A DNA stretch of 64,000 bases from Acidobacteriota bacterium (lineage in GTDB: Bacteria > Acidobacteriota > Vicinamibacteria > Marinacidobacterales > Marinacidobacteraceae): positions 66,144-130,143 of the forward strand of contig JAPPGX010000191.1 of the NCBI GenBank assembly GCA_028877265.1, written 5' to 3'. The notes under the pieces were generated by a model. The model was given only the letters and a program-made list of their open reading frames with translations, had not been told where the DNA came from and did no database searches. Position numbers and translations under genes: made by a program. Position 1 is the first letter of the stretch. The number at the start of each line of letters is the position of its first letter. Shown here one piece after another: positions 1 to 64,000 of this stretch.

Positions 1-2
1 GG

Positions 3-920
3 GACTGGGTCGGTAACTCTGCCGCCGCCGTTCGGATCCGCGGCGAAATCGCGACTGCCGCGCTCTCCGACGATCCCGTTCTCGTGGAAGCCGAAGACGG
101 AACCGGCCGACGGCTGGCCGCCGAGCTGATCCACCGGCTGAGCCCCGGCTCGACCCCGCGTTCGGCCGAGAACTTTCTCGCCATCGAGGCTGGCGGCAGG
201 CCGACGGAAGAGCTTGGTCCACACGTTGAAGCGGTGCTCGAAAACCCGCCCGGGAACGGAAAAGGGTCGAGGGTGCGGACCCTCTATCTGAGCGGGGCGG
301 AACGGAGCGCGATCGGACGATTTGCCTCCGGGACGGCGGGCGTCGGAGCGCCTCCCCGCTTCCGCCTCATCGCATCAACCGCGCCACCCTCCGCCGTCGG
401 CGGCAACGGGCAAACCAGGCGGCCGCCGGTCACCGCGGACCCGCCGACGATCGTCATCCGGATCCCGCCCCTGCGGGAGCGAAAGATGGACATCTCCGCG
501 CTGGCGCTCAGGTTCTTCGCCGATGCCTGCGACCACGCGGGGGTGGGGCCTTACGGAATCTCCAGCCGGATGATCGCGGCCTACCACGACTACGACTGGC
601 CGGGAAACGTGGTCGAACTCCGGTCAGTCATCGAAAGCGCCGTCTCGACGGCTGCGCTTGCCCACTTCCGGGGCCGGGTCCTGCCGGACTCGTTCTGTGC
701 GATCGCCTTCGATGGAGACCGAAGCGGCAGATCGCTGAAGGAGATGATCCGGGACATGGAAAGGAGCATCCTGGAGAGCACGCTCCACCGGGTCGGCGGC
801 AACCAGGCGCACGCGGCTCGGATACTCCGGCTCAACACGACCACCCTCCACGAAAAACTCAAACGCTACGGGATGTTGCGCGCATTTCGGCACCGGGACC
901 TACCGTCGCCTCGTCAATGA
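3..920 (+). CDS. NtrC/bEBP-family (sigma-54 activator-like) transcriptional regulator. The 5' end lies outside the window and the AAA+ motifs are degenerate.
   Basis: Frame 3 is open from the window edge (DWVGNSAAAVRIRGEI...). Family blocks present are 'RLIASTA', 'IRIPPLRERKMDISALALRFF' and 'YDWPGNVVELRSVIE'. The C terminus carries a Fis-type HTH 'GGNQAHAARILRLNTTTLHEKLKRYG'. Confidence 0.7.
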   Translation, partial: DWVGNSAAAVRIRGEIATAALSDDPVLVEAEDGTGRRLAAELIHRLSPGSTPRSAENFLAIEAGGRPTEELGPHVEAVLENPPGNGKGSRVRTLYLSGAERSAIGRFASGTAGVGAPPRFRLIASTAPPSAVGGNGQTRRPPVTADPPTIVIRIPPLRERKMDISALALRFFADACDHAGVGPYGISSRMIAAYHDYDWPGNVVELRSVIESAVSTAALAHFRGRVLPDSFCAIAFDGDRSGRSLKEMIRDMERSILESTLHRVGGNQAHAARILRLNTTTLHEKLKRYGMLRAFRHRDLPSPRQ

Positions 921-978
921 AAAAGGTCGTGCTTCCCGTCCTGCTGCCGCCGGCGCCTGCCGATCGTGGACGGTCCGT

Positions 979-1419
979 TCAGGCCGCCTGACGGCGGAGC
1001 GCCCACCAGGTGACGATCGTCGAGGTGGCGAGGCTCAGCAGACCGCCGGTCAGGATGTCGATGGGAATGAGCGCCGCCGGCCAGTTGGCGATGGCGGCGA
1101 AGATGGGCACGCTGTAGGTGGCGTAGGCCGCGCAGCCCAGCACGAACGCGTTTTTCATCGCCCGCTGGAGGTTTCGCTCCCGGACTGCCGGTGCGATCGC
1201 CAGCTGGCTGTTCGCGAGCGAGATCAGCGCGAAGAACACCAGGAGGGCGACGATCTCGATGGCGCCCCAAGTGTCCATCGGCTTCCCGAAGCTCCAGTCG
1301 TTCCCGCTCGCCTCATGCAGACGCGCGTGCATCGCCACCGCCGGGGGCGACAGGCTCCAGGCCATGTCGATCACGGTGTAGACGACGAACGCGGAAAGGA
1401 AACGCGCGATCCTGCTCAT
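979..1419 (-). CDS. Small integral membrane protein, DUF2177-like
   Basis: I chose the internal ATG at 1419 (MSRIARFLSAFVVYTVIDMAWSL...) because GGAGG lies about 7 nt upstream. The protein has about four hydrophobic helices. The family assignment is from memory of DUF2177 N termini. Confidence 0.55.
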   Translation of the reverse strand: MSRIARFLSAFVVYTVIDMAWSLSPPAVAMHARLHEASGNDWSFGKPMDTWGAIEIVALLVFFALISLANSQLAIAPAVRERNLQRAMKNAFVLGCAAYATYSVPIFAAIANWPAALIPIDILTGGLLSLATSTIVTWWALRRQAA

Positions 1420-1446
1420 GTCACAACCTCCTGACCCAGGCTGCAC

Positions 1447-3162
1447 TCACCCGCCGCGCTTGATGACCACCCCCGCCAGCGCCCCGATGGACCGGCCGTC
1501 CTCGATCGCGACCTGGCCGTTGACCAGCACCCAGGGCATCCCGACCACCGGACCGTCGGGGTCCATGATGGTCGCGTTGTCCTCCACCCGGTCGTAGTCA
1601 AAGGCGACGACGTCGGCCTTGCAGCCGACCCGCAGGCAGCCGCGGTCCGTCATGCCCACGATGGCGGCCGGCAGACTCGTCGAAGAGCGGACCATGAAGG
1701 GCAGGGTGATGAGCCCGCGGTCCCGCGTGTAGTGGGCGATCTTGCGGGTGTAGCTCCCCCAGAAGCGGGGATGCCGCCCCGGGGTCGCTTCAAGCGCGAT
1801 GCCGGCATCCGTCGAGGTCGCCGTGTAGTCCTGCGCCATGTACATCTCCACATCGAACCGGTCCCCGGCGATCGGCCGGATCAGCACCCCGTGGAGCAGT
1901 TCGTCGTTTCCGGTGCGGGCGAAGTCGATCAGCGTCTCGGCGACGCTCCTGCCGCTGTCCGCCGCCACTGTGGCCACCGTCTTCCCGATCAGCGAGGGAT
2001 CCTCCGGGAAAAGGACGACGATCAGCCGGTCGGCGCCTCCGAACAGGTCGATCTGCTGCTCGAGGTCCATCATCAACTCGGCGCGGATGGCTTCGTCGGC
2101 GAGGTTCGCCTCCAGGTTTGCAAGGCTCAGCAGCCCCGGCGTCCGCCGCCACTTCGGGTCGTCGAGTCCACCGGAACGGTCCGTCCCCGGGGGCGCGAAA
2201 CCCCACACGGGGATCACCCCGACCGGTCCGCCGCCGAAGGTCTCGAAGGGGTACTGATCCAGGAAGACCTGGACCCCCTGCGCCCGCGCGAGGTTGATCG
2301 CCTGCACGTCCTTCGCGGAGTGCCCCCAGCTCGAGGGTCCCTTGGCCTTGATGTGGGTCCCGACGACCCGGATGCCGGTCTCGCGGCCAATCCGGATGGT
2401 CTCGGCCATGCCGTCGGTCCCGGTCAGGGTCGGCCCGTCCACGATGCTCGGCACCTGCCAGCGCGGCATCGGCGACTGGCTGCGCTGGTGCGAGTAGTAG
2501 AACCCGTCGTAGTCCGCGACCACGTGGGCGAGCGCGATGATCTCCTCGGTCTCCGAGAAGCGGGCCGGGCGGTATTCCGGGCCCGCCCCGAGGCCCCAGG
2601 CGCCGTCCTCCATTCCTTCCCGGACCAGCTCGGCCATCCGGGCGACTTCCTCGTCGGTCGCCGGCCGCTCGTGGTCGTCGCCCATCACTTGGAGACGGAC
2701 GGTCGAGTGGCCCACGACGGGCACCACGTTGAGTCCCACTCCTTGGCTCTCGTAGGCGGCGATCTCGTCGCGGATCGGCCAGATCGGGTTCCGGCCGTCA
2801 GCGCCCATCACCACCGTGGTGATCCCCTGGGCGACCAGGTTCAGCGCCTTCCTCTCCTCCATGTCGTCGCCGACGAGCGACCGGTCGGCGTGGGAGTGGA
2901 GGTCCACCCAGCCCGGGGACACATGGAGTCCACTCACGTCGATGGTGCGGGCCGCCTCGTGTCCCTCCTGCCCGGCGAGGCGTCCCACCGCCACGACCTC
3001 GTCGCCCCGAATGCCGACGTCCGCCCGGATGGCGGGGTTGCCGCTCCCGTCGAACACCATTCCTCCGACGAGCAGCAGGTCATAGGCGGGCTGGGCGAAC
3101 CCAGGCGCCGCCAGGAGGCTCGCGACCGCCGCAAACAGCGCACTTCCGAGGACTTTCTTCAT
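1447..3162 (-). CDS. N-acyl-D-amino-acid deacylase (D-aminoacylase) family amidohydrolase, secreted
   Basis: The ATG at 3162 is preceded by GGAGGA. A signal peptide MKKVLGSALFAAVASLLAAPGFAQ is present. Family blocks are 'LLLVGGMVFDGSGNP', 'DVGIRGDEVVAVG' and 'VSPGWVDLHSHAD', with a C-terminal 'ADVVAFD'. Confidence 0.8.
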   Translation of the reverse strand: MKKVLGSALFAAVASLLAAPGFAQPAYDLLLVGGMVFDGSGNPAIRADVGIRGDEVVAVGRLAGQEGHEAARTIDVSGLHVSPGWVDLHSHADRSLVGDDMEERKALNLVAQGITTVVMGADGRNPIWPIRDEIAAYESQGVGLNVVPVVGHSTVRLQVMGDDHERPATDEEVARMAELVREGMEDGAWGLGAGPEYRPARFSETEEIIALAHVVADYDGFYYSHQRSQSPMPRWQVPSIVDGPTLTGTDGMAETIRIGRETGIRVVGTHIKAKGPSSWGHSAKDVQAINLARAQGVQVFLDQYPFETFGGGPVGVIPVWGFAPPGTDRSGGLDDPKWRRTPGLLSLANLEANLADEAIRAELMMDLEQQIDLFGGADRLIVVLFPEDPSLIGKTVATVAADSGRSVAETLIDFARTGNDELLHGVLIRPIAGDRFDVEMYMAQDYTATSTDAGIALEATPGRHPRFWGSYTRKIAHYTRDRGLITLPFMVRSSTSLPAAIVGMTDRGCLRVGCKADVVAFDYDRVEDNATIMDPDGPVVGMPWVLVNGQVAIEDGRSIGALAGVVIKRGG

Positions 3163-3213
3163 GGCATTCCTCCGCTGGGGTGGGCCGGCCATCGTACCGG
3201 AGGGGACAGGCTG

Positions 3214-4581
3214 CTAAGCCCTGGCCCGCCGTGCCCCAACCCCGAGCGCCAACCCGGAAGCCAGGATCAGGGTTATCGCGGCCGGGAATCCGGCCCGGGC
3301 CGCGTTGCCGGCAGGTGCCGCAGGCTCGAAGCGGGGCACCTGGTCCCACTTCACCGCATCGATCGGCGCGGTGGCGAAGAAGTGCGGGAAGAAGTGGTCC
3401 TTGAGGCGTTCGTGGAAGCGGCGCACCGCGTCCTGGTAGTCGAGTTGGGCCGCAAGGTCGGTCCCGGCGAGGCGATCCAGCGCGAGCTGGGTAGCGAGGG
3501 GCGGGGCGAACAGGGACCACCTGCGAGCCCACGCATCCCTCTCGCGCAGCACCTCGCGGTAGGCCCGGGAGGCGTCGCGGGCGGCCTGGTCTCCCCGGTG
3601 ATTCATGGCGTAATACCAGCCCCACGTGAACACGTCCTCGGGAACGGCTTGGCCGCTCCACTCGGGGTAGTCCCGGTAGAACGACTCCATCGTCGCGCTG
3701 GGCGGCAGGTCCCAGGCCTCGTGGTATCCCTGGCGCTGCTGCACCGTCAGCTCCAGCGCTTCCGGAACGGGGTGAAGAACCGCGTTGGCGAGACTCAGGG
3801 CCGCCGGAGCCAGGATCGTGAGGACGACCCAGGTGCCCGCGAGGATCATGGCGTTGGCGGTCGATGACCGGTTTCCCATCGCGACTCCGAGGCAGAGGGC
3901 GAACCAGAAGATCGTGTGCAGCGCGACGAGCGCGAACATCCAGCCGGCCCGGCCGTCGAGGTCGATGCCGGCCATCAGCGCCCCGGCGGCCATCACCACC
4001 GCGGCGACCGCGCCGACGAGAATCGCGCGGGATGCGAGCTTCGCGGCCAGGAGCCTCCGGCGGGGTGCGAACAGGCGGACCAGGTTCCAGGTGCCGCCCT
4101 CCCGTTCGCCCGAGATCAGGTCGTAGCTGACCGCGATGATGAAGAGCGGCAGCAGCGCGATGAGGAGGAATGCAAGGTCCAGATAGCCGGCGGCGGCAAG
4201 CCGCGGGTTCACGGTCTCGTGCTCGTAGAGCTGCCCTTCGAGGGCCAGGAGACGGATCCGGAGGCTCTCCGTTTCCACCGCGGCCCGGCCCCGTGCCAGG
4301 GCGGAAACCGGCAGCGGGGGCTGCGGGGCGGGAAAGGCCACGTAGTAGAGCACCTCTCCCGCGTCGGTGGTCGGCGGATAGACCGAGAGGAGAAAGTCCA
4401 ACTGGTCGTCGTAGGCGGTCTCGGCCGCCGCCAACGAAGACCGGGCGACTTCCGCGTTCCGCCCGGCGCGCCACGCGCCGTAGATTCCCAGGACGAGCAG
4501 AAGGATGATCGCGGCCGCGGTCCCGGCCGACCGGGTCAGCCGCCGGAGGTCGAGCGCCAGCAGCCGCGCCCAGGCTCTCAC
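3214..4581 (-). CDS. ABC-2 type / DUF3526-like transporter permease
   Basis: The protein is multi-TM with a large periplasmic loop, and 'SGEREGGTWNL' resembles the ABC-2 permease E-x-E-x-GT block. The proposed GTG start at 4581 overlaps the upstream stop as GTGA. The ORF track allows earlier starts up to 4656. Confidence 0.65.
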   Translation of the reverse strand: MRAWARLLALDLRRLTRSAGTAAAIILLLVLGIYGAWRAGRNAEVARSSLAAAETAYDDQLDFLLSVYPPTTDAGEVLYYVAFPAPQPPLPVSALARGRAAVETESLRIRLLALEGQLYEHETVNPRLAAAGYLDLAFLLIALLPLFIIAVSYDLISGEREGGTWNLVRLFAPRRRLLAAKLASRAILVGAVAAVVMAAGALMAGIDLDGRAGWMFALVALHTIFWFALCLGVAMGNRSSTANAMILAGTWVVLTILAPAALSLANAVLHPVPEALELTVQQRQGYHEAWDLPPSATMESFYRDYPEWSGQAVPEDVFTWGWYYAMNHRGDQAARDASRAYREVLRERDAWARRWSLFAPPLATQLALDRLAGTDLAAQLDYQDAVRRFHERLKDHFFPHFFATAPIDAVKWDQVPRFEPAAPAGNAARAGFPAAITLILASGLALGVGARRARA

Positions 4582-6038
4582 GACGACCTCTCCGTTCCGA
4601 TCAGCGCCAGCCGTCTCCGCGCCAACCCGAGTCCGGTCAGCGGCAGGCCGATCCACAACCCGAGCGCGGCCAGGGAGACGGGACGGTCCGCCAGCGCTCC
4701 ACCGAGCGGCGGCGGCTCGGTCGCGAAGACGGGGAACTGCCCCCAGTGTTCGCGCGACAGCCGTTGCGCCCGGTCGTTCTCGTTCTGGATCTCGCGGATG
4801 TGGAGTTCGTTGAGACGCTGAATGATCGTGTAACGGTGCGCCTCGGCCTGGGCGAGGAACGCTTCCATCGCCTCCGGGCCGCTACCGGCGATGCCCATCG
4901 ACAGGTCCCGGGCCGCCAGGTACGGGGAGAGGAATCCCGACCATGCCATGACCCCGTTCTGGCGAAGATGACCCTTCACCAACTCCTGCCGGTGGTCCTC
5001 GAAGACCCGGCTGGTGAGTGCTTCCGATTCCCGGCTGAGCACCCCCCTCCAGTTCACCGGGAGGTCCTCGACGGCGCCGACCTGGTAGCGCTCCAGGTAC
5101 TCCTCCCGGAGCGCGTTGAAGAAGGGATCGTCCGGGCGGTGGCTATCCCCGACCTCGTTCAGCGCCTGCTCCACCTGAGCAGTGAGCTCGGCGCGCGAGG
5201 GAAGCGGATAGAGCGCTCCGGCGACGGAGGCCGCTACGCGGGGGGTGGCGACGCAGATCACCACCCACAGCGCGAGCAGTTGCGCGAGCGCGCTCCGCGA
5301 AGAGGTTCGGACGGCGGAAACGAGCACCGTGACGAGCACCCAGCCCGCGAGATAGATCCCGTAGATGCCGGCCAGGACGCCCAGCCGCGTGACGGAAGCG
5401 GGGCTGTCGAGCCCCGGCCCGGCCATGACGCCGACGGCCAGCGCGACCGGAAGCGTCGCCAGCGCCCCTACCGCTCCCGTGGCGAGAACCTTGCCCGCGA
5501 GGATCTGCGCCGGCGTCGCCCCCTGTGTCAGGAGGACGCCGAGCGTTCCCCCCTCTCGCTCGGCGCTGACCGCGGCGAAACCGGCGACAACCACCAGGAG
5601 CGGCAACAGGAGCGCGAGCACGCTCGCCGGGGTGAGGCGTCCGAAGCGCGTCATCCCGGTGGAATGACGCGCCTCGCCAAAGTTGGCCGTGTTCTGGCGA
5701 TGGCCTTCCAGGTAGATCGAGGTTCCCGCGTAATCGCTCACTCCGGGATCGACGAACTCGAGCGGCGCCTGTTCGCGAAAGACCAGGAACCCGTAGTGGA
5801 TGACCCGGTGCGGATGGCGTTCGGGCTGTTCCACCCACTGCCGATCGACCATCGCCTGGTAGCGGTCGCGCTGTTCGGTCGCGCCCGTGGCGTGATGCCG
5901 GGCGCCCACCACCGCGACCAGACCCAGGGCGATCACGAGCCCCAACAGGAACAGGACGGTGCCGTCCTGGCGAATCGCGCCCAACTGCCGTCGGGCGATG
6001 AGCAGGGTGTTGCGGAGGCCTTCCGGCGAGTTGCGCAT
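4578..6038 (-). CDS. ABC-2 type / DUF3526-like transporter permease
   Basis: The ATG at 6038 (MRNSPEGLRNTLLIARRQLG...) is preceded by GAGAGG. 'SAEREGGTLGVLLTQG' is an ABC-2 permease block. The protein is multi-TM and paralogous in architecture to the downstream gene. Confidence 0.7.
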   Translation of the reverse strand: MRNSPEGLRNTLLIARRQLGAIRQDGTVLFLLGLVIALGLVAVVGARHHATGATEQRDRYQAMVDRQWVEQPERHPHRVIHYGFLVFREQAPLEFVDPGVSDYAGTSIYLEGHRQNTANFGEARHSTGMTRFGRLTPASVLALLLPLLVVVAGFAAVSAEREGGTLGVLLTQGATPAQILAGKVLATGAVGALATLPVALAVGVMAGPGLDSPASVTRLGVLAGIYGIYLAGWVLVTVLVSAVRTSSRSALAQLLALWVVICVATPRVAASVAGALYPLPSRAELTAQVEQALNEVGDSHRPDDPFFNALREEYLERYQVGAVEDLPVNWRGVLSRESEALTSRVFEDHRQELVKGHLRQNGVMAWSGFLSPYLAARDLSMGIAGSGPEAMEAFLAQAEAHRYTIIQRLNELHIREIQNENDRAQRLSREHWGQFPVFATEPPPLGGALADRPVSLAALGLWIGLPLTGLGLARRRLALIGTERSS

Positions 6039-6417
6039 CGGTCCTCTCTTTCGGTCTGACGAGGGGGGAGCCGTGGTGTTGGTTACCGCCAGCCAAGTGG
6101 CGCGGAGTATTGCTCGCGCGGCCGCAGGGACAAAGGCGGTAGCGTCGTCCAACGGCCAGGCTCGCGCCGCCGGCCTGGAACGCCGGGTTCCCGAGCTACG
6201 AGGAATGGAGGCCGGCTGGCGCCGTCTCCCATCCCTCGTGCTCAAGGGGTCTCCGCAGAGCTATCGCTCTGCTTCGGAAACAGCCGGCACAGCGACGCGC
6301 TGGTAGAGAACGATCCCGCAGATCGACACCGCGCCGCGCACTGCGCGGTCGCGCAGCACGCGGCTGGTCAGAAGTCGGCGTTCCAGGCGCTCCGTCACCG
6401 TCCGGCGTCGGCGAGCC

Positions 6418-8862
6418 CTAGTGGAACCGCAGCGCGTAGCTCAGCCGGAACCCGCGACCCATCTCGGGGGCCCGGTCCTTGATGTACGACGTGTGGTTGC
6501 GATAGAGCTCGTTCGTCAGGTTGTAGCCCGAGAACGACAGGATGTGGGACAGGTGCTGCCGCGGCCAGACGTACGAGCCGCGCACGTTGACGACGGCATA
6601 GCCGTCGGTTTCGGTCTCGCCGCGGAACCCGTCGGTCTGCCGTCCCGCAAACTCCACCTGCGGGCTCAGCGTGAACCCGCCGTAGAGGATGTCGAGTTTC
6701 ACCGAGCCTCGGAGCGGCGGAATCCGCGGCAGCGCTTCATCGTTCGCTGTCAGCCGCGCGTCCACGTAGCCGATCCCGAGGGTCAACCAGGTCCGTCCGA
6801 CGAGCCGGGCGCCGGCCTCGGCGTCGAATCCGGCGAAGCGGCTGTCGCCCTGCAGGATGTCGAACACCGGCAGGTTGTCGATGACCGCATCCCTGCGGCT
6901 GCCGAAGATGAAGTTGTCGATCTCGTACGTGAAGAAGTTCAGGTCGCCACGGGTGCGGACCCCCCGGTGCCGCAGGCTCACGTCCAGTCCGATGGTGGAC
7001 TCGGCGTCGAGGTCCGGGTTGCCGATGTCGAACGAGAACGTGCCGGCGTGGGCGCCGAAGTTGTACAGCTCCTCGATGGCCGGGGCGCGGTGGGAGCGCG
7101 TCAGGTTGGCCACCAGCGCGTTTCCGGCGCCGAGATCCGCGTGGACTCCGACCGACGCCGACAGACCCGCGAAGCTGCGGTCGCGCACGTCGGGCGCCTC
7201 GGGCCGAGGCTCTTCCTCCTCGTGCCCGTGCTCCTCGTGTCCATGCTCCTCGTGCCCATGTTCCTCGTGCCCGTGCTCCTCTTCGTGCCCGTGCTCCTCT
7301 TCGTGCCCGGCTCCACTGCTCCGCGCCGCCACGGCGTAGTCATCGCGGTCGATCCGGGCGCCGAACTGCACTCGAAACCGCCCGAAGGTCAGTTCTTCGT
7401 AGGCGAAGGCCGCGAAGGAGCTCAGGTCGGTCCGCGGCGCCAGCGCCTCGGCTCCGGCCGCCTCGAAGTCCCGCACCTGCGCCCAGGCGCCGAATCTCCC
7501 CGACAGACGCTCCGTCTGCCGCTGGTCCACGTCGGCCCGGAAGATGTAGACCTGGTTGTCGTAGCGCGTGCCCACGCGCTCCTGCCCGGCCTCGGTCTCC
7601 AGCTCGTCATGTCCCCAGTCCACGACGCTCAGGCTGAGCCGTCCTCCCTCGATGACGCTGTTGTCGAGGTCCCTCACCCCGAAGTCGAAGCGCCCGGCGC
7701 GACGCTGCCAGTCGAGTTCGATATCGGTCGTGCCATGCATTTCCTCCTCGTGCTCGCCTTCGTGCTCGTCATGATGTTCGTCTTCGTGTCCGCCGTGCTC
7801 GTCTCCGTGGTCATCGTGGTGCACGTGGAACTCGCCGACGATCGGAACTCCATAGCGGCCGTCGTTCACCGTCACGCCGGCGCTGGTGAAGAACCGTTCG
7901 CCGGTCCAGCCGAGCCCGGCCTGCGCATGGGTCGCCTCGGTCGCGGAATTCTCGACGACCCCCGCGGGCGTGTCGTAGTCCTCCGTCCGCCGCGTGCTGC
8001 CGGAGGCCCAGTAGTGGACTCCGTTCTGCTGTGCGTGCTGCACGCTGACGTTCCCGCCCGCCTGCGCGTTCGGACTCCCCACGTCGGCGCTCAACTGCGC
8101 CCGCGTGCCTTCCGTCGGCGACGCCCGGTAGCTCTCCTGGGGCGTGATCACGTTGACGAGCCCGCCGACCGCGTTGGAGCCGTATAGCAATGTCGCCGGC
8201 CCGCGGACGATCTCGACGCGTTCCACGCCGTTGGGGTCGATGGCGACGCCATGGTCGCCGGACTCGCTCGACAGGTCTCCGGTGCGGACGCCGTCCTCCA
8301 GGATCATGACCCGGTCGCCGTCGAAGCCGCGGATGATCGGCCGGTTCGCTCCGGGACCGAAGCCGCGCACCGCAATGCCGGGCTCGTTCCGCAGGGCGTC
8401 GGCGAGATTCGTGGCCGACTCCTTGGCGATATCGAACGAGTCCATGGTGGTGACCGCGTTGAATGCCTCGAGCGCGGTCTCGGTGCCGTCCACCGAGGCG
8501 GTCACTGTCACGTCCTCGCGAACGGGTGAGAGACTGAGTTCGAAGTCCACCGTCGCCGTCCCGCCCGGAAGGACGGTGACCGTCTGCCGTCCCGCGGTGA
8601 GGAGCTCGCGTTGCGCGAGGACGTCGTAGGAGCCGGCCGGCACGCCGGCGATCGCGAACCTTCCCTGTCCGTCGGTCAACGCGAATTTGCCCGTGCCCAC
8701 GAAGAGGACGACCGCGCCGTGAACGGGGCCGTACTCCTCAAGAGTCACGGTGCCGCGAACCGCGCCGGTCTCCTGCGCCGCCACCGGCGCAGTCCCGAAG
8801 GCCGCCAGCAGGCCGGCTGCCAGGAAACAAGTCAGAAAAGAAGTGAATTTGGATCGGTACAT
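6418..8862 (-). CDS. TonB-dependent outer-membrane receptor with an N-terminal CarboxypepD_reg domain and two His/Glu-rich insertions
   Basis: A signal peptide is followed by 'GAVRGTVTLEE...GAVVLFVGTG...TDGQGRFAIAGVPAGSYDV', a carboxypeptidase-regulatory fold. The plug region reads 'IVRGPATLLYGSNAVGGLVNVIT'. The C terminus ends in the aromatic 'LSYALRFH'. GGGAGGA lies upstream of the ATG at 8862. Confidence 0.85.
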   Translation of the reverse strand: MYRSKFTSFLTCFLAAGLLAAFGTAPVAAQETGAVRGTVTLEEYGPVHGAVVLFVGTGKFALTDGQGRFAIAGVPAGSYDVLAQRELLTAGRQTVTVLPGGTATVDFELSLSPVREDVTVTASVDGTETALEAFNAVTTMDSFDIAKESATNLADALRNEPGIAVRGFGPGANRPIIRGFDGDRVMILEDGVRTGDLSSESGDHGVAIDPNGVERVEIVRGPATLLYGSNAVGGLVNVITPQESYRASPTEGTRAQLSADVGSPNAQAGGNVSVQHAQQNGVHYWASGSTRRTEDYDTPAGVVENSATEATHAQAGLGWTGERFFTSAGVTVNDGRYGVPIVGEFHVHHDDHGDEHGGHEDEHHDEHEGEHEEEMHGTTDIELDWQRRAGRFDFGVRDLDNSVIEGGRLSLSVVDWGHDELETEAGQERVGTRYDNQVYIFRADVDQRQTERLSGRFGAWAQVRDFEAAGAEALAPRTDLSSFAAFAYEELTFGRFRVQFGARIDRDDYAVAARSSGAGHEEEHGHEEEHGHEEHGHEEHGHEEHGHEEEEPRPEAPDVRDRSFAGLSASVGVHADLGAGNALVANLTRSHRAPAIEELYNFGAHAGTFSFDIGNPDLDAESTIGLDVSLRHRGVRTRGDLNFFTYEIDNFIFGSRRDAVIDNLPVFDILQGDSRFAGFDAEAGARLVGRTWLTLGIGYVDARLTANDEALPRIPPLRGSVKLDILYGGFTLSPQVEFAGRQTDGFRGETETDGYAVVNVRGSYVWPRQHLSHILSFSGYNLTNELYRNHTSYIKDRAPEMGRGFRLSYALRFH
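7210..7305 (-). repeat. In-frame tandem repeat inside the TonB receptor: four 15-nt units plus two 18-nt units encoding (HGHEE)4(HGHEEE)2
   Basis: The plus strand reads ctcctcgtgcccgtg / ctcctcgtgtccatg / ctcctcgtgcccatg / ttcctcgtgcccgtg / ctcctcttcgtgcccgtg / ctcctcttcgtgcccgg. The translated tract is GAGHEEEHGHEEEHGHEEHGHEEHGHEEHGHEEEE. Confidence 0.9.
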
Positions 8863-9067
8863 GGTTTGTCCTCCCGATTGCCTGCCCTCGGCAAGACGGT
8901 TCCGGCAGATGCCGTGCGTACCGCGGCGAACCTCGTTCTGAGGGCGTCCCGAACGGGGTCGGGGAACGCGGTGGCCGCGGGGGGACGCGCCCGGTCAGGC
9001 GACCGCTGGCGCGCGCCGGCCCGACGCCCGCCGCTTGGCGGCGGACGAGCACGGCGTGTTCTCGGAA

Positions 9068-9370
9068 CTACGCGGGAGGAGCGCGGGCGGGCTGGCGAAG
9101 GTAGAGCCGGGATCGGACCCGGACGACCTCGCGCGCTCGTTCAGGCGGATCCGCAGCATCGGCGAAGCCGATCTGCAACGAGCCGGAGAGCTCGGTGGCG
9201 GGCTGGTGTGGAGTCTGGCAGACCGCGCAGTGCTCATCGACGGAGTGCTCTTCGTGACAGAAGACCTCCGCCGCGGCGGCACCGGCCACCACCAACACCA
9301 GGAGAGCGATCCAGGCGCTCCAGCCAAGGCTGCGCCGGGCGAGCCTCGGGTGCGCGGTTCCTCGTCGCAT
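9068..9370 (-). CDS. Candidate small membrane-anchored Cys/His-motif protein (hypothetical, DUF2946-like in appearance)
   Basis: This 100-aa ORF has one N-terminal TM/signal anchor (WSAWIALLVLVVAGAAAA) followed by 'CHEEHSVDEHCAVCQTPH'. It lies upstream of, and on the same strand as, the His-rich TonB receptor. I did not check for an RBS, and the C-terminal half is low complexity. Confidence 0.35.
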   Translation of the reverse strand: MRRGTAHPRLARRSLGWSAWIALLVLVVAGAAAAEVFCHEEHSVDEHCAVCQTPHQPATELSGSLQIGFADAADPPERAREVVRVRSRLYLRQPARAPPA

Positions 9371-9572
9371 TGCTGTCGAATCGAACGGGCCAGTATACGG
9401 GCGACGAGTGTTTGCCGTAAGCCTCGTTTCGCCTCCGTCCCTGGATCATCGGTCTTCCACGTCCGGCCAAGACGCCACGCAGAACGCCTCGCAAAGGCGC
9501 AATTCGGCCGGGATCCATCTCCCGTCGGGCGCCGCCTGGGTTCTTGCCACGGGCTGCTAACGTCCACTCAAC

Positions 9573-12500
9573 ATGCTGGACCGACTCTCCGCCTGTCTCA
9601 CATTGCATCTGGTTTCCGGGTTTCTGGTGATTCCCTCGGGAGCGGCAATCGCGCAGCCCGTCCCGGTGGACTCCTCGCAGCTTGGCGGTCTCCAGTGGCG
9701 CACCATCGGGCCCGACGGGAACCGGCTGAGCGCCGCCGCTGGCGAGTGGGGCAACCCCGATGTCATCTACTTCGGCGCCGCGTCCGGGGGGATCTGGAAG
9801 ACCAGCGACCGGGGCGTCGCCTGGGAGCCGGTCTTCGACGACCAGGAGGCGGCTTCGATCAGCGCGCTCGCCGTTTCACCGTCCCATCCCGGCCAGGTGT
9901 GGGCCGGGACCGGCGAGACCTTCATCATCCGGCCGGCGCTCGCGATGGGGAACGGCATCTACCGTTCCACCGACGGCGGGCGGTCCTTCCATCACCGGGG
10001 CCTCGAGGCAACCGGGCGCATCGCCCGCATCCTGGTCCATCCCGAGGACCCGGACCTCGTCTACGCCTGCGCCCTGGGCCACTCCTATGCGCCGCAGCCG
10101 GAGCGCGGGGTCTATCGGACGCGGGACGGAGGCGCGAACTGGGACCTGGTGCTCCATGTGGACGAAGACACCGGTTGTTCCGACCTGGCGATGGACCTCC
10201 GCCATCCCGAGCGGCTGCTGGCCGGGATGTGGCAGCTCCAGATCGACACCGGCGGGCTCCGGAGCGGGGGGCCGGGCAGCGGGCTCTACCGCTCGCGCGA
10301 CGGGGGCGACTCCTGGGAACGAATTTCGGGCGCGAAGTCCGATTCCGCCGGAGGCCGGGGCCTGCCCGGCGGCGAAGACCATCCCATCGGCAAGGTCGCC
10401 GTGGGGATCGCCCCGAGCGACCCCGACCGCTGGTACGCCCTGATCGAGGACGAGAGTCCGGGCTTCTACCGCTCCGACGACGGCGGCGATTCCTGGCGCC
10501 TCATGATGACCCACCACGATCTCGCCGAACGGGCGCCCTACTACGTCCGGATCGCCGTGGATTCCGCGGACGCCAACCGCGTCTATTTCGCCTCGGTGCT
10601 CTTCAGTACCACCGTGGACGGCGGCCGCACGTTGATCGAGACCTCCTACCGCGCCGGCGGCGACAACCACGACGTCTGGGTGGATCCCTGGATGCCGGAG
10701 CGCATCCTGGTCGGGCACGACGGGGGCGGCAGCATCTCCGAGAACCGCGGCGCGAGCTGGCGCCGGGTCGTACCGCCGGTGGCCCAGATGTACCACGTCA
10801 CCGTGGACGACCGGATCCCCTACCGCGTCTACGGGAACCGCCAGGACGGCTACTCCTACCGGGGCCCCAGCCGGACCCCCGGCGGCGGAATCCCGCTCGG
10901 ACTCTGGGAGGGGGTCGGGGGCTGCGAGAGCGGCTGGGCTACCCCCGAACCCCACGACGACAACGTGGTCTGGTCGGGGTGTTACGACGGCGGGCTCGAG
11001 ATCTACGACGACCGCACGGGACACGTCCGTGACATCCGGGTCTGGCCGGAGGCGGGCTACGGCTGGGCGCCCGCGGACCTGAAGGTGCGCTGGCACTGGA
11101 ACTTCCCGATGGTCCTGTCGCGCCACGAACCGGGGACCACCTGGGTCGGCAGCCAGTTCGTGCACAAGAGCACGAACCGGGGCCAGTCGTGGGAGACCAT
11201 CAGCCCCGACCTGACCACGAACGACAAGTCGCGCCAGCAGGACTCCGGCGGCATCACCGTCGACAACCTCTACACCTTCGACGGCTCGGTGCTCTTCGCG
11301 CTCGCCGAGTCACCGGTCCAGGCGGGCCAGCTCTGGGCCGGAAGCGTGGACGGGAAGGTCCACGTCACCACCGACGGCGGGGAGACCTGGCTCGACCGCA
11401 GCGGGAACGTGCCGGAGCTCGACCAGGACGCCTGGATCAAGTTCATCGAGCCCTCGCACCACGATCCGGAGACCGCCTACCTGGCGGTGAGCTGGCACCA
11501 GTCGGGCGACTTCCGGCCGCACGTCTACCGCACCCGGAATCTCGGGGAGAGCTGGGAGCGCATCAGCGGCGGAATCCCCGAGTCCCCGTTCTCGTTCGTC
11601 CACGTGGTGCGGGAGGACCCGGGCCGCGCCGGCATCCTCTTCGCCGGCACCGACAACAAGGTCTGGGCCAGCCTCGACGACGGCGAATCCTGGTTCTCCC
11701 TCCAGCTCGACATGCCGCCGGCGCCCATCTACGGGATGGTCATCCAGGAACGCTTCCAGGACCTGGTGGTCGCGACCTACGGCCGCGGCTTCTACATCCT
11801 GGACGGTATCGGTCCGCTTCGGGATCTCGCCGAGGCGTCGAACGATCCGCTCCGGGTCTTCGATTCGCCGACCGCGTGGCGGTTCCTGCCGCGGCAGAGC
11901 ATCAAGTCGGAGCCGGGCAGCCTGGTGACCGGCCGGAACGCTCCCTATGGCGCTCCCATCTCCTGGTGGCTCGACGAGGATGCAGCTTCCGATCGGGCCG
12001 AAATCGCGATCGTGAACGCCGCAGGGGAGACCGTGCGAACGCTTCGCGGTCCCGGAGCCGCCGGGCTTTCACGGGTGTACTGGGACCTCCGCGGTGATAC
12101 CCCCGACCGGGCCACCCTCCGGACCCGGCCTCCCGACCGGGACTGGGTGGAAATGGGCGAGGACGGGCAGCGCCGGATCCGCACGTGGGACCTCGACATC
12201 TTCCCCGGTTACCGCGGTCTGCTTCAGCCACCCGGGTCCTACACTGCGCGGGTCACGGTGGGGGAGCACGCCGCGGAGACCACCCTGCGGGTGGAGGTCG
12301 ATCCCGCATCCGCCGCCACCCCCGACGACATCGGGGAGAAGTACGCGTTCCTGAACGCCATCCACGACCAGTTGAACGAACTGGCGGAGATGGTGGACGA
12401 GCTGGAGTGGGTGCGCCGCGAGATCGAGGGGCTCCGGGAGCGCCACGCCGGCGACGAGCGGTTCACCGCGCTGCTCGAAAGTGCGGGTGAGATCGCCGGC

Positions 12501-12791
12501 ACCGCGATCGCCATCGAGGGAAGGTTCTTCGACGTGGGGCTCACCGGAGCCCGCGAGGACGCTTTCCGGGCGCCGATGCGGCTCTACGGCCGCCTTGGCG
12601 CGCTCGCGAACGACGCCGGCTGGGACGGCGCCGACTTCGCGCCCACCGACCAGCAGCGCGAAGTCCACCGGGTTCTCACGGAGCGGTTCGAAACGGCCCG
12701 CGGGGAATACCGCCGGTTGATGGACGAACAGCTTCCGCCATTCTGGCGGGCGCTCGCCGAGGCGCGCGCAGGAGACGGCGGTCCGGATTAA
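9573..12791 (+). CDS. Secreted VPS10/sortilin-like BNR (Asp-box) repeat protein, the type often annotated as a glycosyl hydrolase
   Basis: The protein is 1072 aa with a signal-like N terminus. It carries repeated Asp-box motifs: 'WKTSDRGVAW', 'YRSTDGGRSF', 'YRTRDGGANW', 'YRSRDGGDSW', 'YRSDDGGDSW', 'TTDGGETW' and 'SLDDGESW'. Confidence 0.8.
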   Translation: MLDRLSACLTLHLVSGFLVIPSGAAIAQPVPVDSSQLGGLQWRTIGPDGNRLSAAAGEWGNPDVIYFGAASGGIWKTSDRGVAWEPVFDDQEAASISALAVSPSHPGQVWAGTGETFIIRPALAMGNGIYRSTDGGRSFHHRGLEATGRIARILVHPEDPDLVYACALGHSYAPQPERGVYRTRDGGANWDLVLHVDEDTGCSDLAMDLRHPERLLAGMWQLQIDTGGLRSGGPGSGLYRSRDGGDSWERISGAKSDSAGGRGLPGGEDHPIGKVAVGIAPSDPDRWYALIEDESPGFYRSDDGGDSWRLMMTHHDLAERAPYYVRIAVDSADANRVYFASVLFSTTVDGGRTLIETSYRAGGDNHDVWVDPWMPERILVGHDGGGSISENRGASWRRVVPPVAQMYHVTVDDRIPYRVYGNRQDGYSYRGPSRTPGGGIPLGLWEGVGGCESGWATPEPHDDNVVWSGCYDGGLEIYDDRTGHVRDIRVWPEAGYGWAPADLKVRWHWNFPMVLSRHEPGTTWVGSQFVHKSTNRGQSWETISPDLTTNDKSRQQDSGGITVDNLYTFDGSVLFALAESPVQAGQLWAGSVDGKVHVTTDGGETWLDRSGNVPELDQDAWIKFIEPSHHDPETAYLAVSWHQSGDFRPHVYRTRNLGESWERISGGIPESPFSFVHVVREDPGRAGILFAGTDNKVWASLDDGESWFSLQLDMPPAPIYGMVIQERFQDLVVATYGRGFYILDGIGPLRDLAEASNDPLRVFDSPTAWRFLPRQSIKSEPGSLVTGRNAPYGAPISWWLDEDAASDRAEIAIVNAAGETVRTLRGPGAAGLSRVYWDLRGDTPDRATLRTRPPDRDWVEMGEDGQRRIRTWDLDIFPGYRGLLQPPGSYTARVTVGEHAAETTLRVEVDPASAATPDDIGEKYAFLNAIHDQLNELAEMVDELEWVRREIEGLRERHAGDERFTALLESAGEIAGTAIAIEGRFFDVGLTGAREDAFRAPMRLYGRLGALANDAGWDGADFAPTDQQREVHRVLTERFETARGEYRRLMDEQLPPFWRALAEARAGDGGPD

Positions 12792-14518
12792 TGAGCGAAG
12801 AGCGCTCCCGTTTCGGATCCCGGAATCTCCTGGCGGGGGTCGCGCTGGCTGCCTACGGCTGGTTCGCCGCCGCCTACGGGCCCGACGGCTCGTTCCCCGG
12901 ATCGGACTTCGGTTCGCTCGCCTACGGACTCTCCCGGCAGGGCCTCTGGTTTCTTCCCATCGGGATCCTCATCCCGCTGGTGCTGCCCCGGATGCGAGGC
13001 GTCCTCACCGGTTTCTTCCTGGTTCTGTTTCCGTCGCTGTTGATCGGAGCCGTAATGACCGCGCTCGTGGTCGCGGCTCCGGACGCCGCTCCCTGGTTGG
13101 TGCTGGAGAGCTTCGACTTTCCGGAAGTGGCAACGCTGCTCGCGCCGTTGACCGGAATGTTCGTCGGCGCGCTGTTCGGCGCCGTCATCGCGCGGGGGCC
13201 CGGCTCGGCGCTGGTCCTCATTCCGGTGCTGGTCGCCATCGCCGCGGTCCTCCTCGCGAGCGTCGCCGTGCTGCTCCTGCTGATCACCGACCGGGTTGCG
13301 GTGACGGATCCCATCGGGCCTCCCGGGTCTCCGGACGGCCAGTACCGCGACGCCTTCGCCGACTTCTATCGGGACGGAGCGCCCGGCTCGCAGGCGGCGC
13401 TGAACGCGGCCACCTTCGCCGCCGGCTTTCGCCTGGCGCTTGCCGCCGTGGGCGTGGACCCGGGCGTGCGGCTCCACGCGGCCCCGGCCGGCGATGCGAT
13501 GGAAATCGCCGGCTCGATGCCGATTGCCCTTCCCGCGTTCGGCGGGCGTTTCCTGAACATCGCGGCGACCGCGGCGCCGACCGTCGAGGACGGCGAGTTC
13601 CGGGCCGCGTTCCGGTCCGTCCGGGTTGGAGGCATCGAGGCGCCGGCCGTGCTCGTCCGGTCCTCGTCCCGGATCCTCTCACGCTGGCTGCGCGGGAACA
13701 CTGCGGTGGCGGCGCTGCTGGCGCCCTTCGATGAGGTCCGGGTTGCGGACTCGACGATCGTGGTGCGCTGGCGGGAGAGGGAGGACACGGGTGCGGGAGT
13801 CCATTCGCGGGTGGGCGGTTACCTGACGCTGCTCGTCCGGGACGCCGATCTTCTCCGGGAGCAACCGGACCGGACCTCCGCGGTGCTCAGGCGCACGTTC
13901 GCGCTCGCCGCCGTCCGTTCGGTGGGGGGCGACCCGCTGGCCGAGAACCGGGCCGCCCTGCTCGCCCTCGGGGGGGCGTTCGGACATCCCTCGCTGCTCG
14001 ACCTGGCGCGCGTGCCCGGTGGAGGGGAGGAAGCGCGAGGACTCCTGGACCGCCTGCCGCTCAGTCTGCACGGGCGTCGCGACTGGGCGCGCCATTTCTT
14101 CCTGAGCGCCGGCATGGTGCAGGTGGCGCCCGACGGCGTTTCGGGCGGGGCCGGGCTCTTGAAGGAACAACTCGACGCCGCGGAGGGCGGGACCGGGTTT
14201 TCCTTTGCCGACCTGTTGATGGACGAGGCGGGGACCCGCTTCGGGCTCACCGCGACCGGCGATGTGGCGCGGGCGCGCTGGATGCAGGTGCGGCTCGCCA
14301 ACGGCGTCCGGGAAGACGACCTCGCGCCGACCGATGCCGGGTTGCCCGAAGGGCTCAGCGCCGCGCGGCTGGAAGCCGAATTCGGCGGGGTGGGGGGCGA
14401 GGGCTTCCGGGACGTCGAGGCGGAGATCGTGCGCCTGGTGGACGCCCTGCCGCTCTACCGGATGCAGATTCCGGGGGCGCCGGCCGGCATCGCTCCTCCT
14501 TCGGGTACCCTGCCTTAG
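12791..14518 (+). CDS. Hypothetical membrane protein with about 5-6 N-terminal TM helices and a roughly 400-aa soluble domain
   Basis: The ATG at 12791 overlaps the upstream TAA as TAATG. The N-terminal third is hydrophobic. The C-terminal block 'HGRRDWARHFFLSAGM...GGTGFSFADLLMDEAGTRFG' was not assignable by eye. Confidence 0.6.
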   Translation: MSEERSRFGSRNLLAGVALAAYGWFAAAYGPDGSFPGSDFGSLAYGLSRQGLWFLPIGILIPLVLPRMRGVLTGFFLVLFPSLLIGAVMTALVVAAPDAAPWLVLESFDFPEVATLLAPLTGMFVGALFGAVIARGPGSALVLIPVLVAIAAVLLASVAVLLLLITDRVAVTDPIGPPGSPDGQYRDAFADFYRDGAPGSQAALNAATFAAGFRLALAAVGVDPGVRLHAAPAGDAMEIAGSMPIALPAFGGRFLNIAATAAPTVEDGEFRAAFRSVRVGGIEAPAVLVRSSSRILSRWLRGNTAVAALLAPFDEVRVADSTIVVRWREREDTGAGVHSRVGGYLTLLVRDADLLREQPDRTSAVLRRTFALAAVRSVGGDPLAENRAALLALGGAFGHPSLLDLARVPGGGEEARGLLDRLPLSLHGRRDWARHFFLSAGMVQVAPDGVSGGAGLLKEQLDAAEGGTGFSFADLLMDEAGTRFGLTATGDVARARWMQVRLANGVREDDLAPTDAGLPEGLSAARLEAEFGGVGGEGFRDVEAEIVRLVDALPLYRMQIPGAPAGIAPPSGTLP

Positions 14519-14701
14519 CAGCCTGTGGACAAAGTCACGCGGCATTCGAACGCCGATGCATCCCGCCTGAACCGCGCCTCTACGAGGCGCTCTGCGTTGC
14601 GTTTCGGTCGGAATACACTCGGTATTCCTCCCTCACGCGCCTGGTCAGCCGGGCGCCTCGGCGTTCTCGGTACTCACGTCACTTCATCCACAGGCTGCTA
14701 A
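14515..14701. repeat. A 187-bp element bounded by 15-bp perfect inverted repeats (21 bp with 2 mismatches) with internal hairpins
   Basis: TTAGCAGCCTGTGGA at 14515-14529 is the reverse complement of TCCACAGGCTGCTAA at 14687-14701. Internal hairpins are gcgcctc-tac-gaggcgc (14574-14590) and ggaatac-actcg-gtattcc (14610-14628). Confidence 0.8.
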
Positions 14702-14753
14702 ACGCCATGAGGCTGATCGATCGAGCGCACCTCCCGGGAGACCGGGACCGCTG

Positions 14754-15857
14754 ATGGCCGACACGGCCTCGCTGCTCGACAGTTGGGAGAGCGAGGTCCA
14801 GGCGGCCTGGCTCTACCTGGTGCTCGCGGAGATCGAGACCGGAGAGAACAAGCGCCTCTTCGAAGCGCTCTCGGCGGACGCGCTGGAACAGAGCAAGTCG
14901 TGGGTCAAGGCGATCGAGGACGCGGGTGGTTCGCCTCCCGGCCCCTACGAGGCGCCCTTCCGGGTGCGGCTCGTGGGCACGCTGATCCGGCGGATCGGCC
15001 CGCGCTCGCTGCTGCCCGCGCTCGCCGCGCTGAAGGTGCGCGGCCTCTCCGTCTACCGGGCGGCGCCGTCGAGCCTCGAGGTGCTCATCGCGCAGGAGGC
15101 CGGTTCGAGCGTCCGCGCGGAGTCCCGCGATCACCTGCTGGGCGAAGAGCAGCGCCACCTCTACACCCGCGGGGCGGTCGCGCTTCACGCCGCGATCTTC
15201 GGGGCGAACGACGGGCTGGTGTCGAACACGGCCCTCATCCTGGCCGCGACGGGCGCCGGCGCCTCTCCGGGCACGGCGCTCCTCATCGGCGCCGCCGGAA
15301 TGGTGGCGGGCGCCGTTTCGATGGCCACCGGGGAGTACCTCGGGGTGCGCTCGCGGATCGAACTCTACGAGCGGCAGATCGCGCTCGAGGAGGAGGAGTT
15401 GCGGCTCTACCCGGACGACGAGGCCGAGGAGCTGGCGATGATCTTCGAGGCGCGTGGTCTCGAGCGCGAGGCCGCCCGCGATCTCGGCAAGCGCCTGATC
15501 AGCGAGCCCGCCCGCGCGCTCGATGTGCTGACGCGCGAGGAACTCGGCCTGAATCCGGACGATCTGGGTTCGCCCTGGGCATCGGCGCTGGCCTCGCTGC
15601 TGAGCTTCGGCGGCGGAGCGCTGGTCCCGCTGCTTCCCCTCGCGCTCCTCCCGGCGCTCGGTCTGGGCAGCGGCCCCGCACTGCTCGGAGCGGTGGCCCT
15701 GAGCGGGGTGGCGCTTTTCGTGTCGGGGGCGGCGACGAGCCTGTTCACGGGCCGTTCCGGCATTCGCAGCGGCTTTCGACTGGCCTCCGTGGGGCTTGCG
15801 CTCTCGGGTGTCCTTTACGGTCTCGGGCTCGTCGTCGGGGCGAGCCTCGGCGGCTGA
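14754..15857 (+). CDS. VIT1/CCC1-family iron/manganese transporter with an N-terminal ferritin-like domain
   Basis: 'HAAIFGANDGLVSNTALILAATGA' is the VIT family signature. The protein has a glutamate-rich cytosolic helix (EEEELRLYPDDEAEELA) and five TM segments. An N-terminal four-helix-like domain reads 'ESEVQAAWLYLVLAEIE'. Confidence 0.85.
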   Translation: MADTASLLDSWESEVQAAWLYLVLAEIETGENKRLFEALSADALEQSKSWVKAIEDAGGSPPGPYEAPFRVRLVGTLIRRIGPRSLLPALAALKVRGLSVYRAAPSSLEVLIAQEAGSSVRAESRDHLLGEEQRHLYTRGAVALHAAIFGANDGLVSNTALILAATGAGASPGTALLIGAAGMVAGAVSMATGEYLGVRSRIELYERQIALEEEELRLYPDDEAEELAMIFEARGLEREAARDLGKRLISEPARALDVLTREELGLNPDDLGSPWASALASLLSFGGGALVPLLPLALLPALGLGSGPALLGAVALSGVALFVSGAATSLFTGRSGIRSGFRLASVGLALSGVLYGLGLVVGASLGG

Positions 15858-15864
15858 GGGCGAC

Positions 15865-16749
15865 ATGTTCAGGGGACGAGCGTCTGGTGCGGCGCTCGCC
15901 GCCCTCACGCTCCTGCTGGCGCTCGCCACGGGATGCGGATCGGATGACGCTCCCGCGCCCACGGCTCCGCCGCCTCTGGAGCCGCCCCCGGTCGGGCCGC
16001 CGCCGAACACGCTCGATCTTCCCGACGACCCCGGACATTTCTTCCTGGAAGTCTGGGAGGGCCCGGGTTTCGTTCCCATCGAATACTCGCTGGGACGGCC
16101 GCCCCGCTACGCGGTGACCGTCGGGGGCGAGCTCTATAGCGAGGGGCCGACCATCCAGATCTTTCCCGGCCCGCTGCTGCCGAACATCCAGGTGGGGCGG
16201 CTCTCCGCGGAGGACTTGGCGGCGATCATCGAGGCGACCGCGTCGACCGGGATCTCCCAGCTCGGGGAGGTGAACATTCCCCAGCCCACCACGGGTCCCG
16301 TGATCGCCGACGCGCCGACCTACGAGGTGGTGCTGCGTGACCGGCAGGGTTCGCACCTGCTCCGCATCGAGGCCCTGGGCTCGATATCGCACACCGATCC
16401 CCGGGTGATCGCGGTCCGCGAACTGATGCAGCGCCTCGACGAGGCCATCGCCGACACCGAGGCCGAGGTCTACCTCGGCGAACGCGTGCAGGTGTACGTC
16501 AGCGAGGGTCCCATGCCTCCCGAGCCGTCGGTGCTGAACGAGCGGCCCTGGCCGCTTCCGGACCCGCCGCCCGGGGACGAGGATGCGGAGGGCTTCGAGT
16601 GCCGGGTGTACGGGGGACAGGTTGCCGCGGGTCTCCTCGAGATCTTCGCGGACGCCGACCATGGAACGCGGTGGGACTACCACGGCGCCCTTCACCAGAT
16701 CCTCGCCCGTTCCCTGCTGCCTCACGAGGAGGGGTGCCGCACTTCGTGA
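15865..16749 (+). CDS. Hypothetical lipoprotein
   Basis: The internal ATG at 15865 gives MFRGRASGAALAALTLLLALATGCGSDD, which contains a lipobox LATGC. It lies 7 nt after the VIT stop. No family was recognised. Confidence 0.6.
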   Translation: MFRGRASGAALAALTLLLALATGCGSDDAPAPTAPPPLEPPPVGPPPNTLDLPDDPGHFFLEVWEGPGFVPIEYSLGRPPRYAVTVGGELYSEGPTIQIFPGPLLPNIQVGRLSAEDLAAIIEATASTGISQLGEVNIPQPTTGPVIADAPTYEVVLRDRQGSHLLRIEALGSISHTDPRVIAVRELMQRLDEAIADTEAEVYLGERVQVYVSEGPMPPEPSVLNERPWPLPDPPPGDEDAEGFECRVYGGQVAAGLLEIFADADHGTRWDYHGALHQILARSLLPHEEGCRTS

Positions 16750-18266
16750 ACGGCGGCGCAAGCTTCCGGCGTGCGGCGGCCCTGCTGCTCGCGGCGGTGC
16801 TGTGGTCGGCTCCCGTTTCGGCGTTCCAGGAGTTCGACGCCGGGGAGTTCCACGCCTACGTCGAGCAGGCGGTCGCCGACTGGGACGCCACCGGTCTCGC
16901 GGTCGCCGTCGTCCGGGGGCAGGAACTGTTGTTCGCTCGCGGTTACGGCGTCCTCGAACTCGGCAAGCCCGACGCGGTGGACCCCGACACCCTGTTCTCG
17001 GTCGGCTCGACCACCAAGGCGATGACCGCGGCGACGCTCGGCATCCTCGTGGATGAGGGGAAGCTGGCCTGGGACGATCCGGTGCGCCGGCACATCCCCG
17101 AGTTCGAGGTTGACGATCCCTGGGTCAGCGAGGCGATGACCGTGCGCGACCTCCTGACGCACCGCGGCGGGCTGCCGAACACCGATCTCTTCTGGTACGG
17201 CCAGGACACCGACATGGACGAGATGCTGTCGCGGCTCCGCCACGTCGAGCCCGCCTACTCGATGCGGTCCGGGTTCATCTACCAGAACGTGATGTACGCG
17301 ACCGCCGGCGAGGTCGTGAAGCGCGTCTCCGGGATGCCGTGGCATGACTTCGTGGACTCGCGCATCTTCGACCGGCTGGGGATGGAGCGAACGGTGGCCC
17401 TGCTCGCGCTCACCCGGGGCCGCGGCAACGTGGCCTCGCCCCACCATGTGGTGGACGGCGAGACGGTGGTGATCGAGAACGCGCCGGTGGATTCGGTGGC
17501 CGCGGCGGGATCGGTCTGGAGTTCCGTCCGCGAGATGTCGCTCTGGCTGCGCATGCTCCTCGCGTCCGGAGTGGCGGCCGACGGCACGCGGATTCTCAGC
17601 GAAGCGGTGGTCGAGGAGATGTTCCGCCCCCAGGCGCTGGTGGACCGGGCCGGTTTCTACCCGACCCAGCAACTGACGAAGCCCAAGTGGGTGACCTACG
17701 GCCTCGGCTGGTTCCAGCAGGACTACGACGGAGAGGCTCTCGACTTCCACACCGGGAGCATCGACGGGATGGTGGCCATCGCCGGCCTGATCCGGGACGA
17801 GGGGATCGGCGTCTATGTCCTCGGCAACCGCGACCACGTGGAGGTGCGGCACGCGCTGATGCTGCGCGGTCTCGATTCCCTGCTGGGAAAGCCGTTCCGG
17901 GACTGGAGCGCGGAGCTGAAGGAGGTCTACGTCGGCCTGGCCGAAGCGCAGGAGAAGACGCTCGCCGCGCTGCAGGCGGCGCGGACGGAGGACTCGCGGT
18001 CCCACCTCGAGCCGTCCGCGTACGCCGGGACCTACCGCCACGAGGTGGGAGGCGAGATCGTGGTCCGCGCCGGGGAGGAAGGCATCCGCCTCGAGTACGG
18101 CCCGGGTCTTCAGGGGCCGCTCACCCACTGGAGCCACGAGACCTTCCGGGTAGCCTGGGACGCCCGCTGGCGCGGCGAGTTGCTGGTGACCTTTGACCTC
18201 GATTCCGCGGGGAATCCCGCCGGCCTTTCGCTCGGCGAAACGAGGTTCCGGCGCGTCGCGGAGTAG
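16746..18266 (+). CDS. Serine hydrolase of the beta-lactamase / penicillin-binding (class C-like) family, secreted
   Basis: The S-x-x-K motif sits in 'FSVGSTTKAMTAATLGILVDEGKL', and 'LLTHRGGLP' is also present. The proposed GTG start at 16746 overlaps the upstream TGA as GTGA and gives a signal peptide VNGGASFRRAAALLLAAVLWSAPVSA. Confidence 0.8.
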   Translation: MNGGASFRRAAALLLAAVLWSAPVSAFQEFDAGEFHAYVEQAVADWDATGLAVAVVRGQELLFARGYGVLELGKPDAVDPDTLFSVGSTTKAMTAATLGILVDEGKLAWDDPVRRHIPEFEVDDPWVSEAMTVRDLLTHRGGLPNTDLFWYGQDTDMDEMLSRLRHVEPAYSMRSGFIYQNVMYATAGEVVKRVSGMPWHDFVDSRIFDRLGMERTVALLALTRGRGNVASPHHVVDGETVVIENAPVDSVAAAGSVWSSVREMSLWLRMLLASGVAADGTRILSEAVVEEMFRPQALVDRAGFYPTQQLTKPKWVTYGLGWFQQDYDGEALDFHTGSIDGMVAIAGLIRDEGIGVYVLGNRDHVEVRHALMLRGLDSLLGKPFRDWSAELKEVYVGLAEAQEKTLAALQAARTEDSRSHLEPSAYAGTYRHEVGGEIVVRAGEEGIRLEYGPGLQGPLTHWSHETFRVAWDARWRGELLVTFDLDSAGNPAGLSLGETRFRRVAE

Positions 18267-18309
18267 CCTTGACGGCACTGTCGTTCCTTCCTATCCTGCT
18301 CGCACGAAG

Positions 18310-18462
18310 ATGAGGTCCAATACCAGTTTCTGGCAACGTCTTCCCGGCGCGAATCGCCCCGTCGTCAAGAAGATCGCCGGCGCGGCGTTCCTCTTCTTCC
18401 TGATCAAGGGCCTCGTCTGGCTCGGCGTGATTGCGGCCGGAGCGTGGGCCCTGACGCGGTAG
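18310..18462 (+). CDS. Candidate 50-aa single-pass membrane protein
   Basis: The ATG at 18310 gives MRSNTSFWQRLPGANRPVVKKIAGAAFLFFLIKGLVWLGVIAAGAWALTR. It sits between the hydrolase and heme oxygenase on the same strand. No homology was recognised. Confidence 0.35.
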   Translation: MRSNTSFWQRLPGANRPVVKKIAGAAFLFFLIKGLVWLGVIAAGAWALTR

Positions 18463-18478
18463 CCACGAGTTGTCGGCC

Positions 18479-19099
18479 ATGACCGGAGGACTCGCGGATC
18501 GCCTCAAGGCGGGGACCGCCGACCAGCACGCTGCGGCGGAGAACCACGTCTTCCAGCAAGACCTGGTCCGGGGCGAGGTTTCGCGCACGGCGCTCGTCGC
18601 GCACCAGTCCGCGATGCTCGATCTCGTCCGCCTGATCCACGCGCGCCTCCTCGCCCAGGGGCCGGACTGGCAGGACTTCGCCCAGGCCATGGGTGGCCAC
18701 GCCGGGAGGCTGGCCCACGATCTGGAGGAACTCGGCGGCGAATCTCAGGAACGGCCCTCCCGGGCGGTCATGGAGTTCGCCGGTGCGTTGGGCGGCGCGC
18801 GCTGGACTCCGGAAGCGACTCTCGCGGCCTTCTACGTGATCGAGGGCTCCATGAACGGCAACCGTTTCATCCGCCGCGTGCTCGTGGAGAACCGTCCGGA
18901 GCTGGCCGGTTGCCTGCGTTACTTCGATCCCTACGGTCAGGGTCAGCGGGCCCGCTGGAAGGAGTTCCGGAGCGCTATCGACAGGATCGGTGCGACGCTT
19001 TCCGACCCCGAGGCGGCGGTCCGCGCCGCGCGGGAGACGTTCACGCTGGCGGGAACGTTGGCGAGCGAGGCCCAGGCCGCGGACGCGGTAGCCGCCTGA
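18479..19099 (+). CDS. Heme oxygenase (biliverdin-producing) family protein
   Basis: 'LADRLKAGTADQHAAAENHVF' includes the proximal His region. 'FYVIEGSMNGNRFI' corresponds to the conserved YVxEGSxxGG block. The protein is about 200 aa. Confidence 0.7.
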   Translation: MTGGLADRLKAGTADQHAAAENHVFQQDLVRGEVSRTALVAHQSAMLDLVRLIHARLLAQGPDWQDFAQAMGGHAGRLAHDLEELGGESQERPSRAVMEFAGALGGARWTPEATLAAFYVIEGSMNGNRFIRRVLVENRPELAGCLRYFDPYGQGQRARWKEFRSAIDRIGATLSDPEAAVRAARETFTLAGTLASEAQAADAVAA

Positions 19100-19127
19100 G
19101 GCGCCAGGAGACGAAACCCGGGATCCG

Positions 19128-19472
19128 ATGGCCGACTGCTGGATCGCGCTGACGACCCTGTCGAGCCGGGAGCAGGCCGAGCAACTGGCTGAGGCGCTGG
19201 TGGCGGAACGCCTTGCCGCCTGCGTCAACGTGCTCGGACCGGTAGCGTCCATCTACCGGTGGGAGGGCAAGGTCGCGCGCGACGAAGAAGTTCTTCTCCT
19301 CATCAAGACCACGAAGACGGGCGTCGCACCGCTGCAGACACGGGTGCTCGAACTCCACCCCTACGACACCCCTGAATTCCTCGCCTTCGAGGTCGGCTCC
19401 GGCTCGGCCGGGTACCTGGACTGGGTGGTGGATTCGGTCGCATCGGCCAGGCCGGACGAAGCGGAACCCTGA
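19128..19472 (+). CDS. cutA: Divalent-cation tolerance protein CutA
   Basis: 'AEALVAERLAACVNVLGPVASIYRWEGKV..DEEVLLLIKTT' and 'LHPYDTPEFLAFEV' are classic CutA1 blocks. The protein is 114 aa. Confidence 0.85.
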   Translation: MADCWIALTTLSSREQAEQLAEALVAERLAACVNVLGPVASIYRWEGKVARDEEVLLLIKTTKTGVAPLQTRVLELHPYDTPEFLAFEVGSGSAGYLDWVVDSVASARPDEAEP

Positions 19473-19572
19473 CCCTGGGCCGCGCGGCGGCGCGCGCTGC
19501 CGCGCCCGGCGGCAACGCATTTGCGCCGGCCCCCCGCCGCGACCCATATTCAGTCTGCGGGAGGCGACGGAC

Positions 19573-22458
19573 ATGAGGCATGGTCGGACGGGGGCTCTTT
19601 CGGTATGGCCGCTTGCCGCGGCACTCGGTTGCGCGCTGCTGCCGGCGCTTGCCTGCACTCCGGACCAGGCCCCGCGAACGAGGCTGCTCATGGACGACGG
19701 GTGGCGCTTCTTTCGGGGCCGGGCGGAGGGATTCGTGCCGCTGCCTCAGGGGAATTCCGTCGAGACCTGGCGATTCCGGATGAGCGAGGCGGGGGAAGCG
19801 GAAGCGGAAACCCTGGCGGCGCCGGGGCTCGACGTCTCCGGTTGGCCGGAAGCGGCCCCGGGCGACGATGTGTTCGCGGGACAGCCGGGATTCGCCTGGT
19901 TCCGGGCGGAACTCGGTGCGCTGCCGCCGGGGCCCACCGGCCGGCCCCGGATCTACTTCCAGTCGGTGGACGACAACGCCACCGTGTACCTGAACGGCAA
20001 CCGTCTGGTGTACCACGAGGGTGCCGGGGCGCCCTTCGAGGTCACCCTGGACTCCGGTCAGGCCTGGAACCCGGGTGGGCCCAACGCGTTGGCGGTGCTG
20101 GTGGAGAACACCGGCGGCTCCGGCGGCATCGCGGGCGCCTCCTACTACAACCGGCCGGCCCATTGGCAAGACGACCCGGCAATGCGGTCGGCCCCTACGG
20201 CGGCGCCGGACTTCGACGACAGCGGCTGGGAGGAGGTCCGCGTTCCCCACGACTTCGTGGTGGGCGGCGAATTCGATCCCAGGGGGGCCGACAAGCCCGG
20301 CGGGAAGCGTCCCGGCTTCAACGAGCTCTGGTACGACCGGGACCATGGTTACAAGCCGAAGGGCGTCGGCTGGTACCGCCGGTCTTTCGACCTTCCGGCG
20401 GCCGACCGGGGAAAACGGATCTGGCTCGAGTTCGACGGGGTGTACCGGAACAGCGATGTGTGGGTGAACGGGGAGTGGCTCGGCCACCACTGGAGCGGCT
20501 ACACCGGGTTCCACTACGACATCACGGACGTGGCCGATTTCGGCGGCCGGAACGTCGTCGCGGTCCGCGCTGACGCGGACTGGGACGAGGGCTGGTGGTA
20601 CGAGGGCGGGGGCATCTACCGTCATGTCTGGCTGACCAAGCTGGACCCGCTGCACGTCGGGCGCTGGGGCACCTTCGTAACCACGCCGGAGGTGACGGAC
20701 GAATCGGCCCTGGTGCAGGTCGAGACCACCCTCGTCAATGACGGGGCCGTGCCGGCGGACGGCGCGCTCCGGATCGCGCTGATCGACGCGGAGGGCACCA
20801 CGGTCGCGACCACGGACACCACCGGCACTGTTCCCGCCCGGGGTGAGCTGGAGTTTCGCCAGGAGCTGGCGATCGAGGATCCGACGCTCTGGTCCCTGGA
20901 CGACCCCTACCTCTACACCGTGCAGACCACCGTGGAGGCGGGCGGACGGGTCACGGACCAGACCGGGACGCCGTTCGGCGTGCGGACGTTCCGCTTCGGC
21001 GGAGACGGTTTCTTCCTGAACGGCGAACACGTGAAGATCAACGGCGCCAACCTCCACACCGACTTTGCCGGGGTGGGAGTGGCCCTCCCGGACCGGATCA
21101 ACGTCTACCGGCTCGAGAAGCTCAGGGAGATGGGAGCGAACGCCATCCGCACCTCGCACAACCCGCCCGCGGCCGAGGTACTGGACGCGGCGGACCGGCT
21201 CGGGATGCTGGTGCTCGTCGAAAACCGACACATGGGCACTTCGGACGACGTGATCGGTGACGTCGAGAGCATGGTGCGGCGAGACCGGAACCATCCGAGC
21301 GTCATCGGCTGGAGCATGAACAACGAGGGCCTGCGGCAGGGTCCCGAGGTGGCCGGCGAGCAGCTGCGGGCGATGCACGCCGCGATCAAGCGGCTGGACC
21401 CCACCCGGCCCACGACGGGGAGCGTGGGTCCGCTGACCGGCGCCACTTCTCCCGACGAGATCGGGACGGAGCGGAATCTCATCAGCCTGGCGGAGGTCAT
21501 CGATGCCCGGGGGTTCGATCCGGCCAACTACGACGAGTACCACGCCGCCAACCCGGACCGGCCCATGCTGGCCCTCGAGGCCGGCTACGACCTCACCACC
21601 CGCGGGGTCTACGTGGACGACGAAGCCAGGGGCCACCACAGCTCCTATGACACCTCGGCAGCGGAGACGTGGGGACGGATCGCGGGGACCGACTACGTCT
21701 CGGGAGGTTTCGTCTGGAACGGAATGGATTACCGGGGCGAGCCGTTCCCCTTCGACTGGCCGGTCGTCACCGCCCAGTACGGCTTCATGGACACCTGCGG
21801 CTTCCCGAAGGACAACTACTACTACTACCGGTCCGCCTGGAGCTCGGACCCGCTCGTCCACCTGTTCCCGCACTGGAATGCGCCGCCCACCGCAGATGAC
21901 GGGACCGTGGAGGTCCGGTCCTTCAACAACTGCGAAGCCGTCGAACTGTTCCTCAACGGGGAGAGCCAGGGCCTGAAGGACCGCGAGCCCTACTCGGGCC
22001 TCTCGTGGGAGGTCCCGTGGGAGCCCGGGTCGCTCACGGCGACCTGTTACCGGGACGGGGAAGCCGTGGCGGAGACCCGGCGCGAGACCACCGGCGAGCC
22101 GGCCGGAATCGTGCTGGAGCCGGACCGGTCAACCATCCATGCGGATGGCGAAGACGTGTCGCTGGTCAAGGTCCTGATCGTGGATTCGGAGGGTCGGAAC
22201 GTCCCCACCGCCGGCAACGAGGTTCAGTTCCGGGTGGACGGACCGGGAGAGATCATCGGGGTGGGGAATGGCGATCCGTCGAGCCACGAGCCGGACCTGG
22301 CTGAGAGCCGCCGTGCGTTCAACGGCTTGGCCCTCGTCATCGTCCAGGCATCCAGGGAGCCCGGGACGATCCGCCTGATCGCGGAGTCGCCGGGGCTCGA
22401 GACCACCGCCGTCGAGATCACCGCGGCAACGGCGCCGATCCGCCCCCGCGTGCCGTAG
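19573..22458 (+). CDS. Glycoside hydrolase family 2 (beta-galactosidase/beta-glucuronidase-like) lipoprotein
   Basis: A lipobox is present in MRHGRTGALSVWPLAAALGCALLPALAC. Family blocks are 'VWVNGEWLGHHWSGYTGFHYDIT', 'NAIRTSHNPP' and 'WSMNNEG' (acid/base Glu region), followed by C-terminal Ig-like domains. Confidence 0.85.
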   Translation: MRHGRTGALSVWPLAAALGCALLPALACTPDQAPRTRLLMDDGWRFFRGRAEGFVPLPQGNSVETWRFRMSEAGEAEAETLAAPGLDVSGWPEAAPGDDVFAGQPGFAWFRAELGALPPGPTGRPRIYFQSVDDNATVYLNGNRLVYHEGAGAPFEVTLDSGQAWNPGGPNALAVLVENTGGSGGIAGASYYNRPAHWQDDPAMRSAPTAAPDFDDSGWEEVRVPHDFVVGGEFDPRGADKPGGKRPGFNELWYDRDHGYKPKGVGWYRRSFDLPAADRGKRIWLEFDGVYRNSDVWVNGEWLGHHWSGYTGFHYDITDVADFGGRNVVAVRADADWDEGWWYEGGGIYRHVWLTKLDPLHVGRWGTFVTTPEVTDESALVQVETTLVNDGAVPADGALRIALIDAEGTTVATTDTTGTVPARGELEFRQELAIEDPTLWSLDDPYLYTVQTTVEAGGRVTDQTGTPFGVRTFRFGGDGFFLNGEHVKINGANLHTDFAGVGVALPDRINVYRLEKLREMGANAIRTSHNPPAAEVLDAADRLGMLVLVENRHMGTSDDVIGDVESMVRRDRNHPSVIGWSMNNEGLRQGPEVAGEQLRAMHAAIKRLDPTRPTTGSVGPLTGATSPDEIGTERNLISLAEVIDARGFDPANYDEYHAANPDRPMLALEAGYDLTTRGVYVDDEARGHHSSYDTSAAETWGRIAGTDYVSGGFVWNGMDYRGEPFPFDWPVVTAQYGFMDTCGFPKDNYYYYRSAWSSDPLVHLFPHWNAPPTADDGTVEVRSFNNCEAVELFLNGESQGLKDREPYSGLSWEVPWEPGSLTATCYRDGEAVAETRRETTGEPAGIVLEPDRSTIHADGEDVSLVKVLIVDSEGRNVPTAGNEVQFRVDGPGEIIGVGNGDPSSHEPDLAESRRAFNGLALVIVQASREPGTIRLIAESPGLETTAVEITAATAPIRPRVP

Positions 22459-22696
22459 GGAACGCCGGTCTTCAGACCGGCACCGCTGCGCGAGAGCGCA
22501 GCGAAACCGCGACTCTGTACCGCGCGGTATGGCGCCCACGGCTTGGAACGCCGGCTTCAGCCGGCACAGCCCGCCGAAGGCGGGCGGCGAGACCTCATTC
22601 GCCGGGATGGCGCGGCTGCGCACGCCAATCCACCAGGGGTAGCGAAGAACCGCCCGCGGCCCTGCGGGCCGCTGTGCCGGCTGAAGCCGGCGTTCC
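22459..22696. repeat. Three copies of a roughly 26-nt REP-like hairpin unit. Copies 2 and 3 form a 26-bp perfect inverted repeat.
   Basis: Copy 1 is ggaacgccggtcttcagaccggcac (22459-22483). Copy 2 is ggaacgccggcttcagccggcacagc (22545-22570). Copy 3 (22671-22696) is the exact reverse complement of copy 2. The element lies between convergent gene ends at 22458 and 22754. Confidence 0.85.
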
Positions 22697-22753
22697 GGGC
22701 CGGCGCCACCATCACGACTAGGAACGTCTCACCCGGACGCTCCCCGGCCCCGT

Positions 22754-23719
22754 CTACTCCGCGATCCGCACCGCCGCGAGCTGCGCCCGGAGCTCCTCGT
22801 TCCCCGGCGCCTCCACGAACGTGTCGAACTCCAGGAAGTAGTTCCCCGGGTCGTAACCCACAAAGACGGTGACCCGGTCGCTCTCGCTGGTGATTCCGGT
22901 GCGGGAGCGGTAGCCCTCGGCCCTTTCGAGGTGCTCATGCCAGGGCGTCACGTCCTCCACGAAGAAGCTCACCGTCACCGCCTTGTCCTCGGTGAAGGAG
23001 TGCATGCCGCGGGTCGAATCCACCAGGCCGATGAATCCGGCGTAAGAGGTGCGCAGCCCCTTCACCCAGCCCTGGTCCAGGCTCTCGGGGAAGCCGAACG
23101 TCGTCTGGTACCAGTCGAGCATCTCGGGGATGTCCGGGTAGTAGAGCCAGACGATCATGGCCTCGAAACCCATTCCGGGCCCGGCCGCCGCCTCGTTCCC
23201 GCCGAGCGGCTCGGTAGTGTCCAGGATGGGCATCAGGTCCACGTTCTCGGCGTGGGGAAGGAAGCGCTCGAACTCCAGGATGTAGCCGCCGGGATCGAAG
23301 ACCGTGAAGCCGTGATGCGGAGCCTCGGGATCGGCCCCCTCCGCATCGAAGCGGCTCCGGAAGTTCGCGCCCGCGTCGTCGAGCCGCGCCTGCCAGTCCG
23401 CCAGCCGATCCGTGATGAGGGCGAAGGCCACCGTCTTCGGCTCGTCGGCGCTGTGCATCCCTTCGGCCTCGTCCACAAGCGTCAGATACGCGGACTCCGC
23501 GACCTGGAAGATCTTGGCGAACCCGAAGTCGGAGGCGAGCGGGAGTCCGAGCGTGTCGCGATAGAACGCCTCGGCCTCGGCCAGGTCGCTGTAGTAGAGG
23601 AAGGCGTTCTGGGCGAGGATCGGGGGCAGGGGTTCCGCCGGGTCCGCTGGCGCGTCGGCCGTTTCGGGCGGCGCCGAGCAGGCGGCGGCGAGGATCAGGG
23701 CAGGAAGAAGGCGATGCAT
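22754..23719 (-). CDS. VOC (glyoxalase/bleomycin-resistance/dioxygenase) superfamily lipoprotein with two tandem VOC domains
   Basis: A lipobox is present in MHRLLPALILAAACS. Repeated 'A..FY.DTLG(L/F)P' style N-terminal VOC strands occur twice (FYRDTLGLPL and WYQTTFGFPE), along with 'GYILEFERF' and 'NYFLEFDTF'. Confidence 0.65.
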   Translation of the reverse strand: MHRLLPALILAAACSAPPETADAPADPAEPLPPILAQNAFLYYSDLAEAEAFYRDTLGLPLASDFGFAKIFQVAESAYLTLVDEAEGMHSADEPKTVAFALITDRLADWQARLDDAGANFRSRFDAEGADPEAPHHGFTVFDPGGYILEFERFLPHAENVDLMPILDTTEPLGGNEAAAGPGMGFEAMIVWLYYPDIPEMLDWYQTTFGFPESLDQGWVKGLRTSYAGFIGLVDSTRGMHSFTEDKAVTVSFFVEDVTPWHEHLERAEGYRSRTGITSESDRVTVFVGYDPGNYFLEFDTFVEAPGNEELRAQLAAVRIAE

Positions 23720-23765
23720 GGCCCGGAAACTAACACCGGGCTTTCCACCCCGACAACGGGCTCCC

Positions 23766-25433
23766 TCAGGACGGCTTCTCCCAGAGGACCCGGCCTCCCA
23801 CGATCGTCATCTCCACCTCGATGCCGAGCACCGCTTCCGGATCCACGGCGCGCGGATCGTCCGAGAGCACCACCGCGTCGGCGAGCATCCCCGGCGCCAG
23901 CGTGCCCTTGACGTCTTCCTCCCGGGTCACGAAGGCGCCGTTCCGGGTGTAGCCGATCAGCGCCTCCTCCATGGAGATCGCCTCGTCCGGGCCGTACACC
24001 TCCCCGGACATGCCCTTGCGCGTGGTCGCGGCGTAAAGCCCCACCATCGGACCGATGGGAAGGATGTCGCTGGAAAGGACCATGAACACCCCCCGGTCCA
24101 TCGCCGAGCGGACCGGGTTGTTCCGTTCCACCCGGTAGCCGTCCAGGTATTCACGGTAGCGCCCCTCGAGGGTGTAGGTGAAGTTGGGCTGCTGGATGAT
24201 CAGGATCCCGAGGTCCGCCATCCGGTCCAGCGTCTCGTCGGACGGCGGCACGGTGAAGTGGTTCAGGGCGTGACGGTGGTCCGGCCGGGGCACCTCCGCC
24301 AGCGCTTCGGCGAAGGCGTCCACCGCCAGCTCGATCGCCGCGTCACCGATCGCGTGGAACGCGAACTGCCAGCCCATTGCGTGCGCCTCGCGGACGATCT
24401 CGCGGAACTCCGCCTCCGGACGCACGAGGCTGCCGCGGTAGGTCTCCTCGCCCCGGTAAGGCTCCTTGGTGAAGGCCGCCGGCCCGGTGAAGCCCCCGTC
24501 CACGAAGACCTTCAGCGGGCCCACCCGCAGACGCTCGTCGCCCTCGCCGCTCAGCCGGCCGAACGCCTCCATCGCCTCAGTCCCCGCCCAGCGGATCTGC
24601 ACGGCGGCGCGGGGCAGCTCTTCTCCGAACTCGGCGTAGACCGATTCCCATTCCCCGAAGCCCGAGGGCGCCACGCCGGCGTGCACGATGCTCGTGATTC
24701 CGAGGCGCAGCAGGTCGCGGAGCGCGCCGACGAAGCTCTCCCGGAGCTCCTCCGGCGTCGCGTCGGGGACGAGCCGGGAGACGAGGTCCTGCCGTTCCCG
24801 GATGACGCCGTTCAACTCGCCGTCGGGTCCGCGCTCGATGACCCCGCCGTCCGGCTGCGGCGTGCTCCGGTCCACGCCCGCGAGCGACAGCGCGAGGCTC
24901 GACGCCACCGCGCTGTGGCCGCCCGCCCGGGTGAGGATGACCGGGTTCTCGGGAGCGGCGGCGTCGAGGTCCGCCCGGAGCGGCCGCCGCTGCTCCCGGA
25001 CCTCGTCCTCCGACCAGCCGTAGCCGGTGATCCATTCGCCGGGCCCGAGTTCGTCGGCCTTGGCCGCCACCACGTCCTGGAGTTCCTCGATCGAGGAGAG
25101 GCCGCCGAGTGGGATGTGACGCCGCGCGCGGCCGCGGATGTGAATGTGCGCGTCGTTGAACCCGGGCATGGCGGTGCGTCCGGCCAGGTCGACTTCGCGG
25201 TCCACCGCATACTGGTCGCGGAGCTCGTCACCGCCCACGGCCAGTACCCTGCCGTCGCGTACGGCGAGCGCGGTCCCCGTCGTCTCCGCCTCGTCGAGCA
25301 CCAGGACGGTCCCGGAGTGGAGCAGCAGGTCGGCCGGTTCCGGGGAGCTGCAGGCCACTGGAGTGGCGGCGGCTACGCAACCGAGAGCGGCCAGCCGCAG
25401 CAGCGTGGAACCCGCTGCCGGTTTCCGCCTCAC
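23766..25433 (-). CDS. Amidohydrolase-3 family metal-dependent hydrolase, lipoprotein
   Basis: Blocks are 'PGFNDAHIHI' (HxH metal site), 'FAFHAIGDAAI', 'LSSDILP' and C-terminal 'ADAVVLSDDP'. The GTG start at 25433 overlaps the upstream stop as GTGA. Confidence 0.8.
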   Translation of the reverse strand: MRRKPAAGSTLLRLAALGCVAAATPVACSSPEPADLLLHSGTVLVLDEAETTGTALAVRDGRVLAVGGDELRDQYAVDREVDLAGRTAMPGFNDAHIHIRGRARRHIPLGGLSSIEELQDVVAAKADELGPGEWITGYGWSEDEVREQRRPLRADLDAAAPENPVILTRAGGHSAVASSLALSLAGVDRSTPQPDGGVIERGPDGELNGVIRERQDLVSRLVPDATPEELRESFVGALRDLLRLGITSIVHAGVAPSGFGEWESVYAEFGEELPRAAVQIRWAGTEAMEAFGRLSGEGDERLRVGPLKVFVDGGFTGPAAFTKEPYRGEETYRGSLVRPEAEFREIVREAHAMGWQFAFHAIGDAAIELAVDAFAEALAEVPRPDHRHALNHFTVPPSDETLDRMADLGILIIQQPNFTYTLEGRYREYLDGYRVERNNPVRSAMDRGVFMVLSSDILPIGPMVGLYAATTRKGMSGEVYGPDEAISMEEALIGYTRNGAFVTREEDVKGTLAPGMLADAVVLSDDPRAVDPEAVLGIEVEMTIVGGRVLWEKPS

Positions 25434-26029
25434 TGCTGGATTTCCACCTCGGCGGCCTCCCCGAGCCCGAGATAGATCCGGACCCGGACCAGTTCACTCC
25501 CCCGGACCCGGAAGAACGCGGCTCCCGGGATGTACCAACGGGTCCCGTCGTCGAGGCGGGTCGCGGCGATCGTGAACTGAGCCGCGATCAGCGGCCCTCC
25601 CCACGGCCCTTCCGCCTCGGCCCAGACGGTTTCGGAGACCTCGGTGGCGGTCGCCACCTCGGGACGGATGGAATGGTCCTTCCACTCTCCCAGCAGCCGG
25701 TCCACCAGCAGCCCGACCTTTTCGCGCCCCCAGTAGGTCGCGGATCCCCGCTGGTGGTCCCCGGCCGGACCCTGAATGTGGAGCGCGTCCTCCGCGTAGA
25801 GGGCGAGAAGCGCCGCCCGGCTCTCCTCGCTGCCGTCCAGAGCGTCCACCAGCCGGAACCACCGTTCCGCCAGTTCCCGCCCGCCGGGTTCGGCTTCGCC
25901 GTCCTGGGCGCTGCCGACTGCCGCGGGCGGCGCCCATCCCAGGGTCAGTAGCACGATTCCGGCCGCCAATCTCGGGAAAACGCGGGGCCGGCGACTCACG
26001 AATCGGAGCATACCGCCGCGCGCCGGCAA
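25430..26029 (-). CDS. Hypothetical secreted protein, possibly with an NTF2/SnoaL-like fold
   Basis: The ORF is about 195 aa with an N-terminal signal-like segment (AAGIVLLTLGWAPPAAVGSAQ). It is coupled to the downstream amidohydrolase. The start is ambiguous (26029 or 26011). The fold guess is weak. Confidence 0.5.
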   Translation of the reverse strand: MPARGGMLRFVSRRPRVFPRLAAGIVLLTLGWAPPAAVGSAQDGEAEPGGRELAERWFRLVDALDGSEESRAALLALYAEDALHIQGPAGDHQRGSATYWGREKVGLLVDRLLGEWKDHSIRPEVATATEVSETVWAEAEGPWGGPLIAAQFTIAATRLDDGTRWYIPGAAFFRVRGSELVRVRIYLGLGEAAEVEIQQ

Positions 26030-26039
26030 CCCAGTCCGT

Positions 26040-28982
26040 CTATCTGGCAGCGGCGCAACGGGCGATGAAGTGCTCCTGCTCGTCGCTCAGGGGCGGGTCT
26101 TCGGCACACCGCGTCAGCGTGACCGCCGCCTCGTCGAAACGGTCGAGTGCAGTGAGGGCCTCGGCGCGGAACCAGAGGGCCCGCGCCTCCTGGGCCCGGT
26201 GGGAACGGCCCACGCCGAGGTTCTCGGGATAGGTGAGCGCCCGGTCGAAGTGGCCGAGAGCCGCCTCGGCATCTCCGGCCTCGAGCGCCTGGCGGCCGAG
26301 TTCGACCTCGGCCCGCGAGAAGAGTTGCCACACCGTGGCGTCGCCCTCCCGGAAGTTGACCCGGGTCGCGTCCAGCATGGCGATCGTTTCCTCGAACCGG
26401 CCGGTGGCGTTCAGCGCCCGGGCCAGTTCGATGGTGACGTCGTGGCGGCGGCGAACGTCCGCCGGGACGATCCGCAGCGCCCGCACCGCGTCCGCCGGAC
26501 GTCCCTCGGCGAGCAGCAGCCGCGCGAGGTCCCGGTAGAGGGTCTGGTCGGCCGGCCGGGCCGCGATCGCCTGCCGGAGGCGGTTCTCGGCCTCGGCCGT
26601 CCGACCCGCGACCTTCCAGTGCACCATCCCGAGCGCCCGGTGGGCGGTCGAGAGGCCCGGGTCGAGAGCCGTCGCCGCCTCCCAGGCCGCGGTCGCCTCC
26701 TCGAAGCGGCCCAGTCCGGCCAACAGGTGGCCGAGGAGGAGGCGCGGGGTCGCCGACGCCGGAAGATGCTCCGCCGCGGACCGGAGCACCGGCAGGGACT
26801 CGGGACGCGAGGGGAAGGCGTAGTCGAGCGGCGCGGCGAGCGCTTCGTCGCGGTAGCGGCGAGCCGCTTCGCCGCTCGCCCACTCCGCCGCGTGGAACAG
26901 GAGCACCGGTCCGGGCTCGAACCCGCCGTCCCCGCGGAGGCCGTCGAGCACCTTGAGCGCCATGTCCCCGAGCCCAAGCTCGGCGAGGGTCACGAGCAGT
27001 TCGGTGAAGGCGAACTCCGGCTCCCCCGCGAGCGCCGTCATGGCCCTCGCGGCTTCGGCCCGCGCCGGGCCGCTGGCGGTGTGGAGGCGCACCGCCCAGG
27101 GAATGAGTTCGACGGTGCCCCGCTCGATCATGCGTCCGGCGAGGTCCGCGGCCCGTTCGCGGTCGCTGCCGCGAAGGTGCGCGAGCGGTAGCAGGTCGCG
27201 GCCACCGCGCCGCAGCGCCGGGACTGCTTCGGTGGCATTGCCCTGCCGGACCTTCACCCGGCCGATCAGGCGCCAGGCCGAGGCTTCGACGCCGGCGAGC
27301 TTGGTGGCCAGATAGGCCGAGTCCAGCGCGCCCGCATCGTCACCGAGCCGGTAGCCGGCGACCGCGTGGAGGAAGCGCGCGAAACCGTGCTCGGGGTCCG
27401 CGGCGGCGACCCCGGCCAGCCGGTCGGCCGCCCGCTCGTAGAGCCCGGCCTTCAGGTCGAGTGCGGCCAGTCCGACCGCGGCGTCCGCGTGGCCGGGCGC
27501 CAGCGCGAGCGCCCGCTCGTAGAGCCGGCGGGCCTCGGCGCGGTTCAGGTCCTTGTCGGCGCGTTCGGCGGCCTGGAACGCTTCCTCGGCGTTTGCCGGT
27601 TCGGTCGCCTCGACGAGCGGCGGTGGCTCCTCGACCGGGATCTCGAGCGGAGACCGATAGGCGAGGACACTTCCGCCGTCAGCGGTTACCGCGACTTCGA
27701 TCGAGGCCGCGGGTGGCCCCGGCCATTCGACGGTCGCGACCGCCTCCGGGACCAGGTCGACGGTCGTGGAGTGCGCCGTTCCGCCGCTGCTCAGCCGGAT
27801 GTCCGCTCCGGGCAGTGCTCTCGTGGCGAGGAACAGGAAGCGCGTCTCTCGATCGCCCTCGATCCGCTCGACCACCAGGTCGGGGGTCGCGTATTCGAAA
27901 CCCTCACCGAGCCCGAACACCGGCGTCCACTCTTCGCGCCAGAAGACCCGCTGGCCCGGATGGACCCAGGCGTAGTCCGACTGGGTGGGCAGGGGACCGC
28001 TCTGCACCTCGATGTAGGGGCCGTCCTCGTCCGTGAGGGCGCGCTGGTTCATCATGCCGTCGTCGCCTTGGCCCCACGTCCAGCCCTTCTTCCCGGGCAG
28101 CTCGCGATGGTCCGCGGTCTGGACGATGCCCCGGTCATCCCCCGAGTCGTAGGCGCCGAAGAAGTCGTGGACCGCCCGGTAGGCGAAGATCGAGGTCGGT
28201 TCGGGATAGTTGGGAAGCCGGGTCATGTCCACCCCGTTGTCTTCGGGGAACCGGTAGAAGGTGGTCCCGAAGTGGTCGGTGGCGAGGGACATCGGATAGA
28301 CGAAGCGCGTGCCGTCGCGCTGGGGGAAGGCGGTGTTGTTCCAGAAGTAGTAGGGATGGGGGAGATCGGTCGGGTTGAAGATGGTGATCTCCTGGTCGAG
28401 CCGGGCCGTTCCCGGGCGGAGCGTGAGGCGCACTTCCCAACCGGTGCGGAAGCTCTGCTCGATCTCGCCGATCACGAGCGTCGCCGAGCCGTCCTCGTTC
28501 TGGACTCCGGTGACGTTCACCGGCGAATAACTGGTCACGGTGTGGCCCTGCGGACCCCGGTTCCACTCAATGCCGCCCGAGATCCAGGCGCCCCGGAGCG
28601 CGATCAGGCCGGGCCGGATGACCCGGTTGTTGTAGAACATCTGTTCGTTCTCGCGCTTGTCGAGGACCCACTGGATGCGGCCCCCGATCTCGGGAAGACA
28701 GGCCACCTTCAGGTACTCGTTCTCGAGGAAGAACGCCCTCCAGGTGTGGTCGGCCCGTTCCGTGCCCAGGTTGTCCTGCATCGTGTAGGGATAGACGATG
28801 GAGTTGTCGGTCTCGCGGAACTGCGGGTTCGGATCGTCGGGAAGGAGCGCGTAGGTCGGGAGGGTGAGTTCGCCTTCCCAGACGCGGACCGGCTCCTGGG
28901 CCGCCGCGGAAACGGAAACGGCGGCAGCGAGAAACAGCGCCTTCAGCAGGGTCGGGGGGCGTGGAGCGAGCATGCGCGTCAC
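26040..28982 (-). CDS. DUF5107 domain protein with C-terminal TPR repeats
   Basis: 'FLENEYLKVACLPEIGGRIQWVLDKRENEQMFYNNRVIRPGLIALRGAWISGGIEWNRGPQGH' matches my memory of the DUF5107 core. The C-terminal 450 aa are Ala/Leu-rich TPR-like repeats. A signal peptide is present. Confidence 0.75.
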   Translation of the reverse strand: MTRMLAPRPPTLLKALFLAAAVSVSAAAQEPVRVWEGELTLPTYALLPDDPNPQFRETDNSIVYPYTMQDNLGTERADHTWRAFFLENEYLKVACLPEIGGRIQWVLDKRENEQMFYNNRVIRPGLIALRGAWISGGIEWNRGPQGHTVTSYSPVNVTGVQNEDGSATLVIGEIEQSFRTGWEVRLTLRPGTARLDQEITIFNPTDLPHPYYFWNNTAFPQRDGTRFVYPMSLATDHFGTTFYRFPEDNGVDMTRLPNYPEPTSIFAYRAVHDFFGAYDSGDDRGIVQTADHRELPGKKGWTWGQGDDGMMNQRALTDEDGPYIEVQSGPLPTQSDYAWVHPGQRVFWREEWTPVFGLGEGFEYATPDLVVERIEGDRETRFLFLATRALPGADIRLSSGGTAHSTTVDLVPEAVATVEWPGPPAASIEVAVTADGGSVLAYRSPLEIPVEEPPPLVEATEPANAEEAFQAAERADKDLNRAEARRLYERALALAPGHADAAVGLAALDLKAGLYERAADRLAGVAAADPEHGFARFLHAVAGYRLGDDAGALDSAYLATKLAGVEASAWRLIGRVKVRQGNATEAVPALRRGGRDLLPLAHLRGSDRERAADLAGRMIERGTVELIPWAVRLHTASGPARAEAARAMTALAGEPEFAFTELLVTLAELGLGDMALKVLDGLRGDGGFEPGPVLLFHAAEWASGEAARRYRDEALAAPLDYAFPSRPESLPVLRSAAEHLPASATPRLLLGHLLAGLGRFEEATAAWEAATALDPGLSTAHRALGMVHWKVAGRTAEAENRLRQAIAARPADQTLYRDLARLLLAEGRPADAVRALRIVPADVRRRHDVTIELARALNATGRFEETIAMLDATRVNFREGDATVWQLFSRAEVELGRQALEAGDAEAALGHFDRALTYPENLGVGRSHRAQEARALWFRAEALTALDRFDEAAVTLTRCAEDPPLSDEQEHFIARCAAAR

Positions 28983-29057
28983 CTCGTCTGGGCGGGAGAG
29001 GCTATACGGGTTCGGCGTCAGGGTTCTGTCGCAAGAGAGGACCCGGACGAATGTTCA

Positions 29058-29726
29058 TCAGGGGACCAGACGCAACGGGCGGAAGGCCTCCGGCACGTGG
29101 AAGCTGGGGCTGCCGGTCGGGGACCAGGCGGCGAAGACGGCGCCCGCTTCCGGGGCCTCGGGACCGCCGGGCCGCTTGATGCGGAAGACGTTGAAGCGGA
29201 TTTCGGTGCCGGGGGCGGGAGGACCGGAGAGATCGAGGCCGGCCCAGGGCAGGAACAGGGTTCCGACCCAGCGGTCCTTCGACGTCGCCACGGCCGTCCT
29301 CAAGCCGGTGACCGAGTACCCCCGATCCATCGGTCCGATGGGATCGGAAGCCGTCTCTCCCGGTCCGAGCCTCCTCAGATCGCAGACCACGTTCGCCGGG
29401 TTGAGCTCCACTTCGACGTAACGGCCGTCGCCGAGGGGATCGAGGAAGATCTCGACCACCTCCTCTTCCCAGAGCCGGTCGTCGCGCTCCGTCATGGTGA
29501 ACCACGGTGCGTCGTCCTCCGAGTCGAACCGCAGGTGGAGACCGTGCTCGTTCCAAAGCGCCCGGAACCGGGTCCGGTAGGGCTCGGGCCCCCACACGAC
29601 TTCCCGGGCGCGTTCCCACTCCGGGGCGTCCCCGGCGAGGAGGGAGGCGGCGCCCGCCGACGTATTTCGGGCTTCGTAGAAGGGTTGGGGCTGCCACCCG
29701 AGCATCAGCAGGATCAACGAGACCAT
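29058..29726 (-). CDS. Carbohydrate-binding family 9 (CBM9/DOMON-like) domain protein
   Basis: The protein is 222 aa with a signal anchor. Blocks 'YVEVELNPANVVCDL', 'FNVFRIKRP' and 'WSPTGSPSFHVPEAF' are as in CBM9-like proteins. It is the first gene of the minus-strand operon. Confidence 0.55.
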   Translation of the reverse strand: MVSLILLMLGWQPQPFYEARNTSAGAASLLAGDAPEWERAREVVWGPEPYRTRFRALWNEHGLHLRFDSEDDAPWFTMTERDDRLWEEEVVEIFLDPLGDGRYVEVELNPANVVCDLRRLGPGETASDPIGPMDRGYSVTGLRTAVATSKDRWVGTLFLPWAGLDLSGPPAPGTEIRFNVFRIKRPGGPEAPEAGAVFAAWSPTGSPSFHVPEAFRPLRLVP

Positions 29727-29921
29727 CGGTGCCGGGAATCGTTACTCAGTCTGCGTCTCGGTGACCGAAGGCCAGTGTGCAAAGAGTTGGAGTCGCCCGA
29801 TCCAATGGTCCGAATCCTCGGTCGGAACCACCGGCAGGAGTGGGTTCCAGTGGATCATCATGGAAATGTTTTTCAATGACTTGAGATCGTAACGGAGCCT
29901 TGCTGAAGCTCCGAGAACAGG

Positions 29922-29948
29922 GCATAAAATTTGCATATATGCATAAAA
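29922..29948. promoter_or_regulatory. Candidate operator/promoter core in an AT-rich divergent intergenic island: a 12-bp perfect palindrome flanked by direct repeats
   Basis: The site reads GCATAAAAtttGCATATATGCATAAAA. The palindrome TGCATATATGCA lies at 29932-29943, and the direct repeat GCATAAAA lies at 29922-29929 and 29941-29948. It sits between divergent starts at 29726 (-) and 30197 (+). Confidence 0.4.
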
Positions 29949-30196
29949 GTCACGAGATTCGCGTGGCCTGAACGGGAGTTCCAGAAGTTCCCGGAACGCC
30001 GCGTGGCGGGCGGTGTTCCATGGGGTGTTGACGGGCTTCGGATTTCGCTATCCGTCTACCTGGCTTCAGGAACGGAACCCGTCCCCCGGAATAAAACCGC
30101 TCGTTAGGGAAGACGCCCTTGTTCGGCGTCCCGAGTCCGGGAAAGCCTTGTCAGTTTCCAGCAGTTCTTCTGTTTCTCGAAGGGAGGAGGCGAACG

Positions 30197-33067
30197 ATGC
30201 GTTTCAGGAATAGACCAGTTCCAGCAGCTGTGGCGGCGGTGTCAGTCGTCGTCCTTCTCTTTCTTTCTGCGGCGCCGGAAGCGGGGGCGCAGGGAGCCGC
30301 GGCGCTCATGACCGGCACCGTGCAGGATGAGACCGGGGCGGTGCTGCCCGGGGCCACGGTGACCGCGACGAACCAGGAGAGCGGTGTACAGCGGGTAACC
30401 GTCACGGATGAGTTCGGGCGCTACCGGCTCCCCGCGCTGATTCCGGGCGTCTACCAGATCACCGGGCAGATCTCCGGTTTCGAGACGCTCACGATGACCG
30501 ACATCACGCTGCAGATCGGCCAGGAGGCGAGCCTCGACTTCACCCTCGGGGTCCGCTCGATCGAGGAGTCGGTCACCGTTACCGGAGCGTCGCCGTTGAT
30601 CGAGACCACGAAGTCGGAGATCGCTCAAGCGGTCACCGATCTCCAGATCCAGACCCTCCCGGTGAACACCCGCGAGTGGATCAACCTTGCGATGCTCGCC
30701 GCCGGCGTGAGCCAGGACAACATCCGGGGCTACTACAACAACGCCAACATCGGCGGCGGCTCGCGCTGGTACTCCAACGCCTTCGTGGTGGACGGGGTGC
30801 GGAACACCTGGGCGGAACAGGGAGAGCCGCGCCAGAACTTTCCGATGGATTCGATTGCGGAGTTCAGGGTCACCCAGTCGCTCTACAAGGCCGAGGAGGG
30901 ACTGGCCAGCGGCGGACTGCTCACCGCCGTGACGAAGTCGGGCACGAACACGCTGACCGGCAGCACCTTCCTCTACCTGCGCGACAAGGCGCTGAACGCG
31001 CTCGGCGAATTCGAGGACGAAAAGCCCGCCTTCAAGCGCTACCAGTTCGGAGGCAGCCTGGGCGGTCCCATCGTCGAGGACCGGACCCATTTCTTCTTCT
31101 CGTACGAGCGCACCGAGCTGGATCACTTCTTCACCGTGAACACCGGTGGCGCGCTGCCGGCGGAAGAGGGCACCTTCCCACGCGACGACTACCGGCAGAT
31201 GTACGTCCTTCGCTTCGACCACCTCTTCAACCCCTACCACTCCATGATGGTCCGCTATGCGCAGGAGGACGAGCGGCAGGAGGACATCGGGGCAGGCGGC
31301 ACCCGTCTGAAAGGCTCCGGCTTTACCCAGCACATCCCCCGCCGCGCCGTGGTCGGCACCTACTCGTGGATTCCGAACAACGATGCGCTGAACGAGTTCC
31401 GGGTCCAGTGGGCGTTCGCCGCCTACCAGATCTGGCCGGGCAGTTCCGCCGAGAACTTCACCGAGAACGGCATCTGGAGCGAGGCGCGCTTCAACGCGCT
31501 CGACCAGGTCATCATCCGGCCCAGCTCGCGTCGGGGCTTTTCCTGGGCCGACGTTGGGCCCGAGGTGCGTCTCCAGTTCCGCGACGACTTCTCCTACTTC
31601 GTGACGGGCCGGGGAGGCGAACACGCCATCAAGATGGGCGTGGACTACTCCTGGGTGGACTTCAGCGACGACTGGTCGGGGAACCCCCGCGGCACCTTCC
31701 GTTTCCCGACCGACGCGCCCTATGACCCCGGCAACCCGGAGACCCATCCCACCCTCTTCACCGCGTCCGGTCCCTTCGCTCTCCTCCGCGCGTTCCAGTA
31801 CGGCGGCTTTCCGGCCGAGTGGAACACCAACGTCAAGTCCGCCTACTACTCCGCGTACATCCAGGATGACTGGAAGCCCAATGACCGGATGACGCTGAAC
31901 CTCGGCCTCCGCTACGACCTCCAGACCGGCGTCTTCAACAAGGATCTGGACCGCTCCATCTCTCCTTTCATCGAGCCGGACGCGAGGGGCGACAACAACA
32001 ACTTCGGTCCCCGCTTCGGCTTCGCCTACGACCTTACGGGGGACGGCCGGTCGGTGATGCGCGGGGGCTACGGGCTCTACTACGACAACATCCGCACGTT
32101 GCCGCAGTTCGGTGAACGACGGAACTTCCAGTACATCAACCTGCAGATCCGGAACCCGGGGTATCCCGATCCGTTCGGCGGCCGGGACTTCCTCGAGTTC
32201 GCCTCCACCGCGGCCCCCGGGATCACCATTACCGACAACGGCTACGTGAACCCGTATTCCCACCAGGCGAACGTCAGCTTCACCCGGCAGATCAGTTCCG
32301 ACCTGGCCATGTCGGTGGACTTCAACTACACAAAGGGAAATGCGTACCGCTCGGTGCGGGACATCAACATCTTCCCCGGGCCGGGCCTCGCGCGCCCCAA
32401 CCCGGAGTACGCGCGCATCACGGAAGTCGGGAACCTCGGTGGGACGGAGTACAAGGCGATGTTCGTCCGCCTCGACAAGCGGTTCGCCGACAACTGGCAG
32501 TTGATGGCCTCCTACACCCTCTCGAAGTCGGACGACTATCCCGACGGTTTCCCCCAGGATCACACCAATGTGGATAACGACTGGGGGCCGGACAGCACCG
32601 ACCGGCGTCACCGGGCGGTGATCAGCGGCATCTGGATGCTTCCCTACGGCATCGAGTTGAGCGGTATTGCCGACATCCGGTCCGCTCGCCCGGTGAACAT
32701 CACCGCGGGCACCGACCTGAACGGAGATGCGATCAGCGGTGACCGGCCGCCGGGGGTGACCCGAAACCAGGGCTGCCGCGATCTCGATTTCGGCGCCGTC
32801 AACGCCTACCGGCAGTCGATCGGCCTCTCCGCGGTGAACGAAGGCGCCTTCGAATGCCCGAACTATTTCAACGTGGACTTTCGGCTGAGCAAGCGCTTCA
32901 ACATCGGGGGACCCCGGGATCTGGAACTCTTCGTCCAGGCGTTCAACCTGTTCAACCGTGCGCATTTCGCGATCCCGGTCGGTAACGTGCGTTCCGGCGC
33001 CTTCGGAACGTCGGTCAGCGCCGGGTTCCCGCGCCAGGTCGAGCTGGCGGCAAGGATCCATTTCTGA
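30197..33067 (+). CDS. Oar-like TonB-dependent receptor (CarboxypepD_reg domain plus a large beta-barrel)
   Basis: GGAGGAGG lies 7 nt upstream of the ATG at 30197. A signal peptide is present. 'GTVQDETGAVLPGATVTATNQESGVQRVTVTDEFGRYRLPALIPGVYQI' marks the N-terminal domain, and 'TPLIETT' type plug motifs follow. The C-terminal strand is 'RQVELAARIHF'. Confidence 0.85.
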   Translation: MRFRNRPVPAAVAAVSVVVLLFLSAAPEAGAQGAAALMTGTVQDETGAVLPGATVTATNQESGVQRVTVTDEFGRYRLPALIPGVYQITGQISGFETLTMTDITLQIGQEASLDFTLGVRSIEESVTVTGASPLIETTKSEIAQAVTDLQIQTLPVNTREWINLAMLAAGVSQDNIRGYYNNANIGGGSRWYSNAFVVDGVRNTWAEQGEPRQNFPMDSIAEFRVTQSLYKAEEGLASGGLLTAVTKSGTNTLTGSTFLYLRDKALNALGEFEDEKPAFKRYQFGGSLGGPIVEDRTHFFFSYERTELDHFFTVNTGGALPAEEGTFPRDDYRQMYVLRFDHLFNPYHSMMVRYAQEDERQEDIGAGGTRLKGSGFTQHIPRRAVVGTYSWIPNNDALNEFRVQWAFAAYQIWPGSSAENFTENGIWSEARFNALDQVIIRPSSRRGFSWADVGPEVRLQFRDDFSYFVTGRGGEHAIKMGVDYSWVDFSDDWSGNPRGTFRFPTDAPYDPGNPETHPTLFTASGPFALLRAFQYGGFPAEWNTNVKSAYYSAYIQDDWKPNDRMTLNLGLRYDLQTGVFNKDLDRSISPFIEPDARGDNNNFGPRFGFAYDLTGDGRSVMRGGYGLYYDNIRTLPQFGERRNFQYINLQIRNPGYPDPFGGRDFLEFASTAAPGITITDNGYVNPYSHQANVSFTRQISSDLAMSVDFNYTKGNAYRSVRDINIFPGPGLARPNPEYARITEVGNLGGTEYKAMFVRLDKRFADNWQLMASYTLSKSDDYPDGFPQDHTNVDNDWGPDSTDRRHRAVISGIWMLPYGIELSGIADIRSARPVNITAGTDLNGDAISGDRPPGVTRNQGCRDLDFGAVNAYRQSIGLSAVNEGAFECPNYFNVDFRLSKRFNIGGPRDLELFVQAFNLFNRAHFAIPVGNVRSGAFGTSVSAGFPRQVELAARIHF

Positions 33068-33206
33068 CGTTCTCGTCGATGCGGAGCGCTGGAGCCTGCC
33101 AGCCAGCGCTCCGCTCAAGCGCCCCCGACCCATCGGGGCGCGTATGATGGAGATTCGGCCGGCCGCGAACCTTGCGGATCGGCCTTCAGGCAAGGGAGAC
33201 GGACGG

Positions 33207-34916
33207 ATGAACAGAAAACGACTTTTTCTGACCATGGCGAGTGCGGGGTTGGGACTCGCGCTGCTGCTCGGACCGGTGCTCCATGAGCCCGCCGAAGGCG
33301 GCGGGATGAGCGTCAACGGGATGGTGGTGACTTCTCATCCGCTCGCCGCCCAGGCCGGGCTCCGGATGCTCCAGGCCGGCGGGAACGCCTTTGACGCGGC
33401 GGTGGCGAGCGCGGCCGTGAAGGCGGTCGTGGAACCCCTCATGTCCGGCCTCGGTGGCGTGGGCGGCTACGCGCTGATCCATGACGCCGAAAAGGGGGAG
33501 ATCCGGTCGGTGGACTTCATCGGTGCCGCGCCCGCAGCGGCCGAACCCGAGGCCTTCACTGCGGGCAGCCGTCTCTGGGACCGGACCCATCCCGCCCGCG
33601 ACAGCTTCCTGGCGCCGCTCGTTCCCGGAAATCTCGCTGGCTGGGCGGCGCTGCTCGAGGAATACGGCTCCATGTCCTGGGCGGAGGTCCTGGCTCCGGC
33701 GATCGAGTACGCCGAGGGTGGCTTCGCGGTGTCCCCGGCGGTTCACGGTCCATTCGGAAGCAGCGGTTTCGGCGCCGATGTCGCCCGCTATCCCTACGGC
33801 GCCAGCATCTTCTTCAAGGACGGGAAGCCTTGGCCCGTGGGCGAGGTCTTGAAGCAACCCGATCTGGCCAAGACCTTCAAGGCCATCGCCGCCGACGGGC
33901 CGGGGGCCTTTTATGGCGGGCCGATCGCGGAATCCGTCGTGAACTTCTTCCAGCAGAACGGGGGCATCCTCACCGTTGAGGACTTCGCGAACTACCGGGC
34001 GCGGTGGAGCGAGCCGCTCTCGACCACCTACCGCGGCTACACGGTGTACAGCAACCCCCCCGGCGGCTCGGGGATGACGATCCTGCAGACCCTGAACATC
34101 CTGGAGCAGTTCGACGTGCCGGCGCTCGAGCACAACTCCGAGGAGTTCGTCCATCTGGTTGCGGAAGCGATGAAGCTGGCCTTCGTGGACGAGGACACCT
34201 GGAACACCGGCAAGGACTACGCCGACATTCCGCTCGACCGGCTGCTCTCGAAGGAGTATGCGGAGCAGCAGGCGGCTCGGATCGATCTCTCCCGGGCACA
34301 GTTCCATGCGGCGGTCCGTCCCGAGAGCGACGCTCCCACCGCGGTGGAGCACACCACGCACCACACCGTGGTGGACAAGGACCACAACGTGGTGACGATC
34401 ACCCAGACGCTGATGCTCCCCGCCGGGGTGGTGGTGCCCGAGACCGGGGTCATATTCAACAACGGCATGTCCTACTTCAGCCTCGATCCGGAGAGCGTGA
34501 ACCTGATCGAAGGCGGCCAGCGCCCGCGCTTCGTGATGAGCCCGACGATCGTGACCCGCTACGACAAACCCTATTTCGCGCTCGGGTCGGCGGGCGGCTG
34601 GACGATTCCCCAGACGATCCTGCAGGTGCTGGTGCGGGCCCTCGACTACGACATGGACGCGGCGGCGGCGGTGGATGCGCCGCGTTTCGTTGTCCGCTAC
34701 CTGGCGAACTCGATTCCCTACATGGATGGGACCGACCTCGTGCTGGAGAAGGATTTCTCGGACGAGGTCCGGGAGGCGCTGAACGCCAAGGGGCACCGCC
34801 TCCGTGAGCCTCCCAACCGGATCGGGATGCTGAACGCGATCAGGATCTTCCCTGGCTCGGGAGTACTGTCCGGGGGGCCTGACAAGCGCCGCGAGGGGGC
34901 CGCGGCAGGCTGGTAG
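33207..34916 (+). CDS. ggt: Gamma-glutamyltransferase
   Basis: Blocks are 'SHPLAAQAGLRMLQAGGNAFDAAVA', the autoprocessing/catalytic Thr region 'EHTTHHTVVDKDHNVVTITQT', and 'GSAGGWTIPQT'. I chose the ATG at 33207, which precedes a signal-like N terminus. Confidence 0.85.
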   Translation: MNRKRLFLTMASAGLGLALLLGPVLHEPAEGGGMSVNGMVVTSHPLAAQAGLRMLQAGGNAFDAAVASAAVKAVVEPLMSGLGGVGGYALIHDAEKGEIRSVDFIGAAPAAAEPEAFTAGSRLWDRTHPARDSFLAPLVPGNLAGWAALLEEYGSMSWAEVLAPAIEYAEGGFAVSPAVHGPFGSSGFGADVARYPYGASIFFKDGKPWPVGEVLKQPDLAKTFKAIAADGPGAFYGGPIAESVVNFFQQNGGILTVEDFANYRARWSEPLSTTYRGYTVYSNPPGGSGMTILQTLNILEQFDVPALEHNSEEFVHLVAEAMKLAFVDEDTWNTGKDYADIPLDRLLSKEYAEQQAARIDLSRAQFHAAVRPESDAPTAVEHTTHHTVVDKDHNVVTITQTLMLPAGVVVPETGVIFNNGMSYFSLDPESVNLIEGGQRPRFVMSPTIVTRYDKPYFALGSAGGWTIPQTILQVLVRALDYDMDAAAAVDAPRFVVRYLANSIPYMDGTDLVLEKDFSDEVREALNAKGHRLREPPNRIGMLNAIRIFPGSGVLSGGPDKRREGAAAGW

Positions 34917-35001
34917 CCGCCCGGGACCGCCGGCCTCTCTCGTTTCCGGACCCGCGTCCTCTGAAATAGACTCGGCTCATGGGGCTCGGCAGAATGTCCC
35001 G

Positions 35002-36531
35002 GTGGGCTTGAGGAATCGCGTTCTCCTGGCGGCGATCCTTCTTGGCGGGGGATTTGTGTTTCCGGCGGCGGGCGGTTGCGCCCTGCGGTCGGGAGGTTCC
35101 CCCGACCTGGCGCAGGAGGCGGCCCCCGAACTGCCCTCCGACTTTGCCGAGAATCCAGCCAGCGGAGCCCGCCAGGCGCAGGAGTGGTGGCGGGCGTTCG
35201 CCGATCCCGCGCTCGACCACGTGGTCGAATCGGTACTGGACTCCAATTTCTCCGTGGCGGAAGCGGTAGCGCGGGTCGAGCAGGCCCGAACGCGGGCCCG
35301 GCTGGCCGACGCGGCGATCCTGCCCACGGTCGGAGCGAGCCTCACCGCGGAAACCTTCGACCTGCCCACGAACGCCGCGATCGGCGCCCAACTCGAGGAC
35401 CTCGGTCTCGATTTCCCGCTGCCCGACCGGCTGGGCTTCCCGACCTATACCCTGGGCGCGGACTTTGCCTACGAAGCGGATTTCTGGGGCCGCGTCCGGC
35501 ACACCGCACTCGCGGCGGGATCCGAACTGCTGGCCTCGGAGTTCGACCTGCGGGTCGCCCGCATCGGCATCCTCGCCGAGACGATCTCGGCCTACTTCGA
35601 AATCGGCCATCTCCGGCAACAACTCGCCATCGCTCGAGGGCACGTGGAACTGCTCGAGGAACGCGAGCGGCTGGTCGAGAGCCGCTACGAACGTGGGCTT
35701 GCCGTCTCGCTCGAACTGCACGGCGTGCGTCAGGCTCTCTCGAGCGCCCGGGCCGGCGTGCCGCAGGTCGAGAATCAACTCGCCGAGACCGAGTCGCGGC
35801 TCGCCGTGCTGCTGGGAGGCTACCGGGAGGATGTCGCGGCGATCCTTCCCGAATCCCTCTCCCCGGAATCTCCAGCCGAACCGGTGCCCGCAGGCATTCC
35901 GGCCGACCTCCTTTCGCAGCGCCCGGACGTGCAGGCCGCGGGTCACCGGCTGGAAGCCGCCGGACACACCGTCGAAGCCCGTCGGGCCGCGTTGATGCCG
36001 CAGCTTTCGCTCTCCGGATCCATTGGACTCCGGAGTACGGACGCCGGAGGCCTCTTCGACGTCAAGCAGTGGTTCACGAACCTCGCCGGCAACCTCCTTC
36101 GTCCGGTGTTCGACGGCGGCCGGCTCGCGAGCGGCGTGGAACTGGCCGAGGCCCGCTTCGACGAGTTGGCGGCGGCCTACGGCCGGACCATCGTTACCGC
36201 GGTCAACGAGGTGGAAGCGGCCCTGGCCACCCTCAGGAACGAAGGCCGGCGGCAGGAATCTCTCGCCGCGCAGCACGAGGAGGCCCGCGCCTCCGTCGAA
36301 GCTCAGTCCAGGCGCTATGAGGCGGGCATCAGCGGCTATGGCGATCTGCTCGATGCGAATGCCAGACTGCTGGATGCGGAATCGGCGCTCGCGGGTTCGG
36401 CGCGGAACCTGGCGCTCGCCCGCCTCGCCATCCACCGGGCTCTGGGGGGCGCCTGGACCGCCCCGGACGAGATGGCCAGCGCGCCGGCGAGCACGCCGGA
36501 TGCCCGCGCCAAAGGACCGGCCGACCGATGA
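35002..36531 (+). CDS. RND efflux outer-membrane factor lipoprotein (NodT family)
   Basis: A lipobox is present in LLGGGFVFPAAGGC. 'WWRAFADPALDHVVESVLDSNFSVAEAVARVEQAR' is the typical NodT N-terminal repeat. The second repeat reads 'LLSQRPDVQAAGHRLEAA'. Confidence 0.85.
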   Translation: MGLRNRVLLAAILLGGGFVFPAAGGCALRSGGSPDLAQEAAPELPSDFAENPASGARQAQEWWRAFADPALDHVVESVLDSNFSVAEAVARVEQARTRARLADAAILPTVGASLTAETFDLPTNAAIGAQLEDLGLDFPLPDRLGFPTYTLGADFAYEADFWGRVRHTALAAGSELLASEFDLRVARIGILAETISAYFEIGHLRQQLAIARGHVELLEERERLVESRYERGLAVSLELHGVRQALSSARAGVPQVENQLAETESRLAVLLGGYREDVAAILPESLSPESPAEPVPAGIPADLLSQRPDVQAAGHRLEAAGHTVEARRAALMPQLSLSGSIGLRSTDAGGLFDVKQWFTNLAGNLLRPVFDGGRLASGVELAEARFDELAAAYGRTIVTAVNEVEAALATLRNEGRRQESLAAQHEEARASVEAQSRRYEAGISGYGDLLDANARLLDAESALAGSARNLALARLAIHRALGGAWTAPDEMASAPASTPDARAKGPADR

Positions 36532-37745
36532 ATCGAACGAAGGGATTCATCCTGGCGGCGATCATCCTGCTGGGATCGTTCGGGATCGCAACCCTGCTGA
36601 TCGCGCAGCGGCCGGAGCCCGAGCGGCGCGAACCTCCCTCCCGGATTCCGTTCGTCGTCACGGCGCCCGCGGTCGCGGGTTCGGGGCCGATCCCGGTCCA
36701 CGGCGCCGGGACGGTCCGGCCCCGCGTCCAGGTGGAGGTGGCCGCCGGGGTGAGTGGACGGGTCGTCCGGGTTGATCCGGGCTTCGAGAGCGGCGGCCGG
36801 GTCAGCGAGGGTCAGGCGCTCTTCCGCCTCGACGACGCCGACTACCGCTTCCGGGTGGAGCAGGCCCGTTCCGGCGTCGCCGTACAGCAGGTGGAACTGC
36901 TGAAGGTCGAGGAGGAAGCGCGGATCGCCCGCGAGCAGTACGAAGCGTTCCAGAGCCGCCGTGGCGCCGCCGGGGACGCGGAAGCGAGTCCCCTGGCGCA
37001 CTGGGAGCCGCAGCTCGAGGCGGCGCGGGCCGGTGTGGAACGGGCCCGCGCGCTCCTCGCGGAAGCCGAACTCCTGCTCGCGCGAACCGAAGTTCGGGCG
37101 CCCTTCGACGCCGTGGTGCGCTCCGAGAGCGTCGGGGTCGGACAGTTCGTGACCGCAGGGGTCGGCGTCGGCCGGATTTACGCCTCCGATGCGGTCGAGA
37201 TCGTCGTCCCGCTGTCCGACGCCGATGCGGCGCTCGTCCCGGGTCTGTGGGACCTGAGGCCGGGAGTCGCGGATCGTCGGGCGGCGGCCCGGGTCACCGC
37301 GGACTACGGGACCGGCGCCTATGCCTGGGACGGGTACGTGGACCGGGTCGAGGCCGCACTGGATGAAACGACGCGCACCCTCGATGTGATCGTGCGCGTT
37401 CCGAACCCCTTCACGGGTGGTTCCCGGGTGCAAGCGGGAGAAGCGAGCGCGGACGCCGGATCCGCGCCGCCGCTCCTGATCGGCCAGTTCGCGAACGTCG
37501 AGATATCGGGGATCGCGCCGGAGGAGTACTTCCGGATCCGGCGGCTGGGGCTCCGGCCGGGCAACGAGGTCTGGGCGGTGGACGGCGAGGCGGTGACCAT
37601 CGTTCCGGTCCGCGTGCTGCAGCGCTTCGACGACACCGTCTACGTCACCGGCGGGCTGCAGGAAGGCCAGGAGGTAGTCCTGAGTGGCATTCAGTTCGCG
37701 ACCGAGGGACTGAGGGTGCGGACCGCCGCGAACCCGGACCCTTGA
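36528..37745 (+). CDS. RND efflux periplasmic adaptor (membrane fusion protein)
   Basis: The start overlaps the OMF stop as ATGA. An N-terminal TM anchor is followed by 'VSEGQALFRLDDADYR', a coiled-coil hairpin, 'TEVRAPFDAVV', and a beta-barrel/MPD ending 'VVLSGIQ'. Confidence 0.8.
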   Translation: MNRTKGFILAAIILLGSFGIATLLIAQRPEPERREPPSRIPFVVTAPAVAGSGPIPVHGAGTVRPRVQVEVAAGVSGRVVRVDPGFESGGRVSEGQALFRLDDADYRFRVEQARSGVAVQQVELLKVEEEARIAREQYEAFQSRRGAAGDAEASPLAHWEPQLEAARAGVERARALLAEAELLLARTEVRAPFDAVVRSESVGVGQFVTAGVGVGRIYASDAVEIVVPLSDADAALVPGLWDLRPGVADRRAAARVTADYGTGAYAWDGYVDRVEAALDETTRTLDVIVRVPNPFTGGSRVQAGEASADAGSAPPLLIGQFANVEISGIAPEEYFRIRRLGLRPGNEVWAVDGEAVTIVPVRVLQRFDDTVYVTGGLQEGQEVVLSGIQFATEGLRVRTAANPDP

Positions 37746-37854
37746 ACCTGCGGGACGTTGTAAGGCCCGGAGCGCAGGTCGATCGCCCGCAGTCGGATCC
37801 GCCGGGGTGGGGCGGAGGAGGAAGGACCTTGGGCGAGAATGCCGGTCAGGACGC

Positions 37855-38850
37855 ATGAGTGAAGACGTGCTCTCCCCGTTCCCGGAGGGTTGGTATTTCG
37901 TTACCACCCGGGGATCACTGGAGAAGGCGAGGCTCATCCAGAAGACCTGGATGGGAAAGGACATCGTCGTCTGGTGCGACGACGCCGGCGGAATCTCCGT
38001 GGCCGAGTCGGTCTGTCCTCACCTGGGGTCCGAACTGGGCCCCGCCGCCGGCGGCCGAGTGCGGGATGGCCGTCTCGTGTGTCCTTTTCACGGCTACGAG
38101 TTCGACGTCAGCGGGCAATGCGTCGCCACGCCCTTCGCCCCGCCGCCGAAGACCGCGAGGCTGAGGTCGTTCGAGACTCGGGAGGTCCTGGGCATCGTCT
38201 TCGCCTGGTGGGGAATCGACGGACGGCCCCCGCAGTGGAGCCTTCCCGAGGACCCGCCGGCCGGCGCCGACTGGTGCGAACCGGCGTTCCGGACTCTCCG
38301 GTTTCGGGGGCACCCCCAGGAAACGAGCGAGAACGCCGTGGACATGGCGCACCTCCGGTACGTGCACGGCTACGGCAACGTCGGCCGGGTCGGCAAGGTA
38401 ACGGTGGACGGCGCGTATCTGCGGAGCTGCTTTGATTTCAAGCGCACCCAGCGCATCGCCGGAGCCATCAATCTCACCTTCGACGTCTCCGCCACCGCGC
38501 ATGTCGTCGGACTCGGATACTCGCTCGTGGAGTTCCACGAGCGCTCCATTGGAATGGACGGACGCCTCTGGGTCCTTGCGACGCCCGTCGACGGCACGCT
38601 CATCGACCTGGTGCTGGTCGGACAGTTGCGAAGAATCCGGAAACCGAAGCGGCTGATCGTCGGGTTGCGGTTCCTGCCGCCTGCTCTCCGTACCGGGACC
38701 ATGAACAAGCTGATGCTGTTCTTCCAAAGGCACGACGTCATGCAGGACGTGGAGATCTGGAGCCGGAAGCGGTACCGGTCGCGCCCGAGCCTCAGCCGGG
38801 CCGACGGCGAGATCGGGTTGTACCGGCGCTACTGCAGGCAGTTCTACTAG
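37855..38850 (+). CDS. Rieske [2Fe-2S] non-heme-iron oxygenase (KshA / Neverland-like architecture)
   Basis: The Rieske motif is 'CPHLGSELG...(x19)...CPFHGYEF'. The mononuclear iron motif E-x3-D-x2-H-x4-H lies in 'ENAVDMAHLRYVHG'. The N terminus 'GWYFV' is typical for this class. I chose the ATG at 37855. Confidence 0.8.
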   Translation: MSEDVLSPFPEGWYFVTTRGSLEKARLIQKTWMGKDIVVWCDDAGGISVAESVCPHLGSELGPAAGGRVRDGRLVCPFHGYEFDVSGQCVATPFAPPPKTARLRSFETREVLGIVFAWWGIDGRPPQWSLPEDPPAGADWCEPAFRTLRFRGHPQETSENAVDMAHLRYVHGYGNVGRVGKVTVDGAYLRSCFDFKRTQRIAGAINLTFDVSATAHVVGLGYSLVEFHERSIGMDGRLWVLATPVDGTLIDLVLVGQLRRIRKPKRLIVGLRFLPPALRTGTMNKLMLFFQRHDVMQDVEIWSRKRYRSRPSLSRADGEIGLYRRYCRQFY

Positions 38851-38872
38851 CGCGGCCAGGCGCCCGCCTGGC

Positions 38873-40252
38873 TCAGGCGCTCCGGAACCGCCAGCCGTAC
38901 ATCACCCGGCCGTAGAAGTTGAACCACTTTCTGGCCTCCGGGTCCTCGAACGGATAGTCCGCGCCGAGCTGTCTCGCCGTGACGAGGCCGGACACGAAAC
39001 AGGTCTCCTGGCTGTTGACCAGGGTGTGCGCGCCACAGTGCCAACTCCGCCGCTTTCCCTGGACGAAGCGAAACAACTGGGTCAGGAAGGCGACGTGAGG
39101 CACGTCGTGCACGATGTGCTGAAACCACCACCTCTTGACGATCCTGCTCTCGTCGATACGGCTGATCGGGTTGTAGGTCACGAGACACGGCTTGTCCGAC
39201 GTGTTCGCCCAGGGCTGCTGGTTGTGCATGATGTAGGTGATCTCGTAGTTGTCGGGCCGCGCGCCGTACTGCTCGATGTGGTTGCTCCGGGTGGCGAGCG
39301 GCCTGGCCTCGTTGTCGGGGAGGACCGAGGCGTCCGAATGCACGACCGTGTGGTTGTGCAGTTCGCTTTCGTACCGGATCGAGGAGAGGAGCCAACCCTC
39401 CAGCCGCGTCGGCCTGTCGAGGAGCATCAGCGTCTGGTTCGCGTTGCACGCGAAGACGACTTCGTCGAAGGTTTCGGTCCTTCCGTCCTCGTCCTCCACG
39501 ACAACCTCGTTACGGCGCCGGTGGACCCTTCGCACCGGCCGGTTCAGATAGATCTTCTCGCGAAAGGCTGCGGACAGATCCCGGTAGATCCGCCGGGTGC
39601 CCTGATCCCAGGTCTGCATCGGCGTCGCGGTCTCGATGTCGAAGAAGTCCAGGTACCGCGAAAAGAGCGACGCCGGCATGTCGAACACGTTCGTCGCCAT
39701 CAGGAAGTTGACGAACATGGGCTTCAGGACCTTGTACCGGAAGTCCCCCGAGTACCTTCCCAGGTTCAGCAGCGCTCCCATGCTGACGTAGTTGAACGGG
39801 TTAAGGGAGCTGAGCAGCTTCGACCTCGAGACGTTGAGCCGGCCGAACCACTTCAGACGTCTCAGGAGACGCTGGAACTTCTGGATTTCCGGTTGCAGTT
39901 GCCTCCTGATGTCGGAGTCGAAGTCGTGGGCATAGATTCCGCCTCGATACTTCACGCTGTAGTTGAACCGCGTTTCGAGCAGCTCGATGCCGTGCTGTTG
40001 CATGAGCAGGACGAAGTGGTGGTATGCCGACGGTATGCACGCGGTGACCGAGATATCGAACGGCACCGTGCTGCCGTCGTCCTGCGGCATGTCCGCAGTG
40101 ATCGCATTGCCGCCGAGCTGCGCCTGCGCTTCGAAGAGCCGAAAATCGAAACGGTCCCGGTGGCGGTTGAGCGCCCACGCCGTCCCGAGCCCCGAGGCGC
40201 CCCCACCGACAATGGCAACCCTTCTCGGCGCGCCGCCCTTCGCTTCACCCAC
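38873..40252 (-). CDS. Rossmann-fold NAD(P)/FAD-dependent oxidoreductase (amine-oxidase/COG2907-like)
   Basis: The N-terminal dinucleotide motif is 'RVAIVGGGASGLGTAWAL...LFEAQAQLGGN'. The protein is 459 aa. The C-terminal 'WHCGAHTLVNSQETCFVSG' resembles the COG2907 tail. Confidence 0.7.
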   Translation of the reverse strand: MGEAKGGAPRRVAIVGGGASGLGTAWALNRHRDRFDFRLFEAQAQLGGNAITADMPQDDGSTVPFDISVTACIPSAYHHFVLLMQQHGIELLETRFNYSVKYRGGIYAHDFDSDIRRQLQPEIQKFQRLLRRLKWFGRLNVSRSKLLSSLNPFNYVSMGALLNLGRYSGDFRYKVLKPMFVNFLMATNVFDMPASLFSRYLDFFDIETATPMQTWDQGTRRIYRDLSAAFREKIYLNRPVRRVHRRRNEVVVEDEDGRTETFDEVVFACNANQTLMLLDRPTRLEGWLLSSIRYESELHNHTVVHSDASVLPDNEARPLATRSNHIEQYGARPDNYEITYIMHNQQPWANTSDKPCLVTYNPISRIDESRIVKRWWFQHIVHDVPHVAFLTQLFRFVQGKRRSWHCGAHTLVNSQETCFVSGLVTARQLGADYPFEDPEARKWFNFYGRVMYGWRFRSA

Positions 40253-40431
40253 ATTCCTACTCTACCTTTGGGGTGCGGCCGCCCCGTCCGCTCGCCGCCG
40301 CCGCAGTAGGCGGTCCGGGGACCCTGCCGACCCCTTGCCCGCCCGCTCCATCGACTAGACTCTGACCCGGACCATCCAGTGGCGGCGGATCGGTGGGGCT
40401 GTCGAGCCGCCTCGGCTGGAGGTTGAGCACC

Positions 40432-42450
40432 ATGAGCGAGGGCACCCGGTTTCCGATCCGAATCGCCGAGGAGTTGATCCTCCTCATGCTGGACGAGCAG
40501 AGCGGCTACCTCGAGATGGTTCCGAACTGGGACTTCTCCTGTGTCATGGCCGGGGCCGTGCTCGCCGACCTGGCCCTGGAGCGTCGCATCGAGACCGACC
40601 TGGAGCGGTTGTACCTGGTCGATCCCTCACCGACCGGAGATGAGTTGCTCGACCCGACGCTCAAGGACATCGCCGAATCCGACGAAAAATCGGACGCCCA
40701 GTTCTGGATCGAACGGAACACCCGCCAAGCCGACGAAATCGTCGCAGCCGCCCTCGAGCGCCTGGTGGAGCGGAACATCCTTACCCACGAGAGCGGCGGA
40801 TTCTGGGGGCTCTCGCGCTCTGTCGCCCGTTCAGGGACTTTTCCGACCCAGGCTGTCGCGACCCGCCGGGAATCCAAGGTGAGGGTCCTGAGCGTCATCC
40901 TGAACGACGAGATCCCGGACCCGCGGGACGCCATCCTGGTCGCGCTGATGCACACCTGCGGCGGCTTCAAGCTGCTGCTGGAGGAAGAGGACTACGAAGA
41001 GCGGCTCGCCCGCATCGAACTCGTCGCCAAGCTGGACCTCATCGGACGGACGGTCGCCGCCGCCGTGAAGGACAGCACGGCGAGGCCCAAGACCCGTCGC
41101 GTCGTTCAGACGAAGCCCATTCCCAAGCCTGGGTATCTCGTACTGCTACAGCGCGACTTCCTCTCCGGCAACATCTCGAAGGCGATGTACGGCATGTATC
41201 GAAAACACGGGCCGGTCGTCAGGATGCCCTTCAAGATCCGCGGCAAGCCCGTCGTTTCGTTGATGGGTGCCGATGTCAATCACTGGGTCAATCGGCACGG
41301 ACGGTTCTATCTCCGCTCGAAGGACTACATCGAAGGGCTGGAGCACGCGTTTGGCGCATCCCGGAGTCTCCCCGGAATGGATGGCGCCGAACACTATCGA
41401 ATGCGCAGGGAACTCCAGACTGCGTATTCCCGCGCCACGCTCGCGCAGCGGCTGCCGGAGCTGATCGACGACTGCCGGAAATCGCTGAGCCGTTGGAAGG
41501 AAGGGGATGTCTTCCGCGCCACCGAGAGCTTTCAGAACCACATCAGCAGTCAGATCTCCAATTTCGCGATGGGAGTGGATTGCAGCCACTATGTCGACGA
41601 ACTGTTGGCCTTTGAACACCGTGCACTGATAACGCGGGTCCAGGGCGCATTGCCGGATTTCATGCTGTCCACCCCAAGAATGAAACGGTATGGGAAGCGT
41701 GTCAGGGAACTCCAGGAGGCGATCACCGCGGGACACACGACGGCGCTGCGCAAGGGAAAGCCCCGGGATCTGGCCGACGCGATTCTCGATCTCCACAAGA
41801 GGGACCCGCAGTTCCTTCCCGAAACGGACCTCACCTTTCCCTTCGTGGCTTCCATGGTTGCGAGCATCTATCTCGGCAGCGGACTGGCCTTCACTGTTTA
41901 CAACATGGTTCGAAACCCGGACGTGTACGCGAGGGTCCGGAGCGAGGCCGAGTCGCTGTTCGGCAACGGTCGTGAACTTGCGGGAGATGACTTCAATCAC
42001 CAGAGCATCGACGTCACGGTGCGTCTCTGCATGGAATCCTCGCGTATGTACCCGGTGATTCCATGGCAGTTGAGAACGGTCATGAACGAGTGCATCGTCA
42101 GTGGTTACGAGATACCGCCGAAGACGATGTTGCTGATTTGCCAGACTGCGCCGCACTATGCCGAGGATCTGTACCGGGATCCGTTGAAGTTCGATATCGA
42201 TCGGTACTTGCCGGACCGGGCCGAGCATCTGCAACCGGGCGCCTATGCGCCCTACGGCCTGGGTACGCACATGTGCCTCGGCCACCGGTGGGTGGAACTT
42301 CAGATGGCCGTCAACGTCCTGCTCATCGCGCATCACCTGCAGCTCGAAGTGGTGCCCGGCAACTACAAGATGGGAATCAATCCGTTCCCGACCTTGGCCC
42401 CCAACAGGAAGCTGAAGTTCCGCGTCGCCGGGGTCCCGCGTCCCGTGTGA
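40432..42450 (+). CDS. Fusion protein: an N-terminal GPP34/GOLPH3-like domain joined to a C-terminal cytochrome P450
   Basis: GGAGG lies 10 nt upstream of the ATG at 40432. GPP34 blocks are 'IAEELILLMLDEQSGYL', 'VMAGAVLADLALERRI' and 'PDPRDAILVALMHTCG'. P450 blocks are the ExxR 'ESSR' followed by 'MYP' and the heme-Cys loop 'YAPYGLGTHMCLGHRW'. Confidence 0.8.
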   Translation: MSEGTRFPIRIAEELILLMLDEQSGYLEMVPNWDFSCVMAGAVLADLALERRIETDLERLYLVDPSPTGDELLDPTLKDIAESDEKSDAQFWIERNTRQADEIVAAALERLVERNILTHESGGFWGLSRSVARSGTFPTQAVATRRESKVRVLSVILNDEIPDPRDAILVALMHTCGGFKLLLEEEDYEERLARIELVAKLDLIGRTVAAAVKDSTARPKTRRVVQTKPIPKPGYLVLLQRDFLSGNISKAMYGMYRKHGPVVRMPFKIRGKPVVSLMGADVNHWVNRHGRFYLRSKDYIEGLEHAFGASRSLPGMDGAEHYRMRRELQTAYSRATLAQRLPELIDDCRKSLSRWKEGDVFRATESFQNHISSQISNFAMGVDCSHYVDELLAFEHRALITRVQGALPDFMLSTPRMKRYGKRVRELQEAITAGHTTALRKGKPRDLADAILDLHKRDPQFLPETDLTFPFVASMVASIYLGSGLAFTVYNMVRNPDVYARVRSEAESLFGNGRELAGDDFNHQSIDVTVRLCMESSRMYPVIPWQLRTVMNECIVSGYEIPPKTMLLICQTAPHYAEDLYRDPLKFDIDRYLPDRAEHLQPGAYAPYGLGTHMCLGHRWVELQMAVNVLLIAHHLQLEVVPGNYKMGINPFPTLAPNRKLKFRVAGVPRPV

Positions 42451-42517
42451 CCGCGGGGGCGCGTAACGGCGCGGCCGACCCCGGAGTGTTTCTCAGGACT
42501 CGCTTCCACACGTATCG

Positions 42518-45500
42518 ATGAGTTCCGATCCAGGCAACCACGCGGAACCCCGTGGACCGATCGCCTACATGGCGAGCAACGGCGTGGCGTCCAACTTGCT
42601 GATGTTCGGCATCCTCGCGGTGGGCCTCGTGTCGCTGACCGGCCTCGAGCAGCAAGCGTGGCCCACGGTGCCTTTCAACCAGTTCGAGATCTCGGTGCCG
42701 TTCCCGGGCGCAACGCCCCAAGAGGTGGAGGAGGCCATCGTCGTCAAGATCGAGGATGAGGTCAGGGGATTGGCGGAGGTGAAGACGGTCCGGTCCGTAG
42801 CGGCCCCGGGAATGGCGTCCGTCAGGGTCGAAGTCAACTCCGGTACGGACATGGGCGCGAAGAGGGACGAAATCGAGTCGGCGGTCGCGCGGATTCAGAC
42901 CTTCCCGGGTGGGGCCGAGCGGCCCCAGATCCGTGAAATGACGAACGCCCAGAGCATGATGCGTCTCGTCCTCTACGGCGACGTTCCAGAGCGCTCGCTG
43001 AAGGAGCTCGCCCACCGGATCGAAGACGATCTCGCGTCGCTCCCGAACGTGTCCCTGGTCGAGACCAGCGGGGTGCGCAACTACGAGATCTCGATCGAAG
43101 TGCCGCTCGAGCGGCTGCGGGCCCTTGGGCTCACGCTGACCGACATCGCCAACACGGTTCGCCGCGGTTCCCTGGACCTGTCGGCGGGCAGCATCGATAC
43201 CGCGCAATCCCGGGTGCGGATTCGGACCCTCGGCCAGAGCTACGACCAGCAGGACTTCGAGGACATCGTCGTCCTCGGCCGCGCCGACGGCACGGTGGTG
43301 CGCCTGGGTGAGATTGCCGAGGTGCGCGACGGCTTCCACGACTCAGGTTTGCTGGTGCGGTACCAGGGCGAGCCAGCCGTGTTCGTCGAGGTTTCGCGAG
43401 CCGATGGCGAGAGGGTGATGGACGTGGCGCGCGCCGTTCGGGAACACGTCGCGAACGAGATAGCGCCCTCGCTCCCGGACGGCATGGGCATCGACATCTG
43501 GAACGACGACTCTTCGGTCTTCTCGGAACGTGCCCTCCTTCTCCTCAAGAATGGAGCCTTGGGGCTGTTGCTGGTCCTGATCGCGCTGGGTCTGTTTCTC
43601 CAGCTTCGGCTGGCGTTCTGGGTCGCCGTCGGCCTCGGCGTTTCCGCGATCGGCGCCCTGGCCGCCATGATGGTGTTCGACATCCCGCTCCACGAGATTT
43701 CGCTCTTCGCCTTCGTGCTCGCCATCGGCATCGTCGTGGACGATGCGATCGTCGTGTCGGAGCACATCCACGAGGAACGAAAGCGCGGCACGCCGGGACT
43801 CGCGGCGGCGATCCGGGGCGCGCGACGCATCAAGGTGCCGCTGGTCTTCGCGGTGCTGACGACCATCGTGGCGTTCCTTCCGCTGCTCTTCATACCCGCG
43901 GGGTTCGGAGAGGTGTGGAAGGCACTGCCGATCGTCGCTATTGCCACGCTGCTCTTTTCGCTGGTCGAATCGCTCCTGGTGCTGCCCAATCATCTGTCCC
44001 ATCATCTGCACGGCCCGGATTGGGCGCCCCGGACGGGCATGGAGCGGTTCGTCGCCCGGATCCAGAATCGGGTCGATTCCTGGTTGAACCGCTTCATCCA
44101 GGGACCCGTGGACCGCGGGATCCAGTTGGCGACGGACTGGCCCGGGGTGACGGTTTCGGCGGCCGTTGCGCTGCTCGTCCTGAGCATTTCCCTTCTTCCG
44201 GCCGGCATCGTTCCCACCACCTTCGCGACGAAGGTCGAAGGCGACTTCGCGATCGCCACCCTTGAGATGCCGGAAGGAACGACCGCGCCGCAAACGTACG
44301 CCGTGGCGCAACACCTGGAATCGGCCGGCCGCCGGGCCGTCGAGCGGCTCTCCCAAAGCCGGCCCGCTGACGCGCCTCCCCTCTTGTCCGGAGTTACGGT
44401 CGTCGTCGGCCAGCGGTCGCGGCTCGAAACCGGAGGCCTCAATCCCTCGCCCACTTTGAACCCGGAAGCCAATGTCGCGACCATCGAGTTCAAGCTCCTG
44501 AGCGCCCAGCTGCGGAGCATCACTTCGGGAGACGTCGTGCAGGCATGGCGCGAGGAGGTGGGTGTCCTGCCTCAGGTACGCGCGGTCACCTTCATCAGCG
44601 AGATCTACACATTGGGCAACCCCGTCGAGGCGGCGCTGTCCCACCCGGATCCGGAACGCCTCAACGAGATCGCGAATTCCACCGTCGCCGGCCTCGGCAG
44701 GGTCGGAGGCGTCTTCGACATACGCTCGGATCACACTCCCGGGATCCCGGAAGTCCAGGTGGGACTACTTCCCGAAGCGCGCACCCTGGGCCTCACGCTG
44801 GATGATCTTGCCCGGCAGACGCGAGCGGCCTTCTTCGGTGAGGAGGCCGTGCGGGTGCAGCGGGGACGTGACGAAGTTCGGGTCTACGTCCGGTTACCCG
44901 AGGAGCAACGGAACGCGATCACCGACGTCGAGAGTTACCGGCTCCGGACGCCAACTGGCGCCGACGTGCCGGTCAGCCGCGTGGCTTCGCTGAGTTCGGG
45001 CACCTCGCCGCCGGCCATCCGGCGCCAGGACGGCCAGCGGATTGTGACCGTTACCGCGGATGTCGATCCGAGTGTGACTTCCGCCGCGACCGCCAACGAC
45101 ATTCTGGAGAACACCATCCTGGCGGGGCTCATCGCGGAGAACCCGGAACTGACCTATACCTTCGGAGGGGAACAGCAACAACAGCTCGACTCCCTGGGCG
45201 GTCTCTATCGCGGATTCGTGATCGCGCTGCTCCTGATCTTCGCGCTGCTGGCCATTCCCCTGCGCTCCTACACGAAACCGTTCATTGTCATGGCCATCAT
45301 CCCGTTCGGGTTCGTCGGGGTGATCCTGGGTCACTGGATGCTGGGGGTCGCCGTGAGCGCGGAGTCCTTCGTCGGGATCTTCGGGTTGGCCGGCGTGGTC
45401 GTCAACGACTCCCTGGTGATGATCGATTTCACCGACCAGAAGCTCCGGGACGGCATCCCGGTGCGAACCGCGATCATCGAGGGCGCGAAGGGACGCTTCC

Positions 45501-45721
45501 GCCCGATCATGCTGACTTCCCTGACGACCTTCCTGGGTTTCACCCCCCTGATTCTCGAGGACGCGATTCAGGCGCAGTTCTTTGTTCCCTTCTCCGCCTC
45601 GATCGGTTGCGGCATTCTCTTCACCACGGTGATCATCATGTTTCTGGTGCCCGCGCTTTCCTCGATCCACCTGCGCCTTGGCTCGGCCCGGCAACAACTG
45701 GCCGCCGAGGGTTCCGGTTGA
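42518..45721 (+). CDS. RND efflux permease (AcrB/HAE-like inner-membrane transporter)
   Basis: The protein is 1067 aa. Blocks are 'ASNLLMFGILAVGLVSL', the TM4 block 'LAIGIVVDDAIVVSEHI', and the second half-repeat 'AGVVVNDSLVMIDF'. It lies 67 nt downstream of the P450 gene on the same strand. Confidence 0.85.
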   Translation: MSSDPGNHAEPRGPIAYMASNGVASNLLMFGILAVGLVSLTGLEQQAWPTVPFNQFEISVPFPGATPQEVEEAIVVKIEDEVRGLAEVKTVRSVAAPGMASVRVEVNSGTDMGAKRDEIESAVARIQTFPGGAERPQIREMTNAQSMMRLVLYGDVPERSLKELAHRIEDDLASLPNVSLVETSGVRNYEISIEVPLERLRALGLTLTDIANTVRRGSLDLSAGSIDTAQSRVRIRTLGQSYDQQDFEDIVVLGRADGTVVRLGEIAEVRDGFHDSGLLVRYQGEPAVFVEVSRADGERVMDVARAVREHVANEIAPSLPDGMGIDIWNDDSSVFSERALLLLKNGALGLLLVLIALGLFLQLRLAFWVAVGLGVSAIGALAAMMVFDIPLHEISLFAFVLAIGIVVDDAIVVSEHIHEERKRGTPGLAAAIRGARRIKVPLVFAVLTTIVAFLPLLFIPAGFGEVWKALPIVAIATLLFSLVESLLVLPNHLSHHLHGPDWAPRTGMERFVARIQNRVDSWLNRFIQGPVDRGIQLATDWPGVTVSAAVALLVLSISLLPAGIVPTTFATKVEGDFAIATLEMPEGTTAPQTYAVAQHLESAGRRAVERLSQSRPADAPPLLSGVTVVVGQRSRLETGGLNPSPTLNPEANVATIEFKLLSAQLRSITSGDVVQAWREEVGVLPQVRAVTFISEIYTLGNPVEAALSHPDPERLNEIANSTVAGLGRVGGVFDIRSDHTPGIPEVQVGLLPEARTLGLTLDDLARQTRAAFFGEEAVRVQRGRDEVRVYVRLPEEQRNAITDVESYRLRTPTGADVPVSRVASLSSGTSPPAIRRQDGQRIVTVTADVDPSVTSAATANDILENTILAGLIAENPELTYTFGGEQQQQLDSLGGLYRGFVIALLLIFALLAIPLRSYTKPFIVMAIIPFGFVGVILGHWMLGVAVSAESFVGIFGLAGVVVNDSLVMIDFTDQKLRDGIPVRTAIIEGAKGRFRPIMLTSLTTFLGFTPLILEDAIQAQFFVPFSASIGCGILFTTVIIMFLVPALSSIHLRLGSARQQLAAEGSG

Positions 45722-45758
45722 CGGGGCGGGCGGACGAAGAGCCCGTCGGGGCGCCGGG

Positions 45759-46814
45759 CTAGCCCGAAAGGGGCCGGCGCGCCACGAAACAGTAGAGCGG
45801 GGTGAAGATCCCCGTCTTGCCCCCCGCGACGTAAGCGTCCGCGGTCCGGTCCAGGAGAGCCACCACCTCCGCCGAGCCCCTCGGGAACGCACCGAAGAAC
45901 TCGGCCAGCCGGACTCCCCACCGCAGCGCCTTGCGGCCCATCGGAATCCGGCGGAACGCGCTGCCGGGCAACCCGCGGAGGGTTTCCATGGGCTGATACC
46001 ACGGCGTGTCCTGACGGTGCCCGTCGGCGGCGAGGTCCTCACCCTCCAGGACTTCGAATCCTGCGGTTGCGAGCGCCCGGTTGACCTCCCCGAACGTCGC
46101 AATGTCCTTGAGCGCGATGCCGTGCATGAGCTCCTGCTTGATGGCGCGGTGCCGGTCGTCCCCCGGGTCGTACAGGTCCGTCATGCACATTTCCTGGCCC
46201 CAGAAGAGGGCTCCAGGTTTCAGCACTCGGTAGATCTCGGCGAACGCGCCCGCCTTGTCGTCCGCGTGGCAGGTTGATTCGATCGCGTAGCCGCGGTCGA
46301 AGGTCCGGTCCGCGATCGCGCTCATGTCCATGAAGCTGCACTGGAGACAGTCGGTCTGGCCGGCGAGCCCCGCGGCCTCGTTCAAGCGCCTTGCGTTGTT
46401 GCACTGGACTTCGCTGGCGTTGATTCCGACAACGCGGACTCCAACCTCCCTCGCCACGCGGCGCATCGGACCGCCGATCCCGCATCCGACATCCACGACG
46501 GTCATGCCCGGACGCAGTTCGAGCCTGGACATCATGAGTCTCTGGTGCCGGATCTTGGAGTCCTCCAGGCTTTCGCCGGGCGACAGCGGCGCAAAGTGCA
46601 GGGACTCTCCCCAACCCATGACCATGAACTCGGTGCAAAGGTCGTAGTACTCCTTGACGGTCCGCGTGTGGTCGTACCCCCCGTCGGCATCCCCCCGGGG
46701 GGATGCCCTGTCGGTCCATCCTTCGAAGTCCCGCACGCGGTTCGTGACGTTTGATCCGCCGAACGCAGTTCTCAACCCATCGGATAGCCCACGGATTTGT
46801 CCGGTGAACTTCAC
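45759..46814 (-). CDS. Sterol 24-C-methyltransferase (ERG6/SMT) family SAM-dependent methyltransferase
   Basis: Blocks, compared with ERG6/SMT1 from memory: 'EYYDLCTEFMVMGWGESLHFAP' (SMT region I, YEYGWGxSFHF); SAM motif 'VVDVGCGIGGP'; 'YAIESTCHA' (ERG6 YAIEATCHA); 'IYRVLKPGA'; 'PWYQPM'; and the C-terminal 'YVAGGKTGIFTPLYCFVARRP' (ERG6 LVAGGKSKLFTPMMLFVARKP). The start at 46814 is GTG. Confidence 0.85.
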   Translation of the reverse strand: MKFTGQIRGLSDGLRTAFGGSNVTNRVRDFEGWTDRASPRGDADGGYDHTRTVKEYYDLCTEFMVMGWGESLHFAPLSPGESLEDSKIRHQRLMMSRLELRPGMTVVDVGCGIGGPMRRVAREVGVRVVGINASEVQCNNARRLNEAAGLAGQTDCLQCSFMDMSAIADRTFDRGYAIESTCHADDKAGAFAEIYRVLKPGALFWGQEMCMTDLYDPGDDRHRAIKQELMHGIALKDIATFGEVNRALATAGFEVLEGEDLAADGHRQDTPWYQPMETLRGLPGSAFRRIPMGRKALRWGVRLAEFFGAFPRGSAEVVALLDRTADAYVAGGKTGIFTPLYCFVARRPLSG

Positions 46815-47147
46815 GGCGTGTTCTGGCCCGGTTCCGGCTCTCGCAGGCCACCCGGACGTGCGAAACCGGTTCTTCGCACCGGGGGCCGTTGAAGACGGGG
46901 CCCCGCGGGTCGCGGTTCCGCCAGCGGTCGCGGGGACGCACGGCGGATAGCCGCCACGTCAGCCGGCACCCGGACTTCCCTCCCCCCCAAGACAGTGGAT
47001 AGTCTAGTGGAGGCGTTGCGGACCCCGGGAGCACGCCGAAGGAGATGGACGGATGCGCAGGAAACGCCAACTCTCGCTGTTTCCGGCCGTATCCGGGGTG
47101 CTCTCTGGACGCCCGGACCACCGCCGCGAAGGAGCCGCTGCCGGTTG

Positions 47148-48851
47148 GTGACGTTTCGCTATCTCCTTGTTGCGGGCCTCCTCGGGTTCGCCGGTTGTGC
47201 GCCGGGGCCGGCGGAAACCCGTTTCGAGGTTTCCTTCCCGGCGGAGCTTCACGAAGGACCGATCACCGGCAGGGCCTACGTGGTCATCGGGACCGAGCCG
47301 GACATCGCGGCGATCCGGCAGCGGAGCCTCGGTCACCAGCCGGTGTCCGCCGCGCGCGGCGTCCCGTTCTTCGCGGTGGACGTCGAGGGGCTGGCGTCCG
47401 GCCAACCCGCGGTGATCGACGGTTCCACCCTGGGATACCCGGTTGAGCGCCTCGCCGAACTCCCCGCCGGGGACTACTACGTGCAGGCGCTCCTCGTCCC
47501 GTACACCGAGTTTCACCGCGCCGACGGGCACGTGATCTGGGCCCACCGGGACGAGTGGGAAGGGCAGCACTTCAACTGGGCCCCCGGCACCCTGCTCAGC
47601 GACGCGGAGAGAGTCCGGCTCGATCCGGCGAGCGGCTTCTCCTTCCGCCTGCGCCTCGTCGAGGAACTTCCCGAGATCGAGGTGCCGCCCGACGACATGT
47701 GGGTGCGGCGGGTGAAATTCGAGAGCCCGATGCTCAGCGAGTTCTGGGGCCAACCGGTCTATCTCGGAGCCACCGTGCTGCTTCCGGAGGGATACGACTC
47801 GCATCCGGACACCTGGTACCCAACGGTGTATCAGCAGGGCCATTTCAGCCTCGACCCGCCGTTCGGGTTTTCGGCGGACCCGGTGGAGGAATCGGCAGCC
47901 GCCCGCGCCGCAAGGCTCGAACGCGGGGTCGAGAACGGTTTCGAGTTCTTCGAGTCCTGGCGGTCTCCAGGCTTCCCGCGGATGGTCGCGGTCACCTTCC
48001 AGCACCCGACCCCTTATTTCGACGACTCCTACGCGGTGAATTCGGCCAACAACGGCCCCTACCAGGACGCCCTCATGACCGAGTTGATCCCTTACCTCGA
48101 GGAGCGGTTCCGGATGATCCCGGAGGGGTGGGCGCGCCTGCTCACCGGCGGATCCACCGGCGGATACGAAGCGCTCGCCCTCCAGGCGCACCGGCCGACC
48201 GACTTCGGGGGCGCCTGGGTCTTCTATCCGGATCCCATCGACTTCCGGCGGTTCTTCCTGATCAACATCTACGAGGACGAGAACGCGTTTCGCGCGCCCG
48301 GCTGGAGTGACGGGCAACTCGCTCCCGAGCGCTACGCGTTCCGCGACGATGACGGCCAGCCGCTGCAGAGCATCCGCGAGCTGAGTCGACTGGCGTCCGT
48401 CCTCGGCAGCCGCGGGAGGTCGACCGACTATCTGGAAGCTTGGGAAGCGTCCTTCGGGCCCGTCGGCGAGGACGGCTACCCCCGTCCTCTCTGGGACAAG
48501 CGGACCGGTGTCATCGACCGCGAGGTGGCGCGCTACTGGCGGGAGAACGGCTACGACCTCCGCCACTACCTCGAGACGAACTGGGGAGAGATCGGCCCCG
48601 ACCTGGTGGGCAAACTCCACTTCATCTGCGGGGACATGGACAACTACTACTTCAACCACCCGGTCTATCTCATCGAGGAATTCCTGGAGGCCACCGAGAG
48701 CCCCCACTACGGCGGTTCGTTCCGCTACGGGCGGCCCAACAAGGGACACGGCTGGACGCCGATCACGAACGCGGAGCTGTTCCGGGAAATGGCGGCGCAC
48801 CTGACGCGGAACGCGCCGCCGGGCGCCGACACCCGCGGGTGGAAGTACTGA
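47148..48851 (+). CDS. Esterase-like alpha/beta-hydrolase lipoprotein (putative esterase / enterochelin-esterase-like)
   Basis: The proposed GTG start at 47148 gives VTFRYLLVAGLLGFAGC, which contains a lipobox. A G-x-S-x-G nucleophile elbow lies in 'LLTGGSTGGYEALALQ'. The family call is tentative. Confidence 0.5.
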   Translation: MTFRYLLVAGLLGFAGCAPGPAETRFEVSFPAELHEGPITGRAYVVIGTEPDIAAIRQRSLGHQPVSAARGVPFFAVDVEGLASGQPAVIDGSTLGYPVERLAELPAGDYYVQALLVPYTEFHRADGHVIWAHRDEWEGQHFNWAPGTLLSDAERVRLDPASGFSFRLRLVEELPEIEVPPDDMWVRRVKFESPMLSEFWGQPVYLGATVLLPEGYDSHPDTWYPTVYQQGHFSLDPPFGFSADPVEESAAARAARLERGVENGFEFFESWRSPGFPRMVAVTFQHPTPYFDDSYAVNSANNGPYQDALMTELIPYLEERFRMIPEGWARLLTGGSTGGYEALALQAHRPTDFGGAWVFYPDPIDFRRFFLINIYEDENAFRAPGWSDGQLAPERYAFRDDDGQPLQSIRELSRLASVLGSRGRSTDYLEAWEASFGPVGEDGYPRPLWDKRTGVIDREVARYWRENGYDLRHYLETNWGEIGPDLVGKLHFICGDMDNYYFNHPVYLIEEFLEATESPHYGGSFRYGRPNKGHGWTPITNAELFREMAAHLTRNAPPGADTRGWKY

Positions 48852-48911
48852 CCGGCGGTCGTCCGCCGTTCGGGCTGAGACTGCGGCTCCCCGGAGCGTC
48901 GGTTCCAGAGC

Positions 48912-50171
48912 ATGCGTGAGGCCGGACCGGACCGGGCCTTCCGGCGGTTGCGGCTGCTCCTGGCGGCGCTCCTCTTCGTCGGCTACGCGGGCTACTACCT
49001 CGGCCGGGTCACGGTTCCGGTGGCGCTGCCCCTCATCGGCGAAGCCTTCGGTTACTCGAACACCGAGGTCGGCCTGATCCTCTCCGTGTATTTCGCGGTG
49101 TACGCCGCCTCGAAACTCGTGAACGGTTTCCTGGGCGACCGGATCGGCGGCAAGGCGATGTTCTTCATCGGACTGTTCGGGTCCGTCCTGATGAATGCGG
49201 CCTTCGGTTTCGGCCGGGAGCTCTTCCTTTTCGTCGCGATCTGGGGGGTCAACGCCTATTTCCAGACGATGGGCTGGCTCGCCGTCATGCCGATCATGGC
49301 CCGCTGGTACCCGAGCCGCGAGAGCGGCCGCGTGATGGGCTTCATGTCGATCAGCTATCAACTCGGCGACTTCCTCGCCCGGGCCTCGGCCGCGGTGCTG
49401 ATCGTGGCGCTCGGATGGTCGGGACTCTTCTGGGCGCACGCCGTCCTGCTCGCCCTGTTCGGCCTGGCGCTCTTCCGTCTCATCAGACCCGAGCCGCCGT
49501 CGGCAACCTATCCGGCCGGGCTGCGGGAGGCGCAGCCGGAGCCGGCGGCTCCGGGAGCCGAACGGAGCCGATCGCGCCACCGGATGCTCACGAGTCCGGC
49601 CTTCTGGATCCTGTGCACGAGCTACGTCCTCCTTTCCGTCGTCCGTTACAGCTTCTGGGGCTGGTCCGTGGACTATCTGGTCCAGGCCGGTGCCGGGATC
49701 GGCGCGGCGGCCGCGACGTCCGCCCTCTTCCCGCTGCTCGGCTCGGCCGGATCGATCACCGCGGGGTGGGTCTCGGACCGGCTGGGTGCTCGCCGGGGGC
49801 CGGTGCTCGCCGTCATGTGCGCGGTGCTGACCCTTTCCATCTACGTCTTCAGCCGCCTGCCGGTCGCGGAGGGGCCCTGGCTCGCGGCCGCCCTTGGGCT
49901 CGTGGGCTTCACGCTCTACGGCCCGTATTCGCTGATGTCGGGGGCCATGGTCATGGACTTCGGGGGGACGGAGGCCTCGGCCTCCGCTTCGGGCATCGTG
50001 GACGGGATCGGGGCGGCCGGGGCCGTCTTCGCGGGAGTCGGGATGGGGTACCTGATCGATGCCTATGGCTGGGACGGCGCGTTTGGCATCATCGTGGCGA
50101 TGGCTTCGGTCGCGACCGTCCTGAACGCTCTGCTCTGGAGCCATAGGCCGCTGCGCGCGGAGCGCGGCTGA
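48912..50171 (+). CDS. MFS transporter (organophosphate:Pi antiporter-like)
   Basis: The protein has 12 hydrophobic segments. 'GYAGYYLGRVTVPVALPLI' and 'KLVNGFLGDRIGGK' (the MFS D-R-x-G-R-K loop) resemble GlpT/UhpC-type carriers. Confidence 0.75.
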   Translation: MREAGPDRAFRRLRLLLAALLFVGYAGYYLGRVTVPVALPLIGEAFGYSNTEVGLILSVYFAVYAASKLVNGFLGDRIGGKAMFFIGLFGSVLMNAAFGFGRELFLFVAIWGVNAYFQTMGWLAVMPIMARWYPSRESGRVMGFMSISYQLGDFLARASAAVLIVALGWSGLFWAHAVLLALFGLALFRLIRPEPPSATYPAGLREAQPEPAAPGAERSRSRHRMLTSPAFWILCTSYVLLSVVRYSFWGWSVDYLVQAGAGIGAAAATSALFPLLGSAGSITAGWVSDRLGARRGPVLAVMCAVLTLSIYVFSRLPVAEGPWLAAALGLVGFTLYGPYSLMSGAMVMDFGGTEASASASGIVDGIGAAGAVFAGVGMGYLIDAYGWDGAFGIIVAMASVATVLNALLWSHRPLRAERG

Positions 50172-50186
50172 TCCGGGGGAACGAAC

Positions 50187-51200
50187 ATGCAGGCATCACG
50201 CTGGCTGAATGCGGTGGACACCCACACCGAGGGAGAGCCCACCCGGATCATCACCGGCGGGGTCGGCCATCTGGCCGGCGACTCGGTTTCCGCGAAGCGG
50301 GACTCCTTCCGGCGCCACCTCGACCATCTGCGCACCGCGCTCGTCGCGGAGCCCCGCGGACACAAGGACATGTTCGGATGCGTGCTGACCGAGCCGGCGG
50401 GTCCGGACGCCGAGTTCGGCATGTTCTTCATGGACAACGGCGGCTACCAGGACATGTGCGGTCACGCGACCATCGGGGTTTCGACGGCGCTCGTCGAACT
50501 GGGGATGGCTCCCGGTGAGGGCCCGCGCCGCCGCATCCGGTTCGAGACCCCGGCCGGACCCGTCGAGTCCGTGGTGGCGGTCGAAGACGGGCGGGCCGTC
50601 TCGGTCACATTCCGCGGCGTCCCCTCGTTCGTGGCGCACCTGAACGCCTCCCTGCCGGCGCCCGGGTTCGGCGATCTGAAGGTCGACGTCGCCTACGGTG
50701 GCAACTGGTTCGTCTTCGTGGACGCCGGCGAGCTGGGACTCGAGGTTTCACTCCGGAACATCCGCGAGGTCGTGGATCTGGGGATGCGGGCGCGGGAAGC
50801 CGCGAACCGGATCCTGCCGGTCCGCCATCCGGAAATCCCCGGGAGCGACCACATCAACATCGCCACCGTGCTGGCGCGCCCGGAGAACCCCGCGGCGACC
50901 TATCGGAACGTGCACGTCTTCGGGCCGCGTCAGTTCGACCGCTCCCCCGGCGGCACCGGCAACTGCGCCCGCCTGGCGGTGCTGCATCGGAAAGGAGAGC
51001 TGGGCCCGAAGCGCTCGGTACGCATCGAGAGCGTGACCGGCGGGACGTTCGTGGCGCGGATGCTTGGGGAGACCCGGGTTGGGGACCGGCAGGCCGTCGT
51101 GCCGGAAATCACGGGCTCCGCGCACGTCACCGGGTTCCACCAGTTCCCGCTGGATCCCCGCGACCGCCTGGGTCACGGGTTCTCGACGGAATCGGTGTAA
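50187..51200 (+). CDS. Proline racemase / 4-hydroxyproline epimerase superfamily protein with a non-canonical second catalytic position
   Basis: Blocks are 'AVDTHTEGEPTRIITGG', the first catalytic Cys in 'YQDMCGHATIG', and a second site reading 'DRSPGGTGNCARLA' instead of the canonical DRSPCGTG. Confidence 0.8.
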   Translation: MQASRWLNAVDTHTEGEPTRIITGGVGHLAGDSVSAKRDSFRRHLDHLRTALVAEPRGHKDMFGCVLTEPAGPDAEFGMFFMDNGGYQDMCGHATIGVSTALVELGMAPGEGPRRRIRFETPAGPVESVVAVEDGRAVSVTFRGVPSFVAHLNASLPAPGFGDLKVDVAYGGNWFVFVDAGELGLEVSLRNIREVVDLGMRAREAANRILPVRHPEIPGSDHINIATVLARPENPAATYRNVHVFGPRQFDRSPGGTGNCARLAVLHRKGELGPKRSVRIESVTGGTFVARMLGETRVGDRQAVVPEITGSAHVTGFHQFPLDPRDRLGHGFSTESV

Positions 51201-51222
51201 CCGTCGAGCGACCCCGGCGGAC

Positions 51223-52011
51223 TTAACCGGGCTCTTCGACGAGGGACAACGTCAGCTCCGCGAACGGCTCCTCCCGCACACTCGCGGGCAGTTCCTGAAT
51301 GAGGCCGATCGGTTCATGGGGTGTGACATCGGCGTTCCGGGCGGTGAACGTCGCCCCGCTGTCGGTCCCCGAGTCGTAGCCGATCAGCTCCACCCCGATT
51401 CGTTCCATCCAGCATCCACCGGCTTCCATCAGGGGCATCCCGCTCACCCCGACGAACCAGTCGGGGCTGGGTGCGATCATCGAGACCAGAGTCATCAGCG
51501 GGTGTTCTGCCGTCGCCTCGAAGATCAGCCCGACCGATCCCGGCGACGGGAAGGAGGCCTCCGAGCCTCTCACGCAGGTGGTGCTCCCACCGCGATCCGC
51601 CTCCGCGTCGATTTCCCGGCAGAGCGAGGACACGCTGCCGGTCTCAGCCATGTTCTCGATGCCCGGAGTGGCAATGCCGCCGGAACTCCAGAACGAAACC
51701 TCCGGCGCGTGGGCTGCCCCGGCCACGCGGGAAAAGTGCGCTCCCGACGGGAAGGGCGGCTGGTTGCCGTGCGAGGACGCATTCCAGACGGCCCGGAACG
51801 TCACCGCGTAGGTCGCTGAATCCGGGCACTCGGGTTCGGGTTCCGGCATCGGCGTCGGAGCCGGCGAAGGCGGAGCCGGGGGCGCAGGCGCCGGGGGAGG
51901 CGTCGGCGCCGGCGTGGAAGGTGCATCGGACCCGCACGCCAGCGCGAACAGAGCGAGGACGAGACAGGCGAACGCGCCAAGGCGGGAAGTGCGCGTGACT
52001 GACGGGAGCAT
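51223..52011 (-). CDS. Spondin_N domain lipoprotein with a Pro/Ala-rich linker
   Basis: The ATG at 52011 gives MLPSVTRTSRLGAFACLVLALFALACG, which contains a lipobox. A linker PSTPAPTPPPAPAPPAPPSPAPTPMPEPEPE follows. Spondin_N blocks are 'YAVTFRAVWNASSH', 'AHFSRVAGAAH' and 'SMIAPSPDWFVGVSG'. Confidence 0.7.
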   Translation of the reverse strand: MLPSVTRTSRLGAFACLVLALFALACGSDAPSTPAPTPPPAPAPPAPPSPAPTPMPEPEPECPDSATYAVTFRAVWNASSHGNQPPFPSGAHFSRVAGAAHAPEVSFWSSGGIATPGIENMAETGSVSSLCREIDAEADRGGSTTCVRGSEASFPSPGSVGLIFEATAEHPLMTLVSMIAPSPDWFVGVSGMPLMEAGGCWMERIGVELIGYDSGTDSGATFTARNADVTPHEPIGLIQELPASVREEPFAELTLSLVEEPG

Positions 52012-52071
52012 CCCCCGCCACGGTAGCGCAGCGCCCGACGGATTCACCGAGCAGCCCCGTCCGCGCGCCGG

Positions 52072-54018
52072 TCAGCGGATCAGGAAGGGGAGTTCTCCGA
52101 CTGCCGAGCGATTGCGGCTGGCGTCGGTGACCCGGATCACCGCGGTGTATCTCCCGGCCCGGAGCGGCCCGGTCTGGAGCGGCAGCATGATGGGCGTCCC
52201 TTCCAGGCGACGCGGATCGAGATCGAAGCGTCCCGGCCGTTCGGCCTCGACGGCAACGTCGCCGATCGCGTTCCGGATCTCGTAGGCCACCCGCACCTGG
52301 GAGACCGGATCCTCGTTCCCCGGAAAGATGAAGAAGGCCACCCGGGCATCCTCCGCCTGCGCGAACGTGGCGACGGGCCTCACCGGCGGGCCGACCGCTT
52401 CCGGTGCGTGAGCCTCGGCGACGAAAGGAAAGACGCTCGAGAGCGAGAAGGTTTCTCCGAATCCGGTGGGGATGACCAACGCGGACGACCCCGCGTGCAC
52501 CCTTTCTCCTCCCCGCTCCACCACCAGCTCGAGCCGGTGTTCTCCGGATGGCAACTCCGCGGGCGTTGAAACCCAGAAACGCCGGATGTCCACCCGCCCG
52601 GCCGCCTCGCTCAGGACCGCCCCGCCGGGCCCCACCACGCGCAGCCGCACCTCGGCCGGCTCTTCCAGGTATGACTCCGGCAGTGCGGCGGCGAGCACCC
52701 CGAAGGCGCCGTGTGGACTGGGGTTCAGCAGGTATGCGTAGGTGTTCAGATCCTCCGGGAAGGCGTAGTCGTAGTCGCCGCGCGCGGCCGCTTCGACCAC
52801 GTCGCCGCGGCGCCGCGCGAAATAGCCCGGTCGGGCGATGACCCGCAGGTCGGGCCGATCCCGTACCCGGACCTCGATCTGCCGGTACTCGCCGTCCAGT
52901 TCCGTCTTCGTCGGTGAAAACGACAGGAGGTAGTAGAGCTGGTTCTGGATGCCGATTCGGTTCAGGGCGACGGCGAAGTTGGTCTGGTTCGGGAAGTAGG
53001 TGCCCCCGGTCGCCACCGCGAGGGAGGCGGTGCCGCCCTCCATCGGGACGTTGGCCGCCGCATCCATGCGCGTCAAGGGGTGGTCGTCCGGCTCGACCGG
53101 CAGGGGATTCCCCATCACGTCGAAGGCGTTCAGCGCAGGATTCAGGATGTTGTTTTCGAAGCCGTACACCCCCGCGAGATTCACCGCGTAGAGCGTCGCA
53201 TTGGCGTGGTTCAACTGGAGGATCGCATCCCGGAGCGAGTTCGTTTCGTCGAGGGCGCGCCGTCCCGGGAACTCATCCACCTCGGTTCCGGCGATCTCGC
53301 CGACGACCTGGCGTGGATCCGCAAAGGTCTGGAGGTCCATGGACAGGAACACCACGATCTTGCGGCCTTCCACCCTCTCGAGCGCTTCCGCGAGCGCGAA
53401 GAGCATGCGGAACGAGTCGCGGGCGTCGATTTCGGGACCGACGGGACTCTGGTAGGTGCCCGGCACGATCCGCCGCACGTTGGCCAGCGTCTGTTCCTTT
53501 CCGGAATAGAACTCCTGGAGAACCCGGACGGTGTGCGCGAACTCCAGGATCATGGTTTCGTCGCCGTCCACCATGTGCTGGGACACGAATTCCTCGAGGC
53601 CCCGCTTGGCGCGCCGCAGGTTCACGGGGTCGGCGCCGCGACGGTTGAAGACGATCACGAACCGGCGGGGCGACGCGTTGCCGGCGTCGTCCGCCTCGAG
53701 TTCCGGCGCCGGGGGCGGGACATCGTCCGGGACGGCCTCCCCGAGTTCGTAGCGTTCCCAGTCCACGACGTCGAGGCTCGCTACGCGCTGCTCCTCTCCG
53801 TCCTCGAACAGTTCGAAATCCCCGGGGCTCAGACCGGGAACGGGGTTCCCGTCGCCGTCGAGCACCAGTACGTCCACGATGACCCGGGTGGCGGCGGCCC
53901 GGAACCGGAAGGTCTGGCCGGCCGCCGCGGCGGCAGCAAGGACGGCCCCGAGGACGATCAGCCCGCAAGCGAGTCTCGTCCCTCGGAGGGTCTTCACCGA
54001 GTCGGGTTTCCGGAGCAT
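52072..54018 (-). CDS. VWA domain protein, TIGR03436 (Acidobacteria-type VWFA-related) family, with a long C-terminal extension
   Basis: The ATG at 54018 is followed by a signal. 'VIVDVLVLDGDGNPVPGLSPGDFELFEDGEEQRV' is the family's N-terminal Ig-like module. The VWA core includes 'FVIVFNRRG', 'KIVVFLSMD' and 'NATLYAVNL'. Confidence 0.75.
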   Translation of the reverse strand: MLRKPDSVKTLRGTRLACGLIVLGAVLAAAAAAGQTFRFRAAATRVIVDVLVLDGDGNPVPGLSPGDFELFEDGEEQRVASLDVVDWERYELGEAVPDDVPPPAPELEADDAGNASPRRFVIVFNRRGADPVNLRRAKRGLEEFVSQHMVDGDETMILEFAHTVRVLQEFYSGKEQTLANVRRIVPGTYQSPVGPEIDARDSFRMLFALAEALERVEGRKIVVFLSMDLQTFADPRQVVGEIAGTEVDEFPGRRALDETNSLRDAILQLNHANATLYAVNLAGVYGFENNILNPALNAFDVMGNPLPVEPDDHPLTRMDAAANVPMEGGTASLAVATGGTYFPNQTNFAVALNRIGIQNQLYYLLSFSPTKTELDGEYRQIEVRVRDRPDLRVIARPGYFARRRGDVVEAAARGDYDYAFPEDLNTYAYLLNPSPHGAFGVLAAALPESYLEEPAEVRLRVVGPGGAVLSEAAGRVDIRRFWVSTPAELPSGEHRLELVVERGGERVHAGSSALVIPTGFGETFSLSSVFPFVAEAHAPEAVGPPVRPVATFAQAEDARVAFFIFPGNEDPVSQVRVAYEIRNAIGDVAVEAERPGRFDLDPRRLEGTPIMLPLQTGPLRAGRYTAVIRVTDASRNRSAVGELPFLIR

Positions 54019-54386
54019 GGACAGTCTGCCCGCGGCCCTATTCCGGGGCGGAGCTCGGCGCCGGCAGCACGGTGCAGCCGCTGCATCCCGGGACCCGGAC
54101 CTGCAGGACTCCGGATTCTCTCTCGCCGGCCTCCGTTTCTCCAACACGCCGCACGAACGTCAGGCGGTACCAGACCCGGTGGCGGGCTTCGATGCAGTCG
54201 AGCGGCCGCCGGAACCCGGTGGCGCGGGCGAAGTAGAGCCCGCCGGTTGCAGCCGCCAAGCCGGAAAGGATGTCGTCCTCCCTGCGGGGCGAGACGGTTC
54301 GGACACGGCTTTCATGGGAGGTGGAGGAAAAGGCCCGGAACGGGTTCGACTCGTCGCGTTCGGCCGTCAGGATGCGCTACTCGTGG

Positions 54387-55559
54387 TCAGTTGGGGACCA
54401 CGTGACCCGGGCGGACGACCACCCGCAGACCGGGAATCTTGCGCACCCGGACTTCGTGGGCTTGATAGCGGCCGGGGACGTTGCTGCCGAAGGGCTCGAA
54501 GCTGAGTTCGTACCAGAGCCGGTTCGAGTACTCGATGTCCTCCAGGATTCGGGCGAAATCGGTCGCCCTGGCGGTGTAAGTTCCGCCGGTGTCGGAAGCG
54601 AGGGAAGAGAGGAAATCATCGCCAGGCCGATCGAAAGCGTTCATTCTCCGGCCGGACAGCGAAGCGGATGAGTTTCGCACTCGGCGTGCTGTTATCCCGC
54701 GGCCATCCCCATAGTCCCTCATCGGACCGGAGTACTCGTCCCGATTGGACACGAGAATGCCTTCCTCCTGGCGCCGCGCCCCTTCGAGATGGATCGTGTA
54801 GAGGGAGGCGTTCGCCGCGCTGAAGACGTGAGCGAGCATGCTTGGAGCGTCATCCGAGCCTGCCTTGGACGAGGGAAAGTCCGCCCAGCCCCAGGGCGCT
54901 ACCGGTTCGAGATCGCCTCCCGGAGTTCCGACAAAGGTGCTGAGGCTCCCTGAGAAGACCACGACCACTTTCCTGCCCGGAAGCTCGCGGAGGCGCTCGG
55001 CGAGCGCGGAGAACATGAAAACAGCGTCTGCGGTGTCCTCGGCGGGCCCGAGGGCACTCCGGAAACCCATCGCGGGGATGTTCTCCACCTCGGGAAGCAG
55101 GTCGCCGGGCCCCCGCCGCCAACCACGGGTGATTCGCGGCGCCGCGGCGAAATCGATGACGAGCGCTTGGTCCCGACTGCGGAAGCGTGTCGATACGAAC
55201 TCGGCCAGTCCATCCTTCACGCGCCGGAGTTGGGCCGGCAGGGCGCCACGCCGGTTGACGACGAAGACGAAACGGCGGGGGCCCACGTCGGCCTCGACCA
55301 TCCTGGCGTCGGAGACCGGACGGACCCGCTCTCCGATGATGACCTCGAAGTCCCCGCGGTTCAGTCCGCGCACCGGGTTCCCATCCTGGTCGAGCACCAG
55401 CGCGTCCACCATGACCCGCGCCTCTTCAGGGGGCGGGACGGCGAGGGCGGACGACGCCGCGAGCAGAACCGCGACCAGCGCGCCCGGGGCGACACGGGAT
55501 CGTCGCGAGCCGCCCGCCCGCGAGCCGGTATTGGCAAGTACCACCTGTTTCTTCGGCAT
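54387..55559 (-). CDS. VWA domain protein, TIGR03436 family (shorter paralog)
   Basis: The start is the ATG at 55559 (MPKKQVVL...). Blocks are 'VMVDALVLDQDGNPVRGLNRGDFEVIIGERV', 'FVFVVNRRG', 'KVVVVFSGS' and 'NASLYTIHL', with the C-terminal 'VRVRKIPGLRVVVRPGHV' as in its neighbour. Confidence 0.75.
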   Translation of the reverse strand: MPKKQVVLANTGSRAGGSRRSRVAPGALVAVLLAASSALAVPPPEEARVMVDALVLDQDGNPVRGLNRGDFEVIIGERVRPVSDARMVEADVGPRRFVFVVNRRGALPAQLRRVKDGLAEFVSTRFRSRDQALVIDFAAAPRITRGWRRGPGDLLPEVENIPAMGFRSALGPAEDTADAVFMFSALAERLRELPGRKVVVVFSGSLSTFVGTPGGDLEPVAPWGWADFPSSKAGSDDAPSMLAHVFSAANASLYTIHLEGARRQEEGILVSNRDEYSGPMRDYGDGRGITARRVRNSSASLSGRRMNAFDRPGDDFLSSLASDTGGTYTARATDFARILEDIEYSNRLWYELSFEPFGSNVPGRYQAHEVRVRKIPGLRVVVRPGHVVPN

Positions 55560-55949
55560 GGGAGCGACCTCCGTCCGGATCACGACGCGAAGAACATGTC
55601 CGGACCCGCAGATCCGGGCGTAACGGGATGTCACGTCCTTGCAATTTCGTTGCCACGAGCGCCGGCCTGGAGCGCCGGACTCTGGCCGGCATCGCGGCGA
55701 CAGGCCGCGAAACGCACCCCGCCACGGACCCGTGTGACGCGAGCCTCGGAGCGCCAGCCTCCGGCTGGCATCGCCGACCGCAGGGAGGCGAAACAAGCGC
55801 CGCCACCGATCCAGGTGGCGTGAGCCCGACCGCACGCGGCGCACCGCCGCCCGAGAGAAGCCGAGCGGCGCCCATCAGGCTGAACGCAGCGCCGCGAGCA
55901 CTGGTTTCGCGCTCCCGCGCGATGCCGGCCGGAGGCCGGCGCTCCGAGC

Positions 55950-58304
55950 TCAGATCCTGAACAAATAGTTCAGCTTGACCGAGAGGCTGCGGTTCCGCAC
56001 GAAGAACATGTCGGACCACTCGTCGACTTCCGTGTAGACGAGGAAGAAGTCGGTGCCCGGTTTCGGGATCCAGTTGAAGCGGACGTTCGAGGCCAGATCG
56101 CCCGTCGTGTTGTTGTACTGGAAGAGGCCGAGGAGGATCAGGTCGTTGCGGAGGGCGAGCTGCATCCGGGTGGAAACGAGATGGGTGTCGAGGTCCCCGC
56201 GCGGCAGCCGGATCCGGTTGTAGGCGTAGTTGCCGCGCAGCCCGAAGTTCTTGTTGATCCGGTAGTTGCCCCCGAGCCGCCAGAGGTCCCGCGTGCCGCC
56301 CCAGAAACCGCCGAACTCGTAGCTCGCGCGGACCGATGCGTAGCGGCGCCGGTAGGTGTTGAGCGAGAACTGCATCCTTCGGAACGGGTATTCCCCGGCA
56401 GGGACGACCACGTCGCTGATCGAGTAGTCGTAGGTGGTGAACTCGTACTGGTCGGTCACTTCTACCGAGATTTCGTCGCCGCTCTCGAAGGTGGCGCGGC
56501 TGGTCAGGCTGGCGCGCCGCGTTTCCAGGACGTTCTCGAGGTTCAGGGTGTTGTTCAGGCTCGCCTGCAGGTGGACCTGCCGGAGCCGCGGGACCTCGGG
56601 ACGGGGCGAGACTCGCGCCTGAAGGTACGTCTTGCGCATCCCCTTCCGCTGCACGAAGCCGATTCCGGGGTCGAAGTTCTCTCCGATCTCGATGAACTTG
56701 ACCGTGCCTCCCAGCAGGTCGTCGTTGTAGTCCAGCCGACCGGTGGCGAGCCCCGTGCTGCTCTGCCCGGTCTCCTCGAACACCTGCGCCCAGATGCCCT
56801 CGAAGCTCCACGCATCGCGAAAATGGAGGCTCGTGTCCAGCCCGGCCACCCGGTTGAAGGCGCCGTCGCTGCTCCGGTCGGTGAAGACCGCGCCGATCGT
56901 GGAGCGGGAGAAGATGTCCCGCCGCACCCTGGCGACGGTGAAACGCTCGGCGACGGAGTTCTCGGTGGCGCCGGTCGACATTCCCATCAGACCCACGGTG
57001 TAGGCGCCCTGGCGTCCGGAGAGCCGGGCGCCGCCCGTGATCGGGACTGCGTGGCCGTCGTCGGAGAGCCCGATCCGCCGGGTGAACACGATGTCGGCGT
57101 CACGCCGCTCGCTGAAGGTGAAGTTGCGCTGGCCCTCGAGGAAGATCTGCCGTTTCTCGGGAAAACGAAGCGAGAACCGGGTGAAGTTGATCTGGAGGTC
57201 GTCCACCTCCTCCTGGGCGAAGTCGGTGTTCCAGGTGAAGTCCGCGGTGAGGCCGGGAGTCACGCCCCACTTGAGGTCGAGTCCGCCGTCGCTGCGCCCC
57301 CGGTCGCCGGTCCACTCCCCGCCTCCGTTCACCTGGCCGAGCGCGTAAGGCCGGATCTCCACGTGGCGGCCGGGCTGGATTCCTTCGATTCCCCGGAGCT
57401 TGCCGAGTTCGGCCGGCCGGTACCAGGTGGAGTCGTTGGGGACGAAGGGCCAGTAGACCTCCTCGGTCTTCACGGGGATGTTCCGCTTGAAGCCGACTCC
57501 GAACACCACCTCCTGGCCCGGCAGGTGGCGCCGGAAGCGGAGGGACTTGAACGGGATCCGGATTTCGGCTGTCCAGCCGCCGGGGATCGTCTGCCCGCGC
57601 GACTCCCAGACCGCGTCCCAGTTCATGTTGCGGGTCTCCGGCCCCTGGCCGTTCTGGCTCATGTCGAACAGGATGCCGTTCGCGTTGGTCGCCAGGAAGA
57701 TGGCGCTGCGCTGGTCGTTGTAGGCGTCCAGCATGACGGCCACCGCGTCGTCGCTCCCGATGTTCTCGTCGCGGAACATCGTGCGCGGACGGCTGTCCTC
57801 GGCGGAGCGCCGCGCGTGCGCCGTCTCGTGCCCCTCGTCCATGTTCTCGCCGACCGTGCAATAGAACCCGAAGTAGAGGTTCTCGTCGTCGTAGGCGACG
57901 CGCACGATGGTCCGTTCCGTGGAGGGCAGCCCCTCGTCGGTTTCCTGTTCGTAGAAGTCGCCGATCGGACGGGCGCGTTCCCAGACCGCCTCGTCCAGCC
58001 AGCCGTCCATCTCGATGGGTTCCCGGACCCGTTCGGCGTGGATCTCCCACGTCCGGGCTCTGAGGGCCCGGACCCGTTCCTCCCGGGTCATGCGGCGGAG
58101 TTCCGCGCCGCTCGGCGACGTTGCCGGAGGCGCCGGCAGACTGGCGGCGACGGACGAACGGCCAGAGGCGGTACTGCCCTGCAGCCGGTCGCCCTGCGGG
58201 TCGTCCCTGTCCTGGCCGGCGCCGGCCGCAGCCAGTCCGAGCGCCACGATTGCCGACGCGCCAGCACGCCGGGTGCGCACCGTTACCGGTCCTTCGTGGG
58301 ACAC
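55950..58304 (-). CDS. DUF5916 / CBM9-domain outer-membrane-like protein
   Basis: 'IEMDGWLDEAVWERARPIGDFYEQETDEGLPSTERTIVRVAYDDENLYFGF' is a CBM9-like N terminus. The long C-terminal beta-rich region ends in the aromatic 'KLNYLFRI'. The start at 58304 is GTG. Confidence 0.7.
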   Translation of the reverse strand: MSHEGPVTVRTRRAGASAIVALGLAAAGAGQDRDDPQGDRLQGSTASGRSSVAASLPAPPATSPSGAELRRMTREERVRALRARTWEIHAERVREPIEMDGWLDEAVWERARPIGDFYEQETDEGLPSTERTIVRVAYDDENLYFGFYCTVGENMDEGHETAHARRSAEDSRPRTMFRDENIGSDDAVAVMLDAYNDQRSAIFLATNANGILFDMSQNGQGPETRNMNWDAVWESRGQTIPGGWTAEIRIPFKSLRFRRHLPGQEVVFGVGFKRNIPVKTEEVYWPFVPNDSTWYRPAELGKLRGIEGIQPGRHVEIRPYALGQVNGGGEWTGDRGRSDGGLDLKWGVTPGLTADFTWNTDFAQEEVDDLQINFTRFSLRFPEKRQIFLEGQRNFTFSERRDADIVFTRRIGLSDDGHAVPITGGARLSGRQGAYTVGLMGMSTGATENSVAERFTVARVRRDIFSRSTIGAVFTDRSSDGAFNRVAGLDTSLHFRDAWSFEGIWAQVFEETGQSSTGLATGRLDYNDDLLGGTVKFIEIGENFDPGIGFVQRKGMRKTYLQARVSPRPEVPRLRQVHLQASLNNTLNLENVLETRRASLTSRATFESGDEISVEVTDQYEFTTYDYSISDVVVPAGEYPFRRMQFSLNTYRRRYASVRASYEFGGFWGGTRDLWRLGGNYRINKNFGLRGNYAYNRIRLPRGDLDTHLVSTRMQLALRNDLILLGLFQYNNTTGDLASNVRFNWIPKPGTDFFLVYTEVDEWSDMFFVRNRSLSVKLNYLFRI

Positions 58305-58308
58305 CGCA

Positions 58309-59307
58309 CTAGTTGTCGGGCCCGGCGCTCACGTTCCCGGCGCTGCTCGCGAACCGGGTGGCGATCTCGGCGAGCCAGGGCTCGATGGCGCGGTAGAGGG
58401 TGTTGCGGCAGTGGAAGCGGTACAGGTAGGTCTTGCCGTCCACCAGGTTGTAGATCACCCACTCCAGATAGTCGGCGAGCTGGGTTTCCACCGAGTAGAG
58501 CACCGCGATCCCGCGGCCGTCGTCGAGGATGTCGTGGCGGAGCATCCGGTAGTTCTCGCCGAGGCTCTCGGCGGCCGCGCTGTAGAAGCCCTCGAGCGTC
58601 GTCCCGGGTTCCGCGTTGGCGACGGTGACCTCGAGGGTCGCGTGCACCGTGGTGCCGTCGGTATCCACCGCGAGCGGTCCGCTCCGGAAGCCGACGAAGA
58701 GCGTTTCGCCGGGTTCGCGGAGAAAGTGGGAGCGCGTCCAGCTCTGCGGGTACCCCAGGGCGAGATCGAACTCCGGATCCTCGTATACGTCGAAATAGTC
58801 GGCGGACTCGATGGAAAAGCCCTCGTACATGCGGTCAAGAGTCGGCCCGTAGGCCTGGACGCTCCGCGCCTCGCCGGTGGCGAAGACTCCGTAGAGGAGT
58901 CCTTCCCGCTCGATGAGGAGCAGTCGCCCGGATTGCGGCCGCCGTTCCCACTCGAAGGTCCAGAGAAAGCCCTCCTCCGAACCGATCCGCACCGGCTCCT
59001 CCGAGAGCACGATCTGTTCGCCGATGTAGAACCGGTCCGCGACCTCCCGGAGCGTCTGGTCCGCCGGGGCCGGACCGGCCATGACCTGCACCTGGATTCC
59101 GTCCCGCTCCGGGACGTCCACCGAAGGACCGCTGAAGGTGGTCATCCGGTAGCCGCCCTGCTGGTTGGCGGCCGAGGTCCATCCCTGCGGAAGGGGCAGG
59201 GACACGGCGATGTCGGGCACGTACACGGTGATGAGGCGCGGCTGGCCGGTTGGCAGGCAGGAGAGCGAAAGGGTCGTCCCGAGCGCCAGGACCAGGAAAC
59301 CGGCCAT
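58309..59307 (-). CDS. Hypothetical lipoprotein
   Basis: The ATG at 59307 gives MAGFLVLALGTTLSLSC, which contains a lipobox, and GAGGGGG lies upstream. The ORF track allows a start at 59364. The gene ends 4 nt before the DUF5916 start. No family was recognised. Confidence 0.55.
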   Translation of the reverse strand: MAGFLVLALGTTLSLSCLPTGQPRLITVYVPDIAVSLPLPQGWTSAANQQGGYRMTTFSGPSVDVPERDGIQVQVMAGPAPADQTLREVADRFYIGEQIVLSEEPVRIGSEEGFLWTFEWERRPQSGRLLLIEREGLLYGVFATGEARSVQAYGPTLDRMYEGFSIESADYFDVYEDPEFDLALGYPQSWTRSHFLREPGETLFVGFRSGPLAVDTDGTTVHATLEVTVANAEPGTTLEGFYSAAAESLGENYRMLRHDILDDGRGIAVLYSVETQLADYLEWVIYNLVDGKTYLYRFHCRNTLYRAIEPWLAEIATRFASSAGNVSAGPDN

Positions 59308-59577
59308 CCCCCTCACGCCGGGGAAACCGGTTCGCGAAAGGCCGGTGCCGAGTGTGGTCATCACCGACCACCTGTGGCGAGTGCATCACGCCATCCATTC
59401 GCGGCGCAAGGCGCCGCGGGGGAGGGGTTTCCCCTCCCCGCGAAAAAGGATGGCGCGGATCGCGGAGCGAACCGCGCCATCACCCGTGGGAGGGGCGCCC
59501 CGCGCCTGAAACCCTCCGGCGGATGCGGCGTGTGCATCACGTCGAGTGTCACGCGGGGTGCTCTTTTCACGGGTGGC

Positions 59578-61038
59578 TTATTCCAACCGGTAGTTCGGCG
59601 CTTCCTTGGTCACCACGATGTCGTGCGCGTGGCTCTCCCGGTGCCCGGCGCCGGTCACCTGGACGAAATCCTCGTACTCCATCAACTCCCGAATGTTGCG
59701 GCAGCCGGTGTAGCCCATGCCGGAGCGCAGGCCCCCGATGAGCTGTTCCACGACTCCGGCGAGCGGTCCCTTGGTCGGCACCCGGCCCTCGATGCCCTCC
59801 GGCACCAGCTTCGAGGCCGGCCGGCCGGCCTGGTAGTAGCGGTCGGCCGACTCGCCGCTCATGGCGCCGAGCGACCCCATCCCGCGATAGCTCTTGAAGG
59901 TGCGTCCCTGGTAGAGGATCGTCTCGCCGGGGCTCTCGTCGCTGCCGGCGAGCAGGTTGCCGGCCATGACGCATTCCGCCCCGGCGGCGATCGCCTTCAC
60001 GATGTCCCCGCTGAAGCGGATCCCACCGTCGGCGATGACCGGCACTTCGGCGGCCGTGCGCACCTGCCGGATAGCCGAGAACTGAGGCATTCCGGTCCCC
60101 GCCACCACCCGCGTGGTGCAGATCGAGCCGGGGCCCATGCCGACCTTCACCCCATCGGCGCCGGCTTCCTTGAGGTCGCGCGCCGCTTCGGGGGTGGCGA
60201 TGTTCCCGGCCACCACGTCCACCGTATCGGGAAGCGCCGCCTTGAGCCGCCGCACCGTTTCGAGTCCGCTTTCGGTGTGGCCGTGGGCGGTGTCCATCAC
60301 GATCGCGTCCACCTGGCGCTCGGCCAGCAGCTCGGCGCGGGCGATCGCGCCATCCCCGACCCCCACGGCGGCGGCGCAGCGGAGCCTGCCCAGCTCGTCC
60401 TTGGTGGCGTTGGGATAGGCCATCGCCTTCTGGATGTCCTTGACGGTCAGGAGCCCGGCCAGCGCCCCCCGGTCGTCCAGCACCGGCAGCTTCTCCACCC
60501 GGTGCTCGTGGAGAATGGCCTTGGCCTCTTCGAGCGTGGTCCCGAGCGGTGCCGTGTGGAGCGGCGCCCGGGTCATGAGTTCGCGGACCCGGAGGTCGTA
60601 GCGGGATTCGAAACGCAGATCCCGGCTGGTCAGGATGCCCACCAGCCGGCCGTCCTCGATCACGGGGAGCCCGGAGATGCCGTGCCGCTGCATCAGCTCG
60701 AGAGCGGCCGCGATGGGGGCGTCGGGAGGGACCGTCACCGGATCCACGACCATGCCGCTCTCCGAGCGCTTCACCTTGGCCACCTCGGCGGCCTGCGCCT
60801 CGGCCGAGAGGTTGCGGTGGATGACCCCGATGCCTCCGAGCTGGGCGATGGCGATCGCGAGGCGGGCTTCCGTGACCGTGTCCATCGCGGCGCTCACCAG
60901 GGGGATCGCGAGGCCGATGTGGCGGCTGAACCGGGTGCCGAGGTCCGCTTCGGCCGGGAGCACGTCCGAATAGCGCGGACGCAGCAGGACGTCGTCGAAG
61001 GTCAGGGCCGGGCGCGGCAGGTTGGGCAGCTCGGTCAT
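59578..61038 (-). CDS. guaB: Inosine-5'-monophosphate dehydrogenase
   Basis: Blocks are '[17 protein letters not shown]', tandem CBS domains, the catalytic loop '[23 protein letters not shown]', and 'GMGSLGAM'. Confidence 0.95.
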
Positions 61039-61045
61039 TGGGGTC

Positions 61046-63832
61046 TCACGCGGCGTGGCACTTCTTGTACTTCTTCCCGCTGCCGCAGGGACACGGGTCG
61101 TTCCTCCCCACCTTCTTCTGGCCGCTCTTCACCTGGACGAGGCGGCCGCCCGCCGGCGCGGCGGCGGGCGCCGGAGCTCCCTCGGGAGCCTGCAGACCGC
61201 CGCCGCCAGCCCCTACCGCGGCGAGGCCGGCGCCCGCGTTCGAACCCGCTCCGCTGAACGTAAGCGGCCGCCTCGCCGGCGCGGGCGGTTTCGGGGCGGG
61301 GGCCGCCCGGACCGCCTTGAGCACGAACAGGAGGCGGACCGTTTCCCGCTCGATCCGGTCCCACATCTCCTCGAACAGAACGAAGGACTCCTTCTTGTAT
61401 TCGATCAGCGGGTTGCGCTGGCCGTAGCCGCGGAGTCCGATGCCCTGCTTGAGGTGGTCCATCGCGTAGAGATGGTCCTTCCACTGCGCATCCAGGATGT
61501 GGAGCATGATGTAGCGCTCCTGGATCCGCATCAGTTCGGCGCCGATCTCCGCTTCCTTCTCCGCGTAGCGGGCGGGCACCGCCTCCTCGAGCAGCGACTT
61601 CATCTCATCCCGGCCCAGTTCATTGAACGCGTGTCCGTCCGGCGACTCCGGGATGAAGCCGTACTGGCCGCGGATGCCTTCCTGGAGACCCGGGTAGTCC
61701 CACTCGTCCGGGTCCGTCTCGGTCGAGAGCCAGGTGTCGATGAGCGAATCGGCGGCGACCGCGGCGAGGTCGAGGACGTAGTCGCGCTGGTCCTGCCCTT
61801 CCAGGATGCGGCGGCGGAGGCCGTAGATCGCAACCCGCTGCTTGTTCATCACGTCGTCGTATTCGAGGAGGTGCTTGCGGTAGGCGAAGTTCTGCGCCTC
61901 GACCTGCTTCTGCGCGCGCTCGATGGCCCGCGTCACCATCCCGGCCTCCACCGGAACGCCTTCCTCCATCCCCAGACGCTGCATCAGTCCGCTCATCCGG
62001 TCGCTGCCGAAGATCCGCATCAGGTCGTCCTCGAGCGAGAGGAAGAAGCGGGAACTGCCGGGGTCCCCCTGGCGGCCGGCGCGGCCCCGGAGCTGGTTGT
62101 CGATCCGGCGGGCCTCGTGGCGCTCGGTGCCCACGATGTGGAGGCCGCCGAGCGCGACCACGTCGTCGTGGGCCGCCTTCGTTTCGTCCCGCGCCCGGGA
62201 CACCGCGCCTTCCCAGACCGCGGCCTCGGCCTCGGCCCAGTCCACCCCTTCCTTGCGGAGACGCGCCTTGGCGATTTCGTCCGGGTTCCCGCCGAGCAGG
62301 ATGTCCGTCCCGCGGCCCGCCATGTTCGTCGAGATCGTCACGGAGCCGCTCCGTCCCGCCTGGGCCACGATCTCGGCCTCTTTCTGGTGGTACTTGGCGT
62401 TCAGCACCACGTGCTGAACCTGCTGGCGCTTCAGCACCCGGGAGAGCCGCTCGCTCTTCTCGATCGAAGTGGTGCCGACGAGGATGGGACGGCCGCGCTG
62501 CTGCTCGGCCTTGATCTCCTCGGCGATGGCGTTCAGCTTCTCCCGCTCGGTCCGGTACACGACGTCCGCATGCTCCACCCGCACCAGATCGCGGTTCGTC
62601 GGGATCGGGACGACTTCGAGGTCGTAGATCTTCTCGAACTCCGCCGCCTCCGTCTCGGCGGTTCCGGTCATGCCCGCCAGCTTTCCGTACATGCGGAAGT
62701 AGTTCTGGAAGGTGATGGTGGCGAGCGTCTGGTTCTCCCGCTCGATCTTGACGTTTTCCTTGGCTTCGACCGCCTGGTGGAGGCCGTCGGACCAGCGCCG
62801 TCCCGGCATCAGGCGTCCGGTGAACTCGTCCACGATGACGACCTGGCCGTCCTTCACCGTGTAGTCCTTCTCCCGCTTGTAGAGAGCGTGGGCCCGGAGC
62901 GCCTGCAGCAGGTGATGGAGAAGCGTCATCTGGGCCGGGTCGTAGAGGTTGTCGACGTGCAGGAGTTCCTCGGCCTTCGGCACTCCCTCCTCGGTCAGGG
63001 TGACGGAGCGCGACTTCTCGTCCACCGTGAAGTCGAGCTCGCGGCGGAGTCTCGGAATGATCCGGTCCACCGTGTAGTACAGGTCGGTGGAGTCCTCGGC
63101 GGGGCCGCTGATGATGAGGGGGGTCCGCGCCTCGTCGATGAGGATCGAATCCACCTCGTCCACGATCGCGTAGTGGAAGAGCCGCTCCACCTGCTTGCCG
63201 TCGCGGTCGCGTTCGGTGCGCGGGTAGGTGCGATGGACGAAGTTCTCGGCGCGGAACTTCATGTTGTCCCGCAGGTAGTCGAAACCGAACTCGTTGTTGG
63301 TCCCGTAGGTGATGTCGGCCCCGTAGGCCGCGCGCCGCTCCTCGTCGCTCAGGTCGTGCTGGATCACACCGACGCTGAGGCCCAGGAACTTGTAGAGGCG
63401 GCCCATCCACTCCGAGTCGCGGCGCGCGAGGTAGTCGTTCACGGTGACCACGTGGACGCCCTTGCCGGAGAGCGCGTTCAGGACCGCCGGGAGGGTCGCC
63501 ACCAGCGTCTTGCCCTCGCCGGTCTTCATTTCGGCGATGCGGCCCCGGTGCAGGATGGCGCCGCCCAGGAGTTGCACGTCGAAGTGGCGCATTCCCAGCG
63601 TACGCCGGGCGCCTTCCCGGCACACGGCGAACACGTCGGCCATCAGCTCCTCAAGGGGCTCACCGTTCTCCGCGCGGGTGCGGAGCCCCGCGATCCGGCC
63701 GGCGAGTTCCGGATCCTCGAGTTCCTGCAGCTCGGGCTCGAGCGCGCCGACTTCGGCGACCCACGACCGGAGCCGTTTCAGTTCCCGGTCGGATTTCTTC
63801 CCGACGATCTTGGTCAGGACGTTCTGAAACAC
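61046..63832 (-). CDS. secA: Preprotein translocase ATPase SecA
   Basis: Blocks are '[14 protein letters not shown]' (Walker A), '[23 protein letters not shown]', '[10 protein letters not shown]', and the C-terminal zinc motif '[13 protein letters not shown]'. The start at 63832 is GTG. Confidence 0.95.
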
Positions 63833-63958
63833 GCGTCGGAGCCGGGTAAACCGGATGAATTTAGCATTTGGGGAGGGTCAGAGAGGTGGGCGTTTCCACC
63901 TGTGCTCGCCCCCGATCAGCTTCAGGTGCTCTCGTCGGTGCGCCATTCGGGGGGAAAG

Positions 63959-63988
63959 TGTGAAAGGGGGGCTGGCCCCCCTTTCACA
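63959..63988. other. Strong GC hairpin (13-bp stem) upstream of secA
   Basis: tgtgaaaggggggc (63959-63972) is the reverse complement of gcccccctttcaca (63975-63988). Neither strand is followed by a U-tract. Confidence 0.6.
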
Positions 63989-64000
63989 AGAAGACAGCGC

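What the first reader, a model, noticed from the sequence alone, without database searches (positions are those of the whole stretch)
45759..46814. Bacterial sterol 24-C-methyltransferase (ERG6/SMT) homolog
Seen: nearly every conserved ERG6/SMT block that I can recall is present in order.
- 'EYYDLCTEFMVMGWGESLHFAP', compared with the region I consensus YEYGWGxSFHF.
- 'DVGCGIGGP', the SAM motif.
- 'YAIESTCHA', 'IYRVLKPGA' and 'PWYQPM'.
- The Sterol_MT_C-like tail 'YVAGGKTGIFTPLYCFVARRP'.

Region I deviates from the eukaryotic consensus (FMVMGWGESLHF rather than FYEYGWGxSFHF). This region is implicated in sterol side-chain positioning, so product specificity may differ.

Established: SMTs are overwhelmingly eukaryotic. 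Bacterial homologs have been reported, mainly from uncultured or metagenomic bacteria, and they matter for the interpretation of 24-alkyl sterane biomarkers.

Inference: this high-GC bacterium can C24-alkylate a sterol-like substrate.
Basis: partly seen in the sequence, partly recalled or inferred. Interest (0 to 1): 0.8.

Follow-up and report, generated by a model that had tools for sequence, protein, structure and literature searches.

The report
Sponge-symbiont sterol-methyltransferase paralog with P450 partner
The gene is a real bacterial relative of sterol side-chain methyltransferases, but it belongs to a distinct sponge-symbiont branch whose tested member did not methylate the two sterols assayed, and it is nearly always linked to a sponge-symbiont-specific GPP34-P450 gene, so its true substrate is unknown.

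Summary
ORF 45759-46814 (-) encodes a 351-aa protein containing every quoted motif, with a Sterol_MT_C domain (59 bits) and 37% identity to yeast ERG6 (E 3e-72).

The inference of C-24 alkylation is not supported as stated.
- The protein belongs to a monophyletic subfamily (100/100 bootstraps) with a remodelled sterol pocket: Y81M, F89L and T219L are invariant, Y223Q and D249I nearly so.
- F89 is one of 25 residues conserved in all functional SMTs.
- A 69%-identical ortholog, 'A. aerophoba 10000835 SMT 2 of 2', is listed as inactive on desmosterol and 24-methylenecholesterol.

The gene belongs to a module that recurs across at least six phyla of uncultured MAGs: the SMT paralog, a GPP34-P450 fusion (66/80 genomes), a KshA-type Rieske oxygenase (59/80), an LkcE-like flavin oxidase (38/80) and an RND/MMPL transporter. 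No cyclase is linked in 0/80 genomes or in the window. In Nitrospira symbionts, however, the module abuts a complete sterol pathway that includes a validated SMT.

Most likely it is a sterol-tailoring methyltransferase with a non-canonical substrate or position. It is a new variant of a known kind. The link to GPP34-P450 is not made in the papers I read.

The parts
45759..46814 (-). SMT-family paralog of the 'M81/L89' subfamily, 351 aa: the finding itself
   Evidence: ORF. Pfam Sterol_MT_C, Methyltransf_11 and CMAS. 37% identity to ERG6. 24 of 25 functional-SMT residues. Subfamily monophyly 100/100.
46593..46634 (-). Region I (residues 61-74, TEFMVMGWGESLHF). Yeast positions 78-91, with M81, V82, M83 and L89 in place of Y, E, Y and F
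   Evidence: Alignment to ERG6 numbering. M81 and L89 are present in 120/120 close homologs and in 121/121 clade motifs across 126 loci.
46467..46493 (-). SAM-binding motif DVGCGIGGP (residues 108-116; yeast D125-P133)
   Evidence: All five motif residues are invariant in 120/120 homologs.
45771..45959 (-). Sterol_MT_C domain (residues 286-348)
   Evidence: Pfam PF08498, 59 bits, E 5e-16. G333, G352, F357 and P359 are kept.
40432..42450 (+). GPP34 (GOLPH3-like) plus cytochrome P450 fusion, 672 aa: the conserved partner of the SMT paralog
   Evidence: Pfam GPP34 and p450; gene call. Present within 10 kb of the clade SMT in 66/80 GTDB genomes. 44% identical over its full length to the fusion beside SMT#2 in Nitrospira. 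Equals 'GPP34_L' of PMC11706023. Not a CYP51 ortholog: best PDB matches are CYP46A1 at 1e-20 and CYP51 at 5e-18.
37855..38850 (+). KshA-type Rieske oxygenase (Rieske + KshA_C), 331 aa
   Evidence: Pfam. Best PDB match is KshA at 3e-24. It scores only 36.8 bits against the NCBIfam SdmA model, whose cutoff is 600. Present in 59/80 GTDB loci.
38873..40252 (-). Amine-oxidase-family flavoenzyme (LkcE-like), 459 aa
   Evidence: Pfam Amino_oxidase. PDB LkcE at 5e-27. 78% identical to the Amino_oxidase flanking the Nitrospira sterol cluster. Present in 38/80 GTDB loci.
42518..45721 (+). AcrB-type RND permease, lying between the P450 fusion and the SMT and convergent with the SMT (37-bp gap)
   Evidence: Pfam ACR_tran at 512 bits; NCBIfam RND permease. 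Conserved in this position in Acidobacteriota and Gemmatimonadota relatives. Replaced by MMPL/Patched-type transporters in Proteobacteria and Chloroflexota.
36528..37745 (+). RND membrane-fusion (HlyD-family) protein
   Evidence: Pfam HlyD_3; gene call.
35002..36531 (+). Outer-membrane efflux protein (TolC-like)
   Evidence: Pfam OEP at 151 bits; gene call.

Best explanation
The gene encodes a SAM-dependent olefin C-methyltransferase of the sterol methyltransferase family, but of a distinct paralogous subfamily rather than a classical C-24 SMT. I call that subfamily SMT-2 or 'M81/L89'.

Shown:
- It is homologous to ERG6/SMT along its full length, with intact SAM-binding and Sterol_MT_C parts.
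- Its subfamily is monophyletic and has fixed substitutions at pocket positions 81, 89, 219, 223 and 249.
- It travels between phyla as part of a module with a GPP34-P450 fusion, a KshA-type Rieske oxygenase, an LkcE-like flavoenzyme and an RND/MMPL transporter.
- In Nitrospira sponge symbionts the SMT paralog, the GPP34-P450 fusion, the flavin oxidase and an MMPL transporter (with only a decayed KshA_C remnant) flank a complete de novo sterol pathway that already has its own validated C-24 SMT.

Inferred:
- The enzyme methylates a sterol side chain that is not the Δ24(25) or Δ24(28) olefin of desmosterol or 24-methylenecholesterol. Candidate substrates are a sterol first oxidised or desaturated by the partner P450, Rieske or flavin enzymes, or an already alkylated or differently unsaturated side chain.
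- The product is handed to the RND/MMPL transporter for delivery to the outer membrane or export.
- In this Vicinamibacteria-like symbiont no cyclase is linked, so the sterol may come from a pathway elsewhere in the genome or from the sponge host.
For: Family membership:
- Pfam Sterol_MT_C at 59 bits.
- 37% identity to ERG6, E 3e-72.
- 24 of 25 functional-SMT residues retained.
- The nearest other clades are rice cycloartenol-C24-MT-like proteins and sponge-symbiont Acidimicrobiia proteins that NCBI names sterol methyltransferase.

Distinct subfamily:
- The signature M81/L89/L219/Q223/I249 is confined to this clade among about 120 full-length family representatives.
- Monophyly is 100/100.
- 121/121 clade motifs carry the signature.

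Probably active:
- The SAM motif, E195, G217 and W286 are invariant in 120/120 members.
- SMT identity is 67-85% across phyla.

Functional coupling:
- GPP34-P450 is present in 66/80 genomes, Rieske in 59/80 and the flavin oxidase in 38/80.
- 49 SMT/P450 pairs are directly adjacent, with a median gap of 67 bp.
- The 40%-identical sister lineage P0143 also carries the fusion.
- Partner identities co-vary with SMT identity, rho 0.52-0.76.

Sterol link:
- In Nitrospira contigs the order is Amino_oxidase - MMPL - sdmB - sdmA - ERG24 - CYP51 - SE/OSC - SMT#1 - KshA_C remnant - SMT#2 - GPP34/P450.
- There SMT#2 is 69% identical to the window protein and the oxidase is 78% identical to the window's.
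- A canonical and a clade SMT also sit within 10 kb of each other in three Chloroflexota genomes, which fits distinct, non-redundant roles.

Non-canonical substrate:
- The ortholog is listed as inactive on desmosterol and 24-methylenecholesterol.

Reaction class:
- The nearest solved folds are olefin C-methyltransferases: TleD, GPP/FPP methyltransferases and cyclopropane/mycolic-acid synthases.
Against: - No member of the subfamily has a demonstrated activity. The only assay data I could trace are negative, which is also what a non-sterol or inactive protein would give.
- None of the partner enzymes is an ortholog of a known sterol-biosynthesis enzyme. The P450 is not CYP51, the Rieske protein is not SdmA, and the flavoenzyme's nearest solved relative is a polyketide-pathway amine oxidase.
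- No cyclase, CYP51, sdmA or sdmB lies within 10 kb in 80/80 species genomes, or anywhere in the window.
- I could not examine whole genomes, so whether this organism has any sterol of its own is unknown.
- The structure model is only moderately confident (pLDDT 75.5). I could not measure where the signature residues sit, so their pocket location rests on the published model for positions 81 and 249.
Confidence: 0.55

Rival explanations
1. It is an ordinary sterol C-24 methyltransferase. It would methylate a Δ24 sterol (zymosterol, lanosterol, cycloartenol or desmosterol type) to give 24-methyl or 24-ethyl sterols. The published negative assay would then reflect nucleus specificity or poor expression.
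For: - Full-length SMT homology and the Sterol_MT_C domain.
- 24 of 25 functional-SMT residues.
- The published assays used only two substrates in E. coli lysate.
- Four tested SMTs with no obvious residue deviations were also inactive, so negative results there are not fully diagnostic.
Against: - F89L is invariant in the clade, while F89 is conserved in every functional SMT tested.
- Y81, T219, Y223 and D249 are all replaced.
- The 69%-identical ortholog was inactive on both standard substrates.
- Where a full pathway is present, the clade member is a second copy beside a validated SMT that performs all three C-24 methylations by itself.
- It also pairs with a canonical SMT in Chloroflexota.
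Confidence: 0.15
2. The substrate is not a sterol. The module would tailor and export another olefinic lipid or polyketide-like metabolite, with the SMT fold recruited to a new acceptor, as in SMT-like triterpene methyltransferases of Botryococcus (cited from my own knowledge).
For: - No cyclase, CYP51 or sdmA/B within 10 kb in 80/80 genomes, and none in the window.
- The partners are not sterol-pathway orthologs; the flavoenzyme's nearest solved relative is LkcE of lankacidin biosynthesis.
- In a minority of loci the SMT sits among housekeeping genes.
- Large contigs carrying the clade SMT never matched those carrying the top SE-OSC hits, 0/67 against 7/34 for the canonical SMT. This test is biased by list truncation.
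Against: - All module components flank the complete sterol pathway in Nitrospira symbionts.
- KshA-type Rieske oxygenases and the P450's nearest solved relatives (CYP46A1, CYP51, CYP24A1) act on steroids.
- The alternative transporters are MMPL/Patched-type with weak sterol-sensing-domain hits.
- The Sterol_MT_C domain and most sterol-region residues are kept.
- Sponge-symbiont MAGs of the same classes are reported to carry lanosterol-synthase clusters elsewhere in their genomes.
Confidence: 0.2
3. It is a catalytically dead SMT relic or a sterol-binding or regulatory protein kept for a non-enzymatic role, possibly in host interaction together with GPP34.
For: - The negative assay of the ortholog.
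- The GPP34-P450 partner has been proposed to act in phagocytosis evasion rather than metabolism.
Against: - The complete SAM-binding motif and E195, G217, W286, G333, G352 and P359 are invariant or nearly so in 120 members.
- Mean column identity is 79% across phyla.
- The pocket substitutions are themselves fixed rather than drifting, which points to selection for a specific new pocket.
Confidence: 0.07

Closest known systems
Eukaryotic sterol C-24 methyltransferases (yeast ERG6; plant SMT1/SMT2)
   Same: Same two-domain architecture (class I SAM methyltransferase plus Sterol_MT_C). 37% identity over 332 residues. Regions I-IV are recognisable and 24 of the 25 residues shared by all functional SMTs are kept.
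   Different: Region I reads M81-V82-M83...L89 instead of Y-E-Y...F. Region IV reads A218-L219...Q223 instead of G-T...Y. Position 249 is I instead of D. It has no eukaryote-type N-terminal extension and forms a separate clade.
Biochemically validated bacterial SMTs (A. aerophoba symbiont '10000835 1 of 2'; Chlamydiae MAG SMT; Brown et al. 2023, Brown & Welander 2025)
   Same: Bacterial origin, the same family, the same sponge-symbiont habitat, and in Nitrospira even the same gene cluster.
   Different: The validated enzymes have canonical Region I (FFEFGWGQSFHF and FYEFGWGKSFHF), all 25 conserved residues and G249. They sit beside SE-OSC, CYP51, ERG24 and sdmA/B. The window protein is about as distant from them as from ERG6 (Kimura distances 1.04-1.17) and has different neighbours.
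'Aplysina aerophoba meta JGIcombinedJ30088_10000835 SMT 2 of 2' (tested; listed under 'No activity')
   Same: True ortholog: 69% identity, the same signature (SEFMVYGWGESLHF) and the same adjacent GPP34-P450 fusion. Its 35.16% identity to ERG6 equals the published value for the tested gene.
   Different: It lies in a Nitrospira genome next to a full sterol pathway, with only a decayed KshA_C fragment. The window copy is in an Acidobacteriota genome with intact Rieske, flavin-oxidase and tripartite RND genes and no linked cyclase.
GPP34_L (GPP34 + cytochrome P450) proteins of sponge symbionts (Microbiome 2025, PMC11706023)
   Same: The window's neighbour at 40432-42450 has exactly this architecture and belongs to the same sponge-symbiont habitat. 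The paper also reports rare GPP34-Rieske fusions, which echoes the Rieske partner seen here.
   Different: That paper's main text interprets GPP34_L as a PI4P-binding effector that modulates phagocytosis, and it does not mention sterols or methyltransferases. Here it appears as the conserved genomic partner of an SMT-family enzyme, which suggests a membrane-targeted lipid-tailoring P450.
Bacterial sterol gene clusters of sponge symbionts (ERG24-CYP51-LSS 'CSGs', Kelly et al. 2022; sdmA/sdmB clusters, Brown et al. 2023)
   Same: The same hosts and bacterial classes, evidence of horizontal transfer, and an SMT homolog often nearby.
   Different: The window module contains none of the defining genes: LSS/OSC, SE, CYP51, ERG24, sdmA or sdmB.

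Membership tests
Sterol C-24 methyltransferase family (ERG6/SMT1/SMT2) | Class I SAM-methyltransferase domain with the Region II motif D125-x-G-x-G-x-x-G-P133 | tested here: met
   DVGCGIGGP at residues 108-116. Pfam Methyltransf_11 at 62.5 bits. All five residues are invariant in 120/120 homologs.
Sterol C-24 methyltransferase family (ERG6/SMT1/SMT2) | C-terminal Sterol_MT_C domain (PF08498) | tested here: met
   59 bits against a cutoff of 21.7, residues 286-348, profile positions 3-65 of 66.
Sterol C-24 methyltransferase family (ERG6/SMT1/SMT2) | Full-length sequence homology to a characterised SMT, closer than to other methyltransferase families | tested here: met
   ERG6: 217 bits, 37% identity, E 3e-72. 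The best PDB non-SMT methyltransferases score 82 bits or less. The neighbouring clades in the representative search are named SMTs.
Functional SMTs as defined by Brown & Welander 2025 | [quoted passage not shown] | tested here: not met
   24 of 25 in the window protein. F89 is L, and it is L in 120/120 close homologs and 121/121 clade motifs. Many clade members also deviate at T78 and L341.
Functional SMTs as defined by Brown & Welander 2025 | Aromatic Region I residues at positions 81 and 83 (Y or F) | tested here: not met
   M81 is invariant in the clade. Position 83 is M in the window and F, W, L, Y or M across the clade. Nearly all other family representatives have Y or F at position 81.
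Functional SMTs as defined by Brown & Welander 2025 | SAM-dependent methyl transfer to C-24 of a Δ24 sterol | not testable with these tools
The published assay of the 69%-identical ortholog ('2 of 2') with desmosterol and 24-methylenecholesterol is listed as 'No activity'.
Bacterial de novo sterol biosynthesis gene cluster | Linkage to oxidosqualene cyclase/squalene epoxidase, CYP51, ERG24 and sdmA/sdmB | tested here: not met
   There are no such Pfam domains in any of the 37 window ORFs scanned. No cyclase motifs were found in 691 kb of flanks. The count is 0/80 GTDB loci for SE-OSC, CYP51, sdmA and sdmB. Linkage is met only in Nitrospira symbionts.
SMT-2 / 'M81-L89' subfamily with GPP34-P450 partner (defined here) | Signature M81, L89, L219, Q223, I249 and placement inside the 100%-supported clade | tested here: met
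   The window has M, L, L, Q and I at these positions. Clade support is 100/100.
SMT-2 / 'M81-L89' subfamily with GPP34-P450 partner (defined here) | GPP34-P450 fusion gene within a few kb | tested here: met
   Fusion at 40432-42450, separated from the SMT only by the AcrB gene. The same arrangement occurs in 66/80 species genomes.

The most novel reading that the evidence does not exclude
The subfamily could be a methyltransferase for the unconventional sponge sterol side chains. Examples are methylation at C-26/C-27 of Δ25(27) sterols such as codisterol (giving aplysterol-type 26-methyl sterols, the precursors of 26-methylstigmastane biomarkers), or another non-C-24(28) alkylation or cyclopropanation. 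It would work together with the GPP34-P450, Rieske and flavin partners on host or symbiont sterols.

If so, bacteria from many phyla would contribute to 'sponge-specific' sterol biomarkers, and the sponge-symbiosis hallmark GPP34_L would be a sterol-tailoring enzyme.

This reading is compatible with several observations: inactivity on desmosterol and 24-methylenecholesterol; the remodelled pocket; co-occurrence with a canonical SMT that produces (epi)codisterol; and, as Brown et al. [quoted passage not shown] That sponge's metagenomes are rich in this clade. Nothing here tests the idea directly.
Probability: 0.1. Interest if true: 0.95.

Novelty: new variant of a known kind. Interest (0 to 1): 0.6.

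Why it matters
24-alkyl and 26-methyl steranes are used as fossils of early eukaryotes and sponges, so it matters which organisms and enzymes can alkylate sterol side chains.

- **Annotation.** A large share of the 'bacterial SMT' homologs in sponge-symbiont genomes belong to a separate paralog that should not be counted as C-24 alkylation capacity on annotation alone. At least 595 pattern-matched relatives occur in GTDB species genomes. The 80 best are clade members spread over at least six phyla. One ortholog is already reported inactive on the standard substrates.
- **A new link.** The paralog is genomically tied to the GPP34-P450 fusion, which another study singled out as exclusive to sponge symbionts. 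That study explained the fusion as a phagocytosis effector and did not mention sterols.
- **A testable hypothesis.** Joining the two observations suggests a horizontally mobile, symbiosis-specific sterol-tailoring and export module. It also supplies a concrete candidate for the missing enzymes of unusual sponge sterol side chains.

Tried and rejected
- **Motif search in the Brown 2023 supplements.** A search for the clade motif or taxon names found nothing, because sequences are not included.
- **Preprint Supplementary Figure 1.** I tried to read Region I of all tested SMTs. One part gave only the list of sequences and their activity classes (useful) and another was garbled. Motif search fails because residues sit in separate table cells.
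- **JGI accessions.** The listing of cluster members returned no JGI gene IDs.
- **Tested contig names.** None of the 34 clade loci from JGI metagenomes has a contig name listed as tested. The link to a tested protein was made instead through the validated SMT#1 and its contig.
- **Validated sequences.** The DNA in the preprint supplement carries OCR indels. I reconstructed both proteins by hand and checked them against 15 + 1 published mutation positions. They are approximate and were used only as tree anchors and as a search seed.
- **AlphaFold database fold search.** The library was unavailable. The PDB fold search returned only generic olefin and small-molecule methyltransferases, and no SMT structure exists.
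- **Co-occurrence of clade SMT and cyclase.** Matching contig lengths gave 0/67 against 7/34. I reject this as decisive because each list is truncated to the top 120 hits around a different query.
- **Promoter/terminator scan** of 45600-47100 found nothing.
- **MAFFT L-INS-i** on the 134-sequence set timed out, so the --auto alignment was used.
- **Rejected: the neighbouring P450 is CYP51.** It scores only about 68 bits against CYP51 structures.
- **Rejected: the Rieske protein is SdmA.** It scores 36.8 bits against a cutoff of 600.
- **Rejected: steroid catabolism.** KshA-like and P450 genes could suggest it, but an SMT-family enzyme has no role there, no KstD or KshB genes are present, and the module abuts a biosynthetic cluster in Nitrospira.
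Full report
**1. The observation.**
An ORF lies on the minus strand at exactly 45759-46814 (GTG start, 351 aa). Codon-position GC (GC3 0.83, GC2 0.53) fits a real gene in this ~68% GC window. The identical protein is called on an ENA metagenome contig, ERZ23495471 'ROBB21-1_SAMN13943213' scaffold_1041.

Pfam finds a Sterol_MT_C domain at 59 bits (cutoff 21.7), covering residues 286-348, plus Methyltransf_11 and CMAS. No NCBIfam model reaches its cutoff. No SMT structure exists in the PDB, whether searched by sequence or by fold.

**2. Family membership.**
I wrote yeast ERG6 from memory and validated it against 32 residue/position pairs quoted by Brown & Welander 2025. All 32 matched. BLASTP of the window protein against it gives 37% identity over 332 residues, E 3e-72.

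A search of 1.84 billion cluster representatives finds 249 family representatives at E <= 1e-30. The clades nearest to this one include:
- rice 'cycloartenol-C-24-methyltransferase 1-like' proteins;
- sponge-symbiont Acidimicrobiia ('Ca. Poriferisocius') proteins that NCBI names sterol methyltransferase;
- Dadabacteria proteins.

The protein is therefore a member of the SMT superfamily, not of the CFA/mycolic-acid or tocopherol methyltransferases.

**3. A distinct subfamily.**
Brown & Welander 2025 list 25 residues conserved in all functional SMTs. The window protein keeps 24 of them. The exception is F89, which is L here and in 120/120 close homologs.

The clade has also fixed other changes (yeast numbering):

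| Position | Yeast residue | Clade residue | Count |
|---|---|---|---|
| 81 | Y | M | 120/120 |
| 82 | E | V (mostly) | 104/120 |
| 218 | G | A | 111/120 |
| 219 | T | L | 120/120 |
| 223 | Y | Q | 118/120 |
| 249 | D | I | 119/120 |

According to the papers, these are positions whose mutation changes how many methyl groups an SMT adds: Y81F, G218L, T219L and Y223F in yeast, and G249 in the propylating bacterial enzymes.

Among about 120 full-length family representatives, the signature is confined to this clade's own representatives. Almost all others, including the two validated bacterial SMTs that I reconstructed from the preprint supplement, read F-[YF]-E-[YFW]-G-W-G-x-S-F-H-F. A neighbour-joining tree recovers the signature clade, including a 40%-identical sister (P0143), in 100/100 bootstraps. 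Across 126 fetched loci, 121/121 clade motifs carry M81 and L89.

**4. A member has been assayed.**
The reconstructed validated enzyme 'A. aerophoba JGIcombinedJ30088_10000835 1 of 2' retrieves a 96%-identical protein in a Nitrospira sp. MAG. The gene order on that contig and on three sister contigs, one of them the JGI contig Ga0209021_1000731, is:

Amino_oxidase - MMPL - 3beta-HSD (sdmB) - Rieske/VanA_C (sdmA) - ERG4_ERG24 - P450 (CYP51 size) - SE+OSC fusion - SMT#1 - KshA_C fragment - SMT#2 - GPP34/P450.

This matches genes 9 and 11-16 of the published cluster table. SMT#2 is 69% identical to the window protein and carries the signature SEFMVYGWGESLHF. Its identity to ERG6 is 122/347 = 35.16%, which is exactly the figure published for the tested gene JGIcombinedJ30088_100008359.

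That protein ('2 of 2') is listed under 'No activity' in the preprint's Supplementary Figure 1. [quoted passage not shown] Two other inactive '2 of 2' SMTs, from a Nitrospira coral-reef MAG and a Theonella Chromatiales MAG, have similar 34.5-35.6% identity to ERG6. They may belong to the same clade, but I did not verify this.

**5. Genomic context.**
In the window the SMT gene is convergent with an AcrB-type RND permease. Upstream of that lie:
- a GPP34+P450 fusion;
- an amine-oxidase-family flavoenzyme, on the opposite strand;
- a Rieske/KshA_C oxygenase;
- an RND membrane-fusion protein;
- an outer-membrane efflux protein.

None of these is a canonical sterol-synthesis ortholog:
- The P450's best solved relatives are CYP46A1 (cholesterol 24-hydroxylase, 1e-20) and CYP51 (5e-18).
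- The Rieske protein is KshA-like (3e-24) and scores 36.8 bits against the SdmA model, whose cutoff is 600.
- The flavoenzyme is LkcE-like (5e-27).

No cyclase or squalene epoxidase domain occurs in any of the 37 window ORFs scanned.

The module is nevertheless conserved. Among the 80 best GTDB species-representative genomes that carry the clade gene:

| Gene within 10 kb | Genomes (of 80) |
|---|---|
| P450 domain of the fusion | 66 |
| GPP34 domain | 65 |
| KshA-type Rieske | 59 |
| Flavin oxidase | 38 |
| AcrB homolog (>= 40% identity) | 33 |
| MMPL | 6 |
| SE-OSC, CYP51, sdmA, sdmB | 0 each |

Forty-nine SMT/P450 pairs are directly adjacent; 47 of these are convergent, with a median gap of 67 bp. 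The divergent sister lineage P0143 is also followed by a GPP34-P450 gene. Partner identities co-vary with SMT identity (rho 0.52-0.76; the loci are not independent samples).

The window's flavin oxidase is 78% identical to the one in the Nitrospira sterol cluster, and the P450 fusions are 44% identical over their full length. In a minority of loci the SMT stands among housekeeping genes.

**6. Distribution.**
- All 34 relatives found in JGI metagenomes lie on contigs whose prefixes Brown et al. assign to Aplysina aerophoba, Petrosia ficiformis and Sarcotragus foetidus metagenomes, or on MKWU01 contigs. I recall MKWU01 as A. aerophoba but did not check it.
One of the two search patterns may also match some canonical SMTs.
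- The 80 best are all uncultured MAGs of Vicinamibacteria and other Acidobacteriota, Bryobacterales, Rhodothermales, Gemmatimonadota, Alpha- and Gammaproteobacteria, Dehalococcoidia/SAR202 and Thermodesulfobacteriota, with 66-85% identity to the window protein.
- Such high identity across phyla points to horizontal transfer. So do a GC dip over the module (0.63-0.66 against ~0.69) and an IS21 element inside the module in a relative.
- The closest genomes are Vicinamibacteria/Acidobacteria MAGs with the same wider synteny, so the window is most likely from such a sponge symbiont.

**7. Literature.**
- Bacterial SMTs are established. Brown et al. 2023 report 20 of 24 metagenomic SMTs active in vitro, three of them propylating.
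- Kelly et al. 2022 found SMT1/ERG6 and ERG24-CYP51-LSS clusters enriched in Ircinia symbiont MAGs of the same bacterial classes, with sterol genes often scattered around the chromosome. A cyclase elsewhere in this genome is therefore possible.
- Separately, a 2025 Microbiome paper reports the GPP34+P450 'long form' as monophyletic and exclusive to sponge symbionts (656 proteins), notes rare GPP34-Rieske fusions, and proposes a role in modulating phagocytosis. Its main text contains no occurrence of 'sterol' or 'methyltransferase'.
- None of the papers I read connects the inactive SMT paralog with GPP34-P450.

**8. Interpretation.**
Shown:
- SMT-family homology.
- A monophyletic subfamily with a fixed, remodelled set of specificity positions.
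- A conserved, horizontally mobile module with P450, Rieske, flavin and transporter partners.
- Physical embedding of that module in a complete sterol pathway in Nitrospira symbionts.
- Co-occurrence with canonical SMTs as a distinct second copy, in Nitrospira and in three Chloroflexota genomes.
- A published negative assay on the two standard substrates.

Inferred:
- The enzyme is an active SAM-dependent olefin methyltransferase. Its SAM motif and core residues are invariant, and the nearest folds are olefin C-methyltransferases.
- It acts on a sterol that differs from desmosterol or 24-methylenecholesterol, probably one modified by its oxygenase partners or already alkylated.
- The product is exported by the RND/MMPL system.

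I put this at 0.55. The rivals are an ordinary C-24 SMT (0.15), a non-sterol substrate (0.2) and a non-catalytic protein (0.07).

**9. Limits.**
- I could not scan whole genomes for cyclases.
- The contig-length co-occurrence test (0/67 against 7/34) is biased by list truncation.
- The structure model is only moderately confident (pLDDT 75.5, pTM 0.77), and I could not obtain coordinates from it.
- The AlphaFold-database fold library was unavailable.
- The ERG6 sequence and the two validated SMT sequences are reconstructions. They were checked only at the positions named in the papers.

**10. Verdict.**
Bacterial SMTs are known, so this is not a new kind of thing. It is, however, a well-defined new variant with an unknown substrate, and its link to GPP34-P450 is not made in the papers I read. 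Interest 0.6.

Noticed in passing
window 40432-42450 (+): A GPP34 (GOLPH3-like) domain fused to a cytochrome P450. A 2025 paper calls this architecture exclusive to sponge symbionts and interprets it as a phagocytosis effector. Here it is the conserved neighbour of the SMT paralog, which suggests a lipid-tailoring role.
   Followed up: yes
window 38001-46000: GC content dips to 0.63-0.66 over the module, against about 0.68-0.72 in most of the window. A second low-GC stretch lies at 28-34 kb. Both are compatible with horizontal acquisition.
   Followed up: partly
L002 18999-20278: An IS21-family element (Mu-transpos_C_2 plus IstB_IS21) is inserted between the flavin oxidase and the Rieske gene of the module in a 90%-identical relative.
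   Followed up: no
L123 9236-9529; L126 7687-7986: A KshA_C fragment of 97-99 aa sits between the validated SMT#1 and the clade SMT#2 in Nitrospira symbiont contigs. It appears to be a decayed remnant of the Rieske partner.
   Followed up: partly
L081, L092, L102 (Dehalococcoidia/Chloroflexota MAGs): A canonical SMT (Region I FYEYGWGRSFHF) lies within 10 kb of the clade SMT, with no cyclase nearby. The two SMT types therefore co-occur as distinct paralogs outside Nitrospira as well.
   Followed up: partly
L086, L103, L107, L119: Weak (31-32% identity) ERG4/ERG24-like reductase matches occur within 10 kb of the clade SMT in four Chloroflexota genomes.
   Followed up: no
window ~51223-51849 (-) (L001 4966-5592): A small protein with a Spond_N (spondin N-terminal, eukaryote-like) domain, conserved in two related Vicinamibacteria-like contigs. 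Eukaryote-like proteins are typical of sponge symbionts.
   Followed up: no
window 32889-34916 (+); L005-L007, L010, L011: A gamma-glutamyltranspeptidase gene lies beside the module in the window and again next to it in Rhodospirillaceae-like and A. aerophoba metagenome loci. This may be coincidence.
   Followed up: no
window 52072-54159 (-), 58309-59385 (-), 12491-14518 (+), 15703-16749 (+), 25430-26086 (-): Long ORFs with coding-like GC3 but no Pfam match at E <= 1e-4.
   Followed up: no
L005-L008 (7491-9974): In Proteobacteria- and Chloroflexota-type loci, the AcrB tripartite pump is replaced upstream of the SMT by an MMPL/Patched-type transporter with weak or faint sterol-sensing-domain hits.
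   Followed up: partly
window 46995-48851 (+): An esterase-like protein of 568-618 aa, divergently transcribed from the SMT, is conserved only in the closest relatives (63-84% identity in L002, L003 and L010). It has no NCBIfam match.
   Followed up: no
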